The notes beneath the pieces are model-generated. The model did no database searches. It saw nothing but the letters and a program-made list of their open reading frames with translations, and was not told the DNA's origin. From an uncultured bacterium (GTDB taxonomy: Bacteria > Verrucomicrobiota > Verrucomicrobiia > Limisphaerales > UBA8199), in the NCBI GenBank assembly GCA_963749495.1, contig CAVVMW010000001.1, forward strand, positions 704,001 to 768,000: a stretch of DNA of 64,000 nt, given 5' to 3'. Both the position numbers and the translations under genes were made by a program. Positions 1 through 64,000 of this stretch are shown here, in pieces (the first letter of the stretch is position 1; every line of letters starts with the position of its first letter).

Positions 1-1172
1 TGGCGGAGCAGTGGGGCCGCAGGTGGATCACGATCGACACGTCGCGCATTGCGGTCAACATCGCGAAGTCGCGTTTGATGACGGCGACGTTCCCGTATTA
101 CCATCTCTACGACCAGCAGAAGTGTGACATCCGGCAGGGCTTCATTTACAGAAAGGACCCACACACCACGCTCGGTAGCATCGCGAACAATGAGCCACCG
201 GTGGAGGAAACGCTCTACGACCAGCCGCTCGAAGACCGGAAGCGGTTGCGCGTGGCCGGTCCGTTCACGGTGGAGACGCTCCAGAGCTACGAGCCGATTT
301 CGCCGGAGGAGTTGGCCAGGCAGCGGACGGAGGACAAGGAACTCGCCAATTTCGAGGACCTTATCTTCGCGCATCTCAAGAGCGCCGGCGTGAAAACAGG
401 GCGCAAGGATGAGAACGCCGTTTTCGTCCGGATTGATCGCCTGGCTGATTCGGCACTGCATGCTGAAGGGTGGTATGCCGCCGGAGCAGGCGAGAAGAAG
501 GCGTATCTGCACATCGGCCCGAAGTTCGGGACAGTGAGCAATCAGGCGGTGACGGAGGCGATCAAGGCATGCCGGGACAAACGGGACGGAGACTGGCTGC
601 TGATTCTCGGCTTCGCGTTCGAGAGCGGAGTGTCCGATGTGACCACGCGCGACTTCGGCCAGTTCAAGGTGAGCATCGTGCGAATGCACGACAACCTGCT
701 CCAGCAGGGATTGCTGAAGCGGGACAAGAAGGCGGCGAGCTTCGTGACCATCGGGGAGCCGGACATACGCCTGCACCGCGAGAACGGCACTGCCACTGTG
801 GAGATTGCCGGTCTGGACATTTACGACCCGATTAAAGATGAAGTGAAAAGCCGCGACGTCCACGACATCGCCTACTGGATGGTGGATGACGATTACGACG
901 GCTCCAACTTTGTGGTGCGCCAGGTGTTCTTCTGCGGCGGCGACAAGGACGAGTTCGAGGAGTGGAAGAAGGGCCTGAGCGAGTTGGCCGAAGCCAAGAC
1001 GAAGAAAGCCGCGGAACAGACGCTGAAGGTCGAGATCGATGACGAGGCGTTTGCCGGGGTGTACGGGCATGTCAGCCGCCCGTTCCCGGTCAAGAAGGGG
1101 CAGAAGATCGCGGTGCGCGTGATCAGCCAATTTGGTGAAGAGACGACGAAAGTGGTGGACGTGAAATCATGA
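1..1172 (+). CDS. Adenine DNA methyltransferase (type III Mod-like), C-terminal part; 5' end outside window
   Basis: Frame is open from position 3 ([25 protein letters not shown], typical post-motif-I segment). The C-terminus has WMVDDDYDG and [13 protein letters not shown], as in Mod-type methylases. Confidence 0.8.
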
Positions 1173-1176
1173 GCTC

Positions 1177-2427
1177 CTACCCAACGTTGAAACGTTGCGC
1201 TATTGTCGGATGTCCCTCCGGGACAAGTGCCCCAATCGCCTCCGCGAGGTATTCGTATTCGCGGAGCGAATTATAGAGGTGGGCGGAGATGCGGAAATAG
1301 CGTCTTGGGGGCAGGCCGAAGCGCAGGAACGGCACCTCGATGCGGAACCGGTCATAGAGCCGCAACTGTTCGGCATCGAGCTTCCCGTTCTGGGGCCGGC
1401 CTTGGAACCGCTCGGGCAGCGGGAGGGTGGCCATGGCCCCGAGCATGTCCTCGGGGCAGGGCGCTTCGAGGGCCAATCGTTGGCAGAGGAGCCGCCGCGC
1501 CGCCACCACCAGTTGATGGTTGCGCCGATAGAGTTCCTTCCAGCCCCCAGGCAGACGCCGCCCCAGCCAAGTCAGGGCCTCGCCGGCGCAGAACCAGCCG
1601 GTGGGGTCAAAGGTGCCGGCCCAGTCAAACCGGTCCTGAAACGGGGTGTAGCCCGGGCGGGGCGTGTTGTTGCCATGGCTGATGACGGCCGGCTGCAGGT
1701 CCGCCTGTTTGTCTGGGCGCACCCAGAGGAAGGCCGTGCCCTTTGGAGCGCAGACCCATTTGTGGAGATTGCCCGTGTAATAAGCGGCGCCCAGTCCCTC
1801 GAGGTCCAGCGGCACCATGCCCGGTGCGTGCGCCCCGTCCACGAGGGTTTGGACCCCGCGCGCCTCCAGTTCCCGCACCAACTGGGCCACGGGCAGCACC
1901 AGGGCGGTCGGGCTGGTCACATGGTCGATCATCGCCAGCCGCGTCCGGGGCGTGACGGAGCGCAAGATGGTCTCCACTACCTGGTCCGCGCTGCGCAACG
2001 GAAAGGGCGCCGCCGCCACGACCAGGCGCGCCCCAGCCCGGCGGGCGGTCTCGGCCAGCACGTTGCGGCAGGCATTGTAGTCCTGGTTGGTCGTCAACAA
2101 CTGGTCCCCGCGCTTGAGCTTGAGCGAGCGCGCCACGGCGTTCACGCCGGTCGTCGCGTTGGCAATGAAGACCAGGTCACGGGTTTGCGCCCCGACAAAT
2201 CGCGCCACCGCCTCGCGCGCCGCCTCAAGCCGCTCGTCGTAGCGCCGCCATAGAAACTGCACCGGCTCCGCCTCCATCCGCTCCCGCAACTCCGCCTGCA
2301 GGGCCAGGATAGCCCGCGGACACGCCCCAAACGAGCCGTGGTTCAAAAACACCGAGCCCGCCGCCAAAGACCAATACCGGCGATACCGCGAAGGCGCTGG
2401 CAGGACCAAGTCCGGTTTTCGCGTCAT
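1177..2427 (-). CDS. Class V PLP aminotransferase (isopenicillin-N epimerase/CefD-like)
   Basis: Motifs FLNHGSFGACP, DHVTSPTA, VDGAHAPG and GNLHKW (PLP lysine). Start taken at the ATG at 2427. Confidence 0.85.
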   Translation of the reverse strand: MTRKPDLVLPAPSRYRRYWSLAAGSVFLNHGSFGACPRAILALQAELRERMEAEPVQFLWRRYDERLEAAREAVARFVGAQTRDLVFIANATTGVNAVARSLKLKRGDQLLTTNQDYNACRNVLAETARRAGARLVVAAAPFPLRSADQVVETILRSVTPRTRLAMIDHVTSPTALVLPVAQLVRELEARGVQTLVDGAHAPGMVPLDLEGLGAAYYTGNLHKWVCAPKGTAFLWVRPDKQADLQPAVISHGNNTPRPGYTPFQDRFDWAGTFDPTGWFCAGEALTWLGRRLPGGWKELYRRNHQLVVAARRLLCQRLALEAPCPEDMLGAMATLPLPERFQGRPQNGKLDAEQLRLYDRFRIEVPFLRFGLPPRRYFRISAHLYNSLREYEYLAEAIGALVPEGHPTIAQRFNVG

Positions 2428-2526
2428 GGGGAGAGAATACACGGCCAGAGCCGGCAGGGGAAGCCAGGAGCCACGGCTGTGACTCATGAATTCCGCAATG
2501 TGAAATCCCGGATTTCGGATTTATTC

Positions 2527-3093
2527 TCACGCCCACTCCGGGTGCTCCATGAAGGCATAGCAGAGCAGGTGGCAGACACCCATCTGGGCGTCCTCCACGC
2601 GGCCATAATGGGTATCATTGATGACGATGACCTGGTCGGCGATTTCGGCCATGCGCCCGCGCCGCGCGCCCACCAGCGCAACGGTGCGCAGGCCGTTGTG
2701 CTTGGCCCAGTCCAGGGCCTTCACGCAATTAGGCGAGTTGCCGCTGACGCTCAGGCCCAGGGCGACGTCGCCGGGCCGCGCATAGTTGCGCAATTGGCCG
2801 GCGAACACCTCGTCGTAGGCATAGTCGTTGGCCAGGGCGGTCATCCAGCCCGCGTTATCGTTGAGCGAGATCACGCGGAACCGGCGGTCCAGTTTGTCCG
2901 AGGCCCCCTTGCCGAGGTCGGTGGCAAAATGCGAGGCGTTGGTCGCGCTGCCGCCGTTGCCGAAGACGAAGACCTGGCGGTCTTCCCGCAGGGCCCGGCG
3001 CAGCGTCTCGGCCAACTCCGCCACCGCGCCCGGCGGTATCGAATCCAAGGCCGCCTTCTGGGCATCAAGATAATCCCCTATCCATTGCTTCAT
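2527..3093 (-). CDS. gmhA: SIS-domain phosphoheptose isomerase
   Basis: FGNGGSATNASHFATD, TALANDY, SVSGNSPN, VED-Q motifs. Confidence 0.8.
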   Translation of the reverse strand: MKQWIGDYLDAQKAALDSIPPGAVAELAETLRRALREDRQVFVFGNGGSATNASHFATDLGKGASDKLDRRFRVISLNDNAGWMTALANDYAYDEVFAGQLRNYARPGDVALGLSVSGNSPNCVKALDWAKHNGLRTVALVGARRGRMAEIADQVIVINDTHYGRVEDAQMGVCHLLCYAFMEHPEWA

Positions 3094-3189
3094 AAGTCAA
3101 GAGTATGCCCGGGAAAGGCCGGTTTGTCAGGTGAATTCTGTGCTCGCGCGTAATCGGTCAGTGGAGGGAGAAACGGAGTCCCCGGCGAA

Positions 3190-3335
3190 CCCCTCACCCC
3201 GGCCCTCTCCCCTTCGGAAGGGGAGAGGGAGAAACGTCGGCAGTCTCGGGGGATTCCAGGCGTCTCGGCTTGTTCGAGCCGCGACGGAGAATTCTCCCTC
3301 TCCCCATCCGATGGGGAGAGGGTCGGGGTGAGGGG
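3190..3335. repeat. REP doublet family A (CCCTCACCCCGGCCCTCTCCC...GGGAGAGGG)
   Basis: Inverted pair of hairpins. A second copy lies at 58455-58601. Confidence 0.85.
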
Positions 3336-3428
3336 TCGGCCCGCTGTCGCTGCCGCCGTCACTGAGGCCTCACGCTCGCGCAAACGACAAACGACGTTTG
3401 GCATCCAGCCAATCCGCGGATTTTTCAC

Positions 3429-3713
3429 CCGGGCCTAATCGTTATGTGCGACTGCGACCGCGCGCTCGGCCAGGACCAGCGCCCCGGTCGGCACGGCATC
3501 CTCGCCCAGGCCGGCCAGGGCCACGCGCGGGCCGGGGGCAAAGACCTCCATGATGAAGGCAGGGAGCGCGTCCTGGACCGCCGCCCGCAAGGGCTCGCCG
3601 AGCCCGGACAAACCGCCGCCCAGCACGATGATTTGAGGATGGAACAAATGGACCACGTGCGAAAGGGCGAAGGCCAGGTCCTGGGCGGTCTCGAGCAGGA
3701 TTCGCCGGGCGGC
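3429..3713 (-). repeat. 285-bp direct repeat duplicating the 3' end of the ROK gene (5266-5550)
   Basis: Matches 5266-5550 at offset 1837, with the same translation (AARRILLETAQ...AHND*). It has no 5' part. Confidence 0.92.
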
Positions 3714-3728
3714 TGAGAAAGCCATTAT

Positions 3729-3854
3729 CACGTCTCAACATTTGACATTTGGCAATACATTTCGCGATGGACAGCGGGCGCTGGCCCCGGAGAATGGAGG
3801 CTCGATCACGGAAGGACGTCTGTGGCTGAGGGAAATGTCAAATGTTGAGATGTG
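3729..3854. mobile_element. MITE-like element with 22-bp inverted ends
   Basis: CACGTCTCAACATTTGACATTT (3729-3750) versus AAATGTCAAATGTTGAGATGTG (3833-3854), one mismatch. Confidence 0.65.
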
Positions 3855-3866
3855 CCCCCGATGTTC

Positions 3867-4898
3867 CTATGGTCTGTTCGCAGGGGCGGAGATCCCGATC
3901 TTCGGCGCAGAACCACCCGATGATAAAGCCCTGTCGAGCAGTGTTTTGACACCGGCACCCAATAAAAGCAGCAAGATTCCCCAAAAAGCGTAGGTTGCCA
4001 AGGAAAAGCGACCGAACTTCGTTGCCATGCTGGTTATTTCGGTTTCCTGTCGGGACGTGGTTGTCTTGAGGTTGCCTACTTCGCCTGGCAGCAGCCGAAT
4101 GCCAGTGATTATTTCATGGATCTGCTTGGTATTTTCTGTGGTGATAGACTCCAACTTGTTCGCCTGCGTAGCGAGTCCCTTCAGTTCGTGAGCAAGCAGC
4201 GCCACATCAGCACTCACCTTATCTACGTTCTTGGTAAGCGTCTTAATCGGCTCAAGGACATCATTGTACTGAGACTTCAGATTAAGGACATCCTGCGTCA
4301 GTCGCTGTATCTGTTTGACTTCTTCGCTGATTCTGGCCCAAGGAAGCACTTCCATGTTGGCCATTTTGTTAACAAAATCACTCGGAAAACTGCCAATCAG
4401 CAGAGCGGGATCAGGGGCGACTGGTTTTTGCTCTTTCTCCAGAAGAACAAACACGATGTTGCAGATCTTTGTCCGCGTTGGTATGACGACCCTTTTAGTG
4501 GATGCATTGTACAGCCCGAAAAGGAGATGCCCCTCATATCCTGGATCAATAACCGATCCCGTGAGCAAGATCAGTCCCTCGTACGAGAATTTGCGCTTCG
4601 AGCCGATTTGCGCCAACACATTGTTCGGAAGTTTTATCTTTTCCAGCGATATGATGCCCGCGTAGGAACCTGGGTCAATTACCAGGCTTTCACTGGTCAG
4701 GTCCATCTCTTTTCCTTGTCCGCCGATTATCGCCTTCTTGCCAACCCTTATATCATACGAGGTCGTTTGAAGGCTGCTGGCATCGAACGTGGAATCCACG
4801 ATCAGCCTTCCGGTCTGCACCATTTGCAGAATACTATCCTCTGCCAAAATGGCGGAATATTTCGGCGGCTCCGCAAAAAGTGTGGCTTCTTTCGGCAT
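3867..4898 (-). CDS. dCTP deaminase/dUTPase-fold domain fused to coiled coil and C-terminal transmembrane helix
   Basis: SYDIR and GSVIDPGYEGHL motifs. Heptad-rich middle region, then hydrophobic YAFWGILLLLLGAGV. Visibly more AT-rich than the flanks. Confidence 0.75.
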   Translation of the reverse strand: MPKEATLFAEPPKYSAILAEDSILQMVQTGRLIVDSTFDASSLQTTSYDIRVGKKAIIGGQGKEMDLTSESLVIDPGSYAGIISLEKIKLPNNVLAQIGSKRKFSYEGLILLTGSVIDPGYEGHLLFGLYNASTKRVVIPTRTKICNIVFVLLEKEQKPVAPDPALLIGSFPSDFVNKMANMEVLPWARISEEVKQIQRLTQDVLNLKSQYNDVLEPIKTLTKNVDKVSADVALLAHELKGLATQANKLESITTENTKQIHEIITGIRLLPGEVGNLKTTTSRQETEITSMATKFGRFSLATYAFWGILLLLLGAGVKTLLDRALSSGGSAPKIGISAPANRP

Positions 4899-5180
4899 CC
4901 GCTTTCACCATGCACAAAACCCGCGAACTTGGCAAGCCCTGAACTTGGCCGAGCATTTCGGACTCCCAAGCTCCGCTTTGGCACTCGGGGGGCCAGAAAG
5001 GGGCCCATGAGAATGTACTATTCTGATCAACGTGCTAATATGACAATCTCATTAACCGACCCCGTTCCGACCTTAACCGACCCCGTTCCGACCCCGTTCC
5101 GTGGCCGGTCCAGCCACTCGGGGCCATTTGTTCAAACGCTAGATACTCCAGCAGCCCCGCGGTTTTGAACATTTCTTCTT

Positions 5181-5250
5181 TGAATTTTGAATTTGTTTCG
5201 GGTTTCGTGCTTCGGATTTCGGATTTCAGGTTTCGGATTTCGGATTTTTC
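5181..5250. repeat. TTCGGAT-type heptamer tandem repeat
   Basis: Related blocks occur at 9373-9425 (inverted) and 20905-20970. Confidence 0.8.
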
Positions 5251-5271
5251 GAATGCCCCTGCAAACCGGGC

Positions 5272-6204
5272 CTAATCGTTATGTGCGACTGCGACCGCGC
5301 GCTCGGCCAGGACCAGCGCCCCGGTCGGCACGGCATCCTCGCCCAGGCCGGCCAGGGCCACGCGCGGGCCGGGGGCAAAGACCTCCATGATGAAGGCAGG
5401 GAGCGCGTCCTGGACCGCCGCCCGCAAGGGCTCGCCGAGCCCGGACAAACCGCCGCCCAGCACGATGATTTGAGGATGGAACAAATGGACCACGTGCGAA
5501 AGGGCGAAGGCCAGGTCCTGGGCGGTCTCGAGCAGGATTCGCCGGGCGGCCGGGTCGGCCTGCGCCAGCGCGGCGCCCAGGTGCCGGGCCTCGCCGCCCT
5601 GGGTGGTCCCCGCCAACCGCGCCAACAAGCCCTCCGGCGCCTGCGCATTCATCCGGCGGATGCGCGCATCCACAGCCCACCCGGAGCAGCGCGCCTCGAC
5701 AATCGTCCCCTGCCGGTCCAGGCGGACATGGCCGATCTCGGCCTCGCCGGGCGCCGCCCCGTGATAGATCCGCTCATCCACTACCAGGCCTCCGCCGACG
5801 CCGCTGCCCAGGGTCACATAGAAGACGGGGTTGAAACCGGCGCCGGTCCCGCGCCGGGCCTCGCCCAAAGCGCCGACGTTCGCGTCGTTGTCCACGGCCA
5901 CGGATACCCCGGAGAGCCCGCGCAGCCAGCCGGCCAGGTCGAACTCCGACCACCCCTCGACCTGGTGCGAGCGGCAGATCTTGCCCGTGCGCCAATCCAC
6001 CGGCCCGCCAAAACCGACGCCGATGGCCTGGACCTGGCGCCCGGACATCAACTCCGGCACGGTCCGCCGAATCTGTTCGCGGATGGCCTGCGCGCCGGAA
6101 GCGGAGCGGACGTCCAGCCTCCGCCGCTCGCGGATCGTGCCGGTCTGGTCGCCGAGAACGATCTGCAGCTTGGTGCCGCCGATTTCGATGCCGATGCGGG
6201 ACAT
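5272..6204 (-). CDS. ROK family sugar kinase
   Basis: IGIEIGGTK, GVGFGGP, DNDANVGALGE, TLGSGVGGG, GEAEIGH motifs. Confidence 0.9.
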   Translation of the reverse strand: MSRIGIEIGGTKLQIVLGDQTGTIRERRRLDVRSASGAQAIREQIRRTVPELMSGRQVQAIGVGFGGPVDWRTGKICRSHQVEGWSEFDLAGWLRGLSGVSVAVDNDANVGALGEARRGTGAGFNPVFYVTLGSGVGGGLVVDERIYHGAAPGEAEIGHVRLDRQGTIVEARCSGWAVDARIRRMNAQAPEGLLARLAGTTQGGEARHLGAALAQADPAARRILLETAQDLAFALSHVVHLFHPQIIVLGGGLSGLGEPLRAAVQDALPAFIMEVFAPGPRVALAGLGEDAVPTGALVLAERAVAVAHND

Positions 6205-6214
6205 GGAGGCAGGT

Positions 6215-6792
6215 TCAGCCGAAGTAGTCCGGTTCATTGCCCGGTTTCCACTTGATATTGCAGCCCATGCTGGGCCGCTGGCGGGGCGGGACCGGCTTGC
6301 CGCCGAGCACCGCCTCTAGGGCGGCGCGCACGTCGTTGCCGGTGACGGGGATGCCGTTGCCGGGCCGGCTTCGTCCATCTGGCCGCGATAGACCAGGCGC
6401 TGAGCGGCATCGAACAAAAAGAAATCCGGGGTGCAGGCGGCGTGATAGGCACGGGCCACCCGCTGGGTCTCATCGTAGAGATAGGGGAAAAGGTAGCCCG
6501 CCGCCTTGGCCTCCGCCGCCATCATGGCCGGGCTGTCGGCGGGGTAATTCTCCACGTCATTCGAGTTGATGCCGGCGATGCGCACCCCTCGGGACAGGTA
6601 ATCGCGCGCCAGTTGGGCCAGGCCGGCGCGGATGTGCTTCACGTAGGGGCAATGATTGCACATGAAGACTATCAGCAGCGCCGGGGCGCCCCGGAGTTGT
6701 GCGAGCGAAACCAGCTCGCCGTTCGTGTCGGGCAGGCGAAAGTCCGGCGCCGGCATGCCCAAGGGCAGCATCGTGGATTGTGTGGCGGCCAT
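6215..6792 (-). CDS. Thioredoxin-family (AhpC/TSA-like) protein; 1-nt frameshift near 6371
   Basis: FMCNHCPYV and AACTPDFFLFD. A shifted frame gives the conserved end SRPGNGIPVTG...SMGCNIKWKPGNEPDYFG*. Confidence 0.85.
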
Positions 6793-6921
6793 ATCATGCG
6801 GAATTTCCAACGGCCCGGGGCGAATGTCGAATGTTTTTTGGGGAGGGACAAGGGGCGAAGGCGCATCTGAGATGTACCACCCCACGGGTAGGAATTCCTG
6901 ACATGGCTCCGGCCCAACAGT

Positions 6922-7148
6922 TTCATCCCGGAGGGATGGAAGATGCTAGCCGGGGGTCGAGGCGAAGCGAGACCCCCGGTTCGGCGCAAGGGATGCGCCT
7001 GCATCCCGGAGGGATGCCAGAAGGGCGCCTGCTCCTTGTGTGCAGCCTTCTGGCACCCCGTTGCGGGGTCCAGGACCCTTCAGACCGCTAACCGGGGGTC
7101 GCGACGGCGTCGCGACCCCCGGCTACCCTCTGGCAACCGTCCGGGTTG
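6922..7148. repeat. REPIN-like family B (CATCCCGGAGGGATG / CCGGGGGTCG..GACCCCCGG), about 225 bp
   Basis: Nested palindromes. Copies at 29509-29733 (inverted) and 39675-39897. Confidence 0.9.
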
Positions 7149-7270
7149 CAGCGCACGCGCGCAGCCTTGGGGTGTGTCCGCAGCTCCTGTGCCCGTCGTG
7201 GTTCAGGCAAGATGTGCCCCAAGTCTGAAAACCCCCGAAATCCCTCGCAAATCGTGCTATGCTTACTTGA

Positions 7271-7714
7271 ATGGAACGGAAAACGCCAAGACAGTCCAAG
7301 GCAGGGTCTCCGGGGGTGCGGCAGCGCCTGGAGGCGCTGCGCGCCTCGTTGCTGGTCCTGCACAAGGCGCTGGTCGAGTCCGAGCGAGTGGAATATGAGA
7401 AGGTCATAGGCAAGATCCATTCGCCGAACCACTTTCTGCAACTGCTCACCACCGACCCCTGGTTTGCCTGGCTCAGCCCGCTCTCGCAACTGATCGTCTC
7501 AATCGATGAGGCCCTGGACGAAAGAGAACCGCTGACCAGCGCGGCGGCGGAGGCCCTGATGACGCAGTCGGCCCGGCTGCTGTTGGCCTCGGAGAGCGGC
7601 ACGGGATTCGCCAGGCATTATCACGAGGCCCTGCAGCGCGACCCGGACGTGATTTTGGCCCACGCCGACGTGGCGAAGGCGCGTGGAGACGCAAGGCAAG
7701 CGAGTGACCGTTAG
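7271..7714 (+). CDS. Conserved hypothetical protein
   Basis: Helical 147-aa ORF with DPWFAWLSPLSQLIV and host-like codon usage. Confidence 0.7.
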   Translation: MERKTPRQSKAGSPGVRQRLEALRASLLVLHKALVESERVEYEKVIGKIHSPNHFLQLLTTDPWFAWLSPLSQLIVSIDEALDEREPLTSAAAEALMTQSARLLLASESGTGFARHYHEALQRDPDVILAHADVAKARGDARQASDR

Positions 7715-7746
7715 GGGGGCCTCAGTGGGCGCATCCGTATAGCGCC

Positions 7747-7860
7747 CCGGAGTGCGCCCGTCCTCGGGCGCAGCAGCGCCGAAACGGGCGGGGGCGCTCG
7801 AATGTTTCGCCGCTCACTCACCTGGGGACGCCGCTGCGCCCGAGGACGGGCGCACTCCGG
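7747..7860. repeat. REP doublet family C (CCGGAGTGCGCCCGTCCTCGGGCGCAGC)
   Basis: Long inverted ends. Copies at 17613-17726 and 47383-47497; a half copy lies near 52870. Confidence 0.9.
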
Positions 7861-7871
7861 CCGTGCCAGGG

Positions 7872-9295
7872 CTACTTCAACTTGCGTTCGAGGATCTGCC
7901 CGGCGAGGGCCGGGTTGGCCTTGCCCTTGCTGAGCTTCATGACCTGGCCCTTGAGGAAGTTGAGGGCTGCGGCCTTGCCGGCCTTGTAGTCGGCGGCGGG
8001 GCCGGGGTTGGCGGCCAGGGCTTGGTCGCAGAGGGCCTCGATGGCGGCGGCATCGCTCACCTGGGCCAGGGCCTTGTCGGCGACGATGCGGCCCGGGGCC
8101 TGGCCAGTGGCGAAGGTCTCGGCGAAGACGTCCTGGGCGATGGTGTTGCTGATTTTGCCGCTCTCGACCAGGTCAATCAGGCTCAGGGATGGCTGAGGGC
8201 GGGAATTTCAGTTGGTCGAGGCTCGAGCCGGACTCGGCCAGTTTGGCGCGGAGATTGTTGATGACCCAATTGGCCGCGGCCTTGGGGTTCCTGGCGCGCG
8301 GGGCGATGCGCTCGAAGTAATCGCCCAGGGCACGGTCCCAGACGAAGGTCTGGGCGTCGGAGGCGGGCAATTGGTAGTCGCGCATGAGGCGCCGCTTGCG
8401 CGCCAGGGGCAGCTCGACCACCCGCCGGCGGACCGCCTCGAGCCAGGCCTCCGAGGGCACGAACGGCATCAAGTCCGGCTCCGGGAAATAGCGGTAGTCG
8501 TGGGCGTATTCCTTGGTGCGCATCTCCTCGGTGACGCCTGCGGCATCGTCCCAGCGGCGAGTGGATTGGACGAGCTTGCCGCCTTGCTCGAGCACGGCGA
8601 CCTGGCGCGGGATCTCGGTACTGAAGGGCCTTGCGCGCGCCGCTGAAGCTGTTCATGTTCTTGATCTCGATCTTTGCGCCGAGTTCGGTCTGGCCCCGGG
8701 GCCGCACGCTCACGTTGACGTCGCAACGCACCATCCCCTTCTCCATGTCGCAATCGCTGATCCCGCCATAGACCAGGATGTCCTTGAGGGCGTTGAGATA
8801 GTCGCAGGCCATGTCTGCGCCGGTGATGTCCGGCTCCGAGACAATCTCCATGAGCGGCACGCCCGCGCGGTTGAAGTCCACGCCACTGTTGCGCTCGAAA
8901 TGGAAGTTCTTGCCCACGTCCTCCTCCAGGTGGGCGCGGGTGATGCGCACGCGCGCCACGCCGCCGCCAAACTCGAACTCGACGAAGCCGCCGACCGCCG
9001 AGGGCTTGTCGTACTGGGTGATCTGGTAGTTCTTGGGCATGTCGGGATAGAAGTAGTTCTTGCGATCGAACTTGGCGTAGCGCGACACCTGGCAATTGAG
9101 GAGGCACCCGGCCAGGGCGGTCAGGCGCAGGGCCTCCTCGTTGGCCACCGGCAGCACGCCGGGCAGGCCCAGGCACACCGGGCAGACGTTCGTATTGGGC
9201 TGCGCGCCAAACTCATTGGCGCACCCGCACCACATCTTGGAGCGGGTCTTCAACTGGACATGCGTCTCCAGCCCGATGACGGCTTCGTATTCCAT
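7872..9295 (-). CDS. gatB: Asp/Glu-tRNA amidotransferase subunit B; frameshifts near 8615 and 8180
   Basis: YEAVIGLETHVQL, FDRKNYFYPDMPK, RCDVNVSVR, DYRYFPEPDL and GQVMKLSKGKANP lie across three frames. Confidence 0.95.
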
Positions 9296-9708
9296 CCGGA
9301 GATCCATACCACGGAAGCCCGCGGATTTGAATGGATTTTTGATGAGAAGCCCAGGAAAACCCGGCTGGATCTCAAATCCGAGATCCGAAACCCGAAATCC
9401 GAAACAAACTCAAAATTCAAAAAAGAAATGTCCCAAACTCATCTGACAGGGCGCGGGACGGAATTCTTCACTGCCGCCTCCAGGCGGCGGGGCGGGCGCT
9501 CGAAGAAATCGGTCTGTACGTCCCGCTGCCAGCCGGGATGTTTGGTAGTGTCCTAATTTGGACGCGCCCGGTCGGGCGGGGTCTTCCCGTCTGAGGCGCG
9601 GCGCGGTCTGCCGTTCCCGTGGTTTGGCGGGCCGGGCGAGCTTTTCCTAGCCCGCGCCTTTCGAGGCGGCCCCGTCGATAATGGCGGGACAGCGGGGCGG
9701 AACAGTCA

Positions 9709-10317
9709 TTATGGAGCCGGGTCAGCGGTCGCGTTCATGGGCAATCCCACGGAGTTTGTTGATTGCAATATTCTCAGTCCAGGTCTTGACGCTGGCGGTG
9801 ATAACTTTGCATTTGAGGATGTCGCAGGACTACCGGCATCGTTTGTCCGAGTTGTCGCAGCGGGTGGTGGCGCTGGAAAACGCAGGATAGGCTCCCTTGG
9901 GTAAAACCAAGCAAGCGTGGCAATTACGAAAATCCCAAGGGAAACAACCAGTGTTGCCAGCCCGATCCAAAACGCTGGGGTTAGTGTCCAGTGTGGGTTT
10001 CGGTGCATACGGGTTATTGAGTCCCTGATTTCGGCCTGAGCGGCAACCGCCGCTTCGTGCATCTGCTTCGCCTCACGCCGGGTCGCCTCGGCCTGCTTGC
10101 AAAGCTCGCGTCGTTGAATCTCGTCCCGTAAGGCTTGTATGGCGAAGTTCGTTTCGATTTCGTTCGGCCAATCCTTGTGACGCCCCGCGCAGAATGCGAG
10201 TAAACGCCGGAGCATTTCATCATTCTCGCCGGCTAGTTTCTGCTCTCTGGCCATAGTCTGAATCTCAGCGATAGTGATAGATCGCCCCGCAGGTCGGCTT
10301 TCTTGGCCTGGAATCAT
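9709..10317 (-). CDS. Passenger hypothetical membrane protein
   Basis: Coiled segment followed by TM helix FWIGLATLVVSLGIFVIATLAWFY. Confidence 0.5.
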   Translation of the reverse strand: MIPGQESRPAGRSITIAEIQTMAREQKLAGENDEMLRRLLAFCAGRHKDWPNEIETNFAIQALRDEIQRRELCKQAEATRREAKQMHEAAVAAQAEIRDSITRMHRNPHWTLTPAFWIGLATLVVSLGIFVIATLAWFYPREPILRFPAPPPAATTRTNDAGSPATSSNAKLSPPASRPGLRILQSTNSVGLPMNATADPAP

Positions 10318-10574
10318 GATGCGGTGATAGGGCTTCTGATTTTGCGGGGCAAGCCAAATCCTGGAATCATCATATCCGGATTGCTTGATTCAAGCATCCG
10401 CCGGGGCCTGGCGTTCGTTGGTCAAACGTCTTGACACTTGGCGCAAAAGCATTCCATTGCTTACCTGTACTGAGCGGCAAGCTTGGCGTACAGATTCGCA
10501 GGAAATGCTTCCTGTTGAAAGATTTTTGCAGATTTCTGTTGACATCTGGACCAAGCTTGGCCTAGCTTGGGAGT

Positions 10575-10937
10575 ATGATCGAAATAAGCGACCAAGAAGC
10601 ACTGGAATTTGCGACCTGGCTCCGGGAGCGGGGAAATCAATATCTGCAACGCGCAGAGCGCCTCGAACGCGGGCAGAGCAAGGCCGCAGTTAATGGAACG
10701 TACATTCACCAGCGGACGCTTCCACCATCAGAACCTCCGAGAATTGGCACCGTGACGCAGGAGCAGTTTGAGCAAAGCGTGACGCAAAAAAGTGGGCGCA
10801 TTTACGACCTTGCGCGTCGGCTTAATGTGGAGGAGTCCGTTATACGTGACTTTTTGGGTCAAGCCAATGCCAAGGTCGCGATTGGGGGGCGTGGCTGGAT
10901 CAAACCTAAAAACCAAATCGAGAAAGAGAAAGGGTAA
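10575..10937 (+). CDS. Passenger hypothetical protein, possible C-terminal HTH
   Basis: GRIYDLARRLNVEESVIRDFL. Upstream TTGACA(10539)-18-TAGCTT(10563). Confidence 0.55.
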   Translation: MIEISDQEALEFATWLRERGNQYLQRAERLERGQSKAAVNGTYIHQRTLPPSEPPRIGTVTQEQFEQSVTQKSGRIYDLARRLNVEESVIRDFLGQANAKVAIGGRGWIKPKNQIEKEKG

Positions 10938-11089
10938 TAAATAATTTGCCCCGGTCGTGTGTAAGCACGCCGGGGCGCAAAGACCTAGCTGACCGAAGCC
11001 GAGTTCTCCAACCGCGTGTCCAAAACGCGGAATGAATGCTGCGGGCCGGGTCCAAACCGACCGAGCAGGCAGTTAGGCACTAGTTTGGT

Positions 11090-11163
11090 GGGCGCGTAGT
11101 TTAACCGGACAAAACACCGGCGTTTACACCCGAGAGATGCGGGTCCGATCCCCGTCGCGTCCA
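11090..11163 (+). tRNA. Degenerate tRNA-Val(TAC)-like sequence
   Basis: Acceptor stem GGGCGCG/CGCGTCC-A, D stem GTTT/AAAC with GG in the loop, TTTACAC loop, T arm GCGGG-TCCGATC-CCCGT. The anticodon stem pairs poorly and the 3' end is TCA, not CCA. Confidence 0.65.
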
Positions 11164-11167
11164 TCAT

Positions 11168-11356
11168 TCACGTAATACAAATATCATGTTCTAAAACATA
11201 CTGCAAGCATTTTCTAACGTACTCGGAACGGCGGAGGCCAGACTTGGCGATTGCCGCGTCAATGGCCTTGCGTTCATCCTGGGTTAATCTGATTGATACG
11301 CCGGGCGTCCTGGCCCGTTCCTGGGGTGTCTTTGGTCTGCCGACTTTGCCTGCCAT
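11168..11356 (-). CDS. Ribbon-helix-helix DNA-binding protein
   Basis: GRPK basic arm, VSIRLT strand, then helix-GL-RSEYVR helix. Divergent from the transposase. Confidence 0.75.
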   Translation of the reverse strand: MAGKVGRPKTPQERARTPGVSIRLTQDERKAIDAAIAKSGLRRSEYVRKCLQYVLEHDICIT

Positions 11357-11367
11357 AAAATAATTGA

Positions 11368-11418
11368 TGTATTACAAAAATAATTGTTGACTCCAGTGTA
11401 TTGTTGTATTACAACAAT
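11368..11418 (+). promoter_or_regulatory. Transposase promoter with two TGTATTACA operator-like palindromes
   Basis: TTGACT(11387)-17-TACAAC(11410). Palindrome ATTGTTGTA-T-TACAACAAT at 11400-11418; second core at 11368-11376. Confidence 0.65.
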
Positions 11419-12046
11419 GTCAACAATGAGCAAGAAAAACAAACGCGCCACCCCAGAGGAGCGGAACACCGGCGCTGGCGACGTGTGGACGTTCATTGCC
11501 CTGGACCGTGAAACCAAGCTGGTGCCCTCGTTCGTTGTCGGCAAGCGGGAAGCCTATTACGCCAACATGTTCCTTGAGGATCTGGCGAGCCGTCTAACCA
11601 TGAGGCCGCAAATCTCGTCCGACGCCCTCGCGGCCTATGAGGAGGCCGTCGAGCGCGGGTTTGGCTCCGAAGTGGACTACGCCCAGATCGTAAAGTCGTT
11701 CACCGTCGTCAACCTCAATCAGGATGCAGCGGGTAGGTATTCCCCCGCTGAAATGTGCGCCGTGTCCAAAAGCCTCAAAGTCGGCAACCCGCAGATCGAC
11801 CGGATTTGCACGTCGCATGTCGAGAAACAGAACCACACGGTCAGGATGAACGTCCGGCGCCTTACCCGGCTGACAAACGCTTTCTCCAAGAAACTGGAGA
11901 ATTTCAAGGCCGCAATCGCCCTTCACTTCGCCTACTACAACCTGTGCAAGATTCACCTTGCCCTGCGGACAACTCCGGCACAGGCTGCGGGCGTGGAGCA
12001 GAGCATTTGGACCGTTGGCGACTTGATTGAAGCCTGTGGCGAATAA
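11417..12046 (+). CDS. IS1-family-like DDE transposase, N-terminally deleted
   Basis: DVWTFIALDRETKLVPSFVVGKR, ISSD and TSHVEKQNHTVRMNVRRLTRLTNAFSKK are present. The HTH and first DE(I/L)W motif are missing. Confidence 0.85.
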   Translation: MSTMSKKNKRATPEERNTGAGDVWTFIALDRETKLVPSFVVGKREAYYANMFLEDLASRLTMRPQISSDALAAYEEAVERGFGSEVDYAQIVKSFTVVNLNQDAAGRYSPAEMCAVSKSLKVGNPQIDRICTSHVEKQNHTVRMNVRRLTRLTNAFSKKLENFKAAIALHFAYYNLCKIHLALRTTPAQAAGVEQSIWTVGDLIEACGE

Positions 12047-12350
12047 ACGCGAATACCTGGACCGGCTGCAACTCGCGATTCAGCACCTGCACAAGTGCGG
12101 GGCCGTCTGGCGCCAAACCGTGCCTGTGCATGAAGTCTTTCGGGGCGAAACAGTTTGGCGGGGCCGGGTTGAAGTCTTCGACTTGACTGGACACCCCAAG
12201 GCGCAACGCTGCTTCGCCTGGAGCCACCCAGAGGGGCCGGGGAACCGGAACGAGAAGTTTATAGCGGTCCTGGCAATCCCGCCCGTCACAGGGCCACAAG
12301 AGGCAGTCAAGGCCGCGATTGTGGCGGAAAACAAGAGGGCGAAGAAATGA
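12027..12350 (+). CDS. Passenger hypothetical protein
   Basis: Overlaps the transposase end. Motif VWRGRVEVFDLTGHPKAQRCFAWSH. Confidence 0.7.
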   Translation: MKPVANKREYLDRLQLAIQHLHKCGAVWRQTVPVHEVFRGETVWRGRVEVFDLTGHPKAQRCFAWSHPEGPGNRNEKFIAVLAIPPVTGPQEAVKAAIVAENKRAKK

Positions 12351-12559
12351 GCAAACCCAAAGGCCGTCAGATATTGCCACTGTGTTTGCTGGTCCTTGTC
12401 GTTTGCGTGCAGATCAGTATGGCTTTCAAGAGGGGATGGGTTTCAGACTATGGGTTCATCAATGGAATGCTGATGACGTTCACAACACCAGGCTCGATTG
12501 TGTTCCTCCCCGCCCTCGGCATCTGGTATTGGGCTGCGGGGAGGAGTTGGCTGAAGTAG
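12347..12559 (+). CDS. Small two-TM passenger protein
   Basis: ATGA overlap with the upstream ORF; two hydrophobic segments. Confidence 0.5.
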   Translation: MSKPKGRQILPLCLLVLVVCVQISMAFKRGWVSDYGFINGMLMTFTTPGSIVFLPALGIWYWAAGRSWLK

Positions 12560-12598
12560 AACGGCGCCAGGCGAACAACGCATCGGGCCACCAGAGCA

Positions 12599-12627
12599 TT
12601 GACAATCCGCCCGCCGCGCCTTACAAT
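12599..12627 (+). promoter_or_regulatory. Outward-facing sigma70 promoter in the IS right end
   Basis: TTGACA(12599-12604)-17 bp-TACAAT(12622-12627). Confidence 0.75.
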
Positions 12628-12715
12628 GGCCCCATGGCCAACCTAGACCAAATTAGGACACTACCGGATGTTTTTCCTGTTTGACAACCTCGGCGCATGA
12701 ATACAAATTGTTTCA

Positions 12716-13024
12716 GTGCGCATCGTTTCCGAGGCGTTTCTGCTGGCGGCAGGGCGGCAACATCCCCCGGCGGCTCGCCATCTGGATGCCTGGCGCAAGT
12801 TCGTCAAAACGGCGTCGTGGCGCAACTTGGCGGACGTGCGCCGGACGTATCCCGACACGGATGCCTTGAAGGCCCGTAGCGGGCGGCAGGTGCTGGTGTT
12901 CAACATCCGCCGCAACGACTACCGGCTGATCGTGGCGGCGCATTTCAACCGTCAGATCTTTTACACGTTGCGCTTCATGACGCACGCGGAATACAGCAAA
13001 GAGCGCTGGAAAGACACTTTATGA
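12716..13024 (+). CDS. higB: HigB toxin
   Basis: WRNLADVRRTYP, VFNIRRNDYRLI, FMTHAEYSK. Confidence 0.9.
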   Translation: MRIVSEAFLLAAGRQHPPAARHLDAWRKFVKTASWRNLADVRRTYPDTDALKARSGRQVLVFNIRRNDYRLIVAAHFNRQIFYTLRFMTHAEYSKERWKDTL

Positions 13025-13443
13025 AAGCGACACAAGCGAATATCGAGCTTCCGGGACGGGCGAAGGACTACGCTGGGTTGTGCCGGATGCTCACGCCGCG
13101 CCCTATTCACGACAAAGCGGAGTTGCAGAACGTGACCGAAATCACTGATGCGATGGCGGGCCACGAGTTGACCCCTGACCAGGAGGACTATTTTGACCTG
13201 CTTTGCCGCTTGATTGAGGACTACGAAAAAGACCGGTTTGAGGCGCCCAAGGTGACTGCTTTGGAGGCTTTGGAGCACCTCTTGGACGCGCACGGGATGA
13301 GCACGGCGGACCTGGCGCGCCTGCTGCGCGTTCATCGGACGCTAGGCGCCATGATTCTGCGCGGGGAACGCAACCTGACGCTCAATCATGTTCGGACTCT
13401 GGCGCGGCACTTTGGCGTATCCGCAGACGTATTCCTGGCGTGA
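13021..13443 (+). CDS. higA: HigA antitoxin (C-terminal XRE HTH)
   Basis: PRPIHD, LIEDYE, HTH ending ILRGERNLT. ATGA coupling to higB. Confidence 0.9.
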   Translation: MKATQANIELPGRAKDYAGLCRMLTPRPIHDKAELQNVTEITDAMAGHELTPDQEDYFDLLCRLIEDYEKDRFEAPKVTALEALEHLLDAHGMSTADLARLLRVHRTLGAMILRGERNLTLNHVRTLARHFGVSADVFLA

Positions 13444-13649
13444 AGGCGCCCGCCTCGCATCGTGTTCGGGCGAAGGACCATCCCCGCGAAACGGATTCAG
13501 AGGAGTTGGCTCAAATGCTCCTGCCTGCCGTCCGTGGCAGGCATCGGCCGCTGACCGCTGAGCACTTTGGCCGGCTGCGCCTCCGCGCTCGGCGCAAACC
13601 GGCTCGCGCATGAGTCTGGTTATCGCGCAATCGGATTGGCCGCAGCCAA

Positions 13650-13675
13650 GGTTTCGAATCCCGTTGCCCGCTCCA
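13650..13675 (+). other. Isolated tRNA-Gly-like 3' fragment (att-site remnant)
   Basis: GGTTTCGAATCCCGTTGCCCGCTCCA corresponds to T-loop plus acceptor strand and CCA, with no 5' half. Confidence 0.6.
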
Positions 13676-13759
13676 ATGGAGGTGCGTCGACTTGATGTCG
13701 ACGGCTGGGAAATCGGTAGGGTTCTGACAGGGATATCGCCCGAGCAGCGTGTGGCTACC

Positions 13760-14164
13760 CTACGGCACGGTCCAGTCCACGACGAGCAGGTTCGGCACGC
13801 GGGAGAACTCACTCACGTTGTTCGTCACCACGGTGCCGCTAACTGCCCGCGCGGTTGCGGCGATCCACAGGTCGGCTTCGCTTATGGGCATGCCTTGCGC
13901 CTCCAGGTGAGTGCGAATCGCCACGTAATCCTCTACGACCTGTGCGTCGGGCCAGGCAACGCTGAACGGCACCAGAAACGCGGTGACGCGCGCCTTGCCT
14001 TGCTCGGCATGGGCGCTCTTTGCCGCGCCGACGAGCAATTCGGCGTGAACTTGAAGCGGCACGCGAACGTCCGCCGCCGGTACCGCGTGGAGCCGACGCA
14101 TCGCCAAGGGAGACCTGCCGCGCAGGCAGAACACCACGGTGTTTGTGTCCAGGAAATAGGTCAC
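13760..14164 (-). CDS. vapC: VapC PIN-domain toxin
   Basis: YFLDTN, AELLVGA, ADLWIAATA, VTNNVSEFSRV. Confidence 0.9.
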   Translation of the reverse strand: MTYFLDTNTVVFCLRGRSPLAMRRLHAVPAADVRVPLQVHAELLVGAAKSAHAEQGKARVTAFLVPFSVAWPDAQVVEDYVAIRTHLEAQGMPISEADLWIAATARAVSGTVVTNNVSEFSRVPNLLVVDWTVP

Positions 14165-14175
14165 TGTCGGGGCGC

Positions 14176-14451
14176 TCAGTCGCTGTTGAGCCGCTCAACC
14201 GGGCGAGGCGTGCTCCGCGGCGGAGCGGCGAATGTGGCGTCGTCCGCCAGCGAGCCGAAAAGTGTCAGCCACCCTGGCGGATAGCCGTTGGCGACGGCGC
14301 GGGCCTCCATCGTGGCGAGCGCCGCCGCGCGATCGGTCTCCGTGCGGACGCGATCCTTGAACCATTCGGAGACGGACTTGTGCTCGCGCCGCGCGAATTC
14401 CTCCACTTGGCGGGCGAGATCATCTTCAAGCTGAATCGTCAGCGTTGCCAT
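14176..14451 (-). CDS. RHH/CopG-like antitoxin
   Basis: MATLTIQLEDDLARQVEEFARREHKSVSEW; lies directly upstream of vapC. Confidence 0.75.
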   Translation of the reverse strand: MATLTIQLEDDLARQVEEFARREHKSVSEWFKDRVRTETDRAAALATMEARAVANGYPPGWLTLFGSLADDATFAAPPRSTPRPVERLNSD

Positions 14452-14496
14452 GGCTGAACCTTCGCTGAAGGCGCGGTGCCGTGCAAGCACAGAACG

Positions 14497-16859
14497 CTAA
14501 AGCGCCAGGTATTTGAGCACCTGGACCTCCTTCTTGAAGACCAGGCGGATGCGATTCTTGTCGAATTGGACATCGAGGGGGGCGCGCTGTTGGAAATGCT
14601 CCCACATCGGGCTGCCATTGCGCGGGTTGATCCGCCAGATGCGCATATAGGGCGGCGTCTCGAACCCGGTCTCGACCGAGGGTGGGCCGTCTTCATCGGG
14701 CTCCTCGGGCACATAGGACTGGACGGTATAGACGAACTGGCCGGAGACGTAGCTGATCAGGCCGCCGGGCTGCGCTCGCCAGAGCGGGGTGCCGGTGCGC
14801 GCATCGATCTTGAAAATAACGGCGCGCGCGTTTTGGGAGATATCGATCTGGCGGGAGTACCTGATCGCGTCGAGACTGGCCGTGCTCGTGTTGACGTAGA
14901 TGTTGTCCTGGTCGTCAAAAAAGACGCCGGCGGTGCCGACCGAGGGCAGGCTCCAGCGCCGGTTGCCGGTCGCCAGGTCGAAGGCGGCGAGCGTGGCCTG
15001 GTCAATGACGTAAAGCGCGCCATGGTGTTCGACGCACGGGCCCCGGCCATAGCGCCCGCGCTCGTTCTCGCCCTCGCCCCAGCCGGGATCGATGGCATAG
15101 CTGAGGGTGGCCTGCCAGAGTTGCTTGTTGGCCTTGTCGAGCACCACAACCGTTTTGTCGGCCGCCACCACGTTGACCGTTTCGAGGCAAAAGACCGACG
15201 GCGGGCCCGTGACCTCTCCGCTCCAGGCCTCTTTGCCATCGGGGGTCTGGAGCGTGACCGCGTAGCGGCTCTGGTCTTCCTGGACCACGTCGCCGCCGCG
15301 GGAGCGTTGCATGTCGTTGAGGATTTCGTTGGCGGCGTTGGCGGTGTTGCCGACGGTGAGCGCGCCGGTGAGAGCCGACTTGGCGGGGGCGGGTTTCATG
15401 GCGTTGCGCGTGACGATGCGGCGCTCGACCAGGCGCGTCGAGAACTGCAGGAAGCCGTCCCGGGTGGGGATGAGCGAGAGGGTCTGGGCGGGCGTAGGCG
15501 GGCTGTTGGGCGCCGGGCGGGCCTGGCGGTCGTTGGTGCTCATCTCGGCAAGGGCCTGTTCCTGGTTGCGGCTGCTGGCGAGCACCGCCGGGAGGGCTAT
15601 CTTGGCGGGCAAGCCCATGTGTTCGGCCTGCCGTGCGACCTTGGCCGGGTCCATCGGTTTGGCGAGGTCTCTCCCCGGCCTGCCCACGGGCATGCCCGCC
15701 AGGGCACCGGAGCGGCCAGGGGCGGCTACCGCGTTGGTAACCGGCGCCCCGCTGAGCGTTTCGGTGCGCGTGTTGCAGGTGGCCAAGTTGATGCGCGTGA
15801 CGCACGGCTCGCCGCTGTCGGCCTCCGCCATCAACAGCAATTGGTCGCCCGACGCGGCCATCGGGCCGGCCCCGGCCGGCAGCGCCACTTCCTTGTCCGG
15901 GTTGCCCGTCTCCCAGTCGTAGTGGACGAGTTTGCCAGGGAAGATGACCCAGATATTCTGGCCGCGGACACGGAGGTCGAGGCTTGCGTCGGCCGCTTTT
16001 TCCGCGCGCAGCCTGAGGCGGTCTGGTCCAGGCATCCGCGGGACGTTGTCCGGGTCGTTCTGGATGGCCCGTTCCCTGGCCTGCTCCAACTCCTTGGTTT
16101 GGGCGGCCACGATAGCGTTGAGGTCTTTGTCCTGGATCAACTGGCGGGACCAGACCTCTTTGTTGGCCTTGAGGTCTTGCCGGGCCAGGAGGCCGCCATG
16201 GAGGAAGACCAGTTGGTCGGGCCCGGCAAAGGCCGACTGGCCCGACCAGGCCGGCTGGCTGAACCGGACGGAAAAGACGACCTTGGGCCTGGAGCCCAAC
16301 CATTCGTACCAGGCCCAGAACCCCAGGCTGAGCGCGACGAGCAGCACAGTGACCGTCGCAATCCGGCCGGTCTTGCGCCAGAACCGGGCCTCGGCCGCCG
16401 ACTTGAGCCCGGCATAGGCGGGGACGTTGAGGCCCCTGGCCTCGGCCTTGGCTTTGCAGTGCGGCCCGCAAAAGTAGCCAAACAATTCCATGCACTTGGA
16501 ACAGATCGGCTTGGAGCAAATGGTGCACCTCTGGACGGCGAACTCGGAGGGGTGCCTGGGACAGCGTTGCGCCTGGGCCTCGGCGGGCTCGCCCTGCTCC
16601 GGGGGGACTGCCTGGGGAAGCGGGATTCGAGCGCCCGAGATGGGCGGCGCCACCGGCACAGCCGCCGCCTCGGAGGCCGCGCAGGCCCGGCCTCAGGGGC
16701 CTGGGCGCCGCCCTGGCCCAACTGCTGCCGCACCAGCGCGGTCACGAATTCCGACGAGTCAACCCCGCACGCCGGGCAGACGAACCGCACCGGCCCCTGG
16801 GCCATCTCCGGCGTGACCTCGAACTCATACTTCGCGCCGCATGAACATTGCAGCTTCAT
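14497..16859 (-). CDS. Membrane-anchored PQQ-like beta-propeller protein with N-terminal Zn ribbon and B-box-like domain; frameshift near 16680
   Basis: CSCG...CPACG ribbon, CPRH..CTIC..ICSKC..CGPHC, one TM helix, and W-containing propeller repeats (DLATGNRRW, DARTGTPLW). Confidence 0.7.
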
Positions 16860-16860
16860 A

Positions 16861-17511
16861 CTATGGATTGAGCAAGACGACGCCCTGGGTGAAGACCAGT
16901 CCGGCCGGGGCGCGGGGCGCACACCAATCCGCATGGCCGTCGCCAAAGAGCAGGTTGCCGCCGTGCTGGCGGTGGTTGTTGCCGGGGGCACGGCCCGTGC
17001 TCGAGAAGAGGGGCTGGCCCGCCGCCTTGGAGAGCGCGTCCACCTGCGCGTCGCTCATCAACACCTCCGAAGCGTCCGTTTCCCTGCGTCCCATATAGTA
17101 GGCATAGCTGATCTTGTGTCCCCGAAGCGATTCGCCTGCGGGCAAGGGCCTGTCCTTGCTGGCGGGGCAGACGAACACGGAGGTGTCGATCGTGTAACGC
17201 GGCACCAACCTATCCAGGGCATCCTCGGCCGCGCGGGCGCCTGGCACTGCCGGGAATCTCTCCGCCTGCTGGTCGCCATAGAGCTTGAGGGCCATGTAGA
17301 TGCCCTGGAGGTTCTGGCGGCAGGCCGCCCGCTGCCGCTGCTCGCGGCTTGGGCCAGCCGGGGCCCAATAGAGCACTGTCAGGACGAGGATCAACGCCAC
17401 GACGATCAGCAATTCCAGGAGCACCATGCCGCCCTGGAGACGCCCCCGGCAGAACCGGGGCCGTCCGGAATGGCCCGGCGCGCCCCCCGTGCTGTGTCGC
17501 CCCCGCTTCAT
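16861..17511 (-). CDS. Prepilin-type N-terminal / H-X9-DG domain protein
   Basis: G-MVLLELLIVVALI, CRQNL, NHRQHGGNLLFGDGH. Confidence 0.8.
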   Translation of the reverse strand: MKRGRHSTGGAPGHSGRPRFCRGRLQGGMVLLELLIVVALILVLTVLYWAPAGPSREQRQRAACRQNLQGIYMALKLYGDQQAERFPAVPGARAAEDALDRLVPRYTIDTSVFVCPASKDRPLPAGESLRGHKISYAYYMGRRETDASEVLMSDAQVDALSKAAGQPLFSSTGRAPGNNHRQHGGNLLFGDGHADWCAPRAPAGLVFTQGVVLLNP

Positions 17512-17612
17512 GCCCCTCTTATACCGCATCGGCCTGTTGGTGGCAATGAAGAAGTGACGATCCCGAGGTCCTTGAGCGCATCCCGATACCGCCCCCACTG
17601 GCTGAGGCGACA

Positions 17613-17726
17613 CCGGAGTGCGCCCGTCCTCGGGCGCAGCGACGTCCGCAGCCAGGGCAGCCGTCGGGTACTCCGGCGCGCCTGCCCGCTCCGTTGCTGC
17701 TGCGCCCGGGGACGGGCGCACTCCGG
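17613..17726. repeat. REP family C copy
   Basis: Same inverted ends as 7747-7860. Confidence 0.9.
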
Positions 17727-17806
17727 CCGCATTGCGAGACCACGCCCTCGGTCCTTGACAAGTCCCCGTGGCATCAAAGAGACTTCAGGAAGTCAGGGTT
17801 TTCAAT

Positions 17807-18511
17807 ATGAACTGGCTTCATGCGGCGGCGACCGCTCTGTATCGGAACCTGGCCACACGCCATCCACGGTGGTTGTGCCGGCTGAAGATGCTCAAGGCGC
17901 ACGCCCTGGAGCAGGACCGGAGGTTTTGGGAGCTTTACGGCGGCATGCTGCGGGAGGGGACGGTGGTCCAGCCGCTGGAGGATTTCTTCAATTTGTACCA
18001 ATTGGCCCTTAAGACGCAGAAGGTGCCGGGGGATGTGGCGGAAGTGGGCGTTTATCGCGGAGGCAGCGCCAAATTGTTCGCCCTGTTCAAAGGCAGCAAG
18101 GGGTTGCACCTGTTCGATACGTTCGAGGGCATGCCGACGACTTGCCCGGACATCGATCGACATCTGGCCGGCGAGTTCGCCGATACCTCGCTCGAATCGG
18201 TTCGGCGGTATCTGAGCGCCTTCAGCGGCGTCTTCTTCTACAAGGGCGTCTTCCCGGACTCAGCCCGCGAGTTGGCCTCTGGCTCGACCCGCTTCAGCCT
18301 GGTCCACCTGGACGTGGACATTTATGAGTCCACCAAGGCGGGCTTGGAGTTCTTCTACCCGCGGACCGTCCGGGGCGGAATGATTATCTCGCACGATTAC
18401 CGGAACCTGGCGTGTCCGGGCGTGAAAAAGGCCTTCGACGAGTTTTTCGCCGATAGACCTGAGCCGGTCATCGAACTGTGGAAGACGCAGTGCCTGGTCG
18501 TCAAGCAATAG
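17807..18511 (+). CDS. TylF/MycF/NovP-family O-methyltransferase
   Basis: GDVAEVGVYRGGS, LFDTFEGMP, HLDVDIYEST, GGMIISHDY. Confidence 0.9.
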   Translation: MNWLHAAATALYRNLATRHPRWLCRLKMLKAHALEQDRRFWELYGGMLREGTVVQPLEDFFNLYQLALKTQKVPGDVAEVGVYRGGSAKLFALFKGSKGLHLFDTFEGMPTTCPDIDRHLAGEFADTSLESVRRYLSAFSGVFFYKGVFPDSARELASGSTRFSLVHLDVDIYESTKAGLEFFYPRTVRGGMIISHDYRNLACPGVKKAFDEFFADRPEPVIELWKTQCLVVKQ

Positions 18512-18561
18512 GGCGGGGGCAGGTGCGTTTAAAACTGTCGGTCAGGCTCACGGCGCCTCTT

Positions 18562-18752
18562 TGCCCCGAAGGGGCTTCCGACAATAGCCCGGCGTTTCAA
18601 CGCCGGGTGAGCGGACCCAAGGAGCCGGTCCGTCCCGAAGGGAGGGCTGAAAGCAAGGAGTGTTTTCAGTCGTCCCTTCGGGACGAGGGTCCCTTTTGTG
18701 GCCTCCCCGGCGTTGAAACGCCGGGCTATTGTCAGATGTCCCTTCGGGACAA
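18562..18752. repeat. REPIN-like family D (GTCCCGAAGGGAC / CCCGGCGTTTCAACGCCGGG)
   Basis: Nested palindromes. Partial copies at 1178-1227, 39482-39600 and 40028-40072. Confidence 0.85.
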
Positions 18753-18885
18753 AACCCCCGAGGCGCATCCCGACGCTTTGAATAGCACCCAGCGGCAGCA
18801 TTTTTGGCTTCGCTCGGGGCGTGGGTGGGCTAAGGTATGGGGGCGCGGGCGAATGCCGCGGGCGGAATGAGCAGCAAGGCACTTT

Positions 18886-19386
18886 ATGAACCTGGATGAA
18901 GCACAACGCAGAAAAGTGGCGGAATGGATTAAGGCAGGACTGAAGCTGTCCGAGATTCAGAGTCGTTTGGCTTCCGAACTTGGCCTGCGGCTGACCTACA
19001 TGGAGGCGCGGCTGCTGGTGGATGACCTGAAGCTGGTGCCCAAGGATACCGAACCAGTCAAGGCTGCGGGGGGCATTCTGGGCGCGACCGGCGCCGGAGG
19101 CAGCGCCGACGCGCCTGCCGCACCGCCCGGGCGCGCGCAAAAGGCCGCCCCTGGCGGCGCCGCCAAGCCCGGCGGGGTTTCCATTGCCGTGGACCAGATC
19201 GCCCGCCCCGGCGCGGTGGTCAGCGGCAAGGTCACGTTCAGCGACGGCAACACCGCAGAGTGGTATTTCGACCAGGCGGGCCGGCTCGGCTTGGTGCCGG
19301 AGCAAGCCGGCTACCGCCCGCAGCCGGCAGACGTGCAGCAGTTCCAAATGGCCCTGGACGCCGAACTGAACAAGCTGGGGCTCTGA
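18886..19386 (+). CDS. Conserved hypothetical protein
   Basis: Two compact domains joined by an Ala/Pro/Gly linker; host-like codon usage. Confidence 0.75.
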   Translation: MNLDEAQRRKVAEWIKAGLKLSEIQSRLASELGLRLTYMEARLLVDDLKLVPKDTEPVKAAGGILGATGAGGSADAPAAPPGRAQKAAPGGAAKPGGVSIAVDQIARPGAVVSGKVTFSDGNTAEWYFDQAGRLGLVPEQAGYRPQPADVQQFQMALDAELNKLGL

Positions 19387-19388
19387 GT

Positions 19389-19602
19389 AAAGGCTAAAGG
19401 CTGAAGGCTAAAGGCTAAAGGCCGGAGGCTAAAGGCTAAAGGCTGAAGGCTAAAGGCTAAAGGCTGAAGGCCCGAAGGGGTAGGTGGAGCGTGTCCCTTT
19501 TTGTCGCTTTTGTCCCTTTTGTCGCTTGCCCTGTGCTCACACCGTCCAGGTTTGTCTTCCCGCCTTCGGGCCTTTAGCCTTTAGCCTTCAGCCTTTAGCC
19601 TT
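19389..19602. repeat. Inverted arrays of GGCT(A/G)AA heptamers enclosing GTC(C/G)CTTTT nonamers
   Basis: Array 19389-19470 is the reverse complement of 19570-19602. Related arrays at 52500-52514 and 52952-52990. Confidence 0.85.
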
Positions 19603-20776
19603 TCTGGCCCAGCACATCGAGCACGGACTCTGTCATGCGCTCGGGGGTGAGGGCGGTCATGCAACGGAAATCAATTGGGCAGGCGCGGCGGAAGCAGGGG
19701 GCGCAAGGGGCGTCGGACTTGAGCAATCGGTGTTGCGGGTCGCCCGGCAGCCCCGGGCCGGTCAACTCGGGCGAGGTGCTGCCAAAGGGCGCGACCACGG
19801 GCGTGCCGAGGGCGGCGGCCAGGTGCATGGGACCGGAATCGTTGGTGAGCAGGACTCGGCACAGCCTGAGCAGGGCCATCAGCTCCCGCAGGGAGGTCCG
19901 CCCCGCCAGGTTGAAAGCCTTGCCTGCGGACGCGCCCGCTATCCCTTCGCACAATTCCCGATCATTGGGCAAGCCAAACACGAGCCACACGCACGAGTCG
20001 GACCCCAGCCGGCGGCTCACCTCGAGGGCCGTGGCGGCAAAACGCTCCGCCGGCCAGCGTTTTGCCGGGCCGTATTCGGCCCCGGGATTCAGTCCCAGGA
20101 CCAGGAGGCGCGCCAGGTCGGGCGGCGGGCCCTGGCGCGAGCGGGGCAACTGGGCCAGGAGAGTCTTGCCCGCGCGCTCGACCTCGTCCGGCGCGACCTC
20201 CAGCCTGGGCGGCAGCGGGTCCGGGTTCGCGCCCAGGGCGGCCGCCAGGCGCAGATACCCATGGACCTGGTGGGCGGAGGAAGGCGGCGGGGCTTCGAGC
20301 CCCAAGGCCGATTGGCGGCGGCGAATTTCCCGGACCGACAGCTTGCGCATCCGGACGCGGCCCACGCGCTCCGCGATGGCGTGGGTGAGAAACCAGTTGC
20401 GCCAGGGGCGCGCGCAACCGATGCGCCGCGGGACCCCTCCCAGCCACGGTTCCAACGCGGACCGCACCGAATTGGGCAGGATGAGCGCCAGGTCGAAACC
20501 CGGGCCGCCTCGGATTCGCCTTGCAACCGACCACACGCTCTCCCCCGCTGAAAAGGCCATGACCTGATCAATGCCCGGCAGGTGATGCCAAAGCCCGGCG
20601 AGCTTTTCGGGCGTGAGCAGCGTGATGGAGGCTCGGGGCAGCCGCTGGCGCAATCGTTGCAGGGCCGGCGTGGTCATTACGGCATCCCCCAGCCAATTGA
20701 CGCCTCGCACCAGCAGGCGCCCAGACCAGTCGGCAGGCAGAGGCTCCAGCGCGGGGGATGAGGCAGGGGAGGACAT
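19595..20776 (-). CDS. waaF: LPS heptosyltransferase II (GT9)
   Basis: NWLGDAVM, NPGAEYGPAKRWP, LAGRTSL, TNDSGPMHLAAA. Confidence 0.92.
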   Translation of the reverse strand: MSSPASSPALEPLPADWSGRLLVRGVNWLGDAVMTTPALQRLRQRLPRASITLLTPEKLAGLWHHLPGIDQVMAFSAGESVWSVARRIRGGPGFDLALILPNSVRSALEPWLGGVPRRIGCARPWRNWFLTHAIAERVGRVRMRKLSVREIRRRQSALGLEAPPPSSAHQVHGYLRLAAALGANPDPLPPRLEVAPDEVERAGKTLLAQLPRSRQGPPPDLARLLVLGLNPGAEYGPAKRWPAERFAATALEVSRRLGSDSCVWLVFGLPNDRELCEGIAGASAGKAFNLAGRTSLRELMALLRLCRVLLTNDSGPMHLAAALGTPVVAPFGSTSPELTGPGLPGDPQHRLLKSDAPCAPCFRRACPIDFRCMTALTPERMTESVLDVLGQKG

Positions 20777-20779
20777 GGA

Positions 20780-21943
20780 TCACCGCTCGCCAGGGCCGGA
20801 ACTCTGGGCCCTGAAATCCGATAGCCGATAGCCGAGGCAGGCAGAAAAATGGGGGCAGAAAGATAAGCAAGAGACCCATTTTTCTGTCCCCATTTTTCTG
20901 CATGATTTTGGATTTCGTGCTTCGGATTTCGGATTTGGAATTTCAGATTCCAAATTTCCGATTTCAGATCTCGGGCCTCCGCCCTCCGTCCTCCGCCCTC
21001 CGTCCTCCGCCCTCCGCCCTCCGTCCTCCGTCCTCCGCCCTCCGTCCTCCGCCCTCCGCCCTCCGGCCGCCCTGTGCTTCCATCGGTTGTGTACCCAGAA
21101 CCAATTGGCGGGGTCGTGGCGCACGGCGATTTCGAAGGCGCGGTTCACCTCGGCCATGATGTCCGCCAGGGGACGGGGCTTGCCGTTTTGGTGGGTTGGG
21201 ATTTCGGCGCCGGCTTCGATGCGCCACTGGGCGAGGCCCACGCGGTAGCAGAATCCGGTGAGCAGAGCGCAGTCGTAGCGCAGCGCAAAGAGGGCCGGGG
21301 CGGGCGAGGTCGAGCAGTCCCGGCCCAGGAAGGGCAGGCGCAGGCCGCTGGCCCCGGCGGCCTGGTCGGAGAGCAAGCCCAGGATGATCGCGGGCCGGCG
21401 CATGAAGGCCTTGAGTGCCGGCCCCTCGAAGCGGCGCTCGAAGAAGAGGCAGCCCGAGCGGGCGCGCAGGGCCTGGAGCAAGCCGTTGAGCGAGGGTTGC
21501 CGCAAACCCCGATAGGTTGTGGCGCACTGGTAGCCGGGGGCGAACTGGCCGATGCGGGCGTAGAGTTCGAAATTGCCGAAGTGGCCTATGGCGGCGACCC
21601 GGCGCCGGGGCTGCGCGCCCGGGGCGGGCTGCTGGAGTTGCGGGGCCACGAACTGGACGTGCGGGCGCAACTCCTCGAACGTCATGGCGGCGGTCTTGGC
21701 GGCGCAGGCGAAGTTCTCGCCGATGCGCCGAAAGTTCTCGCGGGCGAGGGCGCGGATTTGAGCCGGGGACTTCTCCGCGCCGAAACAAAGGGCGAGGTTG
21801 TTCAGGGCCACGCGCCGGTGCCGGGCGTCAAACCAATAGACCAGCCCGCCCACGGTCCGGCCGATTCGGGCGACCCATCGCAGCGGCAGGGCTTGTGCCA
21901 GCGCCACCAGGGCGCGCGCCAACCAGTAGAGGAGCGGTTCCAT
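20780..21943 (-). CDS. lpxL: Lipid A late acyltransferase (LpxL/HtrB family) with repeat-derived C-terminal extension
   Basis: HFGNFE, LSDQ, PANWFWVHNRWK, followed by translated heptamer repeats. Confidence 0.85.
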   Translation of the reverse strand: MEPLLYWLARALVALAQALPLRWVARIGRTVGGLVYWFDARHRRVALNNLALCFGAEKSPAQIRALARENFRRIGENFACAAKTAAMTFEELRPHVQFVAPQLQQPAPGAQPRRRVAAIGHFGNFELYARIGQFAPGYQCATTYRGLRQPSLNGLLQALRARSGCLFFERRFEGPALKAFMRRPAIILGLLSDQAAGASGLRLPFLGRDCSTSPAPALFALRYDCALLTGFCYRVGLAQWRIEAGAEIPTHQNGKPRPLADIMAEVNRAFEIAVRHDPANWFWVHNRWKHRAAGGRRAEDGGRRTEDGGRRAEDGGRRTEGGGPRSEIGNLESEIPNPKSEARNPKSCRKMGTEKWVSCLSFCPHFSACLGYRLSDFRAQSSGPGER

Positions 21944-21957
21944 CGTTCAAGTCACAG

Positions 21958-23129
21958 TCAGTGAAAGCAAATCTTGCTCACGCAGTCCTGGAAGTCGTTG
22001 GCCCCGCTCAGGATCTTGATTTCGACGCGCATGAAATAGATGGGCAAATCGCGGCGGTCAATCCTGGGAAAGCGGACGGCGTCCTTCTGGGTGGTAACGA
22101 TGGTCTGGGCCTGGCGTTTCTTGCTGCGGTTGATGGCATTGAGGATCTCCTGCTGGGAAAAGCGGTGATGGTCGGCAAAGCGTTTGGAATAGACCAGTTC
22201 GGCGCCCAGTTCGACCAGGCTCTGCTCGAAGCTCTCCGGCTGGGCGATGCCGCTGAGCGCGGCCACTTTGCAGCCGCGCAGCAGGTCCAGGTCCGTCCGC
22301 TGGCCGGTGAAGACGTCCTCGAGGTAGAGGGGGTGATGGATGCACTCGATGATGCCGGCGTCGGGATTGAGCCGGGCGATGCGCCGGCGCAACGCGGCGG
22401 TTTTGCCGTCGCTCTTGGTGATGAAGATGGTGCTGGCGCGGGCCAGGTGCGAGGGGGCTCGCGCAGGGTGCCGCGCGGCAGCAGCCGCTCGTTGCCGAAG
22501 GGCTGCTGGCGGTCGATCAGGACGATGTCCAGCCGGCGGCCCCGGAGCTTCCAATACTGGAAGCCGTCGTCCAGCAGCAGCGTGTCGCAGCCGAATTTCT
22601 CGATGGCGTAGCGCCCGCTCTTGACGCGGTCCTTGTCCACCAGCACGACCACGTCCTTGAGATTGGAGGCCAGCATGTAGGGCTCGTTGCCCGCCATCTC
22701 CGAGTCCAGCAGGAGCGAACGCCCGTCCGAGACCACCCGCGGCGGCGTGGTGTCGTCCTGGAGGAAGATCTTGTTGAGCAGCCAGCGGTGCAGGGGCCTG
22801 GGCTTGGAACGGTAGCCGCGCGAGAGGATGGCCACGTTCCGGCCCTGGTCGCGCAATTCGCGCGCGAATTTCTCCACCACAGGCGTCTTGCCGGTGCCTC
22901 CCACCGTGAGATTGCCGATGGCGATCACCTGCACGCCCAGGGTCGAATCCCGCAGCAGACGCAGGTTGTAGAGCCCCCGCCGCCAGAGTATCGCCACGTG
23001 GAAGGCCTTCGAGCACAAGTACGCCACGGAGCGCACCAGCGCGGGGACCGTCCCGCGCCGCTCGCCCAGAATGACCTCCAACAGGAAGGTCTCCAGATTC
23101 TCCGTCCAGGCCCGAAACCTCTCGCTCAT
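21958..23129 (-). CDS. lpxK: Tetraacyldisaccharide 4'-kinase; frameshift near 22455
   Basis: [47 protein letters not shown]. Confidence 0.93.
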
Positions 23130-23254
23130 GTCCGGCGAGTCTGCCAAGCCCTGCGCCGGGAAGCAAGCCGGTGCCGGGCGCCTCCCGGCACCTTGCGGGC
23201 TTCGCGTCAATTTGGGTTGACCCCGGGCGGCGGCGTTTGCAGAGTGACCTCACC

Positions 23255-24244
23255 ATGCTGCGACCTAGCTTCATCGGGATGGCCGGCCTTTCCGTAGCCG
23301 GATTGTTCACTGCACTTGCCGCCGACAACGCCGCGGCCCCTGCCTCAGGCCAGGGCGTCCAACTCACCGAACTGGCCGACCGTGTCCGGGTCGAGATCGA
23401 TGGCCGGCTCTTTACCCAGTACCTCTTTGGCAAGACCGTGGCGCGCCCGTACTGCTACCCGCTCATCGGGCCGGGCGAGGCCCGGATGACGCGGGACTGG
23501 CCGATGAAAAACAGCCCAAACGAGGCCCATGACCATCCGCACCACCGCTCGTTCTGGTTCGCACATGGGTCGATGAACGGACTGGATTTCTGGTCCGAAG
23601 AAAAGAATTTTGGCAGGACGGTCCATGACGGCTTCATCGAGATCAAGTCCGGGAGCGAATCGGGCGTCATCAAGTCGCGCAACAATTGGGTGGCGGCCGA
23701 CGGGACGGTCGTGTGCCGGGATGAGCGCGCATTGCGCATCTACAACCCGGGGGACCGTCCCGAGCGGATAGTGGACTTCGAGATCACGCTCTTTGCCTCC
23801 AACGGCCCGCTGACCCTGGGGGACACCAAGGAGGGGACGATGGCCTTGCGGCTGGCGGAGACCATGAGGCTCACCGGGCCGGTGGGCCACGGCCATATTG
23901 TCAACAGCCAGGGCGTCCGCGACAGCGCCACCTGGGGCAAACGCGCCGACTGGTGCGATTATTATGGACCGGTCAACGGCAAAACGGTCGGGGTGGCCAT
24001 CTTCGACCATCCGCAGAATCCCCGGCATCCCACGTGGTGGCATGTTCGCGATTACGGGTTGTTCGCCGCCAATCCCTTCGGCCAGCATGACTTCGAAGAG
24101 CTGCTCGATAAGAAGGCCGGCGACCTCGTTGTTCCTGCCGGCCAAAGCGTGACCTTCCGCTACCGTTTCTACCTGCACGAGGGCGATGAAAAACACGCCA
24201 GAGTGGCTGAAAAGTACCGTGAATACACAAACCCCCATCCCTAG
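23255..24244 (+). CDS. Secreted DUF6807/'PmoA'-labelled family protein
   Basis: Signal peptide, DHPHHRSFWFAHG, DHPQNPRHPTWWHVRDYGLFAANP. Confidence 0.75.
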   Translation: MLRPSFIGMAGLSVAGLFTALAADNAAAPASGQGVQLTELADRVRVEIDGRLFTQYLFGKTVARPYCYPLIGPGEARMTRDWPMKNSPNEAHDHPHHRSFWFAHGSMNGLDFWSEEKNFGRTVHDGFIEIKSGSESGVIKSRNNWVAADGTVVCRDERALRIYNPGDRPERIVDFEITLFASNGPLTLGDTKEGTMALRLAETMRLTGPVGHGHIVNSQGVRDSATWGKRADWCDYYGPVNGKTVGVAIFDHPQNPRHPTWWHVRDYGLFAANPFGQHDFEELLDKKAGDLVVPAGQSVTFRYRFYLHEGDEKHARVAEKYREYTNPHP

Positions 24245-24323
24245 AAGGAGCGAGTGCCGAGCCCCATGTCCGACCCGTCTGACCAGTCCGGCTGGTCGGA
24301 CCCTTCAAGCAACGCAGCCTGCC

Positions 24324-25793
24324 ATGAATAACACGATGACCAACCTGAACCGCCGCAGGTTTCTAAAGACGACCCTCGGCTCAACCGTCGCTATCGGCTT
24401 GTGGCCGGCGCTGAGTTGGCGCGCCCGCGGCGCGAACGAAGACATCCGGGTCGCGGTGGTGGGCTTCAACGGTCGCGGGGGCGATCACATCAACGGCTTG
24501 AGGAGGGTCAAAGGGGTGCGGTTGGTGGCGCTCTGCGACGTGGATAGCGACGTGCTGGGCCGGGAGGTGAAGCGGTGCCAGGACCGCGCCGAGCCGGTGC
24601 AGGGCTATGCGGACCTCCGCCGGTTGCTGGAAAGCCCGGAGATCGATGCCGTGAGCATCGCCACGCCCAACCATTGGCATTCCCTGGCCGCGATCTGGGC
24701 CATCCAGGCAGGCAAGGATGTCTATGTCGAGAAGCCGGTGTCGCACGAGGTCTGGGAGGGGCGGCAACTGGTAACGGCGGCGCGGACCCACGGCAGAATA
24801 GTTCAAGCGGGCACCCAGTCCCGCTCCAGCGCGAACATCGCCCAGGCCATCCAATGGGTCAGGGAAGGGAACGTGGGCAAGATCCGCTGCGCCCGCGGCT
24901 TGTGCTACAAGCCCCGCAAGAGCATCGGCAAGACCGAGGGCCCGCAGCCGATCCCTCCGTCGGTGGATTACGACCTCTGGTGCGGGCCGGCGCCCAATGA
25001 CCCGCTGCGGCGCAAGCACCTGCATTACGACTGGCATTGGGTCTGGCCCACCGGCAACGGGGACATCGGCAACCAGGGCATCCACCAAATGGACCTGGCC
25101 CGGTGGGTCCTGGGCGAATCGGCCCTCTCGCCGCGCATCCTGAGCATCGGCGGCCGCCTGGGTTACACGGATGACGGCACTACTCCCAACACCCAGGTTG
25201 TCCTGCACGATTACTCCGCCGCGCCGCTCTTCTTCGAGGTCCGCGGGTTGCCCGCCGCCGACGGTGCCCAGGAGATGGATAAATTCCACGGGGCCAGCAT
25301 CGGTGTCGTGGTCGAGTGCGAAGGGGGATGGATGGTAATCCCGGATGACGCCAACAGCGCAATCATCCAGGACCGGGACGGCAACGAAATCAAGCGCTTC
25401 GCCGCCAAGGCGGACCATGGGGCGGACCACTATGCCAATTTCATCAACGCCGTCCGCAGCCGGAAGCACACCGACCTCAAGGCGGACATCCTGGAGGGCC
25501 ACCTCTCCAGCGCCCTCTGCCACACGGGTAACATCTCCTATCGCCTGGGCCGCACACACTCGATCGAGGAGATCCGCGACGCACTCAAGACCAGGCCCGG
25601 CATGGCCGAGGCCCTGGGCCGGATGGAGGAGCACCTGGCCGCCAATCACGTGGACCTGGTCAAAACCCCCGCCACGCTGGGTCTGCCGCTCCAGATGGAC
25701 CCCGTCAAAGAACGCTTCATCGGCAACAGCGACGCCAACCAATGGCTCACCCGCCAATACCGCGACCCGTTCGTGGTCCCGAGCGCCGTCTGA
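24324..25793 (+). CDS. Gfo/Idh/MocA oxidoreductase, Tat-exported
   Basis: RRRFLK Tat motif, ATPNHWH, GKDVYVEKP, GNQGIHQMD. Confidence 0.92.
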   Translation: MNNTMTNLNRRRFLKTTLGSTVAIGLWPALSWRARGANEDIRVAVVGFNGRGGDHINGLRRVKGVRLVALCDVDSDVLGREVKRCQDRAEPVQGYADLRRLLESPEIDAVSIATPNHWHSLAAIWAIQAGKDVYVEKPVSHEVWEGRQLVTAARTHGRIVQAGTQSRSSANIAQAIQWVREGNVGKIRCARGLCYKPRKSIGKTEGPQPIPPSVDYDLWCGPAPNDPLRRKHLHYDWHWVWPTGNGDIGNQGIHQMDLARWVLGESALSPRILSIGGRLGYTDDGTTPNTQVVLHDYSAAPLFFEVRGLPAADGAQEMDKFHGASIGVVVECEGGWMVIPDDANSAIIQDRDGNEIKRFAAKADHGADHYANFINAVRSRKHTDLKADILEGHLSSALCHTGNISYRLGRTHSIEEIRDALKTRPGMAEALGRMEEHLAANHVDLVKTPATLGLPLQMDPVKERFIGNSDANQWLTRQYRDPFVVPSAV

Positions 25794-25889
25794 GTGGGCT
25801 GAGGAAGACCGAGCCCAAGTCAGGTGTCGAGCATTGTTCGTCATTCGTCATTCGTCATTCGTCATTCGTCATTCCCCTCTCGCGAACCT

Positions 25890-27272
25890 ATGGCACTGGC
25901 GCCCAGCATCGTCTCCGGCCTGCGGGGCCTGGTCGGCGCGGAAAACGTCCTGACCCAGCCCGAAGACCTGATCCCCTATTCTTTCGACGGCACCGCGGCT
26001 TTGAGGCAGATGCCTGGCTGCATCGTGTTGGCCGCGACCGTGGACCAGGTCTCCGGCGTGTTGAAGCTGGCGCAGCAAACAGGGACCGCCGTGGTCACGC
26101 GCGGTTCGGGCACCGGCTTGAGCGGCGGCAGCTTGCCCAGCCCGGATTGCCTGGTCCTGTGCCTGGTGAAAATGGACCGAATCATCGAGGTGGACCGGGC
26201 GAATCTGACGCTGCTGGTCGAGGCCGGCGCCACGACGGCCAACGTGGCGGACGCGGCGGCGGCGGCCGGCCTGTTCTATCCGCCCGACCCCGGCTCGATG
26301 AACAGTTCGACCCTCGGCGGCAACGTCGCCGAAAACTCCGGCGGGCTGCGCGGCCTCAAGTACGGCGTCACGCGCAATTACGTGATGGGCCTGGAGGTGG
26401 TGCTCCCGGACGGCGAGGTGCTTTGGACCGGGAACAAGTGTGTGAAGGACGTGGCCGGCTACTCGCTCCGGGACCTGTTCATCGGCTCGGAAGGGACGCT
26501 CGGCGTCATCACCAAGGTCCTGCTCAAGCTCATTCCGCGCCCGGCGGCCAAGAGCACGCTCATCGCAACCTACGCCCGGATGGACCAGGCCGCCCAGACC
26601 GTCTCCGATATTATCGCGGCGCAGATCATCCCCTGCACGCTCGAGTTCCTGGACCAAACGACGCTCCGATGCGTCGAGGACTTTGCGCGGGTGGGTCTGC
26701 CGCTGGATTGCGAGGCGCTGCTGCTCATGGAAAGCGACGGCCATCCCGCCGCCGTGGCGGAGGAGAGCGCCCGGATGGCGGAGTTGGCCCGCAACAACGG
26801 CGCCACCCAGGTCCGCGTGGCCCGCGACGAGGCCGAGGCGGCCAGCCTCGCCTCTGCCCGCCGCAGCGCCTTCTCGGCCCTGGCCCGAGTGGCCCCAACC
26901 ACCATCCTCGAAGATGCCACCGTGCCCCGCAGCGAATTGGCCAAGATGCTCCGCTTTATCCAAGGCGTCGCCGCCAAATACCGCCTGCGCATCGGCACCT
27001 TCGGCCACATGGGCGACGGCAACCTGCACCCGACCTTTCTGACCGATGAACGGGACGCCGCCCAGATGCAGCGCGTCCACGAGGCCTTCAAGGAGATCTT
27101 CACCGAGGCCGTCCGGTTGGGCGGCACCATCACCGGCGAGCACGGCATCGGGGTGGCCAAGAAATCCTTCCTGCCCAAGTTCGCCGGGGACGCCCAGATG
27201 CGCGTGATGCGCGAACTCCGCCGCGCCCTGGACCCCAAAGGCATCCTGAACCCGGGAAAGATGTTTGATTGA
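25890..27272 (+). CDS. glcD: FAD-linked glycolate oxidase subunit GlcD-like
   Basis: RGSGTGLSGG, YPPDPGS, GSEGTLG, GHMGDGNLH, GEHGIG, LNPGK. Confidence 0.85.
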   Translation: MALAPSIVSGLRGLVGAENVLTQPEDLIPYSFDGTAALRQMPGCIVLAATVDQVSGVLKLAQQTGTAVVTRGSGTGLSGGSLPSPDCLVLCLVKMDRIIEVDRANLTLLVEAGATTANVADAAAAAGLFYPPDPGSMNSSTLGGNVAENSGGLRGLKYGVTRNYVMGLEVVLPDGEVLWTGNKCVKDVAGYSLRDLFIGSEGTLGVITKVLLKLIPRPAAKSTLIATYARMDQAAQTVSDIIAAQIIPCTLEFLDQTTLRCVEDFARVGLPLDCEALLLMESDGHPAAVAEESARMAELARNNGATQVRVARDEAEAASLASARRSAFSALARVAPTTILEDATVPRSELAKMLRFIQGVAAKYRLRIGTFGHMGDGNLHPTFLTDERDAAQMQRVHEAFKEIFTEAVRLGGTITGEHGIGVAKKSFLPKFAGDAQMRVMRELRRALDPKGILNPGKMFD

Positions 27273-29219
27273 AAGCGTGCCTGCCAGCGGGCGTATCCGC
27301 GTCCTTTTTGTCCCTTATGTCGCTTATGTCCCTTTTGTCCCTTGTCCCTTGCTCTCCAGCGGTTCTGTTTGCGGCGTTTATCTCGCTGGCTTCGGCCGCG
27401 GACCAGCCCGCTGCTTCGCGCCCTCCGGCAGTCATTTATACCTTCGATGCCCGGCCGCTCAACCAACTGGACCTGGGGGCGCCCACCAATGCCGCGCGGC
27501 TTTGGGACACGCTGCACGTGCTGGCGGCGCTACAGGGCCTGGCCAACCGGGACGCGCCCCGGTTTTACCTCTTTTACTGCAGCGAATTTGGCGTGGACAC
27601 CGACCAGTTCTGGTTCGATTGGTTTCGCACGGAGGATGGCTGGCTCAAGGGCGCCGCGGTTCGGCCGATGGCCTCGCTCGAAGAGGCAGTCGGCCTTTTT
27701 CGTTCCGTGTTTCGGGGCCTGGTGGTTTATGACCCGGCAGTGCCCGCCACGTCGAATGTCGCCTCGACCGCCGCCGGTTGCGAGGACCTGCTCCCGGTGC
27801 GTTACGACCCCACGCCGGGTTCGGTGTTTGACCTGCTGGTCCGCCGGCTCAAACTGCCGGTGAGATTATGGCTGCTCAAGAGCGACGGCACGTCGAGCTT
27901 CACCGGCCGCGGCCAGGTGCCGGACCTGGACGAACCATCAAGCGGCAGCGCAAAGGTGGACGCCTGCCGGTGGGCCTTGAAACGCTACATGCGCCCGGGC
28001 GGCTGCGCACCCGGCCTTGCCGCCTACTACATCGATGCTGACTGGCTCCGGCACCCGCGCGGCAATCCGACGCTGCACACTCTCTCCAACCACGATTACT
28101 TCATCGCCCGGCGCGCCTTCTTTTTCGACCTCTCGCCCTGGGGCGACGAGGCGCCGGGCGACGACCCGGACCAGCTGCTGGGTTTGGACCGGAAGGCCTT
28201 CCTGGAGGTGCTGCGGGCGCTCTATGATCGCGCGGGCGGGGCCGTGCTCCAGATCGGCGGCTTCACTCCCTGGCCCTACAAATACACCACTCACTCCAGG
28301 CCGCCGGGCCGGCACGAGGGCGTTCCTACCGAGTGGGAGTTCGGCCGGCTGATCTCGCAGTTCAATGGCTACATGGAGGCGGATGCCGCGGGCCTGAGCG
28401 CCATGGCCAATGCCTCCTTTTGCCGGCACTACCCGCTGGCAGCGCGCTACCGGCAACCCAATCCCAAGCCCGCCCTGGACCAGTGGCGGGCGCGGGGCTA
28501 CTTGACCGCCGCCGGCAGGCCGGCCAACAAGCTCTTTGTGGGCCATTACGTGGGCGATTACGATGCCCCGTCCTGGCTCTACAAGGCGGTGCCGGCCTTC
28601 TTTGGCGACCCATCCCGGGGCAGGTGCCCTTGGGCTGGGCCTTCGATCCCAACCTGGCCGACCGCGCGCCCCAGGCCCTGGTCTATGCCTATCGCCACGC
28701 CACCACCAACGACTTTTTCATCGCCGGCGACTCCGGGGCCGGCTACCTCAACCCGCGCGCCTTGACCGTCCGGCCGGACTCGAGCCTGCCGCCAGAGGGC
28801 TTGGCGCATGGACCGAGCATTGCCGGCGGCATTTCACCCGCTGGGACATGAGTATCACCGGCTTCATCCTGGACGGTTCGGGCGGCGCCTCCACCGAACT
28901 GGAATTCACCGCCTACCGCTCGTTCAGCCCCGATGGCGCCGGCACCCATTTCGAGGACAAACCGGCGCTTCACCTCGGCCTGCCGACCTGCCCCGAGCGA
29001 GATTTGCCCGACGACCCAGCCCAGGCGGCCGCCCGAATCGCACAGGCAGCCCAGGCGCGAAACGGCCGCCCCGGATTCCTTTGGGCACGGAGCATCCTCA
29101 AGGCCCCGCGCTGGTATGCCGACCTCTCACGCCGTCTGGCCGAAAAATACCCGGATGGGGAGGTGGTGGTAGTGGATCCTTATACGTTTTTCGGGCTGGT
29201 GAAGCTGCAATGCGAATGA
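27269..29219 (+). CDS. GxGYxYP-type putative glycoside hydrolase; frameshifts near 28620 and 28795
   Basis: LQGLANRDAPR, YVGDYD, PLGWAF, GDSGAGYLNP spread over three frames. Confidence 0.65.
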
Positions 29220-29508
29220 GCGAGCCAAGAGCGGCGGTACACGCCGCACTCCAGGCGCTCCGCGAAGCAGGGACGCGCCGCCGAAGTCGCGACGCCCCTG
29301 GAGTGCGCGGCATTCCCGCGCTGTCGCTTCGTCATTCGTCATTCCGCCGGCCTTTACCTCCCGCCTTTTCGACTACCCCCGCAGCCCCCTGGACCTTTGT
29401 TGAGAATCAGAATAAGGACCGGAAGTCCACCGTGGGAGTATCTCGACAGTACTACCACTTCCAGAGCAGGGGCGGCAATCTGGAGACCAGTCTTGCCAAG
29501 CCGCAGGG

Positions 29509-29733
29509 CAACCCGGAGGGTTGCCAGAAGGTAGCCGGGGGTCGCCGCGTAGCGGTGACCCCCGGTCAAGCCTGAGAAGGATCCTGCACCCCGGAACGGG
29601 GTGCCAGGAGCCAGCCTCCGCGCGCCCGAGATGCCTTCTGGCATCCCTCCGGGATGCAGAGACGTATCGCCCGTGGACCGGGGGTCTCGCTGCGCTTCGA
29701 CCCCCGGCTACCTTCTTTCATCCCTCCGGGATG
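29509..29733. repeat. REPIN family B copy (inverted)
   Basis: Reverse complement of the 6922-7148 organisation. Confidence 0.88.
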
Positions 29734-29896
29734 AACGCGTTGCCCGAACCGTGTCCCATTTCTCCAACCCTGGCGGTGCTGCCGTCGAGATACGCCCCGT
29801 CCACGGTTACTCGGGCGCATTATCATTGACACGCGGCCTGCGATGGAGGAAGCGTGAGGCGTGAACGACAGAACGGATCCATTCACGCGCTGAGCC

Positions 29897-31726
29897 GTGA
29901 AGCTTTTCGAGCGGATTTCCCCATCTATTACGCGCGGCACACGGCGCCGGCCGTTTGTCTCGCTGTGTAGCCTTCTGGCCGTGTGCCTGCTCGGCTCCAA
30001 GCCGCGCTGGCCGGGGCGGCGGACCCCCTGGAAGCGATCCGGCAGCGGGGGGCATTGCTCTGGGGCGCGGATGCGGAGGGGGGCGCCCCTTATGTGTATC
30101 CGGACCCGCAGAGGCCGGAGCAACTGATCGGCTTCGAGTATGAACTTGCCGAGGCCCTGGCCGCCAGGCTCGGGGTCAGGGCCAGGATGGTCCAGAACCA
30201 ATGGGACCAGCTCATCCCCGCGCTCGAACGAGGCAACTTCGACATCCTCCTCAACGGCCTGGAACTGACGCCGCAGAACCAGCAGCGCATCGCGATGTCG
30301 CAGCCTTATTACGTCTATGCCCAGCAGATCGTCACGCGCCCGCCAGGCCCAGGGCCTGACACGGATCGAATCGCTCCAGGGCAAACGTGTGGGCGTGCTC
30401 TCGTCGTCCGCAGCACACCGTTTGCTGGAGGCGGACGGCCGGACCGATCTGGTTCTCTACCCGGGCAACGTCGAGAGTTTCCGCGACCTCAAGGCGGGGC
30501 GGATCGAGGCGGTGGTGCTGGACCTGCCGATCGCCTTGCACTATGCGGGGCCGGACCCGGCGTTGAAGTTTTCCGGGCCCCCATTCGCGCCCGGCTATTA
30601 CGGGATCGGCGTGCGCAAAGGGGATGACTCGCTGTTGGCGGCGGTGAACGGGGCGATCCGGCAGATGACCGCCGACGGGACACTCGAGCGCATCTACCGC
30701 AAGCACGGGATTTGGGACGAGCGCCAGGCACAGCTTGCGGATTACCGGCCTGCGGCGGTGGCGGAGCGGCAAGCCGTCTCGACCTTGCGCGAGTGGCCGA
30801 AGTACCTGCCGCTGCTCTTGCGCGGGGCGGTCACGACGGTGGAGTTGAGCGTGCTGGCGATGGCCCTGGCGGTGATGGCCGGGTTGGTGCTGGTGCTGGC
30901 GCGGCTGTTCGCGCCGGCGCCCCTGCCATGGCTGGCCAGGGCCTACATCGAGGTCATCCGGGGCACGCCGTTGCTCATCCAACTCTTTCTCATCTTCAAG
31001 TCCTATCAATCGGTCTGCGTGCTGCGGGGCATCAACCATGTGCAGGAGCGCGGCGAGGTGGTCGTGCTCATCGGCCCGAGCGGGTCCGGCAAGACCACGT
31101 TTCTGCGCTGCCTGAACCAGCTCGAGGCCGCCGATGCGGGGCGCATCACCATAGACGGCATCAGCGTCGCGGGGGGCCGCCCGGCGCGGACGGGCAGGGA
31201 CCTCGAGCGGCAGCGCCAGTTGCGGCTGCGGGCGGGGATGGTGTTTCAGTCCTTCAACCTCTTTCCGCACCTGACGGTCCTGGAGAACATCACGTCGGCG
31301 CCGGTGGTCGTGAAGGGGATGGCGCGGCAGGAGGCCCAGGCGCGCGCGCGCCAACTGCTGGACAAGGTGGGCCTGGCCGACAAGGCCGGGGCCTATCCCA
31401 GCCAGCTCTCCGGCGGACAACAGCAGCGGGTGGCCATCGCCCGGGCCCTGGCGATGGGGCCGCAGGTCATGCTCTTCGACGAGCCGACCAGCGCCCTGGA
31501 CCCCGAACTGCGCGGCGAGGTCCTGGGGGTCATGCGCCAACTCGCCCAGGAGGGCATGACCATGATCGTGGTCACTCACGAGATGCAGTTCGCCCGCGAC
31601 ATCGCCGACCGCGTCCTGTTCTTCGAGGGCGGCCTGGTGGCCGAGTCCGGCCCGCCCGATGAAATCTTCTCCCACCCGCGCCACGAACGCACGCGGGAGT
31701 TTCTGCGGCGCGTGGAGACAAGGTGA
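29897..31726 (+). CDS. Polar amino-acid ABC transporter: binding protein-permease fused by apparent deletion to ATPase; frameshifts near 29995 and 30340
   Basis: SBP motifs ([14 protein letters not shown]), permease start ([15 protein letters not shown]), then directly the ATPase ([26 protein letters not shown]). Confidence 0.85.
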
Positions 31727-31788
31727 GGAGGGGGGGCCAACTGGACAATCCAAGAGAGATGCGGCATAAGATGTGAGACGGGCAATGA

Positions 31789-31867
31789 AAACGCAGAGAC
31801 GCGAAGAACGCAGAGATGAGACAAGGCAAACGATCCTAATCTCTGCGTTCTTGGCGTCTCTGCGTTT
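31789..31867. repeat. Hairpin repeat family E (AACGCAGAGACGC...GCGTCTCTGCGTT)
   Basis: About 27-bp imperfect inverted repeat between genes. Confidence 0.75.
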
Positions 31868-31906
31868 AAGCACGCGCTCCGGCGTCTTCGGGGCACCCTG
31901 GCGACA

Positions 31907-33292
31907 ATGAGCTTTCGCTTTTCGCTTGCATGTGGCTTTCTGTCCCTGGCCATGGCGGCCTTCCGCGCCGCCGGGGCGGAGGCGCCGCTGGGGCTGGCGC
32001 GGGAGTTGCTCAAGGAGATGATCGAGACCGACACGACGGGCGAGCACGGGGACACGACGCCGCTGGCGGAGGCGCTGGGGGCGCGGTTTCGTCAGGCGGG
32101 TTACGCGGCGGGGGACGTGCGCGTCATCGGCCCGGAGGCGCGGCACAAGAACCTGGTGGTGCGGCTGCGGGGCAGCAGCCAGGGGCGCCCCATTCTCGTC
32201 ATTTCGCACCTGGACGTTGTCGAGGCCCGTCCCGAGGACTGGACGGTGCCGCCATTCAAGCTCACGGAGAAAGACGGCTGGCTCTATGGGCGGGGCACGC
32301 AGGACATCAAGGGGGAGGCGGCCGCCGAGGCGACGGCGTTTCTCCGGCTCAAGATCGAGGGCTTGGTGCCGAAACGGGACCTTATCCTGGCGCTGACGAC
32401 CGGGGAGGAGGGGGCGGTCTTTTACAACGGCATCCAATGGCTGCTCCAGCAGCACCGCGAGTTCATAGACGCCGAGTACCGCCTCAACGGGGATGGCGGC
32501 GGACCCGAGTCCGACAACGGGCATCCCACCTTCCGGGCGCTGCAGACCAGCGAGAAGGCCCTCTACAATTTCGAGTTGACCGTGACCGACCCCGGCGGCC
32601 ACAGCAGCCTGCCTCGGCCCGGCACCGCCATCCAGGTGCTGGCTCGGGGCCTGGCGCGGCTCGATGCCTGGGAACCGGAGGCGCGTCTGGACGAGACCAC
32701 GCGCGCATTCTTCCGTCGCATGGCGGCCATCGAGCCGGGCGCAACGGGCGGCTGGATGGCCAAGGCGGCCCAGGCAGATGCCGAGGCCATCGCGGCGTTG
32801 TCGAAGGACCCGAGCTGGAACGCGCAGCTCCATACAACGCTGGTGACCACCTTGATCCAGGGAGGCCACGCCACCAACGCCCTGCCGCAGCGGGCCACGG
32901 CCATCGTCAATTGCCGGCTGCTCCCTGCAGACGACATCCTCCAAATCCAGGGCCGGCTGACCAACGTGCTGGCCGAGCCGCGCATCCAGGTCCGGCTCCT
33001 GCGGCCCCCGCGTCCCAACCCGGCTTCGCCCTTGCGCCAGGATGTCCTGGGCGCCGTGGAGCGGAGCACGCGGGCGCTGTGGCCTGACTGCCCGGTCGTG
33101 CCCACGATGGAGACCGGCGGCACCGACGGCGCCGCCCTCCGCCGCGCCGGCATTCCCACCTATGGCATCGGCGGCATCCCCGTGGACCACGACGACGTGC
33201 GCGCCCACGGCAAGGACGAGCGCATCCGGGTGAAGGACTTCGAGGATGGGGTGAAGGCCTTCAGGTTGCTGGTCGAGGAGATTCTGAAGTAG
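31907..33292 (+). CDS. M20/M25/M40 metallo-hydrolase
   Basis: SHLDVV, YGRGTQDIKG, GEE, GGHSS, GGTDG, AHGKDER. Confidence 0.9.
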   Translation: MSFRFSLACGFLSLAMAAFRAAGAEAPLGLARELLKEMIETDTTGEHGDTTPLAEALGARFRQAGYAAGDVRVIGPEARHKNLVVRLRGSSQGRPILVISHLDVVEARPEDWTVPPFKLTEKDGWLYGRGTQDIKGEAAAEATAFLRLKIEGLVPKRDLILALTTGEEGAVFYNGIQWLLQQHREFIDAEYRLNGDGGGPESDNGHPTFRALQTSEKALYNFELTVTDPGGHSSLPRPGTAIQVLARGLARLDAWEPEARLDETTRAFFRRMAAIEPGATGGWMAKAAQADAEAIAALSKDPSWNAQLHTTLVTTLIQGGHATNALPQRATAIVNCRLLPADDILQIQGRLTNVLAEPRIQVRLLRPPRPNPASPLRQDVLGAVERSTRALWPDCPVVPTMETGGTDGAALRRAGIPTYGIGGIPVDHDDVRAHGKDERIRVKDFEDGVKAFRLLVEEILK

Positions 33293-33334
33293 CGCCAACG
33301 GCGCGGCCCTATACCAGCAACGCCGCCCTCGCGC

Positions 33335-33530
33335 GCGTTGCGGAGCGACGCTGTGAGGGTAGCCGTGGACCTCGGTCCACGGTTCGGCGCGTGGCAATAG
33401 CGGTGCGTCGCGTAGCGACGCTTGGAAGCGGCGCGGTTTTCAAGCGTCGCTACGCGACGCAGGTGGTTTGTGGGCGCGTATCCCGTGGACTGAAGTCCAC
33501 GGCTACCGTCGCGCACCGCTACGCGGTGAA
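33335..33530. repeat. REPIN-like family F (CGTCGCGTAGCGACG / CCGTGGAC..GTCCACGG)
   Basis: A closely related copy lies at 50200-50395. Confidence 0.88.
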
Positions 33531-33538
33531 CCGGCCCG

Positions 33539-33674
33539 TTCACCGTTTGGCCGAGTTGAGTGCTTTCTTGAGGGCGGCGATGGCGTTGACCTCGACTCTG
33601 TCGCTCTTGGAGCGGAGGCTGATGCGAGTCAGGTCGGGCGCGACTTTCTCGAAGACACAGACGACGACCGCCGG
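33539..33674 (-). pseudogene. Degenerate nrnA 3'-end fragment (copy 3)
   Basis: PAVVVCVFEKVAPDLTRISLRSKSDRVEVNAIAA|LKKALNSAKR*. Carries an 87-bp deletion between GGGCGGCGATG direct repeats. Confidence 0.88.
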
Positions 33675-33776
33675 TACTGGTTGCGGTTTGGGCGATTTTG
33701 GTGTCTAATGATGGTGGCTGCCCCGCCTGATATTTGGAACGCAGCGTTTCGGGGCTGAAGGCTGGGAGCCTCGTTC

Positions 33777-34346
33777 ATGGGCGAGTCGGCGGAACAAGTG
33801 ACCCGGATCCTCGATGCGGTTGGGGCCGGGGATGCGCAAGCGGCTGAGAAGCTGCTGCCGTTGGTTTATGAGGAACTGCGCCGGTTGGCCGCGGCCAAAA
33901 TGGCAAGCGAAGCGCCCGGCCAGACCCTTCAACCCACCGCGCTGGTTCACGAGGCCTGGCTGCGGCTGGCCGGCTCGCACCGTCAACGATGGCGTGGGCG
34001 GGATCATTTCTTCAGTGCCGCCGCTGAGGCGATGCGGCGAATCCTCGTGGAGAATGCGCGGCGCAAACAGCGGATCCGTCACGGAGGCGGGATGCAACGG
34101 GTGGACATCGCCTCCATCGACCTGCCCATCGCCGCGCAAGACGAGAAATGCCTTCAGATCGATGAATACCTCGACCAATTGGCGGAAGAAGATCCTGAAA
34201 AGGCGGAAGTGGTGAAACTCCGTGTGTTCACTGGGCTGAAAGTCTCGGAAATCGCCTCGATCCTGGATTGCTCGGAAAAGACGGTGCAGCGTCATTGGAA
34301 CTTCGCGAGGGCCTGGTTGTCTCGGTCGCTGAGGTCTGGGCAATAA
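33777..34346 (+). CDS. ECF sigma factor, TIGR02999 type
   Basis: LLPLVYEELRRLA, TLQPTALVHEAWLRL, AAAEAMRRILVE, RHWNFARAWL. Confidence 0.93.
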   Translation: MGESAEQVTRILDAVGAGDAQAAEKLLPLVYEELRRLAAAKMASEAPGQTLQPTALVHEAWLRLAGSHRQRWRGRDHFFSAAAEAMRRILVENARRKQRIRHGGGMQRVDIASIDLPIAAQDEKCLQIDEYLDQLAEEDPEKAEVVKLRVFTGLKVSEIASILDCSEKTVQRHWNFARAWLSRSLRSGQ

Positions 34347-34422
34347 AAAAGTTCCGGATTCGTGTCCGATTCCACCCCGAAACGTCGCCATAGTAGATAG
34401 ACGTGAAGACAGCATTGACGCG

Positions 34423-37400
34423 ATGAACCAGCGCAAGAAGAAACTCGAAGACATCTTTGAGGCCGCGCTGGCCTTGGAGTCTGACGCCGAGCGCGAGGAT
34501 TACTTGGGCCGAGCCTGCCCCGACATGGAATTAAGGAGGGAAGTGGAATCGCTGCTGGAGGCGCATCGGCACCCAGACAGTCTCTTTGTAGAGGAAGCGA
34601 CGGATTCGGAAGGCACGTTGTGCTGCCAGCCGTTGCAGGAAAGTGTCGGCACGGTGATCGGCCGCTACAAACTCCTCGAAAAGATCGGGGAAGGCGGGTT
34701 TGGGGTCGTCTATGTGGCCGAGCAGCGGGAGCCGGTCAAGCGGCGCGTGGCCCTCAAGATCATCAAGCTGGGGATGGATACCCGGCAGGTCGTGGCCCGG
34801 TTCGAGGCGGAACGCCAGGCGCTGGCGCTAATGGATCATCCCAACATCGCCAAGGTGCTGGATGCGGGGGCGACGGAGACCGGCCGGCCGTTCTTTGTGA
34901 TGGAGTTGGTGAAAGGGATTACGCTTACCAAGTACTGCGACCAGGAGAAGCTGGCCACGCGGGCGCGGCTGGATTTGTTCATCAAAGTCTGTCACGCGAT
35001 TCAGCATGCGCACCAGAAGGGGATCATCCATCGGGACATCAAGCCCTCGAACATCCTGGTGACGCTGCACGACGGCGTGCCGGTGCCCAAGGTGATAGAC
35101 TTCGGGATTGCCAAGGCGACGCAGGCCGAGTTGACCGAGAAGACGGTCTATACGCAGTTCCAGCAGTTCATCGGGACGCCGGCCTACATCGAGCCCGGAA
35201 CAGGCGGAGATGAGCGGTCTGGACATTGACACTCGCAGTGACATCTACAGCCTCGGTGTTCTGCTATATGAACTGCTCACGGGGAATACGCCCTTTGACA
35301 CCAAGGAGTTGTTGCAGTCCGGGCTAGATGAGATGCGGAAGATCATCCGGGAACGTCAGCCGGTGCGGCCGAGCACGCGGCTGCGTCAAACCGCTGTGAC
35401 CGCGTCGCCGTCTCCACTCGCCCCTCGCCCCTCGCCCCTCGCCACCGACCTTGACTGGATCGTGATGAAGTGCCTGGAGAAGGACCGGGCGCGGCGTTAC
35501 GAGACCGCCAACGGGGTGGCCTTGGACATCGAGCGGCATTTGAAGCACGAGCCGGTGGTGGCGCGGCCGCCGAGCGTTGGGTATCGGCTGCAAAAGAGTT
35601 TTCGGAGGAACAAGCTGGTGTTCACCGCGGCTGGAGGGGTTGGGGCGGCGTTGGTGCTGGGGGTAGTGGTCAGCTCCTGGCAGGCCGTCCGCGCCACCAC
35701 GGCGGAAAAGATGGCACGTGAGAAAGCAAACATCGCTCAAGCGCAGCGCCTGCGGGCGGATGAAGCGGCGCGGGTGGCCGAGAGCCAACGGGCGCGCGCG
35801 GAGAAAGGGGAGCAGAAAGCCAGGGAGAGCGAGCTGGCGGCGCGCGAGAACCTCTACGACGCCGACATGATCCTCGCCGGCGAGGCCCTCCAGCACAGCA
35901 ACCTCGGTCGCGCGCTCAAATTCCTGAACCTGCAACGACCCGCCAAAGCCGGCCAGGGCGATCTGCGCGGATGGGAATGGCGTTACCTCTGGGCACAGTG
36001 CCGCAGCGACGAGTTAGCCACGCTTGGCGAGCATGAGGGCATCGTCCAATCCGTAGCCGTCTCTCCTGATGGCAAGTGGGTGGCCTCGGGGGGCTGGGAT
36101 GGCCTACTTCAGATTTGGGCCCTGGCTTCTGGAGCGGGGACAGGACGATGGGTGACCAATGCGCAGTTGGGGGGAGGACCGGTTTCCAGCGTGGCCTTCT
36201 CTCCGGACGGGCGCTGGCTGGCAGCCCTCACATGGACCAATGGTTTCGCCCTCTTCAATGCGCCAGGATGGGACCGGGCAATGACGGTGTGGAATGCAGA
36301 GGAGAAGGGATCGCTGGCTTTCTCCGCCGATAGCCGCCTTCTGGCCGTTGGGGGCGAGATTTGGAGCCTGGATACTCGCAACCGTTTGTGCGCTTTGCCA
36401 TGTCGGCGGGCGTTCGGCTGGGGACAACATACAGTAGCTTGGTTGCCCTCTTCGCAGATTCTCGCTGGGTACGTTATGTCCAACGACGTGGCGCAGGTTT
36501 GGTTGTTCGACGTTCGCTCTACCAACCCCACTGCCATGGTATCAGCGATCCCCTTGCGAGCGGACAAGGGGAAATGGTTGTTGCCGGTAACCCTGGCTTT
36601 CTCACCCGATGGAAAGCATCTGACTGTTGGCTGCTATGATGGCACCATCCGCATCCATGCCGCCAACGACTGGCACCAGTTCAAGATCCTGACCAACCAC
36701 ACGGGCTGGGTCAGCTCCCTGGCTTTTTCCAAGGATGGGCAATGGCTGGCCAGTGGCGGCGCTGACCACAGCATCAGAGTCTGGCGCACGCGCGACTGGG
36801 AGGAGACGGCCACGTTGCGCGGCCATCAAGAAGAGGTGTGGGCGGTAGCTTTTACCCCGGACGGCCAACAACTGGTCAGCGGGTCAAAAGACCACACCGT
36901 GCGGCTCTGGCCGCTCGCCGCCCGGTCAAAGCCCGTCGAGGAAGTGACCGTGTCAGCCGAGGGCGCGGAATTCCTCGGCCTATCCGGAATGTCTCCGTTC
37001 AGGGTTGGCGCTTCGAACGTTCTCACCGTCTGGGATGGGCAGACGCTCCAGGTCCGCCAGCGCCTGGCCAGTTATCCGGTCCCGAATGTCACCGGCTGGA
37101 GACCTTCGCCGGACGGCCGCACGCTTCTGATGGTGACGGCAGAAGGCGGGTTATGGCTGACGGACCTTGCGGCAGGGGCAGTTTCGCCGCCGGTCTGTCT
37201 GCAGACCACCGGGTCATGGTTTCGGGAGGCCGCCTTCGCGCGCTGGGGGGAAACCGCCTTCTCGGACCAGGCGAAGTGGGTGGCAGTCGCCGACGGCGAG
37301 GCGCTCCGGGTATGGGACTTGAAGGACCAGCCGTCGCGGCCGGGCTTCTTGCTTGCCGCGGGGAACTTCTGGGGGTTGCGTTTCTCCCGGGACGAACGCC

Positions 37401-37930
37401 TCCTCGGTGCACTCACCGGCCCCATCCGGACCGGGCGGACAATCCTGGTCTGGGACGTGGCTTCGGGAAAGGAGTTGGCGCGCTTTCAACCGCATCGTGA
37501 CGAAGTAGAGGACCTCGATTTCTCTCCCGACGGCACTGTGTTGGCCACGGCCAGTCTCGACAATACGAGCAAGTTGTTCGATCTGCGTACGGGCCATGAG
37601 ATCACGACATTGCCTGGCCAACTGATGTCGCTTTACTCGGTGTGCTTCTCGCCCGATGGCCGCCGCTTGGCCACAGGCACGGGCCCTGGCTACGACGGCA
37701 TCGCCGAAATGCTCATTTGGGACCTGGAAACCCGTCGCGAAGTCCTGGTCCTAAAAGCACGCGATCCAGGTTCTATAGAGCGGTGCTACCCGAGAGTGCG
37801 GTTCCACCCGGGCGGAGACTCGCTGTTCTTCATCAGCAGTCGGGGCACCTTGCACCTCTGGCGCGCGCCGTCGTGGGCGGAGATTGAGGCGGCAGAGAAA
37901 AGGACTGACGGCAAAGCGCCGCAACGCTGA
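34423..37930 (+). CDS. Ser/Thr protein kinase with TM helix and WD40 repeats; frameshift near 35190
   Basis: IGEGGFG, VALK, HRDIKPSN, DFG, GTPAY(M)SPEQ, SDIYSLG, and many GH...FSPDG...WD repeats. Confidence 0.93.
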
Positions 37931-38017
37931 CCAGTTGATCCAAACCCTTTGCCTCCCAAAGGCGCATGGATGATCGAATGAACCACTATTTTGGCTATGA
38001 AACCTGCTGACGACTGA

Positions 38018-38090
38018 GCCAAGGTGCTGGATGCGGCGGCCACCGAGACGGGCAAGACGCTCTTCGGCACGGAATTGGTCCGCCGCATCG
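38018..38090 (+). pseudogene. Short Ser/Thr kinase remnant
   Basis: AKVLDAAATETGKTLFGTELVRRI versus AKVLDAGATETGRPFFVMELVKGI in the upstream kinase. Confidence 0.7.
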
Positions 38091-38259
38091 AGCCAGGTCG
38101 CCTTAGACAACTACCTATGAAAAAAAGGGAGAATCACTCCCTGACGTGTGAGGGGTTGCTTGACGCCGACAGATTTCGCCACCCAAGAACGGTGGCGGAA
38201 GTAGAAAACAACAACCAAACCCAGGTGCCCGTCACCTGGAAACGAAAGGAAGACAGAAA

Positions 38260-39312
38260 ATGAAAACCACCGCATCCAACCATTCAACGAGCGGCGGCCT
38301 GACAGGCTGGCCGCTCGGCCTGAGCACTTGCTTGGGCCTTGCGCTTGCCGCAACGCTCTGCACCACAAGCCTGCCCGTCCAGGCCAAATTGCCGGACGTG
38401 ACCGGCGATTACAGGATTCAAACCCTTGAGTCGCCTCCAGGCACGGATATCAATGAAATCTATTGTGTCTTGATCAATGAAGCCGGCATGGTGGTCATGC
38501 AATACAATTCGGTGATGGTGATTGGATCGGGAACAATTAACGAAGGGCAAACGGCAGTCCGGGAAAAAGGGGTGTGGACGGTGATTAATGTTCCCGGCTC
38601 CGCCTGGACGGGATGCGGTAACCCCAATGCCTCTGGAGATGTCGATCTGGCCTACGCCGATACGGCTGGCAACTGGCACAACGCCATATGGCATCATGGA
38701 ACTTACAAATATCTTCCAGATTACACGGCGCCCGTTGGCCAGCCACCCTACCAGTATGGGGTTCAATGCATAAATGACCATTGCATCATGACCGGGATGG
38801 CCTTTGATCCAACGAGCACGTGCTGGGATCCCGTATTTGATTGGTACTGCGTGCACGGTGTTTTGCTGAACACGTCCTTGTCGCTGTTCGAATTCTTCGA
38901 TTATCCCGGTGCCTACTCTACCTATCCGCTTGGCATCAATGATGCTTGTCAGTTCGTAGGCGCGTATTCATCGTCCGAGGACAATGGGTGCCATTGTTTC
39001 TTCAGCGACCGGGGCAAGACCTTTGTGAATATTGACCCACCCGGCTCCTCGAATCCCCCCAATACCCAAACTAGGGTTCCTTTTATGATCAACAACCAGG
39101 GCGAGATCTGTGGCTGGTACACGGACGCGTCCACGGGCGTCCAGCAGGGCTTCCTGCTGCGTCAGAGGAAGTTTTTCGCCTTCAACGTTCCCAAGTCGAG
39201 TTCGACGTACCTCAATTGCATCACGGACGATGGCCAATTGTCGGGTGTGTACCTTGATCTGGAGGGAACGCCGCATGGCTTCATCGCCACGCCCAAGGGT
39301 GGTTGCAAGTGA
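38260..39312 (+). CDS. Secreted protein with HAF-like extracellular repeats
   Basis: Signal peptide; repeated (G/M/C)IN(D/N)-G-x-x-G-Y and HGF motifs (DYPGAYSTYPLGIND). More AT-rich than the flanks. Confidence 0.7.
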   Translation: MKTTASNHSTSGGLTGWPLGLSTCLGLALAATLCTTSLPVQAKLPDVTGDYRIQTLESPPGTDINEIYCVLINEAGMVVMQYNSVMVIGSGTINEGQTAVREKGVWTVINVPGSAWTGCGNPNASGDVDLAYADTAGNWHNAIWHHGTYKYLPDYTAPVGQPPYQYGVQCINDHCIMTGMAFDPTSTCWDPVFDWYCVHGVLLNTSLSLFEFFDYPGAYSTYPLGINDACQFVGAYSSSEDNGCHCFFSDRGKTFVNIDPPGSSNPPNTQTRVPFMINNQGEICGWYTDASTGVQQGFLLRQRKFFAFNVPKSSSTYLNCITDDGQLSGVYLDLEGTPHGFIATPKGGCK

Positions 39313-39674
39313 GGTTTGAGGGAACTGAGGAGTGTGTCTGATTCAGACACGACACATTCCCCACGGTTAGGCCATCTCAGGATACGATCGTTATGAAATT
39401 CTCAGCAACTCAACCTCAATAACCGGAGGCCGTCATCAACCCAACTCCTCATAGCTAAAGCGAAAACATAGGGGTAATGACAAGCGTTTCAGCGTTGGGT
39501 TCAACGGGCAGGCAACCCGAATGCCGAAGGGACGGCTGAAGCCAGGGGCCCCTTCGGGACTTATTCCTTCTGCGGGCCAAAACCCAACGCTAAAGCGCTT
39601 GTCGTTACCCACATCGTCGGGTGCCCTCATGAAGCGGATCTGATGGCCGTCACGGATTTCCGAAGCACATTTCT

Positions 39675-39897
39675 CATCCCGGAGGGATGCCAGAAGGTAG
39701 CCGGGGGTCGAAGCGTAGCGAGACCCCCGGTGCCGCGACGGCAAGGGAGTGCATCCCGGAGGGATGCCAGAAGGCGCCCGCCGCGAACGTCTGCCTCTTC
39801 TGGCACCCCCGCCGGGGTGCTGGGCCACCGACGCCCTCAACCGGGGGTCGCCGCTGGACGGCGACCCCCGGCTACCTTCTGCCAACCCTCCGGGTTG
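39675..39897. repeat. REPIN family B copy
   Basis: Same organisation as 6922-7148. Confidence 0.88.
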
Positions 39898-40138
39898 GCC
39901 GGGCGTTGCCGCCGGCTGCTATCAAGGGCGCCTTTAGCGGCTAGAACTGGCATGCTCCTCAGGCCTTTCTCCCGCCTGCCCAAAAAGGGGAACTGATATG
40001 ACCGCTCAGGAGATGTGGCTAAAGACAAGCGCTAAAGCGTTGGGCTATTGTCGGATGTCCCTTCGGGACAAAACCTGTGCCGAGGGCCGGCGCCCCTTGT
40101 GCATCTGGCGGTTCGGATGGAACTTGACGTTGGCGAAT

Positions 40139-40361
40139 TCACCCCTTGGCCGAGTTGAGGGCTTTCTTGAGGGCGGCGATGACTTTGCGCTGGGCGGAGA
40201 GGGGTTTGCCGGGGATGCGGGCGCCTGCGGCGGCGACGTGGCCGCCGCCGCCGAACTGGGCGGCGATGGCGTTGACATCGACCTTTTCGCTCTTGGAGCG
40301 GAGGCTGATGCGAGTCAGGTTGGGCCCGACTTCTTCGAAGACCCAGCCGACGACGACCGGG
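40139..40361 (-). pseudogene. nrnA 3'-end fragment (copy 2)
   Basis: Colinear with 41647-41869 (offset 1508) with scattered substitutions: PVVVGWVFEE...KKALNSAKG*. Confidence 0.92.
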
Positions 40362-40480
40362 AAATCGTCCTCTTGGGGGAGGCCCTCAAACGAACCGAGG
40401 GCCTGCAGCGCGAGGCCTTTCTCAATCGAGCCTGTGCGGGAGACCAGGCGGTTCGGGCTAGGCTCGAACGTCATCGCGCA
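40362..40480 (+). pseudogene. Remnant of an ECF-associated Ser/Thr kinase N-terminus
   Basis: EIVLLGEALKRTEGLQREAFLNRACAGDQAVRARLE resembles DIFEAALALESDAEREDYLGRACPDMELRREVE at 34423. Confidence 0.6.
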
Positions 40481-40510
40481 GCCAGGCTGTGCGCCCTCAG
40501 AAGCAGGCGA

Positions 40511-40936
40511 TCATCTTAAGCGGAGCAGTCGAGAAACGAATGCGTCCGGACGCAGAATCTCGATGCCGAATGGCTTTTCCAGATCGAGCAGGTCCCGATC
40601 GTATGTCACAAGGCACACCGCCCGGCCACCCAGGGCCGCAGCCAGGACGACATCGTCATCCGGATCCCGTTTGACGGTCGCGCGCAGGGCGCCCGGCGCA
40701 ACGAGTGACGACTTCTGCCGCAGCCAGTCGAGCCAGTGCGCCCAATTGGGGTTCTGCCAGCGCGGTTCGCGGGCAGCCAGGTCCGCCAACGTGCCGGCCC
40801 ATTCAGCCGTCAGATCCGGTGTGCGGACCGATTGGAATGCCCTTCGAGCCAATAGGACGAAGAGGCGTCGCGCCGCGCCGCCGGACCAGCCGATGCCGGC
40901 GGCGACCACCGACGTGTCAAGCGCGGCGACGATCAA
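40511..40936 (-). CDS. PIN-domain putative toxin
   Basis: ALDTSVV, RDPDDDVVLAAA, LVTYDRDLL. Confidence 0.85.
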   Translation of the reverse strand: MIVAALDTSVVAAGIGWSGGAARRLFVLLARRAFQSVRTPDLTAEWAGTLADLAAREPRWQNPNWAHWLDWLRQKSSLVAPGALRATVKRDPDDDVVLAAALGGRAVCLVTYDRDLLDLEKPFGIEILRPDAFVSRLLRLR

Positions 40937-41186
40937 GACGGTGCCTCCGTTTGATGCGTCGCGCCGCCTCGACCACTACGTCCAGCGGCTCTGCGCCAGC
41001 AGCGCCCGGGCTCCGATCCACCAGGTCGGCAAACTCCCGGCGCAAACGTTCCTGTTCGGCCTCTTGTGCCTGGCGAATCAAGTCCTGGAGGACGTCGCTG
41101 GTGGAGGTATAGCCCCCGGTATCGCGCCGATTCTCCAGCCAGGCGCGTTGCACCGGGGGCAGCGAAATGCTCACCGTCTTACCCAT
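40917..41186 (-). CDS. ParD/CC2985-like RHH antitoxin
   Basis: TVSISLP...GGYTSTSDVLQDLIR; overlaps the PIN gene start. Confidence 0.75.
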   Translation of the reverse strand: MGKTVSISLPPVQRAWLENRRDTGGYTSTSDVLQDLIRQAQEAEQERLRREFADLVDRSPGAAGAEPLDVVVEAARRIKRRHRLDRRRA

Positions 41187-41390
41187 GTCAACATGTTGCC
41201 TGCCAGGGAAAAGTTGTCAAGTTCTGTCAACCGGCGTTCATGGGAACACGCGGAACAAAGCTCGTCCATACTTTTTTCTCCCGGAATGCGCACGTATGAA
41301 TGAAGGCAGCAACACTTTTGCCTCTGTAGTCCAAATCGAGGACAATTGAAAAGGCTTGAAACCGGGCGCCGCCGGTAGGAAAGTTGCACT

Positions 41391-41666
41391 ATGAGTGCAC
41401 CGATTGTGCGGGAAAAGCGGCAAACCACGCTCCCTCAAGATGTCTGCGAGGCCGCCGGCCTGAAGCCAAACGATCAAGTCAATTGGCGCTTCGAGGAGGG
41501 CGAGATCCGTGGACGCAAGCTGGTGGCCCGAAAGCCCAAGCCGCGATTTCCCCGGGGGAGCCTCCTCAAGTACTTCACCCCCGAAAAAACGCGTGAGGAA
41601 GCTGCAATCTATGAGGCCACCGTCAAAGGAGGAGGAGGAAGAACACTCACGGCTTGGTGGAATTGA
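41391..41666 (+). CDS. AbrB/MazE/SpoVT-like DNA-binding protein (orphan)
   Basis: KRQTTLPQDVCEAAGLKPNDQVNW. Confidence 0.65.
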   Translation: MSAPIVREKRQTTLPQDVCEAAGLKPNDQVNWRFEEGEIRGRKLVARKPKPRFPRGSLLKYFTPEKTREEAAIYEATVKGGGGRTLTAWWN

Positions 41667-42633
41667 GCGCCTTCTTGATCGCGGCGATGACTTTGCGCTG
41701 GGCGGAGAGGGGTTTGCCGGGGATGCGGGCGCCTGCGGCGGCGACGTGGCCGCCGCCGCCGAACTGGGCGGCGATGGCGTTGACATTGACCTTGTCGCTC
41801 TTGGAGCGGAGGCTGATGCGAGTCAGGTCGGGTTCGACTTCTTCGAAGACACAGGCGACGACCACCGGGGCGATGGCGCGGATGTGGTCGATGAGGCCCT
41901 CGGAGTCGCTGCTGTCGGCGCCGGTGCGGGCGAAGTCGGCCTTTTTGAGCCAGAAATAGGCGATCTGGTTCTGGTGGGTGAGGCGGTAGTGGCTATAGAC
42001 GTGCTTAAGGAGTTTGGCGCGGGAGATGGGGTAGGATTGATAGACCTCATCGCAGATCTTGGCGAGGTCGGCGCCGCGCCGGACCAGTTCCCCGGCCACA
42101 TGGAAGGTGCCGGGGCGGGTGCTGGGATATTGGAAGGAGCCGGTGTCGGTGGAGACGGCTGCGAAGAGGCAGTCGGCGATGGGCTTGGTGATGGGCCACT
42201 TGGCGAGCTTGAGGAGGCGGAAGACGAGTTCGCCGGTGGAGGGTTCGCGCCCGGAGACCCAATTGAGGTCGCCGAACCGGGTATTGCTCTGGTGGTGGTC
42301 GATGTTGATGAGGAGCTTGCGCTGAGCGATGCAGGGGCCGACCGAGCCGAGGCGCTCGAGGCTGGCGGCATCGGTGGCGATGACGCAATCGAACTGCTGT
42401 CCCGGCTTGGGTTTTTGCAAGAGATGGGCGGGGTCGAGGAACTCGTATTTTTGGGGGATGGGGTCCTCATTCCAACAACAGACCTGTTTGCCTTCGTTTT
42501 GGAGGGCGATGGCCAGGCCGAGTTGAGCGCCGACGCAATCGCCGTCGGGCCGGATGTGGCCGACGACACAAACGGTCTGGCTCTGGCGGAGGCCCTCGAT
42601 GATGCGGTCGAGGATCTTGGGATGGGGCTTCAA
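41647..42633 (-). CDS. nrnA: DHH/DHHA1 oligoribonuclease / PAP phosphatase
   Basis: HIRPDGDC, NIDHH, STDTGSF, SLRS, GGGGHVAAAGA. Confidence 0.92.
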   Translation of the reverse strand: MKPHPKILDRIIEGLRQSQTVCVVGHIRPDGDCVGAQLGLAIALQNEGKQVCCWNEDPIPQKYEFLDPAHLLQKPKPGQQFDCVIATDAASLERLGSVGPCIAQRKLLINIDHHQSNTRFGDLNWVSGREPSTGELVFRLLKLAKWPITKPIADCLFAAVSTDTGSFQYPSTRPGTFHVAGELVRRGADLAKICDEVYQSYPISRAKLLKHVYSHYRLTHQNQIAYFWLKKADFARTGADSSDSEGLIDHIRAIAPVVVACVFEEVEPDLTRISLRSKSDKVNVNAIAAQFGGGGHVAAAGARIPGKPLSAQRKVIAAIKKALNSTKP

Positions 42634-43031
42634 GGGAGGAGGCGGGGGTCCTGGTCCTTGTCCTCGGCGTCTTCGGGAGCGGCCAGGGAAGTCCGCTCCA
42701 ACTCTTTGAGGATTTCAAGCACCCGGTTGCCGCGCGCGATGGATTCGTCCATGAGGAACCTGAGGGTGGGGGTGTATTTGAGGACCACGGCGCGGCCGAC
42801 CAGGCCCTGGATGCGCTTGCGATGGCGGCGGAGCAGGGAGAGGCCGCGCTTCTGCTGGTCGGCGTTGCCCAGGATGCTAATGAAGACGATGGCCGAATGG
42901 AGGTCGCCGGCGACATCGACATCGTTGACCGTGACCAGGCCGGCCTCGCTGACGGGGAACTCGCGGTGGATGACCTGGCCAATCTCGCGCCTGAGCAACT
43001 CGCGCACTCGTTGGAGTCTCAATGAGAGCAT
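42630..43031 (-). CDS. rbfA: Ribosome-binding factor A
   Basis: RLQRVRELLRREI, VTVNDV, LKYTPTLRFLMDESI; synteny with infB. Confidence 0.95.
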   Translation of the reverse strand: MLSLRLQRVRELLRREIGQVIHREFPVSEAGLVTVNDVDVAGDLHSAIVFISILGNADQQKRGLSLLRRHRKRIQGLVGRAVVLKYTPTLRFLMDESIARGNRVLEILKELERTSLAAPEDAEDKDQDPRLLP

Positions 43032-43037
43032 GATGGG

Positions 43038-45692
43038 TCACAGGTTTTGCACTATCTTCTCCATGGTATAGCACTCGATGTTGTCCCCCGTCTGGAACTC
43101 GCCGAAGCCCTCGATGCGGATGCCGCACTCCATGCCGGCGCGGACCTCGTTGACCTCGTCCTGGAATCGGCGCAGGGACTGGGCCAGGCCCTCGTAGATG
43201 ATCTCTTTGCGGCGGCGCAGGCGGACCTTGCCCTTGACGATGCGCCCGCTGGTGACCATGCAGCCGGCGACGGGCGCGCCCTTGGACAACTGGAAGACCT
43301 TGCGCACCTCGGCCACGCCCAGGGTCACGTCCTTGAGCAGCGGCTCCAGCAGGCCGGCCATGGCCTCTTTGACCTGGTCGATGAGTTCGTAGATGATCGC
43401 GTAGAGCTTGATCTGGATGCCTTCGTGCTTGGCCTTGTCGGCCACGCCGCTGTCCACCCGCGTGTGGAAGCCCAGGATGACGGCCGCGGAGGCAGAGGCC
43501 AGGGCCACGTCGGATTCGGTGATGGTGCCGACGGCGCTGTGGATGATTTCGAGCGAGACCTTTTCGGACTCGATCTTCTTGAGGGCCTCGACGATGGCCT
43601 CGACGCTGCCCTGGGCATCGGCCTTGACGACCACCCTGAGGACCTTCGAGGTGCTGGAGGCCAATTGGGCAAAGAGATTCTCGAGGGTGACCTTGCCGCG
43701 GGAAGGCTCCTGGCCCAGGGCCTTGGCCTCCATGGCCCGTTGCTCGGCCAGTGCGCGCGCCGCCCGCTCATCCTCGACGACGCTGAATTCGAGGCCGGCC
43801 TCGGGGACGCCGTTGAGGCCCAGGACCCTGACAGCGACGGAGGGGCCGGCTTCCTTGAGGCGCTTGCCTTCCTCGCTGATGAGGGCGCGCACCCGGCCGT
43901 AATAATGGCTGCAGATAATGATGTCGCCCACGCGGAGGGTCCCCTTGCGGACCAGGACGGTGGCGGTGGGCCCGCCCGGTTCGAGGCCCGACTCGATGAC
44001 GTTGCCTTTGGCGCGGCGGTTCGGGTTGGCCTTCAATTCGAGGAGATCGGCCTGGAGCAGGATCATCTCGATGAGCTTCTCGACGTTCTGCTTCATGAGG
44101 GCGGAGACCTCGACGAAGATGGTGTCGCCGCCCCAATCATCGGGGACCAGGCCCTTGTCCTGGAGTTGCTGGCGGACCTTGAGGGCGCTGGCGTTGGGGT
44201 GGTCCATCTTGTTGACGGCGACAAGGATGGGGACCTTGGCGGCGCGGGCGTGGCTGAGGGCCTCGAGGGTCTGGGGCATGACGCCGTCGTTGGCGGCCAC
44301 GACCAGGACGACGATGTCGGTTACGTTGGCCCCGCGGGCGCGCATGGAGCTGAAGGCGGCATGGCCGGGGGTGTCCAGGAAGGTGATCTGGGCCAGTTCC
44401 TTCTTCCGTTCGGGATGGGGGAACGAAATCGTGTAGGCGCCGATGTGCTGGGTGATGCCGCCGGCCTCGCCGGCCGCCACATTGGACTTGCGGATGACGT
44501 CCAGCAGGGTGGTCTTGCCGTGGTCCACGTGGCCCATAATGGTCACCACCGGCGCGCGCGCCACCAGGTCGGCCGCCTTGTCCTCGACATCCAGCTCCAC
44601 CTTCCGGCTCGGGGCATGGACCAGCCCGCTGCCGCGCTCGCGCTTCTCCACCTCCAGCCGGCACCCGTACTTGGCGCAGATCTTTTGGGCGACGCCTTCT
44701 TCGATCGGCTGGTTGACGGTGGCGAAGACACCCAGTTCGATGAGGTCGGCAATGACCTTGAAGGGCTTCTGCTTGAGTTGCTCGGCCAACTCACGCACGA
44801 CGATGGGCGGCTTGATGGAAACGACTTGGGCGTCGGCAGGCAACACCACCTTCGGAGACTCGGCGGCTTTCCCAGCGGACCCCTTTTGCTGAGGGAACCT
44901 GGCGCCGGGGATGGCGGGACCCGAGGGTGGAGCCGGCCCGCGCACACTGCGGATGTCGCCTCGTTTGGTGAACTCGGTCCTCCTGGGCTCCGCCTGGCGC
45001 TGAGGCGGCTTGGGGCTGCCGGCCTTTTCGGCGGTTCTTGCGCCGGGCTTGGGCGGCAACTGAATGAAGCCGACTTTATCGCCAATCTTGGGCGGCGGCG
45101 GGGCGGGCGGCGGCGGCGGTTGCGGCACCGGTGGCGGGGCAACCGGGGCAGGGGGGGCTTGGACTTTGGCGACGACCGGTTCGGGCGCCGGACCCGGCGG
45201 GGCGGGCGGGGCGGTGGGCGGTTGGCCGACGGGAGTAGCAGGGGGCGGCGGTGCTTCGACTGCCGGCGCTTGGGAGGGCGCCGGCGTGGGCGTTACAGGA
45301 ACCGGCGCCAGGATTCCGATGCCCGGGACCGGAGGCGGCGCGGCAACGGGCGCGGGGGTTTGACGGGCCTCGACAGGCGGTGGAGGGGCGGTAACGATAG
45401 AAATGGTTTCGGCGACCGGCCCGGCAGGGACTGGTGTGGCAATGGCAGGGGCGGCCTCGGGCGGCGGTGCCGGTTCAGGTGTGGGCGCGGGCGGGAGGGG
45501 CGGCGGTGCCGGTGGGGCCAGGAAGCGCGGGTGCGTGGCCTTGATCTGGTCTTCGAGATACTCGGCAGTGATCTTATCCAGCGAACTCGAGGCCACCCGC
45601 GCGCCGATAATGCCCAGTTCTTTGGCTTTGGCCAGAACCTCTTTGTTCTCCAAGCCGAGTTTCTTTGAAATGTCGTAAATCCGAACGGGCAT
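43038..45692 (-). CDS. infB: Translation initiation factor IF-2
   Basis: [34 protein letters not shown]; Pro-rich linker. Confidence 0.98.
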
Positions 45693-45821
45693 AAATCTCT
45701 AACACTGCTGGCCTGAGCCGCCGGACGGCCTTCATAGGTTTGATCCTAACAGGTCCAAGCTCATTGTGCCAGCCACATACCGTCACCGTTTTCCGGCGCG
45801 GGCGCACGACAAAATCCTTCG

Positions 45822-45876
45822 CTGCCGCATAAATGCGGCGTTCCGAGGCGAACCGGAACGCCGCATTTATGCGGCA
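45822..45876. repeat. REP hairpin family G (CTGCCGCATAAATGCGGCGTTCC)
   Basis: 23-bp inverted repeat with a 10-bp loop between nusA and infB. Confidence 0.8.
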
Positions 45877-45953
45877 GGCGGGCGCCCTGGAAGAAATCTG
45901 TCGTGCGCCCTCCGGCGCCACAAGGCGCCAAATACCAAAAGCCAGTCTCTGTA

Positions 45954-47233
45954 TCACCCTGAAACCGGGGCCTCTCCGACCTTCAGGGTGCGGCGCGCGG
46001 CCTCGGCGCGCGCCGCCTCCATAATCGCGGCCGCGTGTTCAGCCAACTCGGGTATATCGGCCAGATCGCTCTGCTCGGCCCCCAGGACATCCTCCAACCG
46101 CGTCAGGCCATTGTGCACCAGCAGATCCGCCTGCTCCCGCGTAATCCCGGGGATGGCCGCCAGCGATTCGACAGCCTCAGCCACTTTCTCTTCAAAACCT
46201 TTGGTGACCACCACTTCGGCTCGATATCCACCTGCCAGCCCGTGAGCTTGGAGGTCAGGCGCGCATTCTGGCCGCGCTTGCCGATGGCCAGCGAGAGTTG
46301 GTCCTCGCTGACGGTGATGCGCACGCGCTTATTGGCCTCGTCCACGTTGAAGGCCTTGAGCTTGGCCGGCGCCAGGGCGTTGGTGATGAACATCTTAACG
46401 TTCGGGTCCCAGCGGATGATGTCCACCTTCTCGTTGTTGAGTTCGCGGACAATGTTCTTGACCCGCTGGCCGCGCAGGCCGACGCACGCGCCAACCGGGT
46501 CAACCTTGTCGTCGCGGGTCCAGACGGCCAGCTTGGTGCGGAAGCCGGGTTCGCGGGCGATGCCCTTGATTTCGATGGTGCCGTCGCTGACCTCGGAGAC
46601 TTCCAACTGGAAGAGCTTGAGGACGAAACGGGGGTCGGCGCGGGAGAGGATGATCTCCGGGCCGTGGATGCCTTGCTCGACAGCTTTAACGTAACAGCGG
46701 AGCCGCTCGCCCACCTGGTATTCCTCCGTGGGAACCCGTTCCCGGTTGGGCAGCAGGGCCTCGTACTTGCCCAGGTCCACGAGCACGTCAGAGCGGTCGA
46801 ACCGCCGGACAGTGCCGCTAATGAGATCGCCGACGCGGTCCTTGAACTCGGTAAAGATGAGCTGCTTCTCGGCCCGGCGGATGTGCTGCATCAGCGCCTG
46901 TTTGGCATACTGGGCGGCGATGCGCCCGAAACCGATGGGGGTGACCTCGACTTCGAGCTCCTCCCCAGCCTGGGCGTCGGCCTTGATGCGGCGGGCGTCG
47001 AAGACAGAAATCTGGTCGTGCCTCGAACTGACTTTCTCCGAGACGACCAGCTTGGCAAAGGCGCGGATGTCCCCCGATTTCTGGTCGATAGCGACGCGCA
47101 ATTCACGGGCGGGACCGATTGCCTTCTTTGCGGCCGTGAGCAGGGCCTCCTGTACGGCGCCAACCAGGACATCCCGATTGATGCCCTTCTCACGCTCCCA
47201 GAATTCCAACACTGCTAAAAAGTCGGCGTTCAT
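45954..47233 (-). CDS. nusA: Transcription factor NusA; frameshift near 46218
   Basis: FGRIAAQYAKQ, AREPGFRTKLAV, DPVGACVG, SLAIGKRGQNARL. The C-terminal HhH domain is in the shifted frame. Confidence 0.96.
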
Positions 47234-47262
47234 ACAAGTCTCGACGGTCCTGCTGGGGGAAC

Positions 47263-47295
47263 AAAAAAGTCGGCAGATGAGACTCTTCCGACTTT
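47263..47295 (-). terminator. Leader terminator/attenuator upstream of nusA
   Basis: mRNA AAAGUCGGAAGA-loop-UCUGCCGACUUUUUU, between the promoter and the start codon. Confidence 0.65.
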
Positions 47296-47333
47296 GGCGC
47301 GCTGGCGGGCCAGCAATATACCGTTCTAGAGAG

Positions 47334-47362
47334 AATCTAAGATTTTAATCAGAAACAGTCAA
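47334..47362 (-). promoter_or_regulatory. sigma70 promoter of the nusA operon
   Basis: TTGACT-17-TAGATT on the minus strand in an AT-rich patch. Confidence 0.65.
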
Positions 47363-47382
47363 GCCCGATATTTAGCGGGTCT

Positions 47383-47497
47383 CCCGGAGTTGCGCCCGTC
47401 CCCGGGCGCAGCGACGTCCAAAACCGGGGCAGCAGTCAAACACTCCAGCGCGCCCGCACGTTCCGCCGCTGCTGCGCCCGGGGACGGGCGCACTCCG
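47383..47497. repeat. REP family C copy
   Basis: Same inverted ends as 7747-7860. Confidence 0.88.
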
Positions 47498-47583
47498 GGG
47501 GCACTGTCAGGCTGCCCCCGATGAGGGTGCTGGGCGGCGAAACTGCTTTACAATCCCTCCCACCCTGCTTCAAGCTCAACGGT

Positions 47584-47958
47584 ATGACACAACCGCTCGC
47601 GCTCATTCTCTACGAGAAGCTGCTGCCGGGCAGCCAGGTTGTCAACCGGCTGCAGGACCTGGGCTATCGGGTCCAAGTCGTTGCCGACCCGGCGGCCGTG
47701 ACGGCGTGCGCTGAGCAGTCCAAACCGATGCTCGTGCTGGCGGACCTCAACTTCACCAAGACGGATATCTGCGCCGCCCTGGCCACGCTCCGCAACCACG
47801 CGCCCACCCGGCACGTCCCGGTCATCGGCTTCGGCGGGGGCGACAACTCGCAGGTCCAGGCCGCCGCCCTGGCCGCCGGGGTGACTCTGGTCGTCAGCGA
47901 GGCGGCCATCCTGCACCACCTGCCCGAGTGCCTGGACCAGGCCCTGCAGGTGGAGTAG
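47584..47958 (+). CDS. Receiver-like single-domain protein
   Basis: LGYRV, PMLVLADL, TRHVPVIGF. Confidence 0.7.
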   Translation: MTQPLALILYEKLLPGSQVVNRLQDLGYRVQVVADPAAVTACAEQSKPMLVLADLNFTKTDICAALATLRNHAPTRHVPVIGFGGGDNSQVQAAALAAGVTLVVSEAAILHHLPECLDQALQVE

Positions 47959-48104
47959 GGGGGCCTGGTCCGACCCGTCAGACGCGTCAGACGCGTCCGA
48001 CTCGCCGGACCCTGCGAGGTATCGAGGCACACTCCACGCCTTTCACGTTTCACGTTTCACGTTTCACGCTGGTTCCGGGGGCGCGTATCGCCTACACTCC
48101 AGGC

Positions 48105-49265
48105 ATGGTTGATCGGCCGCCGCCAGTCACCAGCCTCTACGTGCACGTGCCCTTTTGCGCGCGCAAGTGCGGGTATTGCGCCTTTTACTCGGAGGCATCC
48201 ACGGCTCAGTTGATGGAGCGTTGCGTCAGGGCGCTGATTGGGGAGTTGGAGGGGGTGGCGGCGGACCTGGAGCCGCGCACCACGTTCTTTGGCGGGGGCA
48301 CTCCCACGCTGTTGAACCTGCGGCAGTGGGAGCGAATCCTCGCCGCCATGGACCGCCTGGGCCTCGGTGGCGCGGCGGAGTGGACAGTCGAGTGCAATCC
48401 CGCCACCTTGTCGCTCGACAAGGCCAGGTTGTTGCGCTCCGGCGGGGTCAACCGGATTTCCATGGGGGTCCAGTCGCTCGACCGGGCCCTGCTCCAGCGG
48501 TTGGGCCGGATTCACTCCAGGGCGATGGTTTTCAAGTCCTTCGACATCCTCCGGCAGGCGGGCTTCGAAAACGTGAACCTGGACCTCATGTTCGCCATCC
48601 CGGGCCAGACACTGGAGGTGTGGCGGCAGACCCTGCGCGAGGCCCTGGCCCTGGGCAGCGAACACCTCTCCACCTACGAGGTCATTTGCGAGGAGGACAC
48701 GCCGCTCTATGAACAATTGCAGGCGGGTCAATTCGCGGTGGATGAAGACCTGGCCTGCGCGATGTACGACGAGTTGGTTGAGCGGGCCGCCGGCGCCGGG
48801 TTTCAGCAATATGAAATCGCCAACTTCGCGCGGCCGGGGCGGGCAGCCGGCGAGGTCCCGTCATTCGCCTGCGGCCACAATGTAAACTATTGGCGCGGCG
48901 GAAGCTTTTACGGCGCGGGGCCCAGCGCCACCAGTTACGTGAGGGGCGTGCGGACCAAGAACTGGTCGAACACGCAGCGTTATTGCGAGTTAATCGAGCG
49001 TGGCAACGGGGCGCAGGAGTCGCGCGAGGAGTTGGCGCCTCTGGCGCGCGCAGGGGAAACGGCGGCCTTCGGGCTGCGGATGGTGGCGGGTTGGCCCTTC
49101 GAGCAGTTCCGGCGCGCGACCGGGCACGACCTGCGCGGCGAATGGGCTGGGGAGATGCGGCAGTTGGTGGAGCAGGGGTGGGGCCGGCTCGGGCCGGACC
49201 GCTTTCAACTCACACCGGCAGGGCTGCGGTTTGCCGACGCCGCGGCGCAGCAGTTTCTGCGGTAG
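48105..49265 (+). CDS. hemW: Radical SAM heme chaperone
   Basis: LYVHVPFCARKCGYCAF, FGGGTPT, QYEIANFA, HNVNYW. Confidence 0.92.
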   Translation: MVDRPPPVTSLYVHVPFCARKCGYCAFYSEASTAQLMERCVRALIGELEGVAADLEPRTTFFGGGTPTLLNLRQWERILAAMDRLGLGGAAEWTVECNPATLSLDKARLLRSGGVNRISMGVQSLDRALLQRLGRIHSRAMVFKSFDILRQAGFENVNLDLMFAIPGQTLEVWRQTLREALALGSEHLSTYEVICEEDTPLYEQLQAGQFAVDEDLACAMYDELVERAAGAGFQQYEIANFARPGRAAGEVPSFACGHNVNYWRGGSFYGAGPSATSYVRGVRTKNWSNTQRYCELIERGNGAQESREELAPLARAGETAAFGLRMVAGWPFEQFRRATGHDLRGEWAGEMRQLVEQGWGRLGPDRFQLTPAGLRFADAAAQQFLR

Positions 49266-49344
49266 GAGGGGCGTGGGCGCCGGCGGGCGCGAAACAAAAG
49301 AGTAACCACCTCGTGAAGGGCCTCCACGATTTTGAGATCGCGCA

Positions 49345-49492
49345 TTGGGACCATGAACCGGGCGGGCATTGCCCGGCGCGAAGCGTTTTGGACTGCGGCA
49401 GTCCTCTGCCGCTTTTTGGAGCCAGGGGACGCGAAAGCGCCAGAGGACTGGCGCGGTCCAAGACCTAGCGGGCTTGGGGTCGGTTCATCGAG
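49345..49492. repeat. REP family H (TTTTGGACTGCGGCAGTCCTCTGCCGCT) within CATGAACCG...CGGTTCAT ends
   Basis: Inverted arms; a partial copy lies at 52665-52718. Confidence 0.7.
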
Positions 49493-50199
49493 AGGCCACC
49501 GTAGCGGCGGTTCCCTGGGAGTGCCGTTGCACCCAGACCGACCCGACTTCTCGATTCTTTGTTTCGGTCTGTGGTTCTCCCGGCGAAATCTGGACCCTGT
49601 AGGCATCGGTGGGGCCCAGCCATGGAATGAGGAATTCCACATGGCCTTGGGGCGCCGCCGCCGTTCCGTTAAACAAGACTGGCAAAGTGGCGACCGCGCT
49701 GCCCCCGTTCTCGGGAATTTGCTCCCCCTTTATCTGGACCGCTTCTGCGCAGGCCAGAAAGGGCAGGGCGTCAAGGTGGTCCAGGCGCACCATCACGCGC
49801 AGTCAATTGTCACCGTCTCGCTCAGCCGGTCGAGGCCTCCGCCATCGTCTCGGACCACGTCGCCCGAAACGTCGCGCACAAGCGGGCCATTTGCTCCGAC
49901 TGCAGTTGCAAGGATGCATTCTGCGTTCGGAGTTCGGTTTGCGCCTGATGTTGAATCAGGCCATAGGCCGCTAGGCCGCCCATCAGAACGAGGGCAAGCA
50001 TCCTGGCATTGAGTCGGCTCACGGTTATGATCTCGATGAGGGCCGGCGGGAGTGGGTGCTCCCGTTCGGGCCGCTTTTGTTCCTGGTTGGGAACGGTTGT
50101 CCGTTGTCCGGATTGCGCAGAGGGGCAGCTTTCACGCCAAGGGCAAGGATGCAGCGCCAACGGCGCGGCCTCATACCTGGGGCAACGCCCTGCTCGCGC

Positions 50200-50395
50200 G
50201 CGTCGCGGAGCGACGCAGTGAAGGTAGCCGTGGACCTCGGTCCACGGTTTGCGGCCTGGGAACGCTCCCGCGTCGCGTAGCGACGCCTGACGGCCTCGCG
50301 GTTTTCAGGCGTCGCTACGCGACGCGGTCAAGCTTGGGCCATGGGTCCGTGGACTGGAAGTCCACGGCTACCATCGGGCACCGCTACGCGGTGAG
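50200..50395. repeat. REPIN family F copy
   Basis: Matches 33335-33530. Confidence 0.88.
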
Positions 50396-50470
50396 CCGGA
50401 CGCCAGCGCGAACTCCCCAGGGCTGTATCGCTTTCACCCACGGCCTCCCGCTTTTTGGACAGGTCCTTGC

Positions 50471-51202
50471 TCAGTTCACGCGTTCCGCGATCTGGTAGCG
50501 GAACATGCGCTTTTTCATCCAGCGCACGGCCAGCAGGTCGTAGAAGGAGGCGAAGAGCCGGTTCCAGACGCCATAGTGGCTTTGGCCGGCCAAGCGCGCG
50601 TTGTGGGCGACGGCAATCTCGGTGACCGTGAAGCCCTCGATCTTGACGAGGGTGGGCAGGAAGCGGTGCATGCCCTTGAAGAACTTGAGGTTTTCGATGC
50701 ACTCGCGTTTGAAGAGGCGGTAGCAGCAACCGGCGTCGCTGATCTGCTCGCCGGAGAGGCGGTTTCGGACCCAGTTGGCAATGCGCGACGAGGCGACGCG
50801 GATGAAGGTGTCGCCCTGGCCGCGGGTCTGCACGCGCGTGCCGCAGGCGCAATCGTAGTGCTCGAGGGCGTCGAGGAATTTCGGGATGTCTTTGGGATCG
50901 TTCTGCAAATCGGCATCGAGGGTGAGCAGGTAGCGGCCGCGCGCGGCCTTGAGGCCGGCCCACATTGCCGCGCTCTCCCCGCAGTTGAAGCTAAACCGCT
51001 GGACCCGGATGCGCGAGTCGCCCGTGGCCAGTTCCTTGAGGATCGCCCAGGAATTGTCCCGGCTGCAGTCGTCGGTGATGACAATCTCGTAGGCAAGCTT
51101 GAGCGGCTCGACCGCCTCGCGAATCGCCCCGATCAACGGGCGCAAATTGGCCTCTTCGTTGTAACAGGGAATGACCAGGCTAAGCGTTGGAGAGGGGGGC
51201 AT
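50471..51202 (-). CDS. GT2 polyprenol-phosphate glycosyltransferase
   Basis: SLVIPCYNEE, DDCSRD, TLDADLQNDP, GMHRFLP. Confidence 0.92.
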   Translation of the reverse strand: MPPSPTLSLVIPCYNEEANLRPLIGAIREAVEPLKLAYEIVITDDCSRDNSWAILKELATGDSRIRVQRFSFNCGESAAMWAGLKAARGRYLLTLDADLQNDPKDIPKFLDALEHYDCACGTRVQTRGQGDTFIRVASSRIANWVRNRLSGEQISDAGCCYRLFKRECIENLKFFKGMHRFLPTLVKIEGFTVTEIAVAHNARLAGQSHYGVWNRLFASFYDLLAVRWMKKRMFRYQIAERVN

Positions 51203-51416
51203 GACGAATGACGAATGACGAATGACGAATGACGAATGTTTTTGTTCGGCTATGCATTTCCAAGCCGAGGCGGAGTGTAAAGGGGCCGCCGGCGGGCAAC
51301 CAGACAAAAGAAATGACTTTCCCATCAATGACCTTGCCTGCTCCCCCCGAACCAAATGGTTGTGCCTCGTTGCGAAAATCTCTTGAAATCCTCAAGGCAC
51401 GGTTTAGCCTTTGGCC

Positions 51417-52499
51417 ATGCGAAACCCGAATCGAGTGAGTGTTCCGAAGCCGATCCGTTGCGAGTCGTTGTTCCTGCTGCTGCCGGCATTGTTGCTCCTG
51501 CCGGGGGCGGGCGTGGGCAACGCCCAGACGCCGCTGCGCCAGCAGTTGCAGGCGCTGCCCTTCAAAATCGCCCATGAATGCTACGTGGATGGCAACTGGG
51601 AGATCTTCGTGATGAACGCCGACGGCTCGCAGCCCGTGAACCTGACGCGCACGCCCAACGTACACGAGCATTACCCGCAAATCTCGCCCGACGCCGCGAA
51701 GATGGCCTTTGCGGTCGATCAAGGGGATGGGCGCGAGGCGGTCCGCAGCTTGTGGGTCATGGACATTGACGGCCGGAACCGGAGGAAGCTGGCGGACCAC
51801 GCGCGGGAGGCCTTCTGGAGCCCGGATAGCAAGGTCATCGGTTTCTTGCCGCAGGAGTTTCCGAAGTTCAACGTGATGGATTATTCCACCAAGGGCATGA
51901 GTTTCTGCGACCTGGCGACGGGCAAGGTCGAGCCGCACGTCAACAGCGCCAACCTGCACCATCTCTATAACCCAAGCTGGTCGGCCAACGGCAAATGGAT
52001 AACCGCCACGGTCCACGCCGGGATGGGGGTGGACCATGCCATCCTGCTCATCGAGGCGCGGGGCGACCGGGTCATCAACCTGAAGATCCCCGGCTGCCGC
52101 CCCTGCTTCAGCCCGGATGGCAGGCAGATCGCCTGGGGCGCCGGCGACCACGAGATCGGCGTGGGCTCGATTGACCTGGACGCCGACCCGCCCGTCATGG
52201 GTCCGTGGCGCGTGCGCGTCAAAGACGCGGTCAATGAGACCTACCACGTCAACTGGTCGCCCGACAGCCGGTTTCTCTGCTTCAGCCGCGGCCCCGCCAG
52301 CAAAGGCGACCCCACCAAGGCGGGGACCTTCCTCTCCGCGTGCGAAATCGTGGGCGTTTATGCCGCCGATTGGAACCTCTGCGTCGTCTCGGCCGAGCGC
52401 CAAGGCACGCTCGACCTGGGCGCCTGCTCCGACTCGGACTTCGCCATGCTCACCACCAACGGGCTGAGCAACAAGGAGCCGGCGTGGTTTCGAAAATAA
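51417..52499 (+). CDS. TolB-like PD40 beta-propeller secreted protein
   Basis: GNWEIFVMNADGS and repeated (W/F)SPDG motifs; signal peptide. Confidence 0.8.
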   Translation: MRNPNRVSVPKPIRCESLFLLLPALLLLPGAGVGNAQTPLRQQLQALPFKIAHECYVDGNWEIFVMNADGSQPVNLTRTPNVHEHYPQISPDAAKMAFAVDQGDGREAVRSLWVMDIDGRNRRKLADHAREAFWSPDSKVIGFLPQEFPKFNVMDYSTKGMSFCDLATGKVEPHVNSANLHHLYNPSWSANGKWITATVHAGMGVDHAILLIEARGDRVINLKIPGCRPCFSPDGRQIAWGAGDHEIGVGSIDLDADPPVMGPWRVRVKDAVNETYHVNWSPDSRFLCFSRGPASKGDPTKAGTFLSACEIVGVYAADWNLCVVSAERQGTLDLGACSDSDFAMLTTNGLSNKEPAWFRK

Positions 52500-52529
52500 A
52501 GGCTAAAGGCTAAAGTGCGGAGCGCCAGG

Positions 52530-52872
52530 GCCGAAGGCCCGTCATGTGATAGCCCGGGCTGGAGCGGAGCGGAGGCCCGGGTAAGCGAATGCCCCTCGAA
52601 AGCGCCCCCGGCCTGCAAGCCCGGGACCCCTTGCCCGGCAATCCGAGTCTTGTGGCGCCCTCCCCATGAACCGACCCCAAACCCGAAGGTTTTGGACTGC
52701 GGCAGTCCAAAACGCTTCGCGGGACGGGAACGCAGTGTCGAGGTTCAGCGGCGCAAAGCGCGAATTCGTTCCGGGAATTTTTACAGGGCGCGGGCGGCCA
52801 TGGGCCGATGACCTGGGCCTCCGCTCGCAAGCTCGCTCCAGCCCAGGCTCTCACATTTCGGGCTTTCAGCCC
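52530..52872. repeat. REPIN-like family I enclosing a family H fragment
   Basis: Left arm GCCGAAGGCCCG..TGTGATAGCCCGGGCTGGAGCG pairs with right arm CGCTCCAGCCCAGGCTCTCACA..CGGGCTTTCAGC. Confidence 0.7.
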
Positions 52873-52997
52873 GAGGACGGGCGCATTCCGGGGGGAATGT
52901 CTGGATGCACCCGCTATCCCCGTTCACACCCCCGCTCTCCACGCTCTGACACTTTAGCCTTTAGCCTTTAGCCTTTAGCCTTTAGCCTTTCGGCCTC

Positions 52998-54467
52998 ATG
53001 CTCAATCAACTGACCATTTCTGAGCTGGTGGACAAACTACGCAGCGGCCAGACCACATCGAGGGCGGCCATGGCGGCCTGCCTGGAACGGATTCGGAGTG
53101 TGGACGGGCGGCTTGGGGCGTTCATCAGTTATGATGAAGCGGATGCGTTAAGCCAGGCGGGGGAGGCGGACCGGGCGCTGGCGGGGGGACAGACCCACGC
53201 CGAGCGGCCGCTGCTGGGGGTGCCGATCGCCGTCAAGGACGTCATTGCGGTCAAGGGCCAACCGCTCAATTGCGGTTCGAAGATCCTCGGCCACTACGTG
53301 TCCCCGTTCGACGCAACGGTGATCGAGAGGCTCAAGGGGGCCGGGGCGGTGATCTTTGGGCGGCTGAACATGGACGAGTTTGCCATGGGCAGTTCGACGG
53401 AGAACTCGGCCTTCCAGGTCACGCGCAATCCCTGGGACGAGTCGCGAGTGGCGGGCGGTTCCTCCGGCGGTTCGGCGGCGGCGGCAGCCGCCGATGAATG
53501 CCTGGCTGCCCTGGGCTCGGATACGGGCGGTTCGATTCGCCAGCCGGCATCGTTTTGCGGGTGCGTGGGGCTCAAGCCCTCTTATGGCCGGGTCTCGCGT
53601 TACGGGTTGGTGGCGTATGCCTCGTCGCTGGATCAGATCGGCTGCCTGACCAAGGACGTGCGGGACGCGGCAGCGCTGCTGGAAGTGATTGCCGGTGCGG
53701 ACCCTCGCGATTCGAGCAGCGTGCCCCAACCCGTGCCGGCCTACACCGCCGGGCTGACGGGCGAAATCAAGGGTCTGAAGCTGGGCCTGGCCAAGGAATA
53801 CATGGTGGGCGGCCTGGACGCGCAGGTCAAGGCGGCCATCAACGGCGCGGTGCTGCAACTGGGGCGGCTCGGCGCGGAAGTGATCGAGGTCTCGCTGCCC
53901 CACACCCAGTACGCTACGGCTGCCTACTACATCATCGCCACCGCCGAGGCCAGCGCCAACCTCGCCCGGTTCGACGGCATACGCTACGGCGCCCGGGTCG
54001 AGGGCGCGGACCCCATCGAGCTTTACGGCAAAACGCGCGGGGCCGGGTTCGGCGACAAGGTCAAGCGCCGCATCCTCCTGGGCACTTACGTCCTGAGCAG
54101 CGGCTACTACGACGCCTATTACCTGCGCGCGCAAAAGGTCCGCACGCTGATTCGCAAGGACTTTCTGGAGGCCTTCGAAACGGTGGACGCCATCCTCACG
54201 CCGGTGGCCCCCACCCCCGCGTTCAAGATCGGCGAAAAGTCCGATGACCCGCTGCAGATGTATTTGTCCGACATCTTCACTATTTCGTGCAACCTGGCCG
54301 GCCTGTGCGGCATCAGCGTGCCTTGCGGTTTCACGCCCCCTTGCGATACACCCGAGGGGCCTCGGCCCAGGTTGCCCGTCGGCCTGCAACTGCTCTGCAA
54401 GCCCTTTAACGAGCCAACGCTCCTGCGCATCGCGCATGCCTACGAAGTAGCGCATGGTTGCTCGTGA
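52998..54467 (+). CDS. gatA: Asp/Glu-tRNA amidotransferase subunit A
   Basis: [55 protein letters not shown]. Confidence 0.97.
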
Positions 54468-55467
54468 GGGTCCAGAGCCAGTGGTTCATCATTTCGGCGT
54501 TCGTTTTGTCGGTCCAATGCTTGAAGAGGGGCGCGGCGTTGCCCAGGGGCCGGCGCTGGAAGGCGGGATGGATTTCCAGCGTGAACGAGAGCGGGGCGGG
54601 CGCGATGGACTCAAAGGCCCGGGCGACGATGCGGGCCAGGCCCTCGGGACCAAAGAGGAGGGGCGCTGAGCGGCGTCCTCGAAACTCGAAGGGCAACGGA
54701 ATGTCGGCCAGGAAGCTCAGGTGATCGGAGACCCCAAAGGGGCTGACCGTCGAGAGCGGGTGGCCGTCGTGCAGATGAAAATGCACCGCCTTGCCAAGGC
54801 GGCCAATGACCGCGATGAGGTCCAGGACGGCCGGGAGCGCGGAGCGGACGGCGCGCTCCACCTCGGGCATGAGTTTGGGCAGGGCAGGGGGCTGGGACTT
54901 GAGCGAACAGACGTCCTGGCCGCGATGGCTCAGCGCGTAGGTCTGCCTGGCCTTCCAGATGCCGACGTGGCCCACATTGATGCAGGCGCCCAGACGGCCC
55001 AGGTCACGGATGGCGGCATGGAACCGCGCGAAGAACTCCGGCTCCAACCCGGCGGCGTTTTCAATGAAAAGCATGGGACCGGCGCCGGCCTGTTCCAGGG
55101 CCTCTTCCATTTGCCAGGCCCCATCGAGATAGGCCTGCGGGCGTTGCTCGAGGTCGGCGTGGTCGTGGAGGACCATGCCGGAAATGCGCCCTGCCAGGCG
55201 CGCGGCAAACTCGACGATGCGCCGGCGGCTGCCCGCCTCGGCCAGGTTCAGTTCGCGTGGCAGGTGGACCACCACGGGGGCCTCTGGGCCGGGCCGGAAT
55301 CGAAGCGCCTGCTCCAATTGCTCGGGTGTGGGGGCGTGCATCTCCGCGCCCAATCCTGCCTGCCGGAAACGCAGCCGGGCCAGTTCCATCAGGCTGTCGT
55401 CGCCTTCGATGCGCTTTTCGAAGAGACCGAGCAACTCGGCGCGGCAGGCGTGCGGACGAGGCTTCAC
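54406..55467 (-). CDS. TIM-barrel (xylose isomerase/AP endonuclease-like) protein
   Basis: [33 protein letters not shown] and TLEIH metal-ligand pattern. Confidence 0.65.
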
Positions 55468-55619
55468 GGAGGGCCTCCGCCGAACCGGACGTTCTTTGAG
55501 GGTATGGACGGTAAAGCGGCGGGATGCGCCGCACTCCAGGCGCTTCGCGTTTCACAGTTCACGTTTCACGTTTCACGTTTCACGTTTCACGTTTCGCCGG
55601 TCCATGGAAAGTTCCCTGG

Positions 55620-58600
55620 TCAATGCCTCAGCCCCTGCTGTGCCCGGGCCTGGACCAGGTAGATGTCCCGGGCGAGCACGGCGCCCTCGACGTCCTGGGG
55701 GGCTCCGAAGGCCTCCTCGACGCGGCGCGCGATGACCGCCAAACGCCCGCCCAGGTCCCTTCGCGCCTCCGTGTCGCAGGACAATGAGACGCGCGAATAA
55801 TCCACGGTCTGGCGCCAGACGCCGGAGGGTCGAGGGTCGAGGGTCGAGGGAAGGGACCTCCGTCCCTCGTCCCTCGTCCCTCGCCCCTCGCCCCTCGTCT
55901 CTCGCCCCTCGCCCCTCGCCCCTCGACCCTCCTGTCCGGTTCGGAGTGCCTGGCTGAAGTTGGCGAAGGCAAGGGTGCGAACTTGTCCGGAGTGTTTGTT
56001 GCACACCAGGCGGTAGGGATTGCCGGGCATCGCGCCCGAGACGAGGGTCTGGCCCAGGCCGACCGCCAGCTCGGCATAGACCTCGCGCGAGTTGCCGTCG
56101 AGCGGATTGACCGTGTGCAGGACGAATGAGAAGTCCGGGTCGAGCAGCAACTGGATCAACACAGCCATCCGGACCTGGTCGTGCGGGACGCCGCCCTGCT
56201 TGCGGCTCGAGGCGGCGCGCTGTGTCCAGAGCGAGGCCCACACGGCCCGGACGGCCGAGGCCACTTGCGCCGGGGGAACATTGGCGATGGATTCATAGAG
56301 GCCAGCGCCCGCCATGTCCGGCAGGTCCTCGCAGTTGGCGCTGGAGCGGACCATAAGGCGGTCCCTCGGGCGAAAGCGGCGGCCGACTTCGATGGCAACC
56401 CCTTGAGGCACGTCGATCCGGCCGATGATCTCGCGCAGGCGCCCGGTTGCCGCGGCGAACTCTTGGGCAGGCATCCGGTCCAGATCCCGGCACAACTGGT
56501 GGTATTCCGCCTCGGCCTGCGGGGCCGCGTGCAGGCCCTGCTCCATCACGCCCAATGGAACCACCAATCCGGGGCTGGTCTTGAAGCCGGCCCCGGGCTG
56601 GCGCGCCAATTCCTCCAGACGGCGGGCGCCTGCCGCCTTGCCCCCGCCCGAGCCCGGCACGAGTTGCTCGAGGGCCACGCACGGCGGCTTGGGGGCCAGC
56701 CGGGCGGGAGGGATGCGCGCCGGTTGGCGCCCGGCCTGGCTGGAGGCGGGGCATTCCGCCGCCGCCCATTCCACCTTCTCGGCAGTGGCCGTCAAGGTAA
56801 TCACTTGCCCTTGAAGGTCTTTGAGGCGGGCCCACTCGGCCGCCTCCTCGCAGCAAACCAGGACGACGCCCCCCTGCCGCGCCCGGACGCCCAGGTGCGA
56901 CAGATGAGGCAAGTCGTGGGCGAGCACGATGCCCCGGACGTTGGCGGGGATTTCCTCATCGCCTTCCGCATGGTCCAGGAGCGCCAGCACGGGCTGGCCC
57001 GAATCCTCGAGCCTGCGGACGGCCCGCAGGCGGCCTGTGGCCCGACCGCTGACCAGCACGTCCCACGGGGGCAACTGCAGCCGGGCGCGCAGGCGGCGCA
57101 AGAGGGCCGCAGCCAGCCTGGAGAGCTGGAAGACAAGATGGCCGCGGATTTCAGCCTCGGCGAAAACGCGGATGGCGTGCTCGGCGACGCCCAGGGCGCA
57201 CCCGAGCCGTTCGGCCTCGGTTGAAAACAACGCGGCGATGCGCCGGCTCTGCTCCTGGGCCAGGCGCAGACTGCGATCCATGGTCGCTTTGAGGCGCAGC
57301 AGCGGCTCGCTCTGGCCGCTATCCAGAGCCTGTCCCAAAAGCTCTGGTTCCGGACCTTTGTCGCAGCCCTTGTCGGTGCCTTTGTCGAAAAAGGGCCAAT
57401 CCGACAAAGGTTTCGACAAAGGCTGCGACAAAGGTCTGCTACTCGCGGGGCTCTTGGGACAGGTTCTATCCAAGTCCGGCCCCCAGGCGCGCAACTCCGA
57501 TTCGATGGCGGCGCATTCCTCGGGTTCGACACTGCTCAGCGCCAGGTTCGCAACCGTCAGCAGGAGCGTCTCCAGCCACAACCGCATCTGCTCCCCGCCG
57601 CCGCCCTCCAGGGCGTTGATCATCCGGCTCAAGAGAGAGAAGGCGAAATCCTCCAGGGCGATGTCGGCGAGCAGGAATGGCTCGGTTTCCTGGCCTGGCT
57701 CGCGCCGGGTGCGGTCCAGGCAGAGGCGGCGCACCCCGCTCAGGGCCCTGAGCGCGCCCAGTTGGCCGGACAGCCCGGCGCCCGCCTTTTGGCTGAGAAA
57801 GGAACGGATCAGCGCGGCTCCATCGGCGCCGGCCTTATCGAGGAGCGCCTCCAACCGCTCGTCCAGGGAATGGGCGTTGAAGAACTCCCGGAGTTCATGG
57901 TGGAAGATCTTGAACTGTTCGACAAAATCAGGCGAGTAATTTGCGCCGGGAGCGGTGATGCGGTCCAGGAGGGCTGTGGCCGTGACGAGGTCCTCGGGCC
58001 CCGCGCAGCGATGGAGCTTGTTTTGGAGGGACTCCTTGATCTCGCGTTTGAGCTCGGAGGGGATGTCGTTCCGGTGGGCGATGTCTCGGATGCGGGTGAG
58101 GGGCTCGGCGCGTTGAAACGGCTGGGCGGTCGAGGGCAGCCATGGATGGATCTTGCGCGCGATGAGGGCCTGCTCGGCGGTGGGCAATCGGGCCAGCCGC
58201 CGCTGGATGTCCAGGGCGATGCGCGCATGATGGGCCGGGCGAAAATGCCGGCCATCCTCGGCGCAACGGACCTGGCCCGTCCCGAGAAACCGCAGATAGA
58301 TCGCCACGTCCACCAGTTGCTCCTTGGACAGCGGGGCGGGCTTCCGGGCCAGGCGCTCGCGCACCCAATCCAGCTTCTCCCGCCAACTGCGGCAGCGCCG
58401 GTCTGCGGCCGCCAGTTCGCCGACGAAGTCCGGCTCACCTTGCCCTGCGGACGCCCCCTCACCCCGGCCCTCTCCCCGTCCGACGGGGAGAGGGAGGAGA
58501 GTCGGCCGACGCTCCGACAACCCTATGCTCTCGGGAATCTCCCTGCCGGCGCCCGGTTCCTCCCTCTCCCCATCCGATGGGGAGAGGGCCGGGGTGAGGG

Positions 58601-59450
58601 GTCCCCCGGGCGCCGGTGACGCGCGAGACGGGGAGGCTTGCGCCGCTGAGGCCGCCTCGTCAAACAATTGCAGGAGGCGGTCGCGGGCGGCGTTCAGGAG
58701 AGAGGGCGGGTGTGGCCATTGCTCGAGGATGATCGAGCCGGAGAAATTGCGGCGGGCCAGGCGCTCCAGGAGGTGGCGCACCCCCGACTCATCGCGCGCG
58801 GCAGGGCCTGTGAAGAGCGGCAAGTGGCTGTCGGCATCACCCCAGTTTTCGTGGAGATGGAGGTGGATGATCGGCAGGCGCGGGTCGAGCCGGTCCAGGA
58901 ACTCGAGGTAGCGGTTGTGCGTCGCCTCGCAGAGATTGGCATGGCCTACGTCCAGGCACATGCCAACCTGGGCGGCGGGCGCGGAGTGTGGCGCGCGCAG
59001 CAACTCGAACAGCTCATTGAACAATTCCGGGGAGTGCTGGGGCGTGTTCTCGATGGCCAGGCAAATCCCCGCTGCCGCCGCGCGCCGGACCAGGGGGAGA
59101 ATGGCCTCGACAAAGGCCGGCGCTCCTTGCTCCGCATAGAGGTGGATGTTCAGCAACTCCGCCCCGAGGTCCCGGGCCAATTCCAGATCCTTCCACAGCC
59201 AGGCCCTGCACTCCGCCTGCAGCGGGTTTGCCTGCCAGCGGGCGTGGACCGACATGCGCACCCCTGCAGCGCGCGCCCGCTCCCGAATCCGCGCCCGCAA
59301 CGGCGCCGCAAGATCCGCCTCGTCCCATCCCGCCGCCTCGCCATGCCGGTCGGGAAACCACTCAAAGGCATCGAACCCGGCCGCCAGGGCGTACTCGAAC
59401 GGGACCAGCGGCGGGGCGGCGAACGATGTCTGGTTGCCGATGTGTATCAT
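55620..59450 (-). CDS. Phosphoglucan water dikinase (PWD/GWD3)-like protein with N-terminal TIM barrel
   Basis: TIM motifs (FEW, SVH, IENTP, LDVGHA, HLHEN, ILE). PWD motifs SWREKL, AIYLRFLGTGQVRCAEDGRHFRPAHHA, PLTRIRDIAHRNDIP..LK.EIK..LQNKLHRCAGPEDL. Phospho-His motif LPHLSHLGVRARQ. Nucleotide-binding domain VRSSANCEDL...GAGLYES, GLGQTLV, QDVEG, QARAQ. Confidence 0.88.
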   Translation of the reverse strand: MIHIGNQTSFAAPPLVPFEYALAAGFDAFEWFPDRHGEAAGWDEADLAAPLRARIRERARAAGVRMSVHARWQANPLQAECRAWLWKDLELARDLGAELLNIHLYAEQGAPAFVEAILPLVRRAAAAGICLAIENTPQHSPELFNELFELLRAPHSAPAAQVGMCLDVGHANLCEATHNRYLEFLDRLDPRLPIIHLHLHENWGDADSHLPLFTGPAARDESGVRHLLERLARRNFSGSIILEQWPHPPSLLNAARDRLLQLFDEAASAAQASPSRASPAPGGPLTPALSPSDGEREEPGAGREIPESIGLSERRPTLLPLPVGRGEGRGEGASAGQGEPDFVGELAAADRRCRSWREKLDWVRERLARKPAPLSKEQLVDVAIYLRFLGTGQVRCAEDGRHFRPAHHARIALDIQRRLARLPTAEQALIARKIHPWLPSTAQPFQRAEPLTRIRDIAHRNDIPSELKREIKESLQNKLHRCAGPEDLVTATALLDRITAPGANYSPDFVEQFKIFHHELREFFNAHSLDERLEALLDKAGADGAALIRSFLSQKAGAGLSGQLGALRALSGVRRLCLDRTRREPGQETEPFLLADIALEDFAFSLLSRMINALEGGGGEQMRLWLETLLLTVANLALSSVEPEECAAIESELRAWGPDLDRTCPKSPASSRPLSQPLSKPLSDWPFFDKGTDKGCDKGPEPELLGQALDSGQSEPLLRLKATMDRSLRLAQEQSRRIAALFSTEAERLGCALGVAEHAIRVFAEAEIRGHLVFQLSRLAAALLRRLRARLQLPPWDVLVSGRATGRLRAVRRLEDSGQPVLALLDHAEGDEEIPANVRGIVLAHDLPHLSHLGVRARQGGVVLVCCEEAAEWARLKDLQGQVITLTATAEKVEWAAAECPASSQAGRQPARIPPARLAPKPPCVALEQLVPGSGGGKAAGARRLEELARQPGAGFKTSPGLVVPLGVMEQGLHAAPQAEAEYHQLCRDLDRMPAQEFAAATGRLREIIGRIDVPQGVAIEVGRRFRPRDRLMVRSSANCEDLPDMAGAGLYESIANVPPAQVASAVRAVWASLWTQRAASSRKQGGVPHDQVRMAVLIQLLLDPDFSFVLHTVNPLDGNSREVYAELAVGLGQTLVSGAMPGNPYRLVCNKHSGQVRTLAFANFSQALRTGQEGRGARGEGRETRGEGRGTRDEGRRSLPSTLDPRPSGVWRQTVDYSRVSLSCDTEARRDLGGRLAVIARRVEEAFGAPQDVEGAVLARDIYLVQARAQQGLRH
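57325..57467. mobile_element. MITE inserted in frame in the PWD-like gene
   Basis: Ends AGAGCCTGTCCCAA / TTGGGACAGGTTCT. CTATCCA repeated at 57319 and 57466 (147 bp = 49 codons). Internal CTTTGTCG/CGACAAAG units, also seen at 63250-63290. Confidence 0.8.
58455..58601. repeat. REP family A copy in frame within the PWD-like gene
   Basis: Matches 3190-3335; translated as PLTPALSPSDGERE...GRGEGRGEG. Confidence 0.88.
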
Positions 59451-60916
59451 GCCCCGGCCTTGATGTGGTGGTAGATGTTGATGTAATCCTGGCCCGGGCG
59501 GTTCCAGGAACAATCGTAGCGCATGCCGTTGACCATGAGTTCCCGGAAGTATTTCGGATAGCTAAACCACATGCCGATGGCGCGGTGGAGCGCCGATTCG
59601 AGGCCCTGCCAGTTGTAGTCGTTGAAGACATAGCCGTTGCGCTCGTGGTAGGGCTTGTGGGCGTAATCGGCGTCGAAGACGGTGTCGGCCAGGCCGCCGG
59701 TGTTGCGGACCACGGGGACGGCGCCGTATTTCAAGCCGATGATCTGGGCCAGGCCGCACGGTTCGTATTGGCTGGGGACCAGGAGCAGGTCGGCGCCGGC
59801 GTAGATGAGGTGGGCCAGTTCTTCGTCGTAGCCGATCTCGAGGTGGCAGTCGGGGTGATCGTTGAAGCGTCGTTTGAGGCGCCAGAAGGCCTCGTTGACA
59901 TGGCCATGAGGGCTGGAGCCCAGCAGGACGAACTGGCAGCCGTGGTCCAGGCAGTAAGGCACGGCGTCGAAGATGAGGTCCACGCCCTTCTGGTGGTCCA
60001 GGCGGCCGACGAAGGCGACGATGGGTTGGTAGTCGTGCCGGAGCCACAACCGCTCGCGGAGGGCCTGTTTGTTGGCGTATTTGTCCTGGAGGGTATCAAT
60101 GGAGTAGCGCCTGGGGATATGAGGGTCCGTCTCGGGGTTCCAGACGTTGCAGTCGATGCCGTTCATGACGCCGCCCAACTTCTGGTGGTGGACGTTGAGG
60201 ATGCGCTGGAGGCCCATGCCCAGCGGTGTGGTCTGGATTTCCCGGGCATAAGTGGGGGAGACGGTAGTGACGAAATTGGAATAGACGATGCCGCCCTTCA
60301 TCAGGTTGGCGCAGCCGGGGTAGGAGTCGTCCAGGAGGCGGTCGCGGTTCATGAGCGCGCGCGGGTCCAGCCCCACCTCGCGCAGGACGTGCTCCCCCAG
60401 TTGGCCCTGGTGGCCGACATTGTGGAGCGTGAAGCAAACACGGGGGCGCCTCATGCCCAGGTGCTGGTAGATCTCGTAGAGCAGCACCGGCGCCAGGGCC
60501 GTCTGCCAGTCGTGACAGTGGATCACCTCGGGGTGTTTGTTGGCCTTGAGCATGAACTCGAGGGCCGCCCGGCAGAAAAAGGCGAATCGCTCGCCGTCAC
60601 GGTCCCCGTAGAAATGGCCCCGGTTGAAGAAGTTGTGCTGCGAATGCGCGTCGATGAAGAAGCATTTGACGCCATCGACGAACCCAAAATAAACGTCGCA
60701 ATGGATCCACTGATCGTAAAATGGCACCCAGAGATCCGCATAGGACCTGGTCAACCCGTAGATCCGGTCGTAGCGCATGCAATCGTACTTCGGCAGAATG
60801 ACCTCGACCGCGTGGCCGCGCAGGGCCATCTCCCGCGACAGCCCGTGTACCACGTCGCCCAACCCGCCGACCTTGGCCGCAGGGGCGCACTCCGTAGCTA
60901 CCATGACGATGAACAT
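59447..60916 (-). CDS. glgA: Glycogen/starch synthase (GT5)
   Basis: ECAPAAKVGGLGDVV, HCHDWQTA, FTLHN, TTVSPTYA, GRLDHQKG, PSQYEPCGL, TGGLADTV. Confidence 0.96.
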   Translation of the reverse strand: MFIVMVATECAPAAKVGGLGDVVHGLSREMALRGHAVEVILPKYDCMRYDRIYGLTRSYADLWVPFYDQWIHCDVYFGFVDGVKCFFIDAHSQHNFFNRGHFYGDRDGERFAFFCRAALEFMLKANKHPEVIHCHDWQTALAPVLLYEIYQHLGMRRPRVCFTLHNVGHQGQLGEHVLREVGLDPRALMNRDRLLDDSYPGCANLMKGGIVYSNFVTTVSPTYAREIQTTPLGMGLQRILNVHHQKLGGVMNGIDCNVWNPETDPHIPRRYSIDTLQDKYANKQALRERLWLRHDYQPIVAFVGRLDHQKGVDLIFDAVPYCLDHGCQFVLLGSSPHGHVNEAFWRLKRRFNDHPDCHLEIGYDEELAHLIYAGADLLLVPSQYEPCGLAQIIGLKYGAVPVVRNTGGLADTVFDADYAHKPYHERNGYVFNDYNWQGLESALHRAIGMWFSYPKYFRELMVNGMRYDCSWNRPGQDYINIYHHIKAGA

Positions 60917-61095
60917 AATGTGAGCGTTTATATTGCCAGCAACGACAAGATAGCACCAGTCCCGCCTGAAGGCAGCACACGGCATTTTCTCATTTGCTCA
61001 AAAGGAGGTCTCGTGTTACTGAAACGCCTGGTCGCCACCCCACTGGCGGAATTGGATTGCTTCGCTGCGGGGCGGTCCCATGCTTTGGCTGATCC

Positions 61096-62562
61096 ATGAA
61101 GCAGCAGCAGACAGACCCCGCCGCCGCCACGCTCCACCCCTGGCGGGTGAGCCGGCCCCCATTCCGGGCGCAGCCCCCGGGCGCGCTCGGCAATTGGGAG
61201 TGGGACCTTGCCACGGGCATAATCGCGTGGTCGGATGAGGTCTATCGCATGTTCGGGTTCGATCCGCGGCAATTTCAGCCCACTCATCAGAACTTCCTGT
61301 CGCGCGTTCACCCGGAGGATCAGTCGGTCTTCGAGGGCGCGCTGGAGGATGCCTTGAACGGGCGCCGCCCCTACGCGCTGGAGTTTCGCATCCGGGCGAG
61401 CGATGGGACGGTGCGAGTGGTTCGTTCGCAGGGGGCCGTGATTGCCAACGAGGCGGGCCGGCCCGTGCGCATGTTCGGCACGGCCCAGGATGTGACGCGG
61501 CGCCAATGGGCCGAGGAGGCGCTGCGCACCTCCGAGCAACGGCTGCGCATTCTCTTCGAGTATGCCCCGGACGCCTACGTTCTCTGCGACACCCAAGGCC
61601 GGTTCGTGGATGTCAACCGGGCCGCCGAGGACATCAGTGGCTATGGGCGGGAGGAACTGATCGGCAAGAGTCTCTTCCAGTTGGACTTGCTCTCCCCGGC
61701 AGAGCGCGCCAAGGCCGCCGCGCACGTGGGGCAGTTGAGGCAGGGTCAGGCCGTGGGCCCGCATGAGATCACCTTTCGCCGCAAAGACGGGAGTGGGCGG
61801 ACCGTCGAAATCCGCTGCTACCCGGCGCAGGTCGACGGCCAGGTGCTCGTGCTGGGCATAGCGCGGGATGTCACGGAGCGGCACCGCGCCGAAGAGGCCG
61901 TGCAACAGCTCTCCGCCCAATTGTTGAGCCTGCAAGACGAAGAACGCCGGCGAGTGGCCCGTGAAATCCACGACTCGACCGCGCAGAAGCTGGCGGGTTT
62001 GATGCTGGCGCTGGGGGGCCTGGAGGACGCTGCCGCAGCGCCGGCGTTGCGGAGGCTCGCGGCGGAGGCCCAGGCGCTGGCCGGCGAGTGCGCGCAGGAA
62101 CTGCGGACCCTTTCCCATCTCCTGCACCCGCCCCTGCTGGAGGAACTCGGGTTGGGCGTGGCCCTGGACACTTATGTCACCGGCTTCAGCAAGCGCAGCG
62201 GCATCGAGGTTCTTTTGGATGTGCCTGCGGGCCTGGTCGGACTGCCTGCGGCAGCGGAGTTGGCGCTGTTTCGCATCGTGCAGGAGGGCCTGGGCAACAT
62301 TCTGCGCCACTCGGGCAGCCGCAGCGCCCGGGTGCACCTGACCCAGTTCAAAGAGCGCCTTGTCCTGGAAATCTGCGATGATGGCCGCGGCATCCCCGCC
62401 GAGCGCCTGCGCCAGGTCCGCGAGCACGCGTCCGCCTGCGGCGTGGGCATCGCCGGCATGCAGCAACGCCTCAAACAACTGGGAGGCGAACTGGAAATTG
62501 ATTCGACTCGCGCCGGCGTGACGGTCCGGGCCACCTTGCCTCGCCATGAGCGTGCCGGCTGA
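61096..62562 (+). CDS. PAS-PAS sensor histidine kinase (HisKA_3)
   Basis: GNWEWD, RVHPED, ERRRVAREIHDS, FRIVQEGLGN, DDGRG, GIAGM. Confidence 0.92.
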   Translation: MKQQQTDPAAATLHPWRVSRPPFRAQPPGALGNWEWDLATGIIAWSDEVYRMFGFDPRQFQPTHQNFLSRVHPEDQSVFEGALEDALNGRRPYALEFRIRASDGTVRVVRSQGAVIANEAGRPVRMFGTAQDVTRRQWAEEALRTSEQRLRILFEYAPDAYVLCDTQGRFVDVNRAAEDISGYGREELIGKSLFQLDLLSPAERAKAAAHVGQLRQGQAVGPHEITFRRKDGSGRTVEIRCYPAQVDGQVLVLGIARDVTERHRAEEAVQQLSAQLLSLQDEERRRVAREIHDSTAQKLAGLMLALGGLEDAAAAPALRRLAAEAQALAGECAQELRTLSHLLHPPLLEELGLGVALDTYVTGFSKRSGIEVLLDVPAGLVGLPAAAELALFRIVQEGLGNILRHSGSRSARVHLTQFKERLVLEICDDGRGIPAERLRQVREHASACGVGIAGMQQRLKQLGGELEIDSTRAGVTVRATLPRHERAG

Positions 62563-63214
62563 AACGCTCAGGGTCCTGGTCGCCGATGACCATGCCGTGG
62601 TCCGCGACGGGGTGCGCCGCCTCATCGAGACGCAGCCGGGTTGGCGCGTGGTGGGGGAGGCGGCCACCGGCCGGGAGGCCGTCGCTCTGGCCCAACAACT
62701 GCGGCCGCACGTCGTGGTGCTGGACTTCACCATGCCCGAGCTCAATGGCCTGGAGGCGACACGCCAGATCCGCCGGGCCCTGCCGGAGACCGAGGTGCTG
62801 GTGATGACGGTACACGATTCCGAGAGGCTGGCCCAGCAGTTCCTGGATGCGGGCGCGCGCGGCTACGTGCTCAAGAGCGACGCGCGCAGTCATCTTCTGG
62901 CCGCCCTGCAGGCCATGGCTAAGCACCAAACCTACTTCACGCCCAAAGTCTCCGATCTCATCCTCAGGCGGTTCCTGGAATCCAGGACCGGCGCCGACGC
63001 CCAGGGCCTGCCCTTCGAACATCTCACCTCCCGCGAAAGAGAAGTGCTCCAGCTCGTGGCCGAAGGCCGCACCACCAAGGAAATCGCCGCCATTCTGGGC
63101 CTGAGCGCCAAAACCGTGGAAGTCCATCGCGCCAACCTCATGAGCAAGCTCAATCTCCACTCCGTCGCCGACCTCGTCCGCTATGCCGTGCGGAACCAGA
63201 TCATCGAGCCGTGA
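62546..63214 (+). CDS. NarL/LuxR response regulator
   Basis: VADDH, LDFTMPELNG, LTSREREVL, KTVEVHRANLMSKL. Confidence 0.95.
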   Translation: MSVPAETLRVLVADDHAVVRDGVRRLIETQPGWRVVGEAATGREAVALAQQLRPHVVVLDFTMPELNGLEATRQIRRALPETEVLVMTVHDSERLAQQFLDAGARGYVLKSDARSHLLAALQAMAKHQTYFTPKVSDLILRRFLESRTGADAQGLPFEHLTSREREVLQLVAEGRTTKEIAAILGLSAKTVEVHRANLMSKLNLHSVADLVRYAVRNQIIEP

Positions 63215-63635
63215 GCCGGGCCTGCTCGAAAAGCCGGGCGGAGGGAAGACTTTGTCGCAACCTTTGTCGAGGCGGCCATTTTCGACAAAGTCGGCCGAGA
63301 GGGTCCGGGATTCGAGCCCTGCGACGCGGCCTGGCTAAGGATTGATCCTGCCGCAGATTACGGGCAAGCACCTATTGCCAGGGGCCCCAATTCCTGCTGA
63401 ACTGGCGCCATGCTGTTAGCCTGGTGGCAGCCCGGCCAGGGCCGGGCAAAGGGCGCTCTCCAGTGAGGGCACCCGCGCCGAGAGGGGCGGACATCACGCT
63501 GTGCGATTGGCAGTGGCAGGCAACCATCCATTGCGCTGCTGAGCGCAATTTTGGCGCATCCGATTGTTACTCATAGTCTGTAGAAGCGCGGAGCGCAGGG
63601 TTTAGGATGAAGCACATAGTCAAGCATTAATCCCT

Positions 63636-64000
63636 ATGGCCGAAGTCATGCGAGAATTCGGGGCCTTGGTTCGCAAGCACCGCCAACGGTTGGGGATGTC
63701 GCAAGAGACCCTGGCCGAGCGGGCCGAGATGCACCGCACCTACATTACGAGCGTGGAATTGGGCGGGCGCAACCTCTCGCTGGAGAGCATTTGCAAACTG
63801 GCCCGGGCCCTCAACGTCTCGCTGAGCGCCCTCTTCGCCCAGGTCGAGGCCGGGCCAGGTTCCGGGGCCCCCGCCTCGCGCCGGGCGCATTCCGTCGTCG
63901 ATATCCTGCTGGTGGAGGACGACCCCAGGGACGTGGAACTAACGCTGGCGGCCTTCATAGAGGCCGGACTGACCAACCGCATCCACGTGGTTCGCGACGG
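63636..64000 (+). CDS. XRE HTH fused to receiver domain (runs off window)
   Basis: Translated by hand: SQETLAERAEMHRTYITSVELGGRNLSL, then ILLVEDDPRDVEL. Confidence 0.85.
   Translation, partial: MAEVMREFGALVRKHRQRLGMSQETLAERAEMHRTYITSVELGGRNLSLESICKLARALNVSLSALFAQVEAGPGSGAPASRRAHSVVDILLVEDDPRDVELTLAAFIEAGLTNRIHVVRD

Follow-up and report, generated by a model that had tools for sequence, protein, structure and literature searches.

Prophage e14 and phage 21 in icd of Escherichia coli provide an example of a duplicated gene 3′ end: the gene remains intact, its attached end is phage-borne, the pseudo-end is displaced, and the integrase gene adjoins. At the locus described here, the nrnA gene of an uncultured verrucomicrobium, the gene-attached end instead looks native and no integrase accompanies it. 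A second route, homology-facilitated illegitimate recombination, was reportedly described by de Vries and Wackernagel in 2002; a homology anchor on one side and a joint at GC-rich microhomology on the other are said to capture foreign DNA lying beside the anchor, in most cases with recipient DNA being lost where the joint forms. Unlike this process, the events in the genome under study have their joint upstream of the anchor's end and thereby duplicate 136-586 nt.

Elements lacking an integrase can also accumulate at a gene end. Tandem accretion of integrative elements and of cis-mobilizable elements (CIMEs) at a gene 3′ end has been described (Pavlovic 2004; Bellanger 2011; summarised in PMC5704250). 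CIMEs retain short att sites whose core is identical, and relatives that do encode an integrase integrate there as well. The nrnA cassettes resemble CIMEs as outlined there in lacking an integrase and leaving the gene intact, but differ in that no cognate integrase was found, a sister species has another breakpoint, and one of the junctions is formed by a microhomology with a coding region.

Insertion with long target duplication (Nobusato et al. 2000, via Furuta, Abe and Kobayashi 2010; PMC2853133) has been recognised in genome comparisons since 2000 and, in that account, is tied mostly to restriction-modification genes of a few competent bacteria. The inserts have no mobility genes and lie between direct repeats that are long and variable, through which amplification has been reported; the cases that the account covers carry restriction-modification genes by definition, mostly have repeats of tens of bp, and come from naturally competent proteobacteria (PMC2853133). 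Measured against this description, the events reported here share an insert of less than 20 kb, long direct target repeats and no integrase or transposase; their repeats vary in length per event, may overlap a gene 3′ end and are able to support amplification, and two loci carry methyltransferase genes. They differ from it in repeat length (136-586 nt), in the three copies of the nrnA array, in the nrnA cargo, which comprises toxin-antitoxin and sigma-kinase genes and no restriction-modification system, and in the host; nrnA itself has no known empty site. The nrnA array fits this class as an old, decayed member. The reading preferred here, to which a probability of about 0.6 is given, is that it arose without a recombinase, through homology-anchored capture and microhomology joining, and was later altered by gene conversion and deletions.

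The three nrnA ends and their cargo

The window, meaning the whole stretch of 64,000 nucleotides that was analysed, contains an intact nrnA gene (41647-42633, minus strand) encoding a DHH/DHHA1 phosphoesterase (Pfam DHH 3.6e-15, DHHA1 6.9e-11), whose match to the NCBIfam NrnA profile (7e-36) falls under the equivalog cut-off. It is the final gene of a nusA-infB-rbfA-nrnA block, with rbfA, infB and nusA upstream. As a sequence-only reading of the window had noticed, the nrnA 3′ end occurs in three places. Repeat comparison delimited the gene-attached end, c1, from Pro255 to the stop codon (41647-41869, minus strand, 223 nt), and an orphan, c3, with an in-frame deletion of 87 nt (33539-33674, minus strand); the other orphan, c2 (40139-40361, minus strand, 223 nt), lies within a 111-aa ORF (40139-40474) and retains a DHHA1 match (1.5e-8). 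Searched against the whole 11.4-Mb genome, c1 gave three strong matches among the 40 listed (E 1e-112, 2e-89 and 9e-34), and the remaining 37 listed had E >= 0.001.

All three copies start at the CCGG of the Pro255 codon, give or take 1 nt, which upholds the claim that both orphans begin at the same Pro codon, and similarity among them vanishes directly after the TGA stop. Alignment of c3 to the nrnA end breaks into two blocks (33572-33674 and 33539-33588), and its 87-nt (29-codon) gap is bounded by two 10-nt direct repeats, GGCGGCGATG (repeat family D5). Between c1 and c2, identity is 92% over 223 nt, with 17 differences and codon changes that are synonymous in 6 cases and non-synonymous in 9. 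Nucleotides 83-188 of c2 (106 nt) equal c1 exactly, and all 17 differences fall in the remaining 117 nt; it is because of this block that c2 has the higher overall identity to c1. Over the 135 columns common to all copies, pairwise differences number 15 (c1-c2), 17 (c1-c3) and 15 (c2-c3). The copies are thus equidistant, and at the level of substitutions the decay graded by distance that the earlier reading had proposed is not borne out.

Identity to the orthologue in the related genome G002 is 89.5% for c1 and 87.4% for the 5′ part of nrnA. Since c1 is as near to this orthologue as the rest of the gene is, c1 looks like the native gene end and not a substitute carried in by an element, although it may derive from an element of a close relative. 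Both orphans are nearest to c1 and farther from every orthologue.

The three ends bound two units, of 1.3 and 6.5 kb. The smaller opens with an AbrB/MazE-like ORF convergent with nrnA (41391-41666, plus strand), for which the Pfam MazE_antitoxin match (E 4.8e-4) is below cut-off and the NCBIfam search returned no match; its last 20 nt overlap the nrnA end, and the cargo boundary therefore cuts its 3′ end. A conserved element of about 80 nt, designated U (41256-41335, plus strand), follows, with 90% identity to C5:85134-85055 and 77-84% identity to C5:89472 and C5:93819. On contig C5 this element stands upstream of kinase paralogues and of one secreted-protein paralogue, and it is possibly a promoter. 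A PIN-domain toxin gene (40511-40936, minus strand; Pfam PIN_3 3.6e-12), which scores 29.0 bits against TIGR00305 (cut-off 29.15), is overlapped by 20 nt by a ParD/RHH-like antitoxin ORF (40917-41186, minus strand), whose NCBIfam match is weak (TIGR02606, E 7.5e-6; 25.9 bits, short of cut-off) and for which Pfam gave no match. No second copy of the PIN/ParD-like pair was found in the genome. Abutting the c2 breakpoint, paralogue alignment revealed a remnant of the 5′ end of a Ser/Thr kinase gene (40362-40470, plus strand; about codons 5-42) that is 71-76% identical to kinase paralogue starts on contigs C4 and C5.

Beyond c2, the larger unit begins with a MITE-like multicopy element of about 430 nt with an internal palindrome (39598-40037; inverted repeats I1 and I3), of which the genome has many copies at 87-96% identity. 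It continues with an ORF of 350 aa without known family (38260-39312, plus strand; no Pfam or NCBIfam match), low in GC (0.52-0.57), with a paralogue at C15:2323-3601 and a hydrophobic N-terminus that suggests secretion of its product. A second kinase remnant (37939-38083, plus strand) consists of the U element and codons 1-6 followed by about residues 142-163 (repeats D6/D7). The adjacent gene for a Ser/Thr kinase with WD40 propellers (34423-37930, plus strand; Pkinase 1.1e-32, WD40 7e-64) is broken up into two frames that overlap (34423-35229 and 35210-37930) and has many paralogues in the genome at 70-83% identity. An ECF sigma factor gene (33777-34346, plus strand; Sigma70_ECF 1.1e-61) completes the unit, and just beyond the c3 stop codon lies a REP-like palindromic multicopy element (33336-33529; inverted repeats I8 and I9) with 76% identity to C5:85591-85380. 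The toxin-antitoxin and ECF-kinase-secreted protein cassettes that had been described between the copies are present, with a weak ParD-like match and a secretion that is inferred. Past their stop codons, c2 and c3 have no similarity, and only the kinase remnants and the U element are common to both units.

Junctions, relatives and recombinases

At the c2 junction, nrnA and the start of the kinase gene meet in a 10-nt microhomology, GACGACCGGG, which matches the kinase paralogue at 10/10 positions and nrnA at 9/10. The junction reads as nrnA up to GACGACCGGG and as kinase from there on, and the crossover point is ambiguous over about 10 nt because of this microhomology. On the reading preferred here, this junction retains the microhomology that was used. 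At c3, the conserved upstream unit of the ECF sigma gene begins about 6 nt from the breakpoint, the paralogue alignment starting with TTGCG, and the cargo-side flanks of the two junctions have no common sequence. A 244-nt contig from public run X1, which may come from the same sample, spans the c3 junction (33599-33842) with 0 mismatches. That run covers 9% of sampled words as short contigs, and c3 is the only junction of the nrnA array that it bridges; it is also the sole public run with parts of the stretch, and rejoined joints were not seen in the parts covered.

Of 45 family genomes, 41 gave a match to the nrnA end and 4 gave none; the end was matched once in 39 genomes, three times in the genome under study, G000, and twice in G003, a sister species of the same genus. 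The duplication in G003 starts near codon 235, about 20 codons (about 66 nt) before the codon 255 of G000; its cargo is a different one, and both of its nrnA ends bear the species-specific C-terminus NCGTKK and are, like the copies in G000, nearer to each other than to any orthologue. The duplication in G003 is, judged from these sequences, independent of that in G000. The breakpoint is hence not constant among relatives, a variation that the sequence-only reading had itself counted against repeated site-specific insertion. That reading had also suggested a survey of the DNA downstream of nrnA. The genes found there are indeed different in 9/9 relatives examined, but fragments starting at codon 255 did not turn up, orphans being present in G003 alone. 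A second nrnA end was seen in 0/80 metagenome loci; downstream sequence reached 1 kb or more in 53 of these, 3 kb or more in 27 and 8 kb or more in 13. No empty or intermediate nrnA state was found, nor a syntenic empty site among the 9 relatives.

The statement that the window holds no recombinase was borne out: 0/36 genome matches to PF00589 (tyrosine) and 0/10 to PF00239 (serine) are on contig C1, all 46 being on other contigs. Family profiles and custom HMMs identified no recombinase among the scanned ORFs of the window, and neither a recombinase nor a transposase was found in the two nrnA units. An integrase linked to nrnA fragments, for which a search had been suggested, was likewise not found at Pfam's cut-off in the loci of 89 relatives, which were searched whole and of which 52 include at least 1.5 kb downstream of nrnA. 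Custom HMMs applied to 90 sources (868 kb) gave 0 serine and 2 weak tyrosine recombinase matches, both from one species and below the Pfam cut-off. In G013, an integrase-like stretch of 50 residues directly follows nrnA (PF00589 positions 89-139; 18.7 bits, cut-off 27.1), and contig L092, which is 99.8% identical to G013, has the same stretch; no nrnA-end repeat was found downstream of nrnA in G013. A hidden recombinase common to the cargo regions was also considered and rejected: an all-against-all BLASTP comparison of the cargo of 10 loci, covering ORFs of 50 aa or longer, showed no shared gene and yielded only antisense nrnA and repeat-element frames.

Proposed origin and alternatives

In the preferred reading, capture without a recombinase would have begun with a break in nrnA near codon 255. 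The gene-side end would have invaded a homologous nrnA with other neighbours, located on incoming DNA or on another chromosome copy, and copied the gene end together with those neighbours, and the new DNA would then have been closed onto the opposite side of the break through a microhomology of a few bases. The outcome would be an intact nrnA, followed by cargo and by an orphan that spans codon 255 to the stop codon. Homology would halt there because the likeness of donor and recipient goes no further. For the common breakpoint, two options may be envisaged: a single founding junction copied later by unequal crossing-over between repeats, or one short GC-rich microhomology used twice. Copying of c2 and c3 from a common unit would imply that the sequences beyond the stop codons and most of the cargo were once alike, and no likeness remains there. 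On this reading, subsequent events can be seen in the sequence: gene conversion homogenised 106 nt of c2 with c1, microhomology-mediated deletions removed 87 nt from c3 and trimmed the kinase genes, and the MITE and REP elements were inserted. The PIN/ParD-like pair and the ECF sigma-kinase module would have been passive cargo.

Two orphans with the same breakpoint (within 1-10 nt) are the pattern expected of a site-specific enzyme. Two elements with substitute nrnA ends could have been integrated successively at one attachment site, their integrase genes having been lost later or an integrase encoded elsewhere acting in trans, and the loss of homology after the stop codon and a cargo of lower GC than the flanks agree with such a history. 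Elements that have lost their integrase have been described in tandem at target-gene 3′ ends (PMC5704250), the genome has its 36 tyrosine and 10 serine recombinase matches on other contigs, and the sub-threshold integrase-like remnant adjoins nrnA in G013/L092. A decayed array of this kind is nevertheless judged unlikely. The G003 breakpoint lies about 66 nt away, c1 does not appear foreign by its identity to G002, and the junction flanks are dissimilar, one being a kinase coding region joined at microhomology. No recombinase reaches the cut-off in the loci of 89 relatives, the two weak matches come from one species, and G013 lacks the nrnA-end repeat downstream. At least 8 other genes with unrelated boundaries would require as many specificities. 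Of the array model put forward by the sequence-only reading, then, the cargo between an intact end and displaced ends stands, and repeated site-specific insertion is unsupported.

Local segmental duplication offers an origin from within the genome, in which a stretch reaching from within nrnA into the neighbouring downstream genes was tandemly duplicated or triplicated and its copies then lost different parts, no foreign DNA being involved. The equidistance of the copies is as such a history would have it, kinase remnants and the U element occur at or near the orphans in both units, a joint between nrnA codons 255-258 and kinase codons 5-8 would yield the exact c2 junction, and tandem arrays of ECF-kinase cassettes exist on contigs C4 and C5. 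This origin is nonetheless improbable, as duplication would copy DNA past the stop codon, yet similarity ends there in all three copies. The kinase remnant at 40362-40470 is nearer to the C4/C5 paralogues than to the kinase at 34423-37930, the PIN/ParD-like pair occurs just once in the genome, the junction partner of c3 is a different one (the ECF upstream unit), and the cargo of a second locus in the window, at a ROK-family gene, is found neither in sister species nor elsewhere in this genome.

It is rather doubtful, too, that a sequence- or structure-specific nuclease, and no integrase, cuts nrnA repeatedly at one fixed site. Were this so, the common start of the two orphans would be explained, each cut would be healed by copying a homologous gene end plus the DNA behind it, cassettes would be stacked behind a housekeeping gene in a site-directed, integrase-free manner, and the remaining gene-end islets of the genome would arise in this way as well. 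An assembly artefact, in which versions of the nrnA neighbourhood from different strains were strung together, can be given hardly any credence, for although the genome is metagenome-assembled (31 contigs, 88% complete, 5.8% contamination) and frame shifts split several window genes, the copies are 8-13% different and c3 is 29 codons shorter, which is beyond strain-level variation, the X1 short-read contig bridges the c3 junction with 0 mismatches, though possibly from the same sample, and the separate G003 assembly has the same kind of structure.

The same geometry at other genes

The end-duplication geometry of nrnA recurs at no fewer than 8 further genes of the 11.4-Mb genome, none with an integrase, and probably at a ninth; these loci were chosen by eye among 115 local repeat pairs for their geometry, and their number therefore carries no frequency information. 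Automated sorting of the 115 pairs by GC3, and then by GC1-GC2, placed nrnA and ROK on the wrong strand and was dropped. At the resulting ten or so loci the repeats are 136-586 nt long and about 88-100% identical, and at the further loci they are 90-100% identical and terminate no more than about 25 nt from the stop codon. The ten loci have unrelated boundary sequences, with no common motif. These are about ten events at gene ends that differ in age, repeat identity ranging from 100% to about 88%. Their cargo includes methylase/Vsr genes, a dCTP-deaminase-like gene, toxin-antitoxin genes and sigma-kinase modules, and the genome constitutes a natural series for testing the integrase-free gain of defence and signalling genes. 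A caution also follows for other islands: orphan gene ends beside them are no proof of an integrase.

The motif CCGG was considered as a cut site. In 4/9 events it falls among the first 9 nt at the inner boundary (post hoc P 0.0018), and in 46 other low-copy local repeat pairs at 1/92 boundaries, against a background of 6.7%; given the latter result, its occurrence was put down to chance.

A recent-looking counterpart of the nrnA array in identity, the ROK-family gene in the same window has a 285-nt 3′ end that is duplicated at 100% identity (5266-5550 and 3429-3713, minus strand), with the dCTP-deaminase-like gene (3867-4898) between the repeats; PADLOC gave no match for this gene or for the toxin-antitoxin genes at nrnA. 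The genes flanking the ROK site are 279 nt apart in G001 and 197 nt apart in G002, compared with 2213 nt in G000, and the site is empty in G001 and G002. Direct repeats of more than 30 bp flank the insert, and the repeat sequence is single-copy at the empty site; the cargo is missing from the sister species and from elsewhere in the G000 genome. At the OTCase and GFO loci, which also count as recent events, the gene and the far flank are on separate contigs in G001-G003, and no synteny-based empty site was found. The loci with methyltransferase cargo are those on C16 and C10. The genome also contains a ComEC gene, and DNA uptake by the organism is a possibility.

The nrnA 3' ends and their divergence

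The window comes from contig C1 (CAVVMW010000001.1) of an 11.4-Mb metagenome-assembled genome in 31 contigs (G000) and holds a minus-strand block of nusA, infB, rbfA and nrnA, the last of which (41647-42633, minus strand) encodes DHH and DHHA1 domains. The final 223 nt of nrnA (c1; 41647-41869, minus strand) recur as an orphan, 92% identical, at 40139-40361 (c2) and again in two blocks at 33539-33674 (c3), where a deletion between two 10-nt direct repeats has removed 87 nt (29 codons). When c1 was compared with the whole genome, only these three places matched at an E-value of 9e-34 or better, the 37 other listed matches having E-values of at least 0.001. The limits of the duplication are sharp: read in the direction of the gene, each copy runs from the CCGG of the Pro255 codon to the TGA stop, beyond which similarity is gone. 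The initial sequence-only reading had described both the three nrnA ends and the proline codon at which the two orphans begin, and described them well.

That reading had also proposed that decay increases with distance from the gene. The 135 columns present in all copies contain 15 (c1-c2), 17 (c1-c3) and 15 (c2-c3) differences and, therefore, substitutions show no such grading. The 17 positions that differ between c1 and c2 (6 synonymous and 9 non-synonymous codon changes) are confined to nt 6-82 and 189-218 of the repeat; because the intervening 106 nt contain none, this tract is read as probable gene conversion between copies that lie 1.5 kb apart. At five positions in the last 32 nt, and at only two in the first 103 nt, the orphans c2 and c3 share a base that c1 lacks; orthologues, where alignable, mostly agree with c1. 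This mosaic pattern suggests, without proving, a common ancestor of both orphans. The nearest sequence to each orphan is c1 (92% and 87%, respectively), every orthologue being further off. Because c1 is 89.5% identical to the orthologue in the related genome G002, versus 87.4% for the first 762 nt of nrnA, the gene-attached end does not look imported.

Divergence among the copies, together with a parallel structure in G003, a genome of the same genus, argues against an assembly artefact. Furthermore, a 244-nt contig from the one public run in which parts of the window occur, possibly the source sample itself, matches 33599-33842 with 0 mismatches and bridges the c3 junction.

Cargo and junctions

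In the cargo between c1 and c2 (unit A, 40362-41646), a PIN gene overlaps a ParD-like ORF, both on the strand of nrnA, and a convergent AbrB/MazE-like ORF overlaps the nrnA end by its final 20 nt; two of these three family assignments fall below curated cut-offs. No second copy of the PIN/ParD-like pair exists anywhere in the genome. Between c2 and c3 (unit B, 33675-40138) lie an ECF sigma factor, a Ser/Thr kinase with WD40 repeats that is split over two frames, a 350-aa ORF with no family assigned and a multicopy MITE-like element of ~430 nt. The cargo is as first read, with a PIN/ParD-like pair (the ParD-like member weak) in unit A and an ECF sigma-kinase module in unit B. Parts of both units have a GC fraction of 0.52-0.58, versus 0.64-0.70 around them. 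The MITE-like element (39598-40037, and many other places in the genome) has a ~225-nt internal palindrome and copies 87-96% identical; shorter, REP-like palindromes occur at 33336-33529.

On its breakpoint side, c2 adjoins the 5' end of a Ser/Thr kinase gene (40362-40470, plus strand), which shares 71-76% identity with the beginnings of paralogous kinase genes on C4 and C5. The aligned paralogues read ATG AAA CCT GCT GAC GAC CGG GAA, and the ten junction bases, GACGACCGGG, match the kinase at 10/10 and nrnA at 9/10. Because this microhomology fits both, the c2 junction is an illegitimate joint, its crossover point undefined over ~10 nt. The c3 junction has another partner: CCGG is followed by six bases and then by the start of alignment with the upstream regions of three ECF paralogues.

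In unit B, a further kinase remnant (37939-38083) retains the upstream element and codons 1-6, as far as GACGAC, and then resumes at about residue 142. A conserved ~70-80-nt element (41256-41335 and 37939-38014; C5:85055-85134, 89408-89472 and 93777-93819) precedes the AbrB-like ORF in unit A, as it does kinase paralogues and a secreted-protein paralogue on C5. Because kinase remnants and this element lie in them, both units contain debris of one ECF-kinase family, which is expanded in the genome to many paralogues of 70-83% identity. The two separate kinase remnants both break at GACGAC, codons 5-6. The conserved element may be the promoter that the linked ECF sigma factors recognise, and tandem arrays of ECF sigma-Ser/Thr kinase cassettes, some copies truncated, are found at C4:684000-697600 and C5:85000-94500.

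Similar duplications at other genes of the genome

Self-comparison of the genome yielded 115 pairs of low-copy direct repeats, each repeat 100-1200 nt long and at most 40 kb from its partner; 14 loci picked by eye and one inside the window were annotated with Pfam, a choice biased towards gene-end geometry. At eight of these loci, an intact gene has its last 136-586 nt repeated beyond 0.85-7.4 kb of cargo. These are a ROK-family gene (window 5272-6237; 285 nt, 100%; cargo a dCTP-deaminase-like gene), a DUF5981 gene on C10 (313 nt, 98%; methyltransferase fragment), a GFO/IDH/MocA oxidoreductase on C16 (263 nt, 98.9%; C5-methyltransferase and Vsr), a GH123 gene on C8 (153 nt, 92.8%; cargo including an ISAZ013 transposase), a Pup-ligase-like gene on C22 (~161 nt, 92%; LRR protein), an aspartate/ornithine carbamoyltransferase on C23 (202 nt, 99.5%; three ORFs), a phosphoglycerate-mutase-like gene on C19 (586 nt, 97%; epimerase, GT2 and TPR genes) and a short-chain dehydrogenase on C21 (136 nt, 95.6%; ~0.85 kb with an ORF without known function). 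A ninth, probable case is comEC on C6 (157 nt, 90%; LRR protein and Asp protease). In a mirror image on C16 (20835-22580; L138), 239 nt of an epimerase 5' end are repeated (93%) upstream of ~1.2 kb of cargo, and the five remaining annotated loci are paralogues or ambiguous. At the eight clear loci, the repeat ends anywhere from ~25 nt before to 13 nt past the intact gene's stop codon. The cargo regions have no gene in common and, by coordinate comparison, contain no tyrosine (PF00589) or serine (PF00239) recombinase match; no common motif was found at the inner repeat boundaries, where an apparent excess of CCGG was not upheld on further test.

The ROK locus, where the duplication spans 3429-5550, is an uncomplicated insertion that duplicated 285 nt of its target, the site being empty in the sister species G001 and G002. 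The ROK and SIS-domain genes lie 279 nt and 197 nt apart in these genomes, respectively, versus 2213 nt in G000, 1837 nt of which are cargo plus one repeat. The dCTP-deaminase-like gene is single-copy in the genome; its 343-aa product has a C-terminal extension rich in helices and gives no match in PADLOC, but its domain is reminiscent of nucleotide-depleting defence enzymes. This cargo is bordered on either side by short multicopy repeats (5007-5240 and 3733-3866).

Relatives, recombinases and the origin of the array

With NrnA protein as query against 41 genomes, extra partial matches were found in G000 and G003 only; the C-terminal 94 residues matched 41 of 45 family genomes, more than once only in G000 (three) and G003 (two). 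Among 80 metagenome loci that encode close relatives of NrnA, none had a second nrnA end in the downstream sequence available (at least 1 kb in 53, at least 3 kb in 27 and at least 8 kb in 13). In G003, a 416-aa ORF without a known family separates nrnA from a downstream orphan that shares 93% identity with the end of the G003 gene. Because both copies carry the species-specific C-terminus NCGTKK, this orphan was copied from the genome's own nrnA. It begins near codon 235, which places its breakpoint ~66 nt upstream of the one at Pro255 in G000; breakpoints, thus, vary among relatives, the outcome that the first reading itself had named as refuting site specificity.

The order infB-rbfA-nrnA is kept in all nine relatives with fetched flanks, while the window's nrnA-downstream genes are absent from that place in all nine, whose own downstream genes map to scattered G000 contigs. 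Because these genes differ in every case, the end of the nrnA operon is a synteny break throughout the nine flanks, and no empty site of the array is demonstrable among them. The downstream variability for which the sequence-only reading had proposed a survey was found, but fragments starting at the same codon were not found in the relatives searched.

The genome has 36 tyrosine (PF00589) and 10 serine (PF00239) recombinase matches, none of either on C1. Pfam scans of 81 ORFs (12 + 10 + 59) revealed housekeeping genes and no transposase or integrase in the window, in agreement with the first reading. In G013 (L044:12223-12534) and a metagenome contig (L092:5717-6025), 99.8% identical, a 103-aa ORF directly follows the nrnA stop; it includes a 50-residue stretch like the tyrosine-recombinase catalytic HxLRH region (18.7 bits versus a cut-off of 27.1), and no nrnA-end repeat was found downstream of it in G013.

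The array and its sister loci fit insertion with long target duplication, a class first seen in Helicobacter pylori (ref. 37 in PMC2853133) and described there for all restriction-modification system types. The same account sets the class apart from site-specific integration on two counts, the missing integrase and a repeat length above 30 bp, notes that such repeats support amplification, and leaves the mechanism open while suggesting a role for double-strand breaks (PMC2853133). In contrast to the published cases, the loci here mostly carry cargo other than restriction-modification systems. The nrnA array is probably an old, eroded member of this class, and its main value lies in a graded series of gene-end duplication events within one genome.

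A break inside nrnA was probably repaired by one-ended invasion, in which one broken end invaded a homologous copy of the gene that had other neighbours and the product was then joined to the second end by microhomology. Such repair would leave the intact copy seamless; similarity would end at the stop codon because gene order differs from there, and the orphan would start where the break lay. The common c2/c3 breakpoint could reflect common descent with later unequal crossing-over or renewed use of the same GC-rich microhomology; less probably, a fixed cut site in nrnA underlies it.

Accretion at the nrnA 3' end of integrative elements whose integrase has been lost (CIMEs), as described for target genes (PMC5704250), would fit the topology, and the integrase-like stretch abutting nrnA in G013 and L092 is a weak lead in its favor; however, no integrase lies on C1, the crossover site is not conserved and the gene-attached end does not look foreign. 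Repeated site-specific insertion, the origin first proposed, is unlikely, and the crossover site differs in G003.

Single frame shifts split lpxK, an ABC transporter and the kinase (window 21958-23433, 29983-31726 and 34423-37930), nrnA of G003 (L039:8276-9266), 12-20 nt inside the repeat's inner boundary, and comEC (L140:5346-7935); the shifts reflect either indel errors in long reads or genuine pseudogenes. A tRNA gene at 11089-11165 (plus strand; Rfam tRNA 42 bits, gathering score 29) was assigned the anticodon TTA by ARAGORN, which would decode the UAA stop, and its anticodon stem has non-standard pairs.

What the first reader, a model, noticed from the sequence alone, without database searches (positions are those of the whole stretch)
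54406..60916. Candidate bacterial glucan-phosphorylation operon: glgA, plant-type PWD homologue and TIM-barrel gene
Seen: glgA overlaps the next gene by ATGA (59447-59450). That gene carries PLTRIRDIAHRNDIP...QNKLHRCAGPEDL, AIYL...TGQ..C.EDG.H.RP.HHA, LPHLSHLGVRARQ (His codon 56895-56897) and VRSSAN.EDL...AGLYES, with the His domain before the nucleotide-binding domain. Knowledge: these motifs and this order are those of plant/algal phosphoglucan water dikinase; PEP synthase and PPDK have the reverse order. Glucan water dikinases are generally regarded as eukaryotic starch enzymes. Inference: this bacterium may phosphorylate its storage glucan or make a starch-like polymer, and the gene bears on the origin of PWD.
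Basis: partly seen in the sequence, partly recalled or inferred. Interest (0 to 1): 0.95.

Follow-up and report, generated by a model that had tools for sequence, protein, structure and literature searches.

The report
Bacterial PWD-type glucan dikinase operon
A bacterium carries, right behind its glycogen synthase gene, a close relative of the plant enzyme that phosphorylates starch, fused to and followed by two metal-binding barrel proteins that may take the phosphate off again, which suggests that some bacteria phosphorylate their storage glucan.

Summary
On the minus strand, glgA (59447-60916) overlaps by ATGA a 1276-aa gene (55620-59450), followed by a 353-aa gene (54406-55467).

- **Dikinase identity.** Behind it lies a dikinase homologous to eukaryotic phosphoglucan,water dikinase (PWD) over about 900 residues: 37% identity to Cucurbita PWD, against 31% to this genome's own GWD1-type paralogue on another contig.
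- **The barrels.** The barrel stands where plant PWD has CBM20. Its invariant residues align with all nine metal ligands of E. coli endonuclease IV. The downstream protein (P3) is a divergent barrel with the same motifs.
- **Synteny.** In 80 related loci, P3 follows the PWD-type gene in 31 of 33, a GWD-type gene precedes the barrel in 56 of 67, and glgA lies nearby in 24 of 80.
- **Best reading.** This is a cytoplasmic glucan-phosphorylation system with candidate new phosphatases. No activity has been tested.
- **Origin of PWD.** Trees do not settle whether it arose in bacteria or eukaryotes (AU p 0.18).
- **Novelty.** Pipelines already name the family, and a 2018 figure legend mentions bacterial GWDs. 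I found no characterisation. This scan noted relatives before on other DNA (48 notes, at least 41 genomes).

The parts
59447..60916 (-). glgA, ADP-glucose-type glycogen synthase (GT5). The longest ORF runs to 60985, but the likely start is the ATG at 60916.
   Evidence: NCBIfam NF001905 GlgA 9.2e-255, aligned from residue 24. Pfam Glyco_transf_5 3.1e-70. It is one of two GT5 genes in the genome.
59447..59450 (-). ATGA overlap: the glgA stop codon and the start codon of the barrel::dikinase gene.
   Evidence: Read directly from the sequence.
55620..59450 (-). Fusion gene of 1276 aa (P0004): Endo IV-like TIM barrel, linker, then PWD-type glucan dikinase.
   Evidence: Pfam AP_endonuc_2 + GWD1_pHisD + PPDK_N. 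99 of the 120 listed homologues have the same three domains (my count).
58629..59450 (-). N-terminal TIM-barrel domain with a nine-residue His/Asp/Glu constellation.
   Evidence: Invariant H69 H103 E134 D167 H170 H198 D207 H209 E243 in 27 sequences. These align with E. coli Nfo H69 H109 E145 D179 H182 H216 D229 H231 E261. AF2 pLDDT 92.6. Foldseek top hits are 3wqo, ASFV AP endonuclease and UlaE.
58377..58628 (-). Low-complexity linker between barrel and dikinase. Its length and sequence vary among relatives.
   Evidence: Alignment A3. TRF period-12 repeat at 58456-58478.
57066..58376 (-). Central helical region specific to PWD-type dikinases. It holds PLTRIRDIAHRNDIP...QNKLHRCAGPEDL and YLRFLGTGQVRCAEDGRHFRP.
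   Evidence: These columns are invariant across bacterial and named eukaryotic PWDs. The PWD profile matches the solved GWD1 fragment 9ha9 only weakly, 6.6e-8.
57312..57479 (-). In-frame insertion of about 50 codons: a copy of a palindromic repeat dispersed through the genome. Relatives lack it.
   Evidence: The insertion is absent from the other 11 sequences of the alignment. 554 blastn HSPs genome-wide, with copies 89-95% identical over 100-130 nt. Dozens of translated copies on many contigs. TRF period-12 arrays at 57358-57387 and 57402-57435.
56757..57065 (-). Phosphohistidine (swivel) domain. The candidate catalytic His852 (LSHLG) is codon 56895-56897.
   Evidence: Pfam GWD1_pHisD 1.5e-20. 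S851 H852 L853 are invariant in A3.
55635..56645 (-). ATP-grasp nucleotide-binding domain (PPDK_N), placed C-terminal to the His domain.
   Evidence: Pfam PPDK_N 9.4e-37. PDB hits are PEP synthase and rifampin-phosphotransferase-type ATP domains only.
55825..55931 (-). In-frame heptanucleotide arrays coding a GEGRG-rich loop inside the nucleotide-binding domain.
   Evidence: TRF: GAGGGTC x3.7 and CCCTCGC x9.7. The insertion is absent from the 7 bacterial relatives of A3 and from 3 of its 4 eukaryotic PWDs; P0145 has its own insert at this site.
55544..55595 (.). Intergenic heptamer array (TTCACGT x7.4) between the dikinase stop and the P3 start. Similar arrays occur elsewhere in the genome.
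54406..55467 (-). P3, a 353-aa divergent TIM barrel of the same superfamily with no Pfam family. GTG start with GGAGG upstream.
   Evidence: No Pfam hit. hhalign to the barrel family gives 95% probability. AF2 pLDDT 90.3. Foldseek top hits are E. coli and M. tuberculosis endonuclease IV at 3-6e-6. It follows the PWD-type gene in 31 of 33 loci. The start context was read.

Best explanation
The three genes form an operon for making and phosphorylating the cell's own alpha-1,4-glucan (glycogen).

- **Synthesis.** GlgA elongates the glucan from ADP-glucose.
- **Phosphorylation.** The second protein is a cytoplasmic PWD-type dikinase. Its C-terminal ATP-grasp domain binds ATP, the beta-phosphate passes to His852 of the swivel domain, and from there to a hydroxyl of a glucosyl residue, releasing AMP and phosphate. 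C3 is expected by orthology with plant PWD. The unlinked GWD1-type paralogue on contig C22 may first phosphorylate C6.
- **The barrels.** Where plant PWD has its starch-binding CBM20, this protein has a TIM barrel with the complete nine-ligand metal site of endonuclease IV. The next gene (P3) encodes a second, divergent barrel of the same kind. I infer that both barrels are metal-dependent phosphoesterases that remove glucan-bound phosphate. They would be non-homologous counterparts of the plant and animal glucan phosphatases SEX4, LSF2 and laforin. By gene pairing, the barrel would serve the GWD-type enzyme and P3 the PWD-type enzyme.

**Shown:** gene structure, homology, conserved residues, synteny.
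**Inferred:** the substrate, the position phosphorylated, and the phosphatase role of the barrels.
For: **Dikinase**
- Pfam domain order is pHis then PPDK_N, with no PEP-binding domain.
- The dikinase part scores 516.8 bits against Cucurbita pepo PWD (E 1.2e-149; name), with 37% identity over query 1-913. Against the genome's own GWD-type paralogue it has 31% identity over 574 residues, 187 bits.
- 38 of 43 scanned TIM-less hits are CBM_20 + pHisD + PPDK_N.
- His852 and the PWD motifs are invariant across bacterial and eukaryotic sequences.
- The PWD/GWD split has 100% support in both trees.

**Paralogue**
- P0124 has 2x Ig_N_CWD1 + pHisD + PPDK_N. It matches the solved potato-type GWD fragment 9ha9 at 1.1e-80.

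**Glucan context**
- ATGA coupling to glgA.
- glgA lies in 24 of 80 related loci.
- GH57, GH13-CBM48, GH77, GT35 or glgA flank 9 of the 10 long loci examined.

**Barrels**
- The nine invariant residues align one-to-one with Nfo H69, H109, E145, D179, H182, H216, D229, H231 and E261.
- The barrel profile hits MJ1311 at 9.3e-13, then AP endonucleases.
- The P3 model's best Foldseek hits are endonuclease IV structures. P3 and the barrel are homologous (95% probability).
- NCBIfam's weak best hit for both barrels is the phosphodiesterase CbiR.

**Pairing**
- P3 lies within 500 nt after the PWD-type gene in 31 of 33 loci, but in only 1 of 27 loci with a stand-alone barrel.
- Ten representative proteins are PWD::P3 fusions.
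- A GWD-type gene lies directly upstream of the barrel in 56 of 67 loci.

**Other**
- No DSP-type phosphatase scores above cut-off in the genome.
- Three repeat insertions all keep the reading frame open, which argues that selection keeps the gene intact.
Against: - No activity, substrate or expression data exist for any bacterial member.
- There is no recognisable carbohydrate-binding module in the PWD-type protein.
- Fusing a kinase to a phosphatase acting on the same polymer looks futile unless the two are regulated.
- The fold alone does not separate phosphoesterases from sugar or sugar-phosphate epimerases. UlaE and ketose 3-epimerases score almost as well.
- hhalign of the barrel to Nfo is only 75% probable. 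P3 to Nfo is 7.8%, and the P3 profile has no PDB sequence hit.
- The window's P3 has Asn where 27 of 27 relatives have the predicted ligand Asp164, and Asn for Tyr137.
- glgA linkage holds in only 30% of loci.
- That the nine Nfo residues are its metal ligands is my recollection of the 1999 Endo IV structure paper. My one literature search for it found nothing.
Confidence: 0.55

Rival explanations
1. The dikinase does phosphorylate the glucan, but the two barrels are not phosphatases. Either they are sugar or sugar-phosphate isomerases or epimerases acting on phosphorylated glucosyl residues or released phospho-oligosaccharides, or the N-terminal barrel is mainly a binding module that replaces CBM20 and targets the enzyme to (phospho)glucan.
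For: - Pfam places the barrel in AP_endonuc_2, the xylose-isomerase-like family.
- Foldseek lists L-xylulose-5-phosphate 3-epimerase UlaE (TM 0.73) and ketose 3-epimerases close to the top for the barrel and among the hits for P3.
- The best hit, 3wqo, is titled 'D-tagatose 3-epimerase-like protein'.
- The barrel occupies the position of CBM20 in eukaryotic PWD.
Against: - All nine Endo IV ligand positions, including the D-x-H pair, are invariant in 27 barrel sequences. That sugar epimerases of this fold use fewer ligands is recalled, not tested here.
- A mere binding module would not need them.
- The barrel also occurs as a free-standing gene after GWD-type genes: 27 loci have a stand-alone barrel, and 19 of the 24 with enough upstream DNA have a GWD-type gene directly upstream.
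Confidence: 0.2
2. The enzyme is a dikinase for something other than a storage glucan, for example another polysaccharide, a small molecule or a protein. The resemblance to PWD would then reflect common ancestry only.
For: - There is no CBM20, CBM45 or other known carbohydrate-binding module.
- NCBIfam's best, far sub-threshold hits are rifamycin phosphotransferase and PEP synthases.
- 56 of 80 loci have no glgA within reach.
Against: - Those NCBIfam hits cover the ATP-grasp domain only.
- The 430-residue central region is shared with PWD alone.
- Alpha-glucan enzymes flank 9 of the 10 long loci examined.
- The gene is translationally coupled to glgA here.
Confidence: 0.08
3. In this particular genome the system is decaying. 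The gene has taken up three repeat insertions, P3 has lost a predicted metal ligand, and the GWD-type partner has been separated. The operon may no longer work as it does in relatives.
For: - A dispersed repeat and heptamer arrays lie inside the coding sequence.
- P3 has D164N and Y137N, unique among 28 sequences.
- GWD-type and PWD-type genes are adjacent in several same-family genomes but on different contigs here.
Against: - All three insertions preserve the frame and introduce no stop.
- They fall where other sequences also have indels.
- Every invariant residue of the dikinase and of the fused barrel is kept.
- Asn can still bind a metal (general knowledge).
Confidence: 0.1

Closest known systems
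Phosphoglucan, water dikinase (PWD/GWD3, EC 2.7.9.5) of plants and algae
   Same: - Homologous over about 900 residues: the central region, the phosphohistidine domain with LPHLSHLGVRARQ, and the C-terminal ATP-grasp domain.
- 37% identity to Cucurbita pepo PWD.
- Same domain order.
- Groups with PWD and not GWD in both trees.
   Different: - No CBM20. An Endo IV-like TIM barrel stands at the N-terminus instead.
- No transit peptide.
- Encoded in a bacterial operon with glgA and a second barrel gene.
- Activity, position specificity and the need for pre-phosphorylation are unknown.
Alpha-glucan, water dikinase GWD1/R1/SEX1 (EC 2.7.9.4)
   Same: - Same catalytic design: swivel His followed by an ATP-grasp domain.
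- The genome has a true GWD1-type gene on contig C22, with two Ig_N_CWD1 modules and a 1.1e-80 match to PDB 9ha9.
   Different: - The window gene is only 31% identical to that paralogue over the C-terminal 574 residues.
- Its profile matches 9ha9 at just 6.6e-8.
- It lacks the CBM45-like modules.
Endonuclease IV (Nfo) and the AP_endonuc_2 / xylose-isomerase-like TIM-barrel superfamily, including MJ1311 (PDB 3wqo) and the cobamide phosphodiesterase CbiR
   Same: - TIM-barrel fold.
- All nine Nfo positions (H69, H109, E145, D179, H182, H216, D229, H231, E261) align with invariant residues of the fused barrel.
- P3's best structural hits are Endo IV structures.
   Different: - Very low sequence identity: hhalign 75% probability for the barrel and 7.8% for P3.
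- No evidence of DNA binding.
- Always linked to glucan dikinases, so the likely substrate is a sugar phosphate ester and not DNA.
Glucan phosphatases SEX4, LSF2 and laforin (dual-specificity phosphatase fold)
   Same: The proposed role: removing the C6 or C3 phosphate added by GWD and PWD so that glucan breakdown can proceed. The role of SEX4 and LSF2 is taken from passages of the review PMC13666283.
   Different: - Unrelated fold and chemistry: a metal-dependent TIM barrel against a cysteine-dependent DSP.
- No DSPc match above cut-off in this genome.
- The phosphatase role of the barrels is only inferred.
PEP synthase, pyruvate phosphate dikinase and rifampin phosphotransferase
   Same: Homologous ATP-grasp nucleotide-binding domain (PPDK_N) and a phosphohistidine relay.
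   Different: The domain order is reversed relative to PEP synthase, there is no PEP/pyruvate-binding domain, and all NCBIfam scores are far below the family cut-offs.

Membership tests
Phosphoglucan, water dikinase (PWD) family | Phosphohistidine domain followed by a C-terminal PPDK_N nucleotide-binding domain, with no PEP/pyruvate domain | tested here: met
   Pfam GWD1_pHisD at 817-919, then PPDK_N at 957-1293
Phosphoglucan, water dikinase (PWD) family | Conserved catalytic histidine in the LSHLGVRARQ context | tested here: met
   S851 H852 L853 are invariant in the alignment with named eukaryotic PWDs
Phosphoglucan, water dikinase (PWD) family | Closer to PWD than to GWD over the whole length, including the central region | tested here: met
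   516.8 bits to Cucurbita PWD against 187 bits to the genome's own GWD-type gene. The PWD/GWD split has 100% support.
Phosphoglucan, water dikinase (PWD) family | N-terminal CBM20 starch-binding module | tested here: not met
   No CBM_20. AP_endonuc_2 barrel instead. 38 of 43 scanned TIM-less relatives have CBM_20.
Phosphoglucan, water dikinase (PWD) family | Transfers the beta-phosphate of ATP to C3 of pre-phosphorylated alpha-glucan | not testable with these tools
   Needs an enzyme assay
Alpha-glucan, water dikinase GWD1 | N-terminal CBM45-type (Ig_N_CWD1) modules and a GWD1-type central region | tested here: not met
   Absent from the window protein. Present in the paralogue P0124.
Endonuclease IV-type trinuclear-metal TIM barrel (for the fused barrel) | Nine His/Asp/Glu metal ligands at the barrel's C-terminal face | tested here: met
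   Invariant H69 H103 E134 D167 H170 H198 D207 H209 E243 align with Nfo 69, 109, 145, 179, 182, 216, 229, 231 and 261. That these are Nfo's ligands is recalled.
Endonuclease IV-type trinuclear-metal TIM barrel (for the fused barrel) | Significant sequence membership in the nfo family | tested here: inconclusive
   hhalign 75% probability, E 2.4e-5. Profile against E. coli Endo IV chains gives E about 0.09. Best PDB hit is MJ1311 at 9.3e-13.
Endonuclease IV-type trinuclear-metal TIM barrel (for P3) | Same fold and ligand set | tested here: inconclusive
   Foldseek top hits are Endo IV at 3e-6, but TM is only 0.39-0.55. hhalign to Nfo is 7.8%. The motifs H68, H101, E136, D164, H167, HxHxH, D248-H249 and E298 are conserved in relatives, but D164 is Asn in the window.
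Bacterial ADP-glucose glycogen synthase GlgA | GT5 catalytic domain plus GT1 domain, scoring above the curated cut-off | tested here: met
   NF001905 scores 845.7 bits against a cut-off of 560
DSP-type glucan phosphatases (SEX4/LSF2/laforin) | Dual-specificity phosphatase domain | tested here: not met
   Neither barrel has it. The genome's only DSPc match is below cut-off, 29.1 bits against 33.5.

The most novel reading that the evidence does not exclude
Bacteria of several phyla run a complete, self-contained cycle of reversible storage-glucan phosphorylation. It would consist of a GWD-type and a PWD-type dikinase, each paired with its own Endo IV-like metallophosphatase. These phosphatases would be a new class of glucan phosphatase unrelated to SEX4, LSF2 and laforin. 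Eukaryotic PWD would then descend from such a bacterial gene, as the site-heterogeneous tree suggests, with the barrel swapped for CBM20.
Probability: 0.25. Interest if true: 0.9.

Novelty: new variant of a known kind. Interest (0 to 1): 0.68.

Why it matters
**What the field currently holds**
- Starch researchers treat GWD and PWD as hallmarks of semicrystalline starch in eukaryotes (passages in 10.64898/2026.09.25.754361 and PMC6260743).
- A 2024 review of prokaryotic alpha-glucan enzymes does not contain the words dikinase, GWD or phosphoglucan in the 300,000 characters held (PMC11046441).
- A 2026 review of glucan phosphorylation has no section on bacteria, by its outline (PMC13666283).

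**What would change**
- The family is large and operon-encoded, and spans Verrucomicrobiota, Nitrospirota, Desulfobacterota-type lineages, Planctomycetota and Chloroflexota. If it works as proposed, bacterial glycogen can be phosphorylated on purpose.
- It offers simple recombinant systems for studying PWD chemistry.
- It puts forward two candidate glucan phosphatases of a new fold.
- It makes the origin of the plant starch-phosphorylating enzymes testable.
- The mechanism and role of phosphate in glycogen is an open question in animal biology too (abstract and Figure 1 legend of PMC13666283).

Tried and rejected
- **PEP synthase, PPDK or rifampin phosphotransferase.** Rejected. Those hits cover the ATP-grasp domain only, lie far below the cut-offs, and the domain order is wrong.
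- **Direction of transfer between bacteria and eukaryotes.** Left open.
  - FastTree (125 rows) nests the main bacterial clade inside eukaryotic CBM20-PWDs.
  - IQ-TREE LG+C20 PMSF (60 rows, a subset I chose) makes eukaryotic and unassigned CBM20 sequences one clade (SH-aLRT 93) inside bacterial diversity.
  - treekit's AU test did not finish in five 300-s calls (54, 59, 68, 72, 88).
  - Run directly with the PMSF site frequencies, it does not reject the FastTree-like grouping (delta lnL 17.5, p-AU 0.177).
  - No eukaryotic GWD1 sequences were available to me as an outgroup. Only bacterial GWD-type rows rooted the trees.
- **Expression.** No RNA holder was listed. One DNA run held a small share (0.07) of the words.
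- **Literature.**
  - The search with min_terms 2 returned only unrelated microbial-ecology papers.
  - The K15535 search gave only unrelated strings.
  - The search for Endo IV ligand numbers found nothing relevant.
  - The 'water dikinase' mentions in two Desulfobacterota-related papers were pyruvate,water dikinase.
  - Supplements of the bioRxiv preprint, where the GWD/PWD trees are, could not be seen. They may show bacterial PWD sequences.
- **P3.** The P3 profile against PDB sequences gave no hit at E up to 1. The ESM Atlas search gave only unnamed bacterial clusters and one AP_endonuc_2 cluster at 0.90.
- **Host taxonomy.** Not established directly. The nearest named locus (L004) is titled uncultured Verrucomicrobiota bacterium. 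Its P3 is as similar to the window's (70%) as that of same-genus genomes, so Verrucomicrobiota is likely.
- **Earlier notes of this scan.** None by place or by sequence for this stretch.

Full report
**1. Observation**

ORF listing and translation show three co-directional minus-strand genes. glgA ends with TGA at 59449-59447, and the next gene starts with ATG at 59450-59448, so the ATGA overlap at 59447-59450 is real. The public protein identical to this gene is 1276 aa (P0004), which fits that start.

All quoted motifs are in the translation. The His of LSHLG is codon 56895-56897 (arithmetic). Pfam finds GWD1_pHisD (817-919, 1.5e-20) before PPDK_N (957-1293, 9.4e-37), with no PEP/pyruvate domain.

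The first about 270 residues of the same protein are an AP_endonuc_2 (xylose-isomerase-like) TIM barrel (6.1e-24). The genome also contains a second dikinase on contig C22.

**2. What the dikinase is**

PDB and NCBIfam sequence searches hit only the ATP-grasp domain of PEP synthases and rifampin phosphotransferases, far below family cut-offs.

A word-indexed search returned 1014 homologues at E<=1e-3 among 7999 scored candidates. Of the 120 listed (48-60% identical), 99 have the same three Pfam domains and 44 carry JGI's automatic name 'phosphoglucan,water dikinase' (my counts).

An exhaustive HMMER search of 1.84 billion cluster representatives with the dikinase part (918 aa) found 10,857 proteins at E<=1e-3 and 426 at E<=1e-30. 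Among the best 150, I Pfam-scanned 43 that lack the barrel but have an N-terminal extension. Of these, 38 have CBM_20 + GWD1_pHisD + PPDK_N, the PWD architecture.

Source names identify several as eukaryotic:
- Cucurbita pepo 'phosphoglucan, water dikinase, chloroplastic-like'
- Chlorokybus
- a Mesen1 gene model
- Porphyridium
- Hanusia
- Digyalum
- MMETSP transcripts

The window's dikinase part scores 516.8 bits against the Cucurbita protein, with 37% identity over residues 1-913.

The genome's other dikinase (P0124) is only 31% identical over the C-terminal 574 residues. It is a genuine GWD1-type enzyme, with two Ig_N_CWD1 modules, pHisD at 1.7e-36 and a 1.1e-80 match to the solved chloroplastic GWD fragment 9ha9. 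The genome therefore has one enzyme of each plant type.

**3. The barrels**

Twenty-seven barrel sequences, both fused and free-standing, share invariant H69, H103, E134, D167, H170, H196/198/200, D207, H209 and E243 in domain numbering.
- Their profile hits MJ1311 (3wqo, 9.3e-13), then ASFV and M. tuberculosis AP endonucleases.
- I fetched E. coli nfo. hhalign aligns the barrel profile with it over 202 columns (75% probability, E 2.4e-5).
- The residues opposite the nine invariant positions are Nfo H69, H109, E145, D179, H182, H216, D229, H231 and E261.
- I recall these nine as the ligands of Endo IV's three-metal cluster from the 1999 crystal structure paper. I could not confirm this in the held library.

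The downstream protein P3 has no Pfam family, but several lines tie it to the barrel.
- It is homologous to the barrel over its N-terminal half (hhalign 95%).
- It folds confidently (pLDDT 90.3).
- Its best Foldseek hits are Endo IV structures (3-6e-6, TM 0.39-0.55), with sugar epimerases close behind.
- Its relatives conserve the matching motifs: VHL, HD, IEYA, CIDx[16 protein letters not shown] and LEIHP.
- By sequence it is very far from Nfo (7.8%).

The fused barrel's model (pLDDT 92.6) matches 3wqo, ASFV AP endonuclease and UlaE best. The fold is therefore certain. A phosphoesterase site is supported by the ligand pattern, but an epimerase-type function is not excluded.

The window's P3 alone has Asn at the predicted ligand Asp164 and Asn for Tyr137. 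The other 27 sequences have Asp and Tyr.

**4. Synteny**

A scan of one genome per species found 175 relatives, of which 80 loci were kept. They come from MAGs titled Verrucomicrobiota, Nitrospirota/Thermodesulfovibrionales, Desulfobacterales and other 'Deltaproteobacteria', Scalindua and Gemmataceae (Planctomycetota), Chloroflexota and others.

By tblastn with the window's proteins:

| Feature | Count |
|---|---|
| Barrel followed by a PWD-type dikinase | 43 of 80 loci |
| Of those, barrel and dikinase in one open frame | 41 of 43 |
| Stand-alone barrel with at least 3 kb downstream and no PWD-type gene | 27 loci |
| Too short to tell | 10 loci |
| GWD-type gene directly upstream of the barrel (loci with room upstream) | 56 of 67 |
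| P3 within 500 nt after a full-length PWD-type gene | 31 of 33 |
| P3 in stand-alone-barrel loci | 1 of 27 |
| glgA at 55% identity or more within the locus | 24 of 80 |

Ten of the 150 representatives are PWD::P3 fusions, one of which also carries the barrel.

The common order is therefore GWD-type, barrel, PWD-type, P3. The barrel travels with the GWD-type gene and P3 with the PWD-type gene. The window shows a derived arrangement also seen in L004 and L023: glgA, barrel::PWD, P3, with the GWD-type gene elsewhere.

I chose ten long loci for having both flanks and scanned 55 of their 94 flanking ORFs, taking the longer ones. Nine of the ten loci carry GH57 (several with the branching-enzyme C-domain), GH13+CBM48, GH77, a GT35 phosphorylase or glgA. 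L011 has none.

**5. The host**

The genome (11.4 Mb, 31 contigs, 88% complete, 5.8% contamination) has:
- one glgC above cut-off;
- two full GT35 phosphorylases;
- two GT5 synthases;
- CBM48 enzymes;
- no GH14 above cut-off;
- no DSP phosphatase above cut-off.

Nothing indicates starch rather than glycogen. The barrel and P3 are single-copy.

GWD1_pHisD distribution:

| Group searched | Genomes with a match |
|---|---|
| Same genus | 3 of 3 |
| Other same-family genomes | 9 of 21 (12 of 24 for the family) |
| Other families of the order | 1 of 16 |
| Rest of the phylum | 0 of 300 |

This is a patchy, lineage-restricted distribution. In four of the same-family genomes (G309, G313, G317, G321) the two dikinases lie about 3.5 kb apart on one contig; in G303 they lie about 10 kb apart on opposite strands, and in G301 and G305 they are on different contigs, as here.

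**6. Origin**

Rooted on 15 bacterial GWD-type sequences, FastTree (125 rows) places the main bacterial clade (54 rows, support 98) inside eukaryotic CBM20-PWD diversity.

IQ-TREE with LG+C20+F+G4 (PMSF) on 60 chosen rows gives the opposite picture. All eukaryotic and unassigned CBM20 sequences form one clade (SH-aLRT 93), sister to the main bacterial clade (86). Other barrel-fused bacterial lineages branch deeper (88, 84).

An AU test under PMSF does not reject the FastTree-like grouping (delta lnL 17.5, p 0.177). The gene does bear on the origin of PWD, but these data do not give the direction.

**7. Oddities of this copy**

The window protein has three lineage-specific in-frame insertions.
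- One (about 57312-57479) is a copy of a palindromic repeat. It has 554 blastn HSPs across the genome and dozens of translated copies.
- Another (55825-55931) is made of heptanucleotide arrays.
- A similar heptamer array fills the dikinase-P3 spacer (55544-55595).

All insertions keep the frame. This argues for continued selection on the gene, though decay in this genome cannot be excluded.

**8. Literature and earlier notes**

I found no characterised bacterial GWD or PWD.
- The Goniomonas genome paper shows bacteria in its GWD tree. [quoted passage not shown]
- A 2026 preprint states that GWD correlates perfectly with semicrystalline glucans in eukaryotes (passages).
- A 2026 review discusses glucan phosphorylation in plants, red algae and animals only (outline and passages).
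- The 2024 Chem Rev review of prokaryotic alpha-glucan enzymes never mentions a dikinase in the text held.

This scan had 48 earlier notes on bacterial glucan dikinases in at least 41 other genomes. Several proposed GWD/PWD pairs with a metal barrel. I tested those ideas independently here. No note overlapped this stretch.

**9. Verdict**

The function is plausible but untested. The most original elements are the Endo IV-like barrels as candidate glucan phosphatases and the strict pairing of P3 with the PWD-type gene. I class this as a new variant of a known kind.

Noticed in passing
window 57312-57479 (minus strand, inside the dikinase gene): A copy of a palindromic repeat of about 105-150 nt, dispersed through the genome, sits in frame in the coding sequence and adds about 50 residues that relatives lack. 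There are 554 blastn HSPs genome-wide and dozens of translated copies on many contigs.
   Followed up: partly
window 55825-55931 and 55544-55595: Heptanucleotide tandem arrays. GAGGGTC x3.7 and CCCTCGC x9.7 lie in frame inside the ATP-grasp domain and give a GEGRG-rich loop. TTCACGT x7.4 lies in the spacer before P3. Similar 'RGARGEGR...RRS(L/I)PSTL..RPS' peptides occur in the barrel-dikinase linkers of relatives P0010 and P0014, so the same repeat seems to land at different places in orthologues.
   Followed up: partly
window 54406-55467 (P3), residues 137 and 164: The window's P3 has Asn at the predicted metal ligand Asp164 and Asn at Tyr137. All 27 other sequences compared have Asp and Tyr.
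   Followed up: partly
G000 contig C22, L003:8492-12004: A second, GWD1-type dikinase (two Ig_N_CWD1 modules; 1.1e-80 to PDB 9ha9) stands alone among unrelated genes (miaA-like IPP transferase, beta-helix protein, beta-lactamase-fold protein, Fic). In several same-family genomes the two dikinases are adjacent.
   Followed up: partly
proteins P0126, P0131, P0132, P0142, P0163, P0170, P0180, P0191, P0193, P0241; G309:C120 (open frame of 1664 aa): Natural fusions of the PWD-type dikinase with P3 at its C-terminus, some also with the N-terminal barrel (a three-part fusion).
   Followed up: partly
window 61096-63214 (+): A PAS-PAS-HisKA_3 histidine kinase and a LuxR-type response regulator are transcribed divergently from glgA. 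They could regulate the operon.
   Followed up: no
L044:15663-16601, L067:15591-16691, L048:3491-4390: A DUF4912 protein lies directly beside the GH57 branching enzyme in 3 of the 10 long loci examined, close to the dikinase cluster.
   Followed up: no
proteins P0237, P0247, P0256, P0223: CBM20-bearing or short PWD-type proteins from metagenome contigs of 9-77 kb, with no N-terminal extension before the CBM20 where one is present (P0237, P0247). Their origin, bacterial or protist, is unknown. They group with eukaryotic sequences in the mixture-model tree.
   Followed up: partly

Follow-up and report, generated by a model that had tools for sequence, protein, structure and literature searches.

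Putative bacterial glucan dikinase fused to an endonuclease IV-like TIM barrel, in an operon with a glycogen synthase gene

The window analysed here is a stretch of 64,000 nucleotides from an uncultured bacterium of the Verrucomicrobiota. On its reverse strand it carries an operon of three genes in the order glgA, barrel1::D2 and barrel2, the last of these being the final gene of the operon. Barrel1 and barrel2 denote two TIM barrels, and D2 a dikinase to which barrel1 is fused. The features are as follows.

59447..60985, minus strand: glgA-type glycogen/starch synthase, first gene of the operon (Pfam Glyco_transf_5, 3e-70, and Glycos_transf_1)
58635..59450, minus strand: barrel1, an Endo IV-like TIM barrel of the xylose-isomerase fold, residues 1-272 of 1276 aa (Pfam, AlphaFold2)
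58419..58634, minus strand: variable linker between barrel1 and D2 (7-106 aa among 63 related fusions)
57066..58418, minus strand: central (glucan-acceptor) domain of D2 (fusion-family profile against 9ha9, E 7e-8)
56757..57065, minus strand: GWD-type phospho-histidine domain (Pfam PF22973 at 817-919 in the numbering of P0001, 1.5e-20)
55635..56645, minus strand: ATP/AMP-binding domain of D2, PPDK_N (Pfam PF01326 at 957-1293 in the numbering of P0001, 9e-37)
54406-55467, minus strand: barrel2, a second TIM barrel from the superfamily of barrel1, divergent and encoded by a gene of its own (AlphaFold2, Foldseek, hhalign to barrel1)

The fusion is encoded by a long open reading frame (55620-59513, minus strand) that holds the barrel1 motifs LAIENTPQ, CLDVGHAN, IIHLHLHENWGDADSHLPL and IILEQWP as well as the dikinase. 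The gene most likely begins with the ATG at 59450, since the database copy (P0003) is 1276 aa long and this start codon shares an ATGA with the stop of glgA (59447-59450); the stop codon of the fusion lies at 55620-55622. Orthologues of glgA (74-84% identity) are found upstream of dikinase genes in relatives. A scan of 54000-61400 for promoters and terminators gave counts not above those in shuffled sequence, and a search for sequencing runs listed no RNA run and a single DNA run (share 0.08).

The remainder of the 1276-aa protein is a dikinase of the GWD/PWD type with central, phospho-histidine and ATP domains. The first-pass annotation had placed it in this family, and the matches to PF22973, PF01326 and the 9ha9 profile agree. 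Pfam finds three domains in P0001, namely AP_endonuc_2 (PF01261), GWD1_pHisD (PF22973) and PPDK_N (PF01326), and the same three-domain architecture is observed in all 120 homologues listed for the fusion. The D2 profile (A3) matches the central domain of potato GWD1 (crystal structure 9ha9) over chain residues 293-463 only. D2 has a PPDK_N domain, a phospho-histidine domain with its histidine, and a central domain homologous to that of potato StGWD1 (PDB 9HA9/9QVI; PMC13553574), and its central, phospho-histidine and C-terminal ATP domains follow the order seen in plant and algal PWD/GWD3 (EC 2.7.9.5) and GWD1 (EC 2.7.9.4). H849 and H852 are kept in 25 of 25 sequences. By analogy the catalytic histidine is presumed to be H852 (codon 56895-56897, motif PHLSHLGVRARQ), the counterpart of His992 in the potato enzyme as given in the accessible part of its description (PMC12892837).

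Homologues of D2 are labelled 'phosphoglucan, water dikinase' by one source. On the strength of such labels and of motifs that we take to be those of plant PWD, D2 is a putative PWD-like alpha-glucan dikinase. Pfam detects no CBM in D2, the sole N-terminal match being PF01261, so that a starch-binding module of the CBM45 or CBM20 kind is missing by this measure. D2 thereby differs from plant GWD and PWD, as it also does in being bacterial, in lying in an operon with glgA and in having a metal-binding TIM barrel at its N-terminus. An ESM Atlas look-up with the central domain gave low scores only (0.75-0.77), which are leads at best.

Three copies of interspersed repeats are read in frame within the gene. 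One, a palindromic repeat at about 58443-58610, makes up much of the linker and, when the window's own genome is searched at DNA level, has 84 matches on both strands. The second (about 57319-57479; 82 matches in the same genome) lies in the central domain of D2, where the insert is missing from at least 80% of 24 aligned homologues, and the third (about 55814-55939; 78 matches) lies in the PPDK_N domain. The low-complexity stretches of D2 had been considered as extra domains and were rejected as being these repeats.

A second dikinase, here D1, is encoded elsewhere in the same genome. It is GWD1-like, with PF23166, PF22973 and PF01326, the first of which represents CBM45-type Ig-like modules. 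Its match to 9ha9 spans the entire central domain of potato GWD1 (E 1e-80), with an identity of about 45% as judged by eye from the printed alignment. The GWD and PWD types coexist in plants, and D1 and D2 likewise coexist in this genome.

The front of the fusion protein had been annotated at first pass as a conserved metal-site domain, and this holds: the quoted motifs are present and the ligands are invariant. Barrel1 matches PF01261 at 39-271 (P0001) with E 6e-24 and 85.5 bits against a gathering cut-off of 31.1. Its AlphaFold2 model, run with a 64-sequence alignment, is a confident (beta/alpha)8 barrel (pLDDT 94.1, pTM 0.91), and score and fold together place it in the AP endonuclease 2/xylose-isomerase-like superfamily. 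The structure prediction and structural search suggested at first pass return TIM barrels for both proteins. The invariant residues of barrel1 are H69, H103, E134, D167, H170, H196, H198, H200, D207, H209 and E243. None of these eleven His/Asp/Glu positions varies among the aligned sequences (64 of 64 stand-alone homologues, 25 of 25 fusion proteins), and the observation lies far beyond chance.

The ligand set was compared with known enzymes by profile. H103, E134, D167 and H170 align with residues 109, 145, 179 and 182 of E. coli Endo IV (1qtw; positions counted from alignment coordinates). In the ASFV AP endonuclease the counterparts of H200 and D207-x-H209 are its motifs H-x-N and D-R-H; H69 is matched by the VHA motif in Endo IV of M. 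tuberculosis, and the last Glu aligns through MJ1311 only. All nine ligand positions of the three-metal site of Endo IV thus have a counterpart in barrel1 (four through E. coli, three through AsfvAP, one through M. tuberculosis and one through MJ1311). We take the aligned Endo IV residues to be metal ligands, with roles reportedly as in the work of Hosfield from 1999; a literature search for the names of the Endo IV ligand residues found none. The similarity in overall sequence is very weak. The first hit of the barrel1 profile is the uncharacterised MJ1311 (E 6e-12); lower down, Endo IV enzymes (E 0.003) come before UlaE (0.018) and ketose epimerases (0.49). MJ1311 of Methanocaldococcus jannaschii (3wqo, 'D-tagatose 3-epimerase-like protein') and TTHB071 (3ayt/3ayv) are not fused to dikinases, unlike barrel1, and no function was found for either, a literature search on MJ1311 having given only unrelated work. 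In NCBIfam neither barrel matches anything but the phosphodiesterase CbiR (NF041277), with scores of 36.8 and 22.7 bits where the cut-off is 105. CbiR (PMC7733943) belongs to the same superfamily and hydrolyses a phosphoester in a non-DNA substrate, but its context differs and the barrel scores are far too low for membership.

Barrel2 is more divergent. Pfam found no match for it, and sequence searches of the PDB, run with the single protein and with a profile, returned no meaningful hit; its place in the superfamily comes from the Foldseek fold search and hhalign only. The AlphaFold2 model has a pLDDT of 93.8. The family numbers 1182 homologues, and among the 120 listed those with a name are all 'hypothetical protein'. 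As in barrel1, the family keeps invariant His, Asp and Glu residues whose counterparts in endonuclease IV are the metal ligands. Two observations on barrel2 sit awkwardly with a phosphoesterase: it is missing in 5 of 50 assessable loci, and the window's own copy has Asn164 at the Asp179-equivalent, a position taken by Asp in 49 of 50 members of the family.

The gene neighbourhood was followed in a sample of 80 loci from several phyla. The order D1, barrel1, D2, barrel2 recurs in several phyla beside alpha-glucan genes. Among the carriers of the cluster is a cultivable isolate, Luteolibacter marinus NBU1238 (L102). Barrel1 immediately precedes D2 in 63 of the 80 loci, sharing one open frame with it in 62 of these 63. 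Among 50 assessable loci, barrel2 follows directly after the fusion in 44, and D1 adjoins the upstream side in 37. The co-occurrence of barrels and dikinases expected at first pass is therefore observed, and barrel2 is far from being absent from most loci. Fusions also occur at the other end of the dikinase: D2::barrel2 proteins were seen in two loci (L058, L072) and in 10 of the 11 long representatives checked, and one representative has barrel2 joined to a GH13 amylase-like domain. Genes for GlgA, GlgB, GH57, GH77, GH13 or isoamylase lie beside the cluster in seven of nine annotated loci; of the other two, one has a single ambiguous GT4/GT5 glycosyltransferase and one has no glucan gene.

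What the barrels do may be read from their ligands. The first-pass annotation had offered a phosphatase, an epimerase or a binding module. A phosphoesterase accounts for the ligand set better than an epimerase with a single metal would, and the proposal of a binding-module substitute is not supported. We give about an even chance to the reading, drawn from sequence comparison, in which every dikinase has a metal-dependent phosphoesterase as its partner and phosphoglucan is the substrate of the latter. An unlikely alternative, though one to be taken seriously, is that the barrels modify sugars, as an isomerase, epimerase, dehydratase or lyase would, and that they act on phosphorylated glucosyl residues, sugar phosphates or phospho-oligosaccharides and hydrolyse no ester. 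Most characterised members of the xylose-isomerase-like superfamily are such enzymes, structural scores are high to ketose 3-epimerases, UlaE, IolE, Art22 and 3-keto-glucoside enzymes, and sources label the stand-alone homologues 'sugar phosphate isomerase/epimerase'. The four E-D-H-E positions of single-metal epimerases are also kept, as a subset of the conserved barrel1 set, which would allow epimerase chemistry. Against this alternative, the names are automatic family labels, Endo IV enzymes come out ahead of epimerases by profile E-value, and seven additional His/Asp residues, corresponding to the extra metal sites of Endo IV, are invariant as well.

The tight one-to-one pairing of barrels with dikinases and the repeated fusions at either end of D2 could also mean that the barrels regulate the dikinases, for instance by hydrolysing the phospho-histidine intermediate or a nucleotide by-product, and leave the glucan alone. 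We consider this improbable: one representative has its barrel2 on a GH13 glucan enzyme in place of a dikinase, none of the results speaks specifically for it, and we know of no precedent in the superfamily.

Plant PWD carries a CBM20 at its N-terminus. Barrel1 had been said at first pass to replace this module, and its N-terminal site and the missing CBM in D2 would suit a non-catalytic module binding glucan or phosphoglucan. Such a role is very improbable in view of the invariant, full catalytic-type ligand set and of the arrangements seen across genomes. In 11 of the 80 loci barrel1 has a gene to itself, which stands immediately after D1 in 9 of the 10 stand-alone loci that were assessable; D2 is found without barrel1 (L049, L058 and 10 long representatives); and the linker varies in length and tolerates the insertion of a repeat. 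These arrangements indicate that barrel1 holds the position of the CBM20 yet is a fused neighbouring enzyme. It is probably the ancestral partner of D1. That barrel1 serves in DNA repair, as an Endo IV-family AP endonuclease which chance or misassembly has joined to the dikinase, deserves almost no credence, since fold and ligand set are common to Endo IV but the profile match is weak, the neighbours are glucan genes, the frame is open in nearly all fusion loci of several phyla, the three-domain architecture is constant, and synteny is strongly against it.

In the preferred phosphoesterase reading, barrel1 would form the catalytic N-terminal part of a protein with two functions, encoded between glgA and barrel2. 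By analogy with the family, ATP would phosphorylate the swivelling histidine of D2, which would pass the phosphate to a glucan held on the central domain. Barrel1 would be the partner of D1 and barrel2 that of D2, barrel1 having become fused in the window's gene to the neighbouring D2. Both barrels would be metal-dependent phosphoesterases with a multi-metal site of the endonuclease IV type, and they would remove or process phosphate esters on the storage glucan or on phospho-oligosaccharides freed from it. Domain architecture, fold, ligand conservation, synteny and fusions are observed in the analysis, and from them we infer that the substrate is a glucan, that the chemistry is that of a phosphoesterase and that the specificities are paired. 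One point that speaks against a phosphoesterase is the danger of futile cycling when the same polypeptide holds both a kinase and a phosphatase.

The outcome would be a bacterial counterpart of the plant cycle of GWD/PWD and SEX4/LSF2 with a different phosphatase fold. The proposed role is that of SEX4/LSF2 and laforin, which remove C6 and C3 phosphate from glucans according to the accessible part of PMC12892837, and the likeness is one of function only. Those enzymes have the Cys-based DSP fold, to which the metal TIM barrels modelled here are unrelated, and a Pfam search of the window's own genome found no DSP-type phosphatase (DSPc) above the cut-off.

The reversible phosphorylation of glucan counts as a hallmark of eukaryotes that store starch. 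Our literature search found no description of a bacterial GWD/PWD or of a barrel-dikinase fusion; Colpaert et al. 2020, on prokaryotic storage polysaccharides, lay outside that search and may bear on novelty. In its accessible part, a September 2026 review (10.64898/2026.09.25.754361) states that prokaryotes lack laforin and have no known glucan-phosphorylation machinery, and that starch-like granules accumulate in some Verrucomicrobia. It is a tentative proposal, somewhat short of an even chance, that Verrucomicrobiota, Desulfobacterota, sulfur-oxidising Gammaproteobacteria, anammox Planctomycetota and magnetotactic Nitrospirota have a complete reversible glucan-phosphorylation cycle, in which GWD- and PWD-type dikinases are each accompanied by an Endo IV-like multi-metal TIM-barrel glucan phosphatase of a new class. 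If this is true, the cycle would be the missing prokaryotic machinery, and it may mark bacteria that store a semi-crystalline, starch-like glucan. The cluster makes it possible to test whether bacterial storage glucan is phosphorylated, which enzymes write and erase the mark, and whether a glucan phosphatase outside the DSP fold exists. It bears on the origin of the eukaryotic GWD and PWD genes and offers compact enzymes for starch-phosphate modification. With these candidate activities, bacteria that carry the cluster may both add phosphate to their storage glucan and remove it.

The cluster comprises three minus-strand genes running in the same direction: glgA, a long open reading frame (ORF) and a 353-aa ORF. 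The long ORF joins an AP_endonuc_2-type TIM barrel (barrel1) to a PWD-like dikinase (D2), and the short one encodes a divergent barrel (barrel2). A second dikinase, D1, is found elsewhere in the same genome.

Features of the cluster and of D1 (window positions unless a locus is named)
61096-63214, plus strand: PAS histidine kinase and LuxR-type response regulator, divergent, upstream of glgA
59447-60985, minus strand: glgA-type glycogen/starch synthase (Pfam Glyco_transf_5, 3e-70)
55620-59513, minus strand: long ORF, barrel1::D2 (ORF reading)
Long ORF, residues 39-271: AP_endonuc_2, PF01261 (Pfam)
Long ORF, residues 817-919: GWD1 phospho-histidine domain, PF22973 (Pfam)
Long ORF, residues 957-1293: PPDK_N, PF01326 (Pfam)
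58443-58610, minus strand: repeat insert, barrel1-D2 linker (own-genome DNA matches)
57319-57479, minus strand: repeat insert, central-domain loop (own-genome DNA matches)
55814-55939, minus strand: repeat insert, ATP-domain loop (own-genome DNA matches)
54406-55467, minus strand: barrel2, 353 aa (ORF reading)
52998-54467, plus strand: amidase gene, convergent, bounding the operon end (window annotation)
L018 (other contig of the same genome), 6492-10004: D1, with two PF23166, PF22973 and PF01326 (Pfam)

The most likely start codon of the long ORF is the ATG at 59450: the database copy (P0003) has 1276 aa, and by the coordinates this codon shares the sequence ATGA (59447-59450) with the glgA stop. 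Such an overlap is a usual sign of translational coupling and suggests that glucan synthesis and the dikinase are coupled in this way. The PAS histidine kinase and LuxR-type regulator may control the glgA operon.

The barrel at the front of the dikinase, as described in the first-pass annotation, is real and conserved: all the motifs quoted there are present, and the three Pfam domains recur in each of the 120 homologues listed for the entire fusion protein (of 1037, E <= 0.001). One source labels D2 homologues 'phosphoglucan, water dikinase', and we take the D2 motifs to resemble those of PWD. The N-terminus of D1 carries two GWD1-type Ig-like modules (PF23166), and its central domain matches that of potato GWD1 (StGWD1; PDB 9ha9) at E 1e-80. 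By sequence, then, the organism is predicted to carry a GWD1-like dikinase and a more divergent second one. The D2 domain order, central, His and ATP domain, is that described for StGWD1 (PMC13553574).

Each of the three inserts in the D2 gene belongs to its own family of interspersed, partly palindromic repeats, with about 80 matches on both strands of the window's own genome. All three are read through in frame, with no stop, as low-complexity inserts; when 24 homologues were aligned, at least 80% of them lacked those in the central-domain and ATP-domain loops. Rickettsia has similar in-frame palindromic elements.

Co-occurrence of the barrels with PWD-like genes, which the first-pass annotation proposed to survey, is extensive. 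Scanning a single genome for each species gave 144 related loci, and the best 80 of these were analysed. Barrel1 directly precedes the D2 central domain in 63, in one open frame in all but L102; the remainder are cut at the 5´ end (3), hold a stand-alone barrel1 (11), end at a contig edge (1) or have D2 without barrel1 (L049 and L058). In L102 (Luteolibacter marinus, 9619-11599), barrel1 and D2 lie in different frames, as separate genes or through a frameshift. Of 50 assessable loci, 44 have barrel2 immediately after D2, one has it farther away, and in five (L051, L062, L067, L088 and L097) it was not found. The gene immediately upstream is D1 in 37 of 50 assessable loci with the fusion and in 9 of 10 with stand-alone barrel1. 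Among 15 stretches from close relatives and the organism's own genome, seven have glgA, in some D1, the fusion and then barrel2, and five have D1 followed by stand-alone barrel1 but lack both D2 and barrel2.

In L058, a single 1358-aa ORF joins the barrel1-less D2 to a C-terminal barrel2, and L072 has the same junction. The L072 frame of D2 and barrel2 (7-3984) is cut at its 5´ end and may be a triple fusion, barrel1::D2::barrel2. An exhaustive search for barrel2 gave 279 cluster representatives; among the 150 listed, 12 exceed 1000 aa with barrel2 C-terminal. Pfam scans of 11 of these 12 found the His and ATP domains and no PF01261 in ten; the eleventh (P0377) combines PF01261 with the His domain and lacks PPDK_N. 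In P0367 (783 aa), barrel2 is fused to a GH13 amylase-like domain. In P0383 (626 aa), barrel2 spans residues 298-618 and the N-terminal half is without Pfam match.

The recurrent order D1, barrel1, D2, barrel2, together with the lone D1-barrel1 pairs and the D2::barrel2 fusions, suggests two modules, each a dikinase followed by a barrel. The barrel1::D2 fusion would then have brought together adjacent genes that belong to different modules. Between barrel1 and D2 lies a linker of 7 to 106 aa, depending on the fusion, which here holds an inserted repeat; this fits two independently folding domains. Barrel1 had been proposed to replace the CBM20 of plant PWD. It does occupy that position, but functional replacement is not upheld, because of the two-module anatomy, the linker and the bacterial D2 proteins without barrel1, in which Pfam found no CBM either.

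The substrate is most likely a storage alpha-glucan, judging from the glucan-gene neighbours, the CBM45-type modules of D1 and the strong match of D1 to potato GWD1. When 47 flanking proteins from nine diverse loci were annotated with Pfam, clear alpha-glucan enzymes adjoined the cluster in seven (GlgA, GlgB, GH57 branching enzyme, GH77 glucanotransferase, GH13 amylase-like protein and isoamylase). In L094, the only candidate beside the cluster is an ambiguous GT4/GT5 glycosyltransferase, and no alpha-glucan enzyme was among the annotated flanking proteins of L088. A DUF4912 protein in L099 (Desulfobacterales, 15591-16694), encoded downstream of barrel2 between GH13 amylase-like and GH57 branching-enzyme genes, may be a further component.

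The best 80 loci come from Verrucomicrobiota, Desulfobacterota, Gammaproteobacteria (Chromatiales, Thiotrichales), anammox Planctomycetota, magnetotactic Nitrospirota and others, with one cultured isolate, Luteolibacter marinus. Among the matches listed, the closest homologues carry Verrucomicrobiota/Limisphaerales labels, which makes Verrucomicrobiota the probable phylum of the window. In two relatives (L021 and L017), genes similar to the PAS kinase and LuxR-type regulator are likewise found beside the cluster.

Barrel1 is predicted to be a regular (beta/alpha)8 barrel (AlphaFold2 on a 64-sequence alignment of stand-alone homologues, pLDDT 94.1, pTM 0.91). Stand-alone homologues number 734, with 55-69% identity among the 120 listed. 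Eleven positions do not vary: H69, H103, E134, D167, H170, H196, H198, H200, D207, H209 and E243 are shared by 64 of 64 stand-alone and 25 of 25 fusion proteins. In profile searches against PDB sequences, 'LLNIH', 'IENT' and 'CLDxGHA' align with 'LLNFH', 'IENT' and 'CIDTCHA' of E. coli endonuclease IV (residues 109, 145, 179 and 182, counted from the printed alignment coordinates), 'HEN...DADSH' with 'HLN...IDRH' of the ASFV AP endonuclease, and 'VHA' with 'VHA' of M. tuberculosis endonuclease IV. The aligned endonuclease IV residues reportedly bind the enzyme's three metals, a finding attributed to Hosfield et al. in 1999.

The second downstream barrel with similar ligands was also borne out. 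Barrel2 has no Pfam family, and every named protein among the 120 listed of its 1182 homologues is a 'hypothetical protein'. Its model is as confident as that of barrel1 (AlphaFold2, pLDDT 93.8), with E. coli endonuclease IV as best Foldseek match (5e-6), and hhalign pairs its profile with that of barrel1 around the E...D-x-x-H segment (probability 87%, E 4e-6), all of which places barrel2 in the predicted superfamily of barrel1. Its invariant residues, each in 50 of 50 sequences (H68, H101, D102, E136, H167, H229, H231, H233, D234, H236, D248, H249, E298 and H300), form a set equivalent to that of barrel1. At position 164 (54976-54978), which aligns with the Asp of the D-x-x-H metal motif, 49 of 50 family sequences have Asp and the window's copy alone has Asn; a genuine substitution, a less active enzyme or an error in sequencing could lie behind this.

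By family analogy, D1 and D2 would phosphorylate glucan via a swivelling phospho-histidine. The barrels may hydrolyse the resulting phosphate esters, or those on released phospho-oligosaccharides, at an endonuclease IV-type multi-metal site, barrel1 acting on the D1 product and barrel2 on that of D2, going by their pairing only. We give the candidate role of the barrels as phosphoesterases an even chance. The sole NCBIfam match for either barrel, far under cut-off, is the phosphodiesterase CbiR, which exemplifies phosphoester hydrolases for non-DNA substrates in this superfamily, with one to three metals (PMC7733943). That the barrels are instead sugar isomerases, epimerases or lyases is unlikely, even though barrel1 shares its fold and four ligands with those enzymes. 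Its sequence profile ranks MJ1311 first (6e-12), then three endonuclease IV enzymes (about 0.003), UlaE (0.018) and allulose epimerase (0.49); by fold alone, phosphoesterases and sugar epimerases are not told apart. Regulation of the dikinase itself by the barrels is quite improbable, and a role of barrel1 as a pure binding module is very improbable given its invariant catalytic-type residues and its occurrence as stand-alone genes. A DNA-repair nuclease fused by accident is scarcely credible, as conservation of the barrel1::D2 fusion contradicts it. The first-pass observation stands, and its interpretation was partly right.

In plants, starch breakdown requires both steps, GWD/PWD and then SEX4/LSF2 (PMC12892837). 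In the window's own genome, a search for a DSP-type phosphatase gave a single match, under cut-off. Our literature search found no description of bacterial GWD/PWD homologues or of a barrel-dikinase fusion (the possibly relevant chapter by Colpaert et al. 2020 lay outside its scope); the words 'bacteri' and 'prokaryot' are absent from the available StGWD1 structure text (PMC13553574), and a 2026 review, in its available part, regards the prokaryotic machinery as unknown. The proteins themselves are already in databases under automatic names. In conclusion, reversible glucan phosphorylation is known from plants, and what would be new is its appearance in bacteria with a candidate phosphatase of different fold. 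The bacterial dikinase/barrel system deserves biochemical testing.
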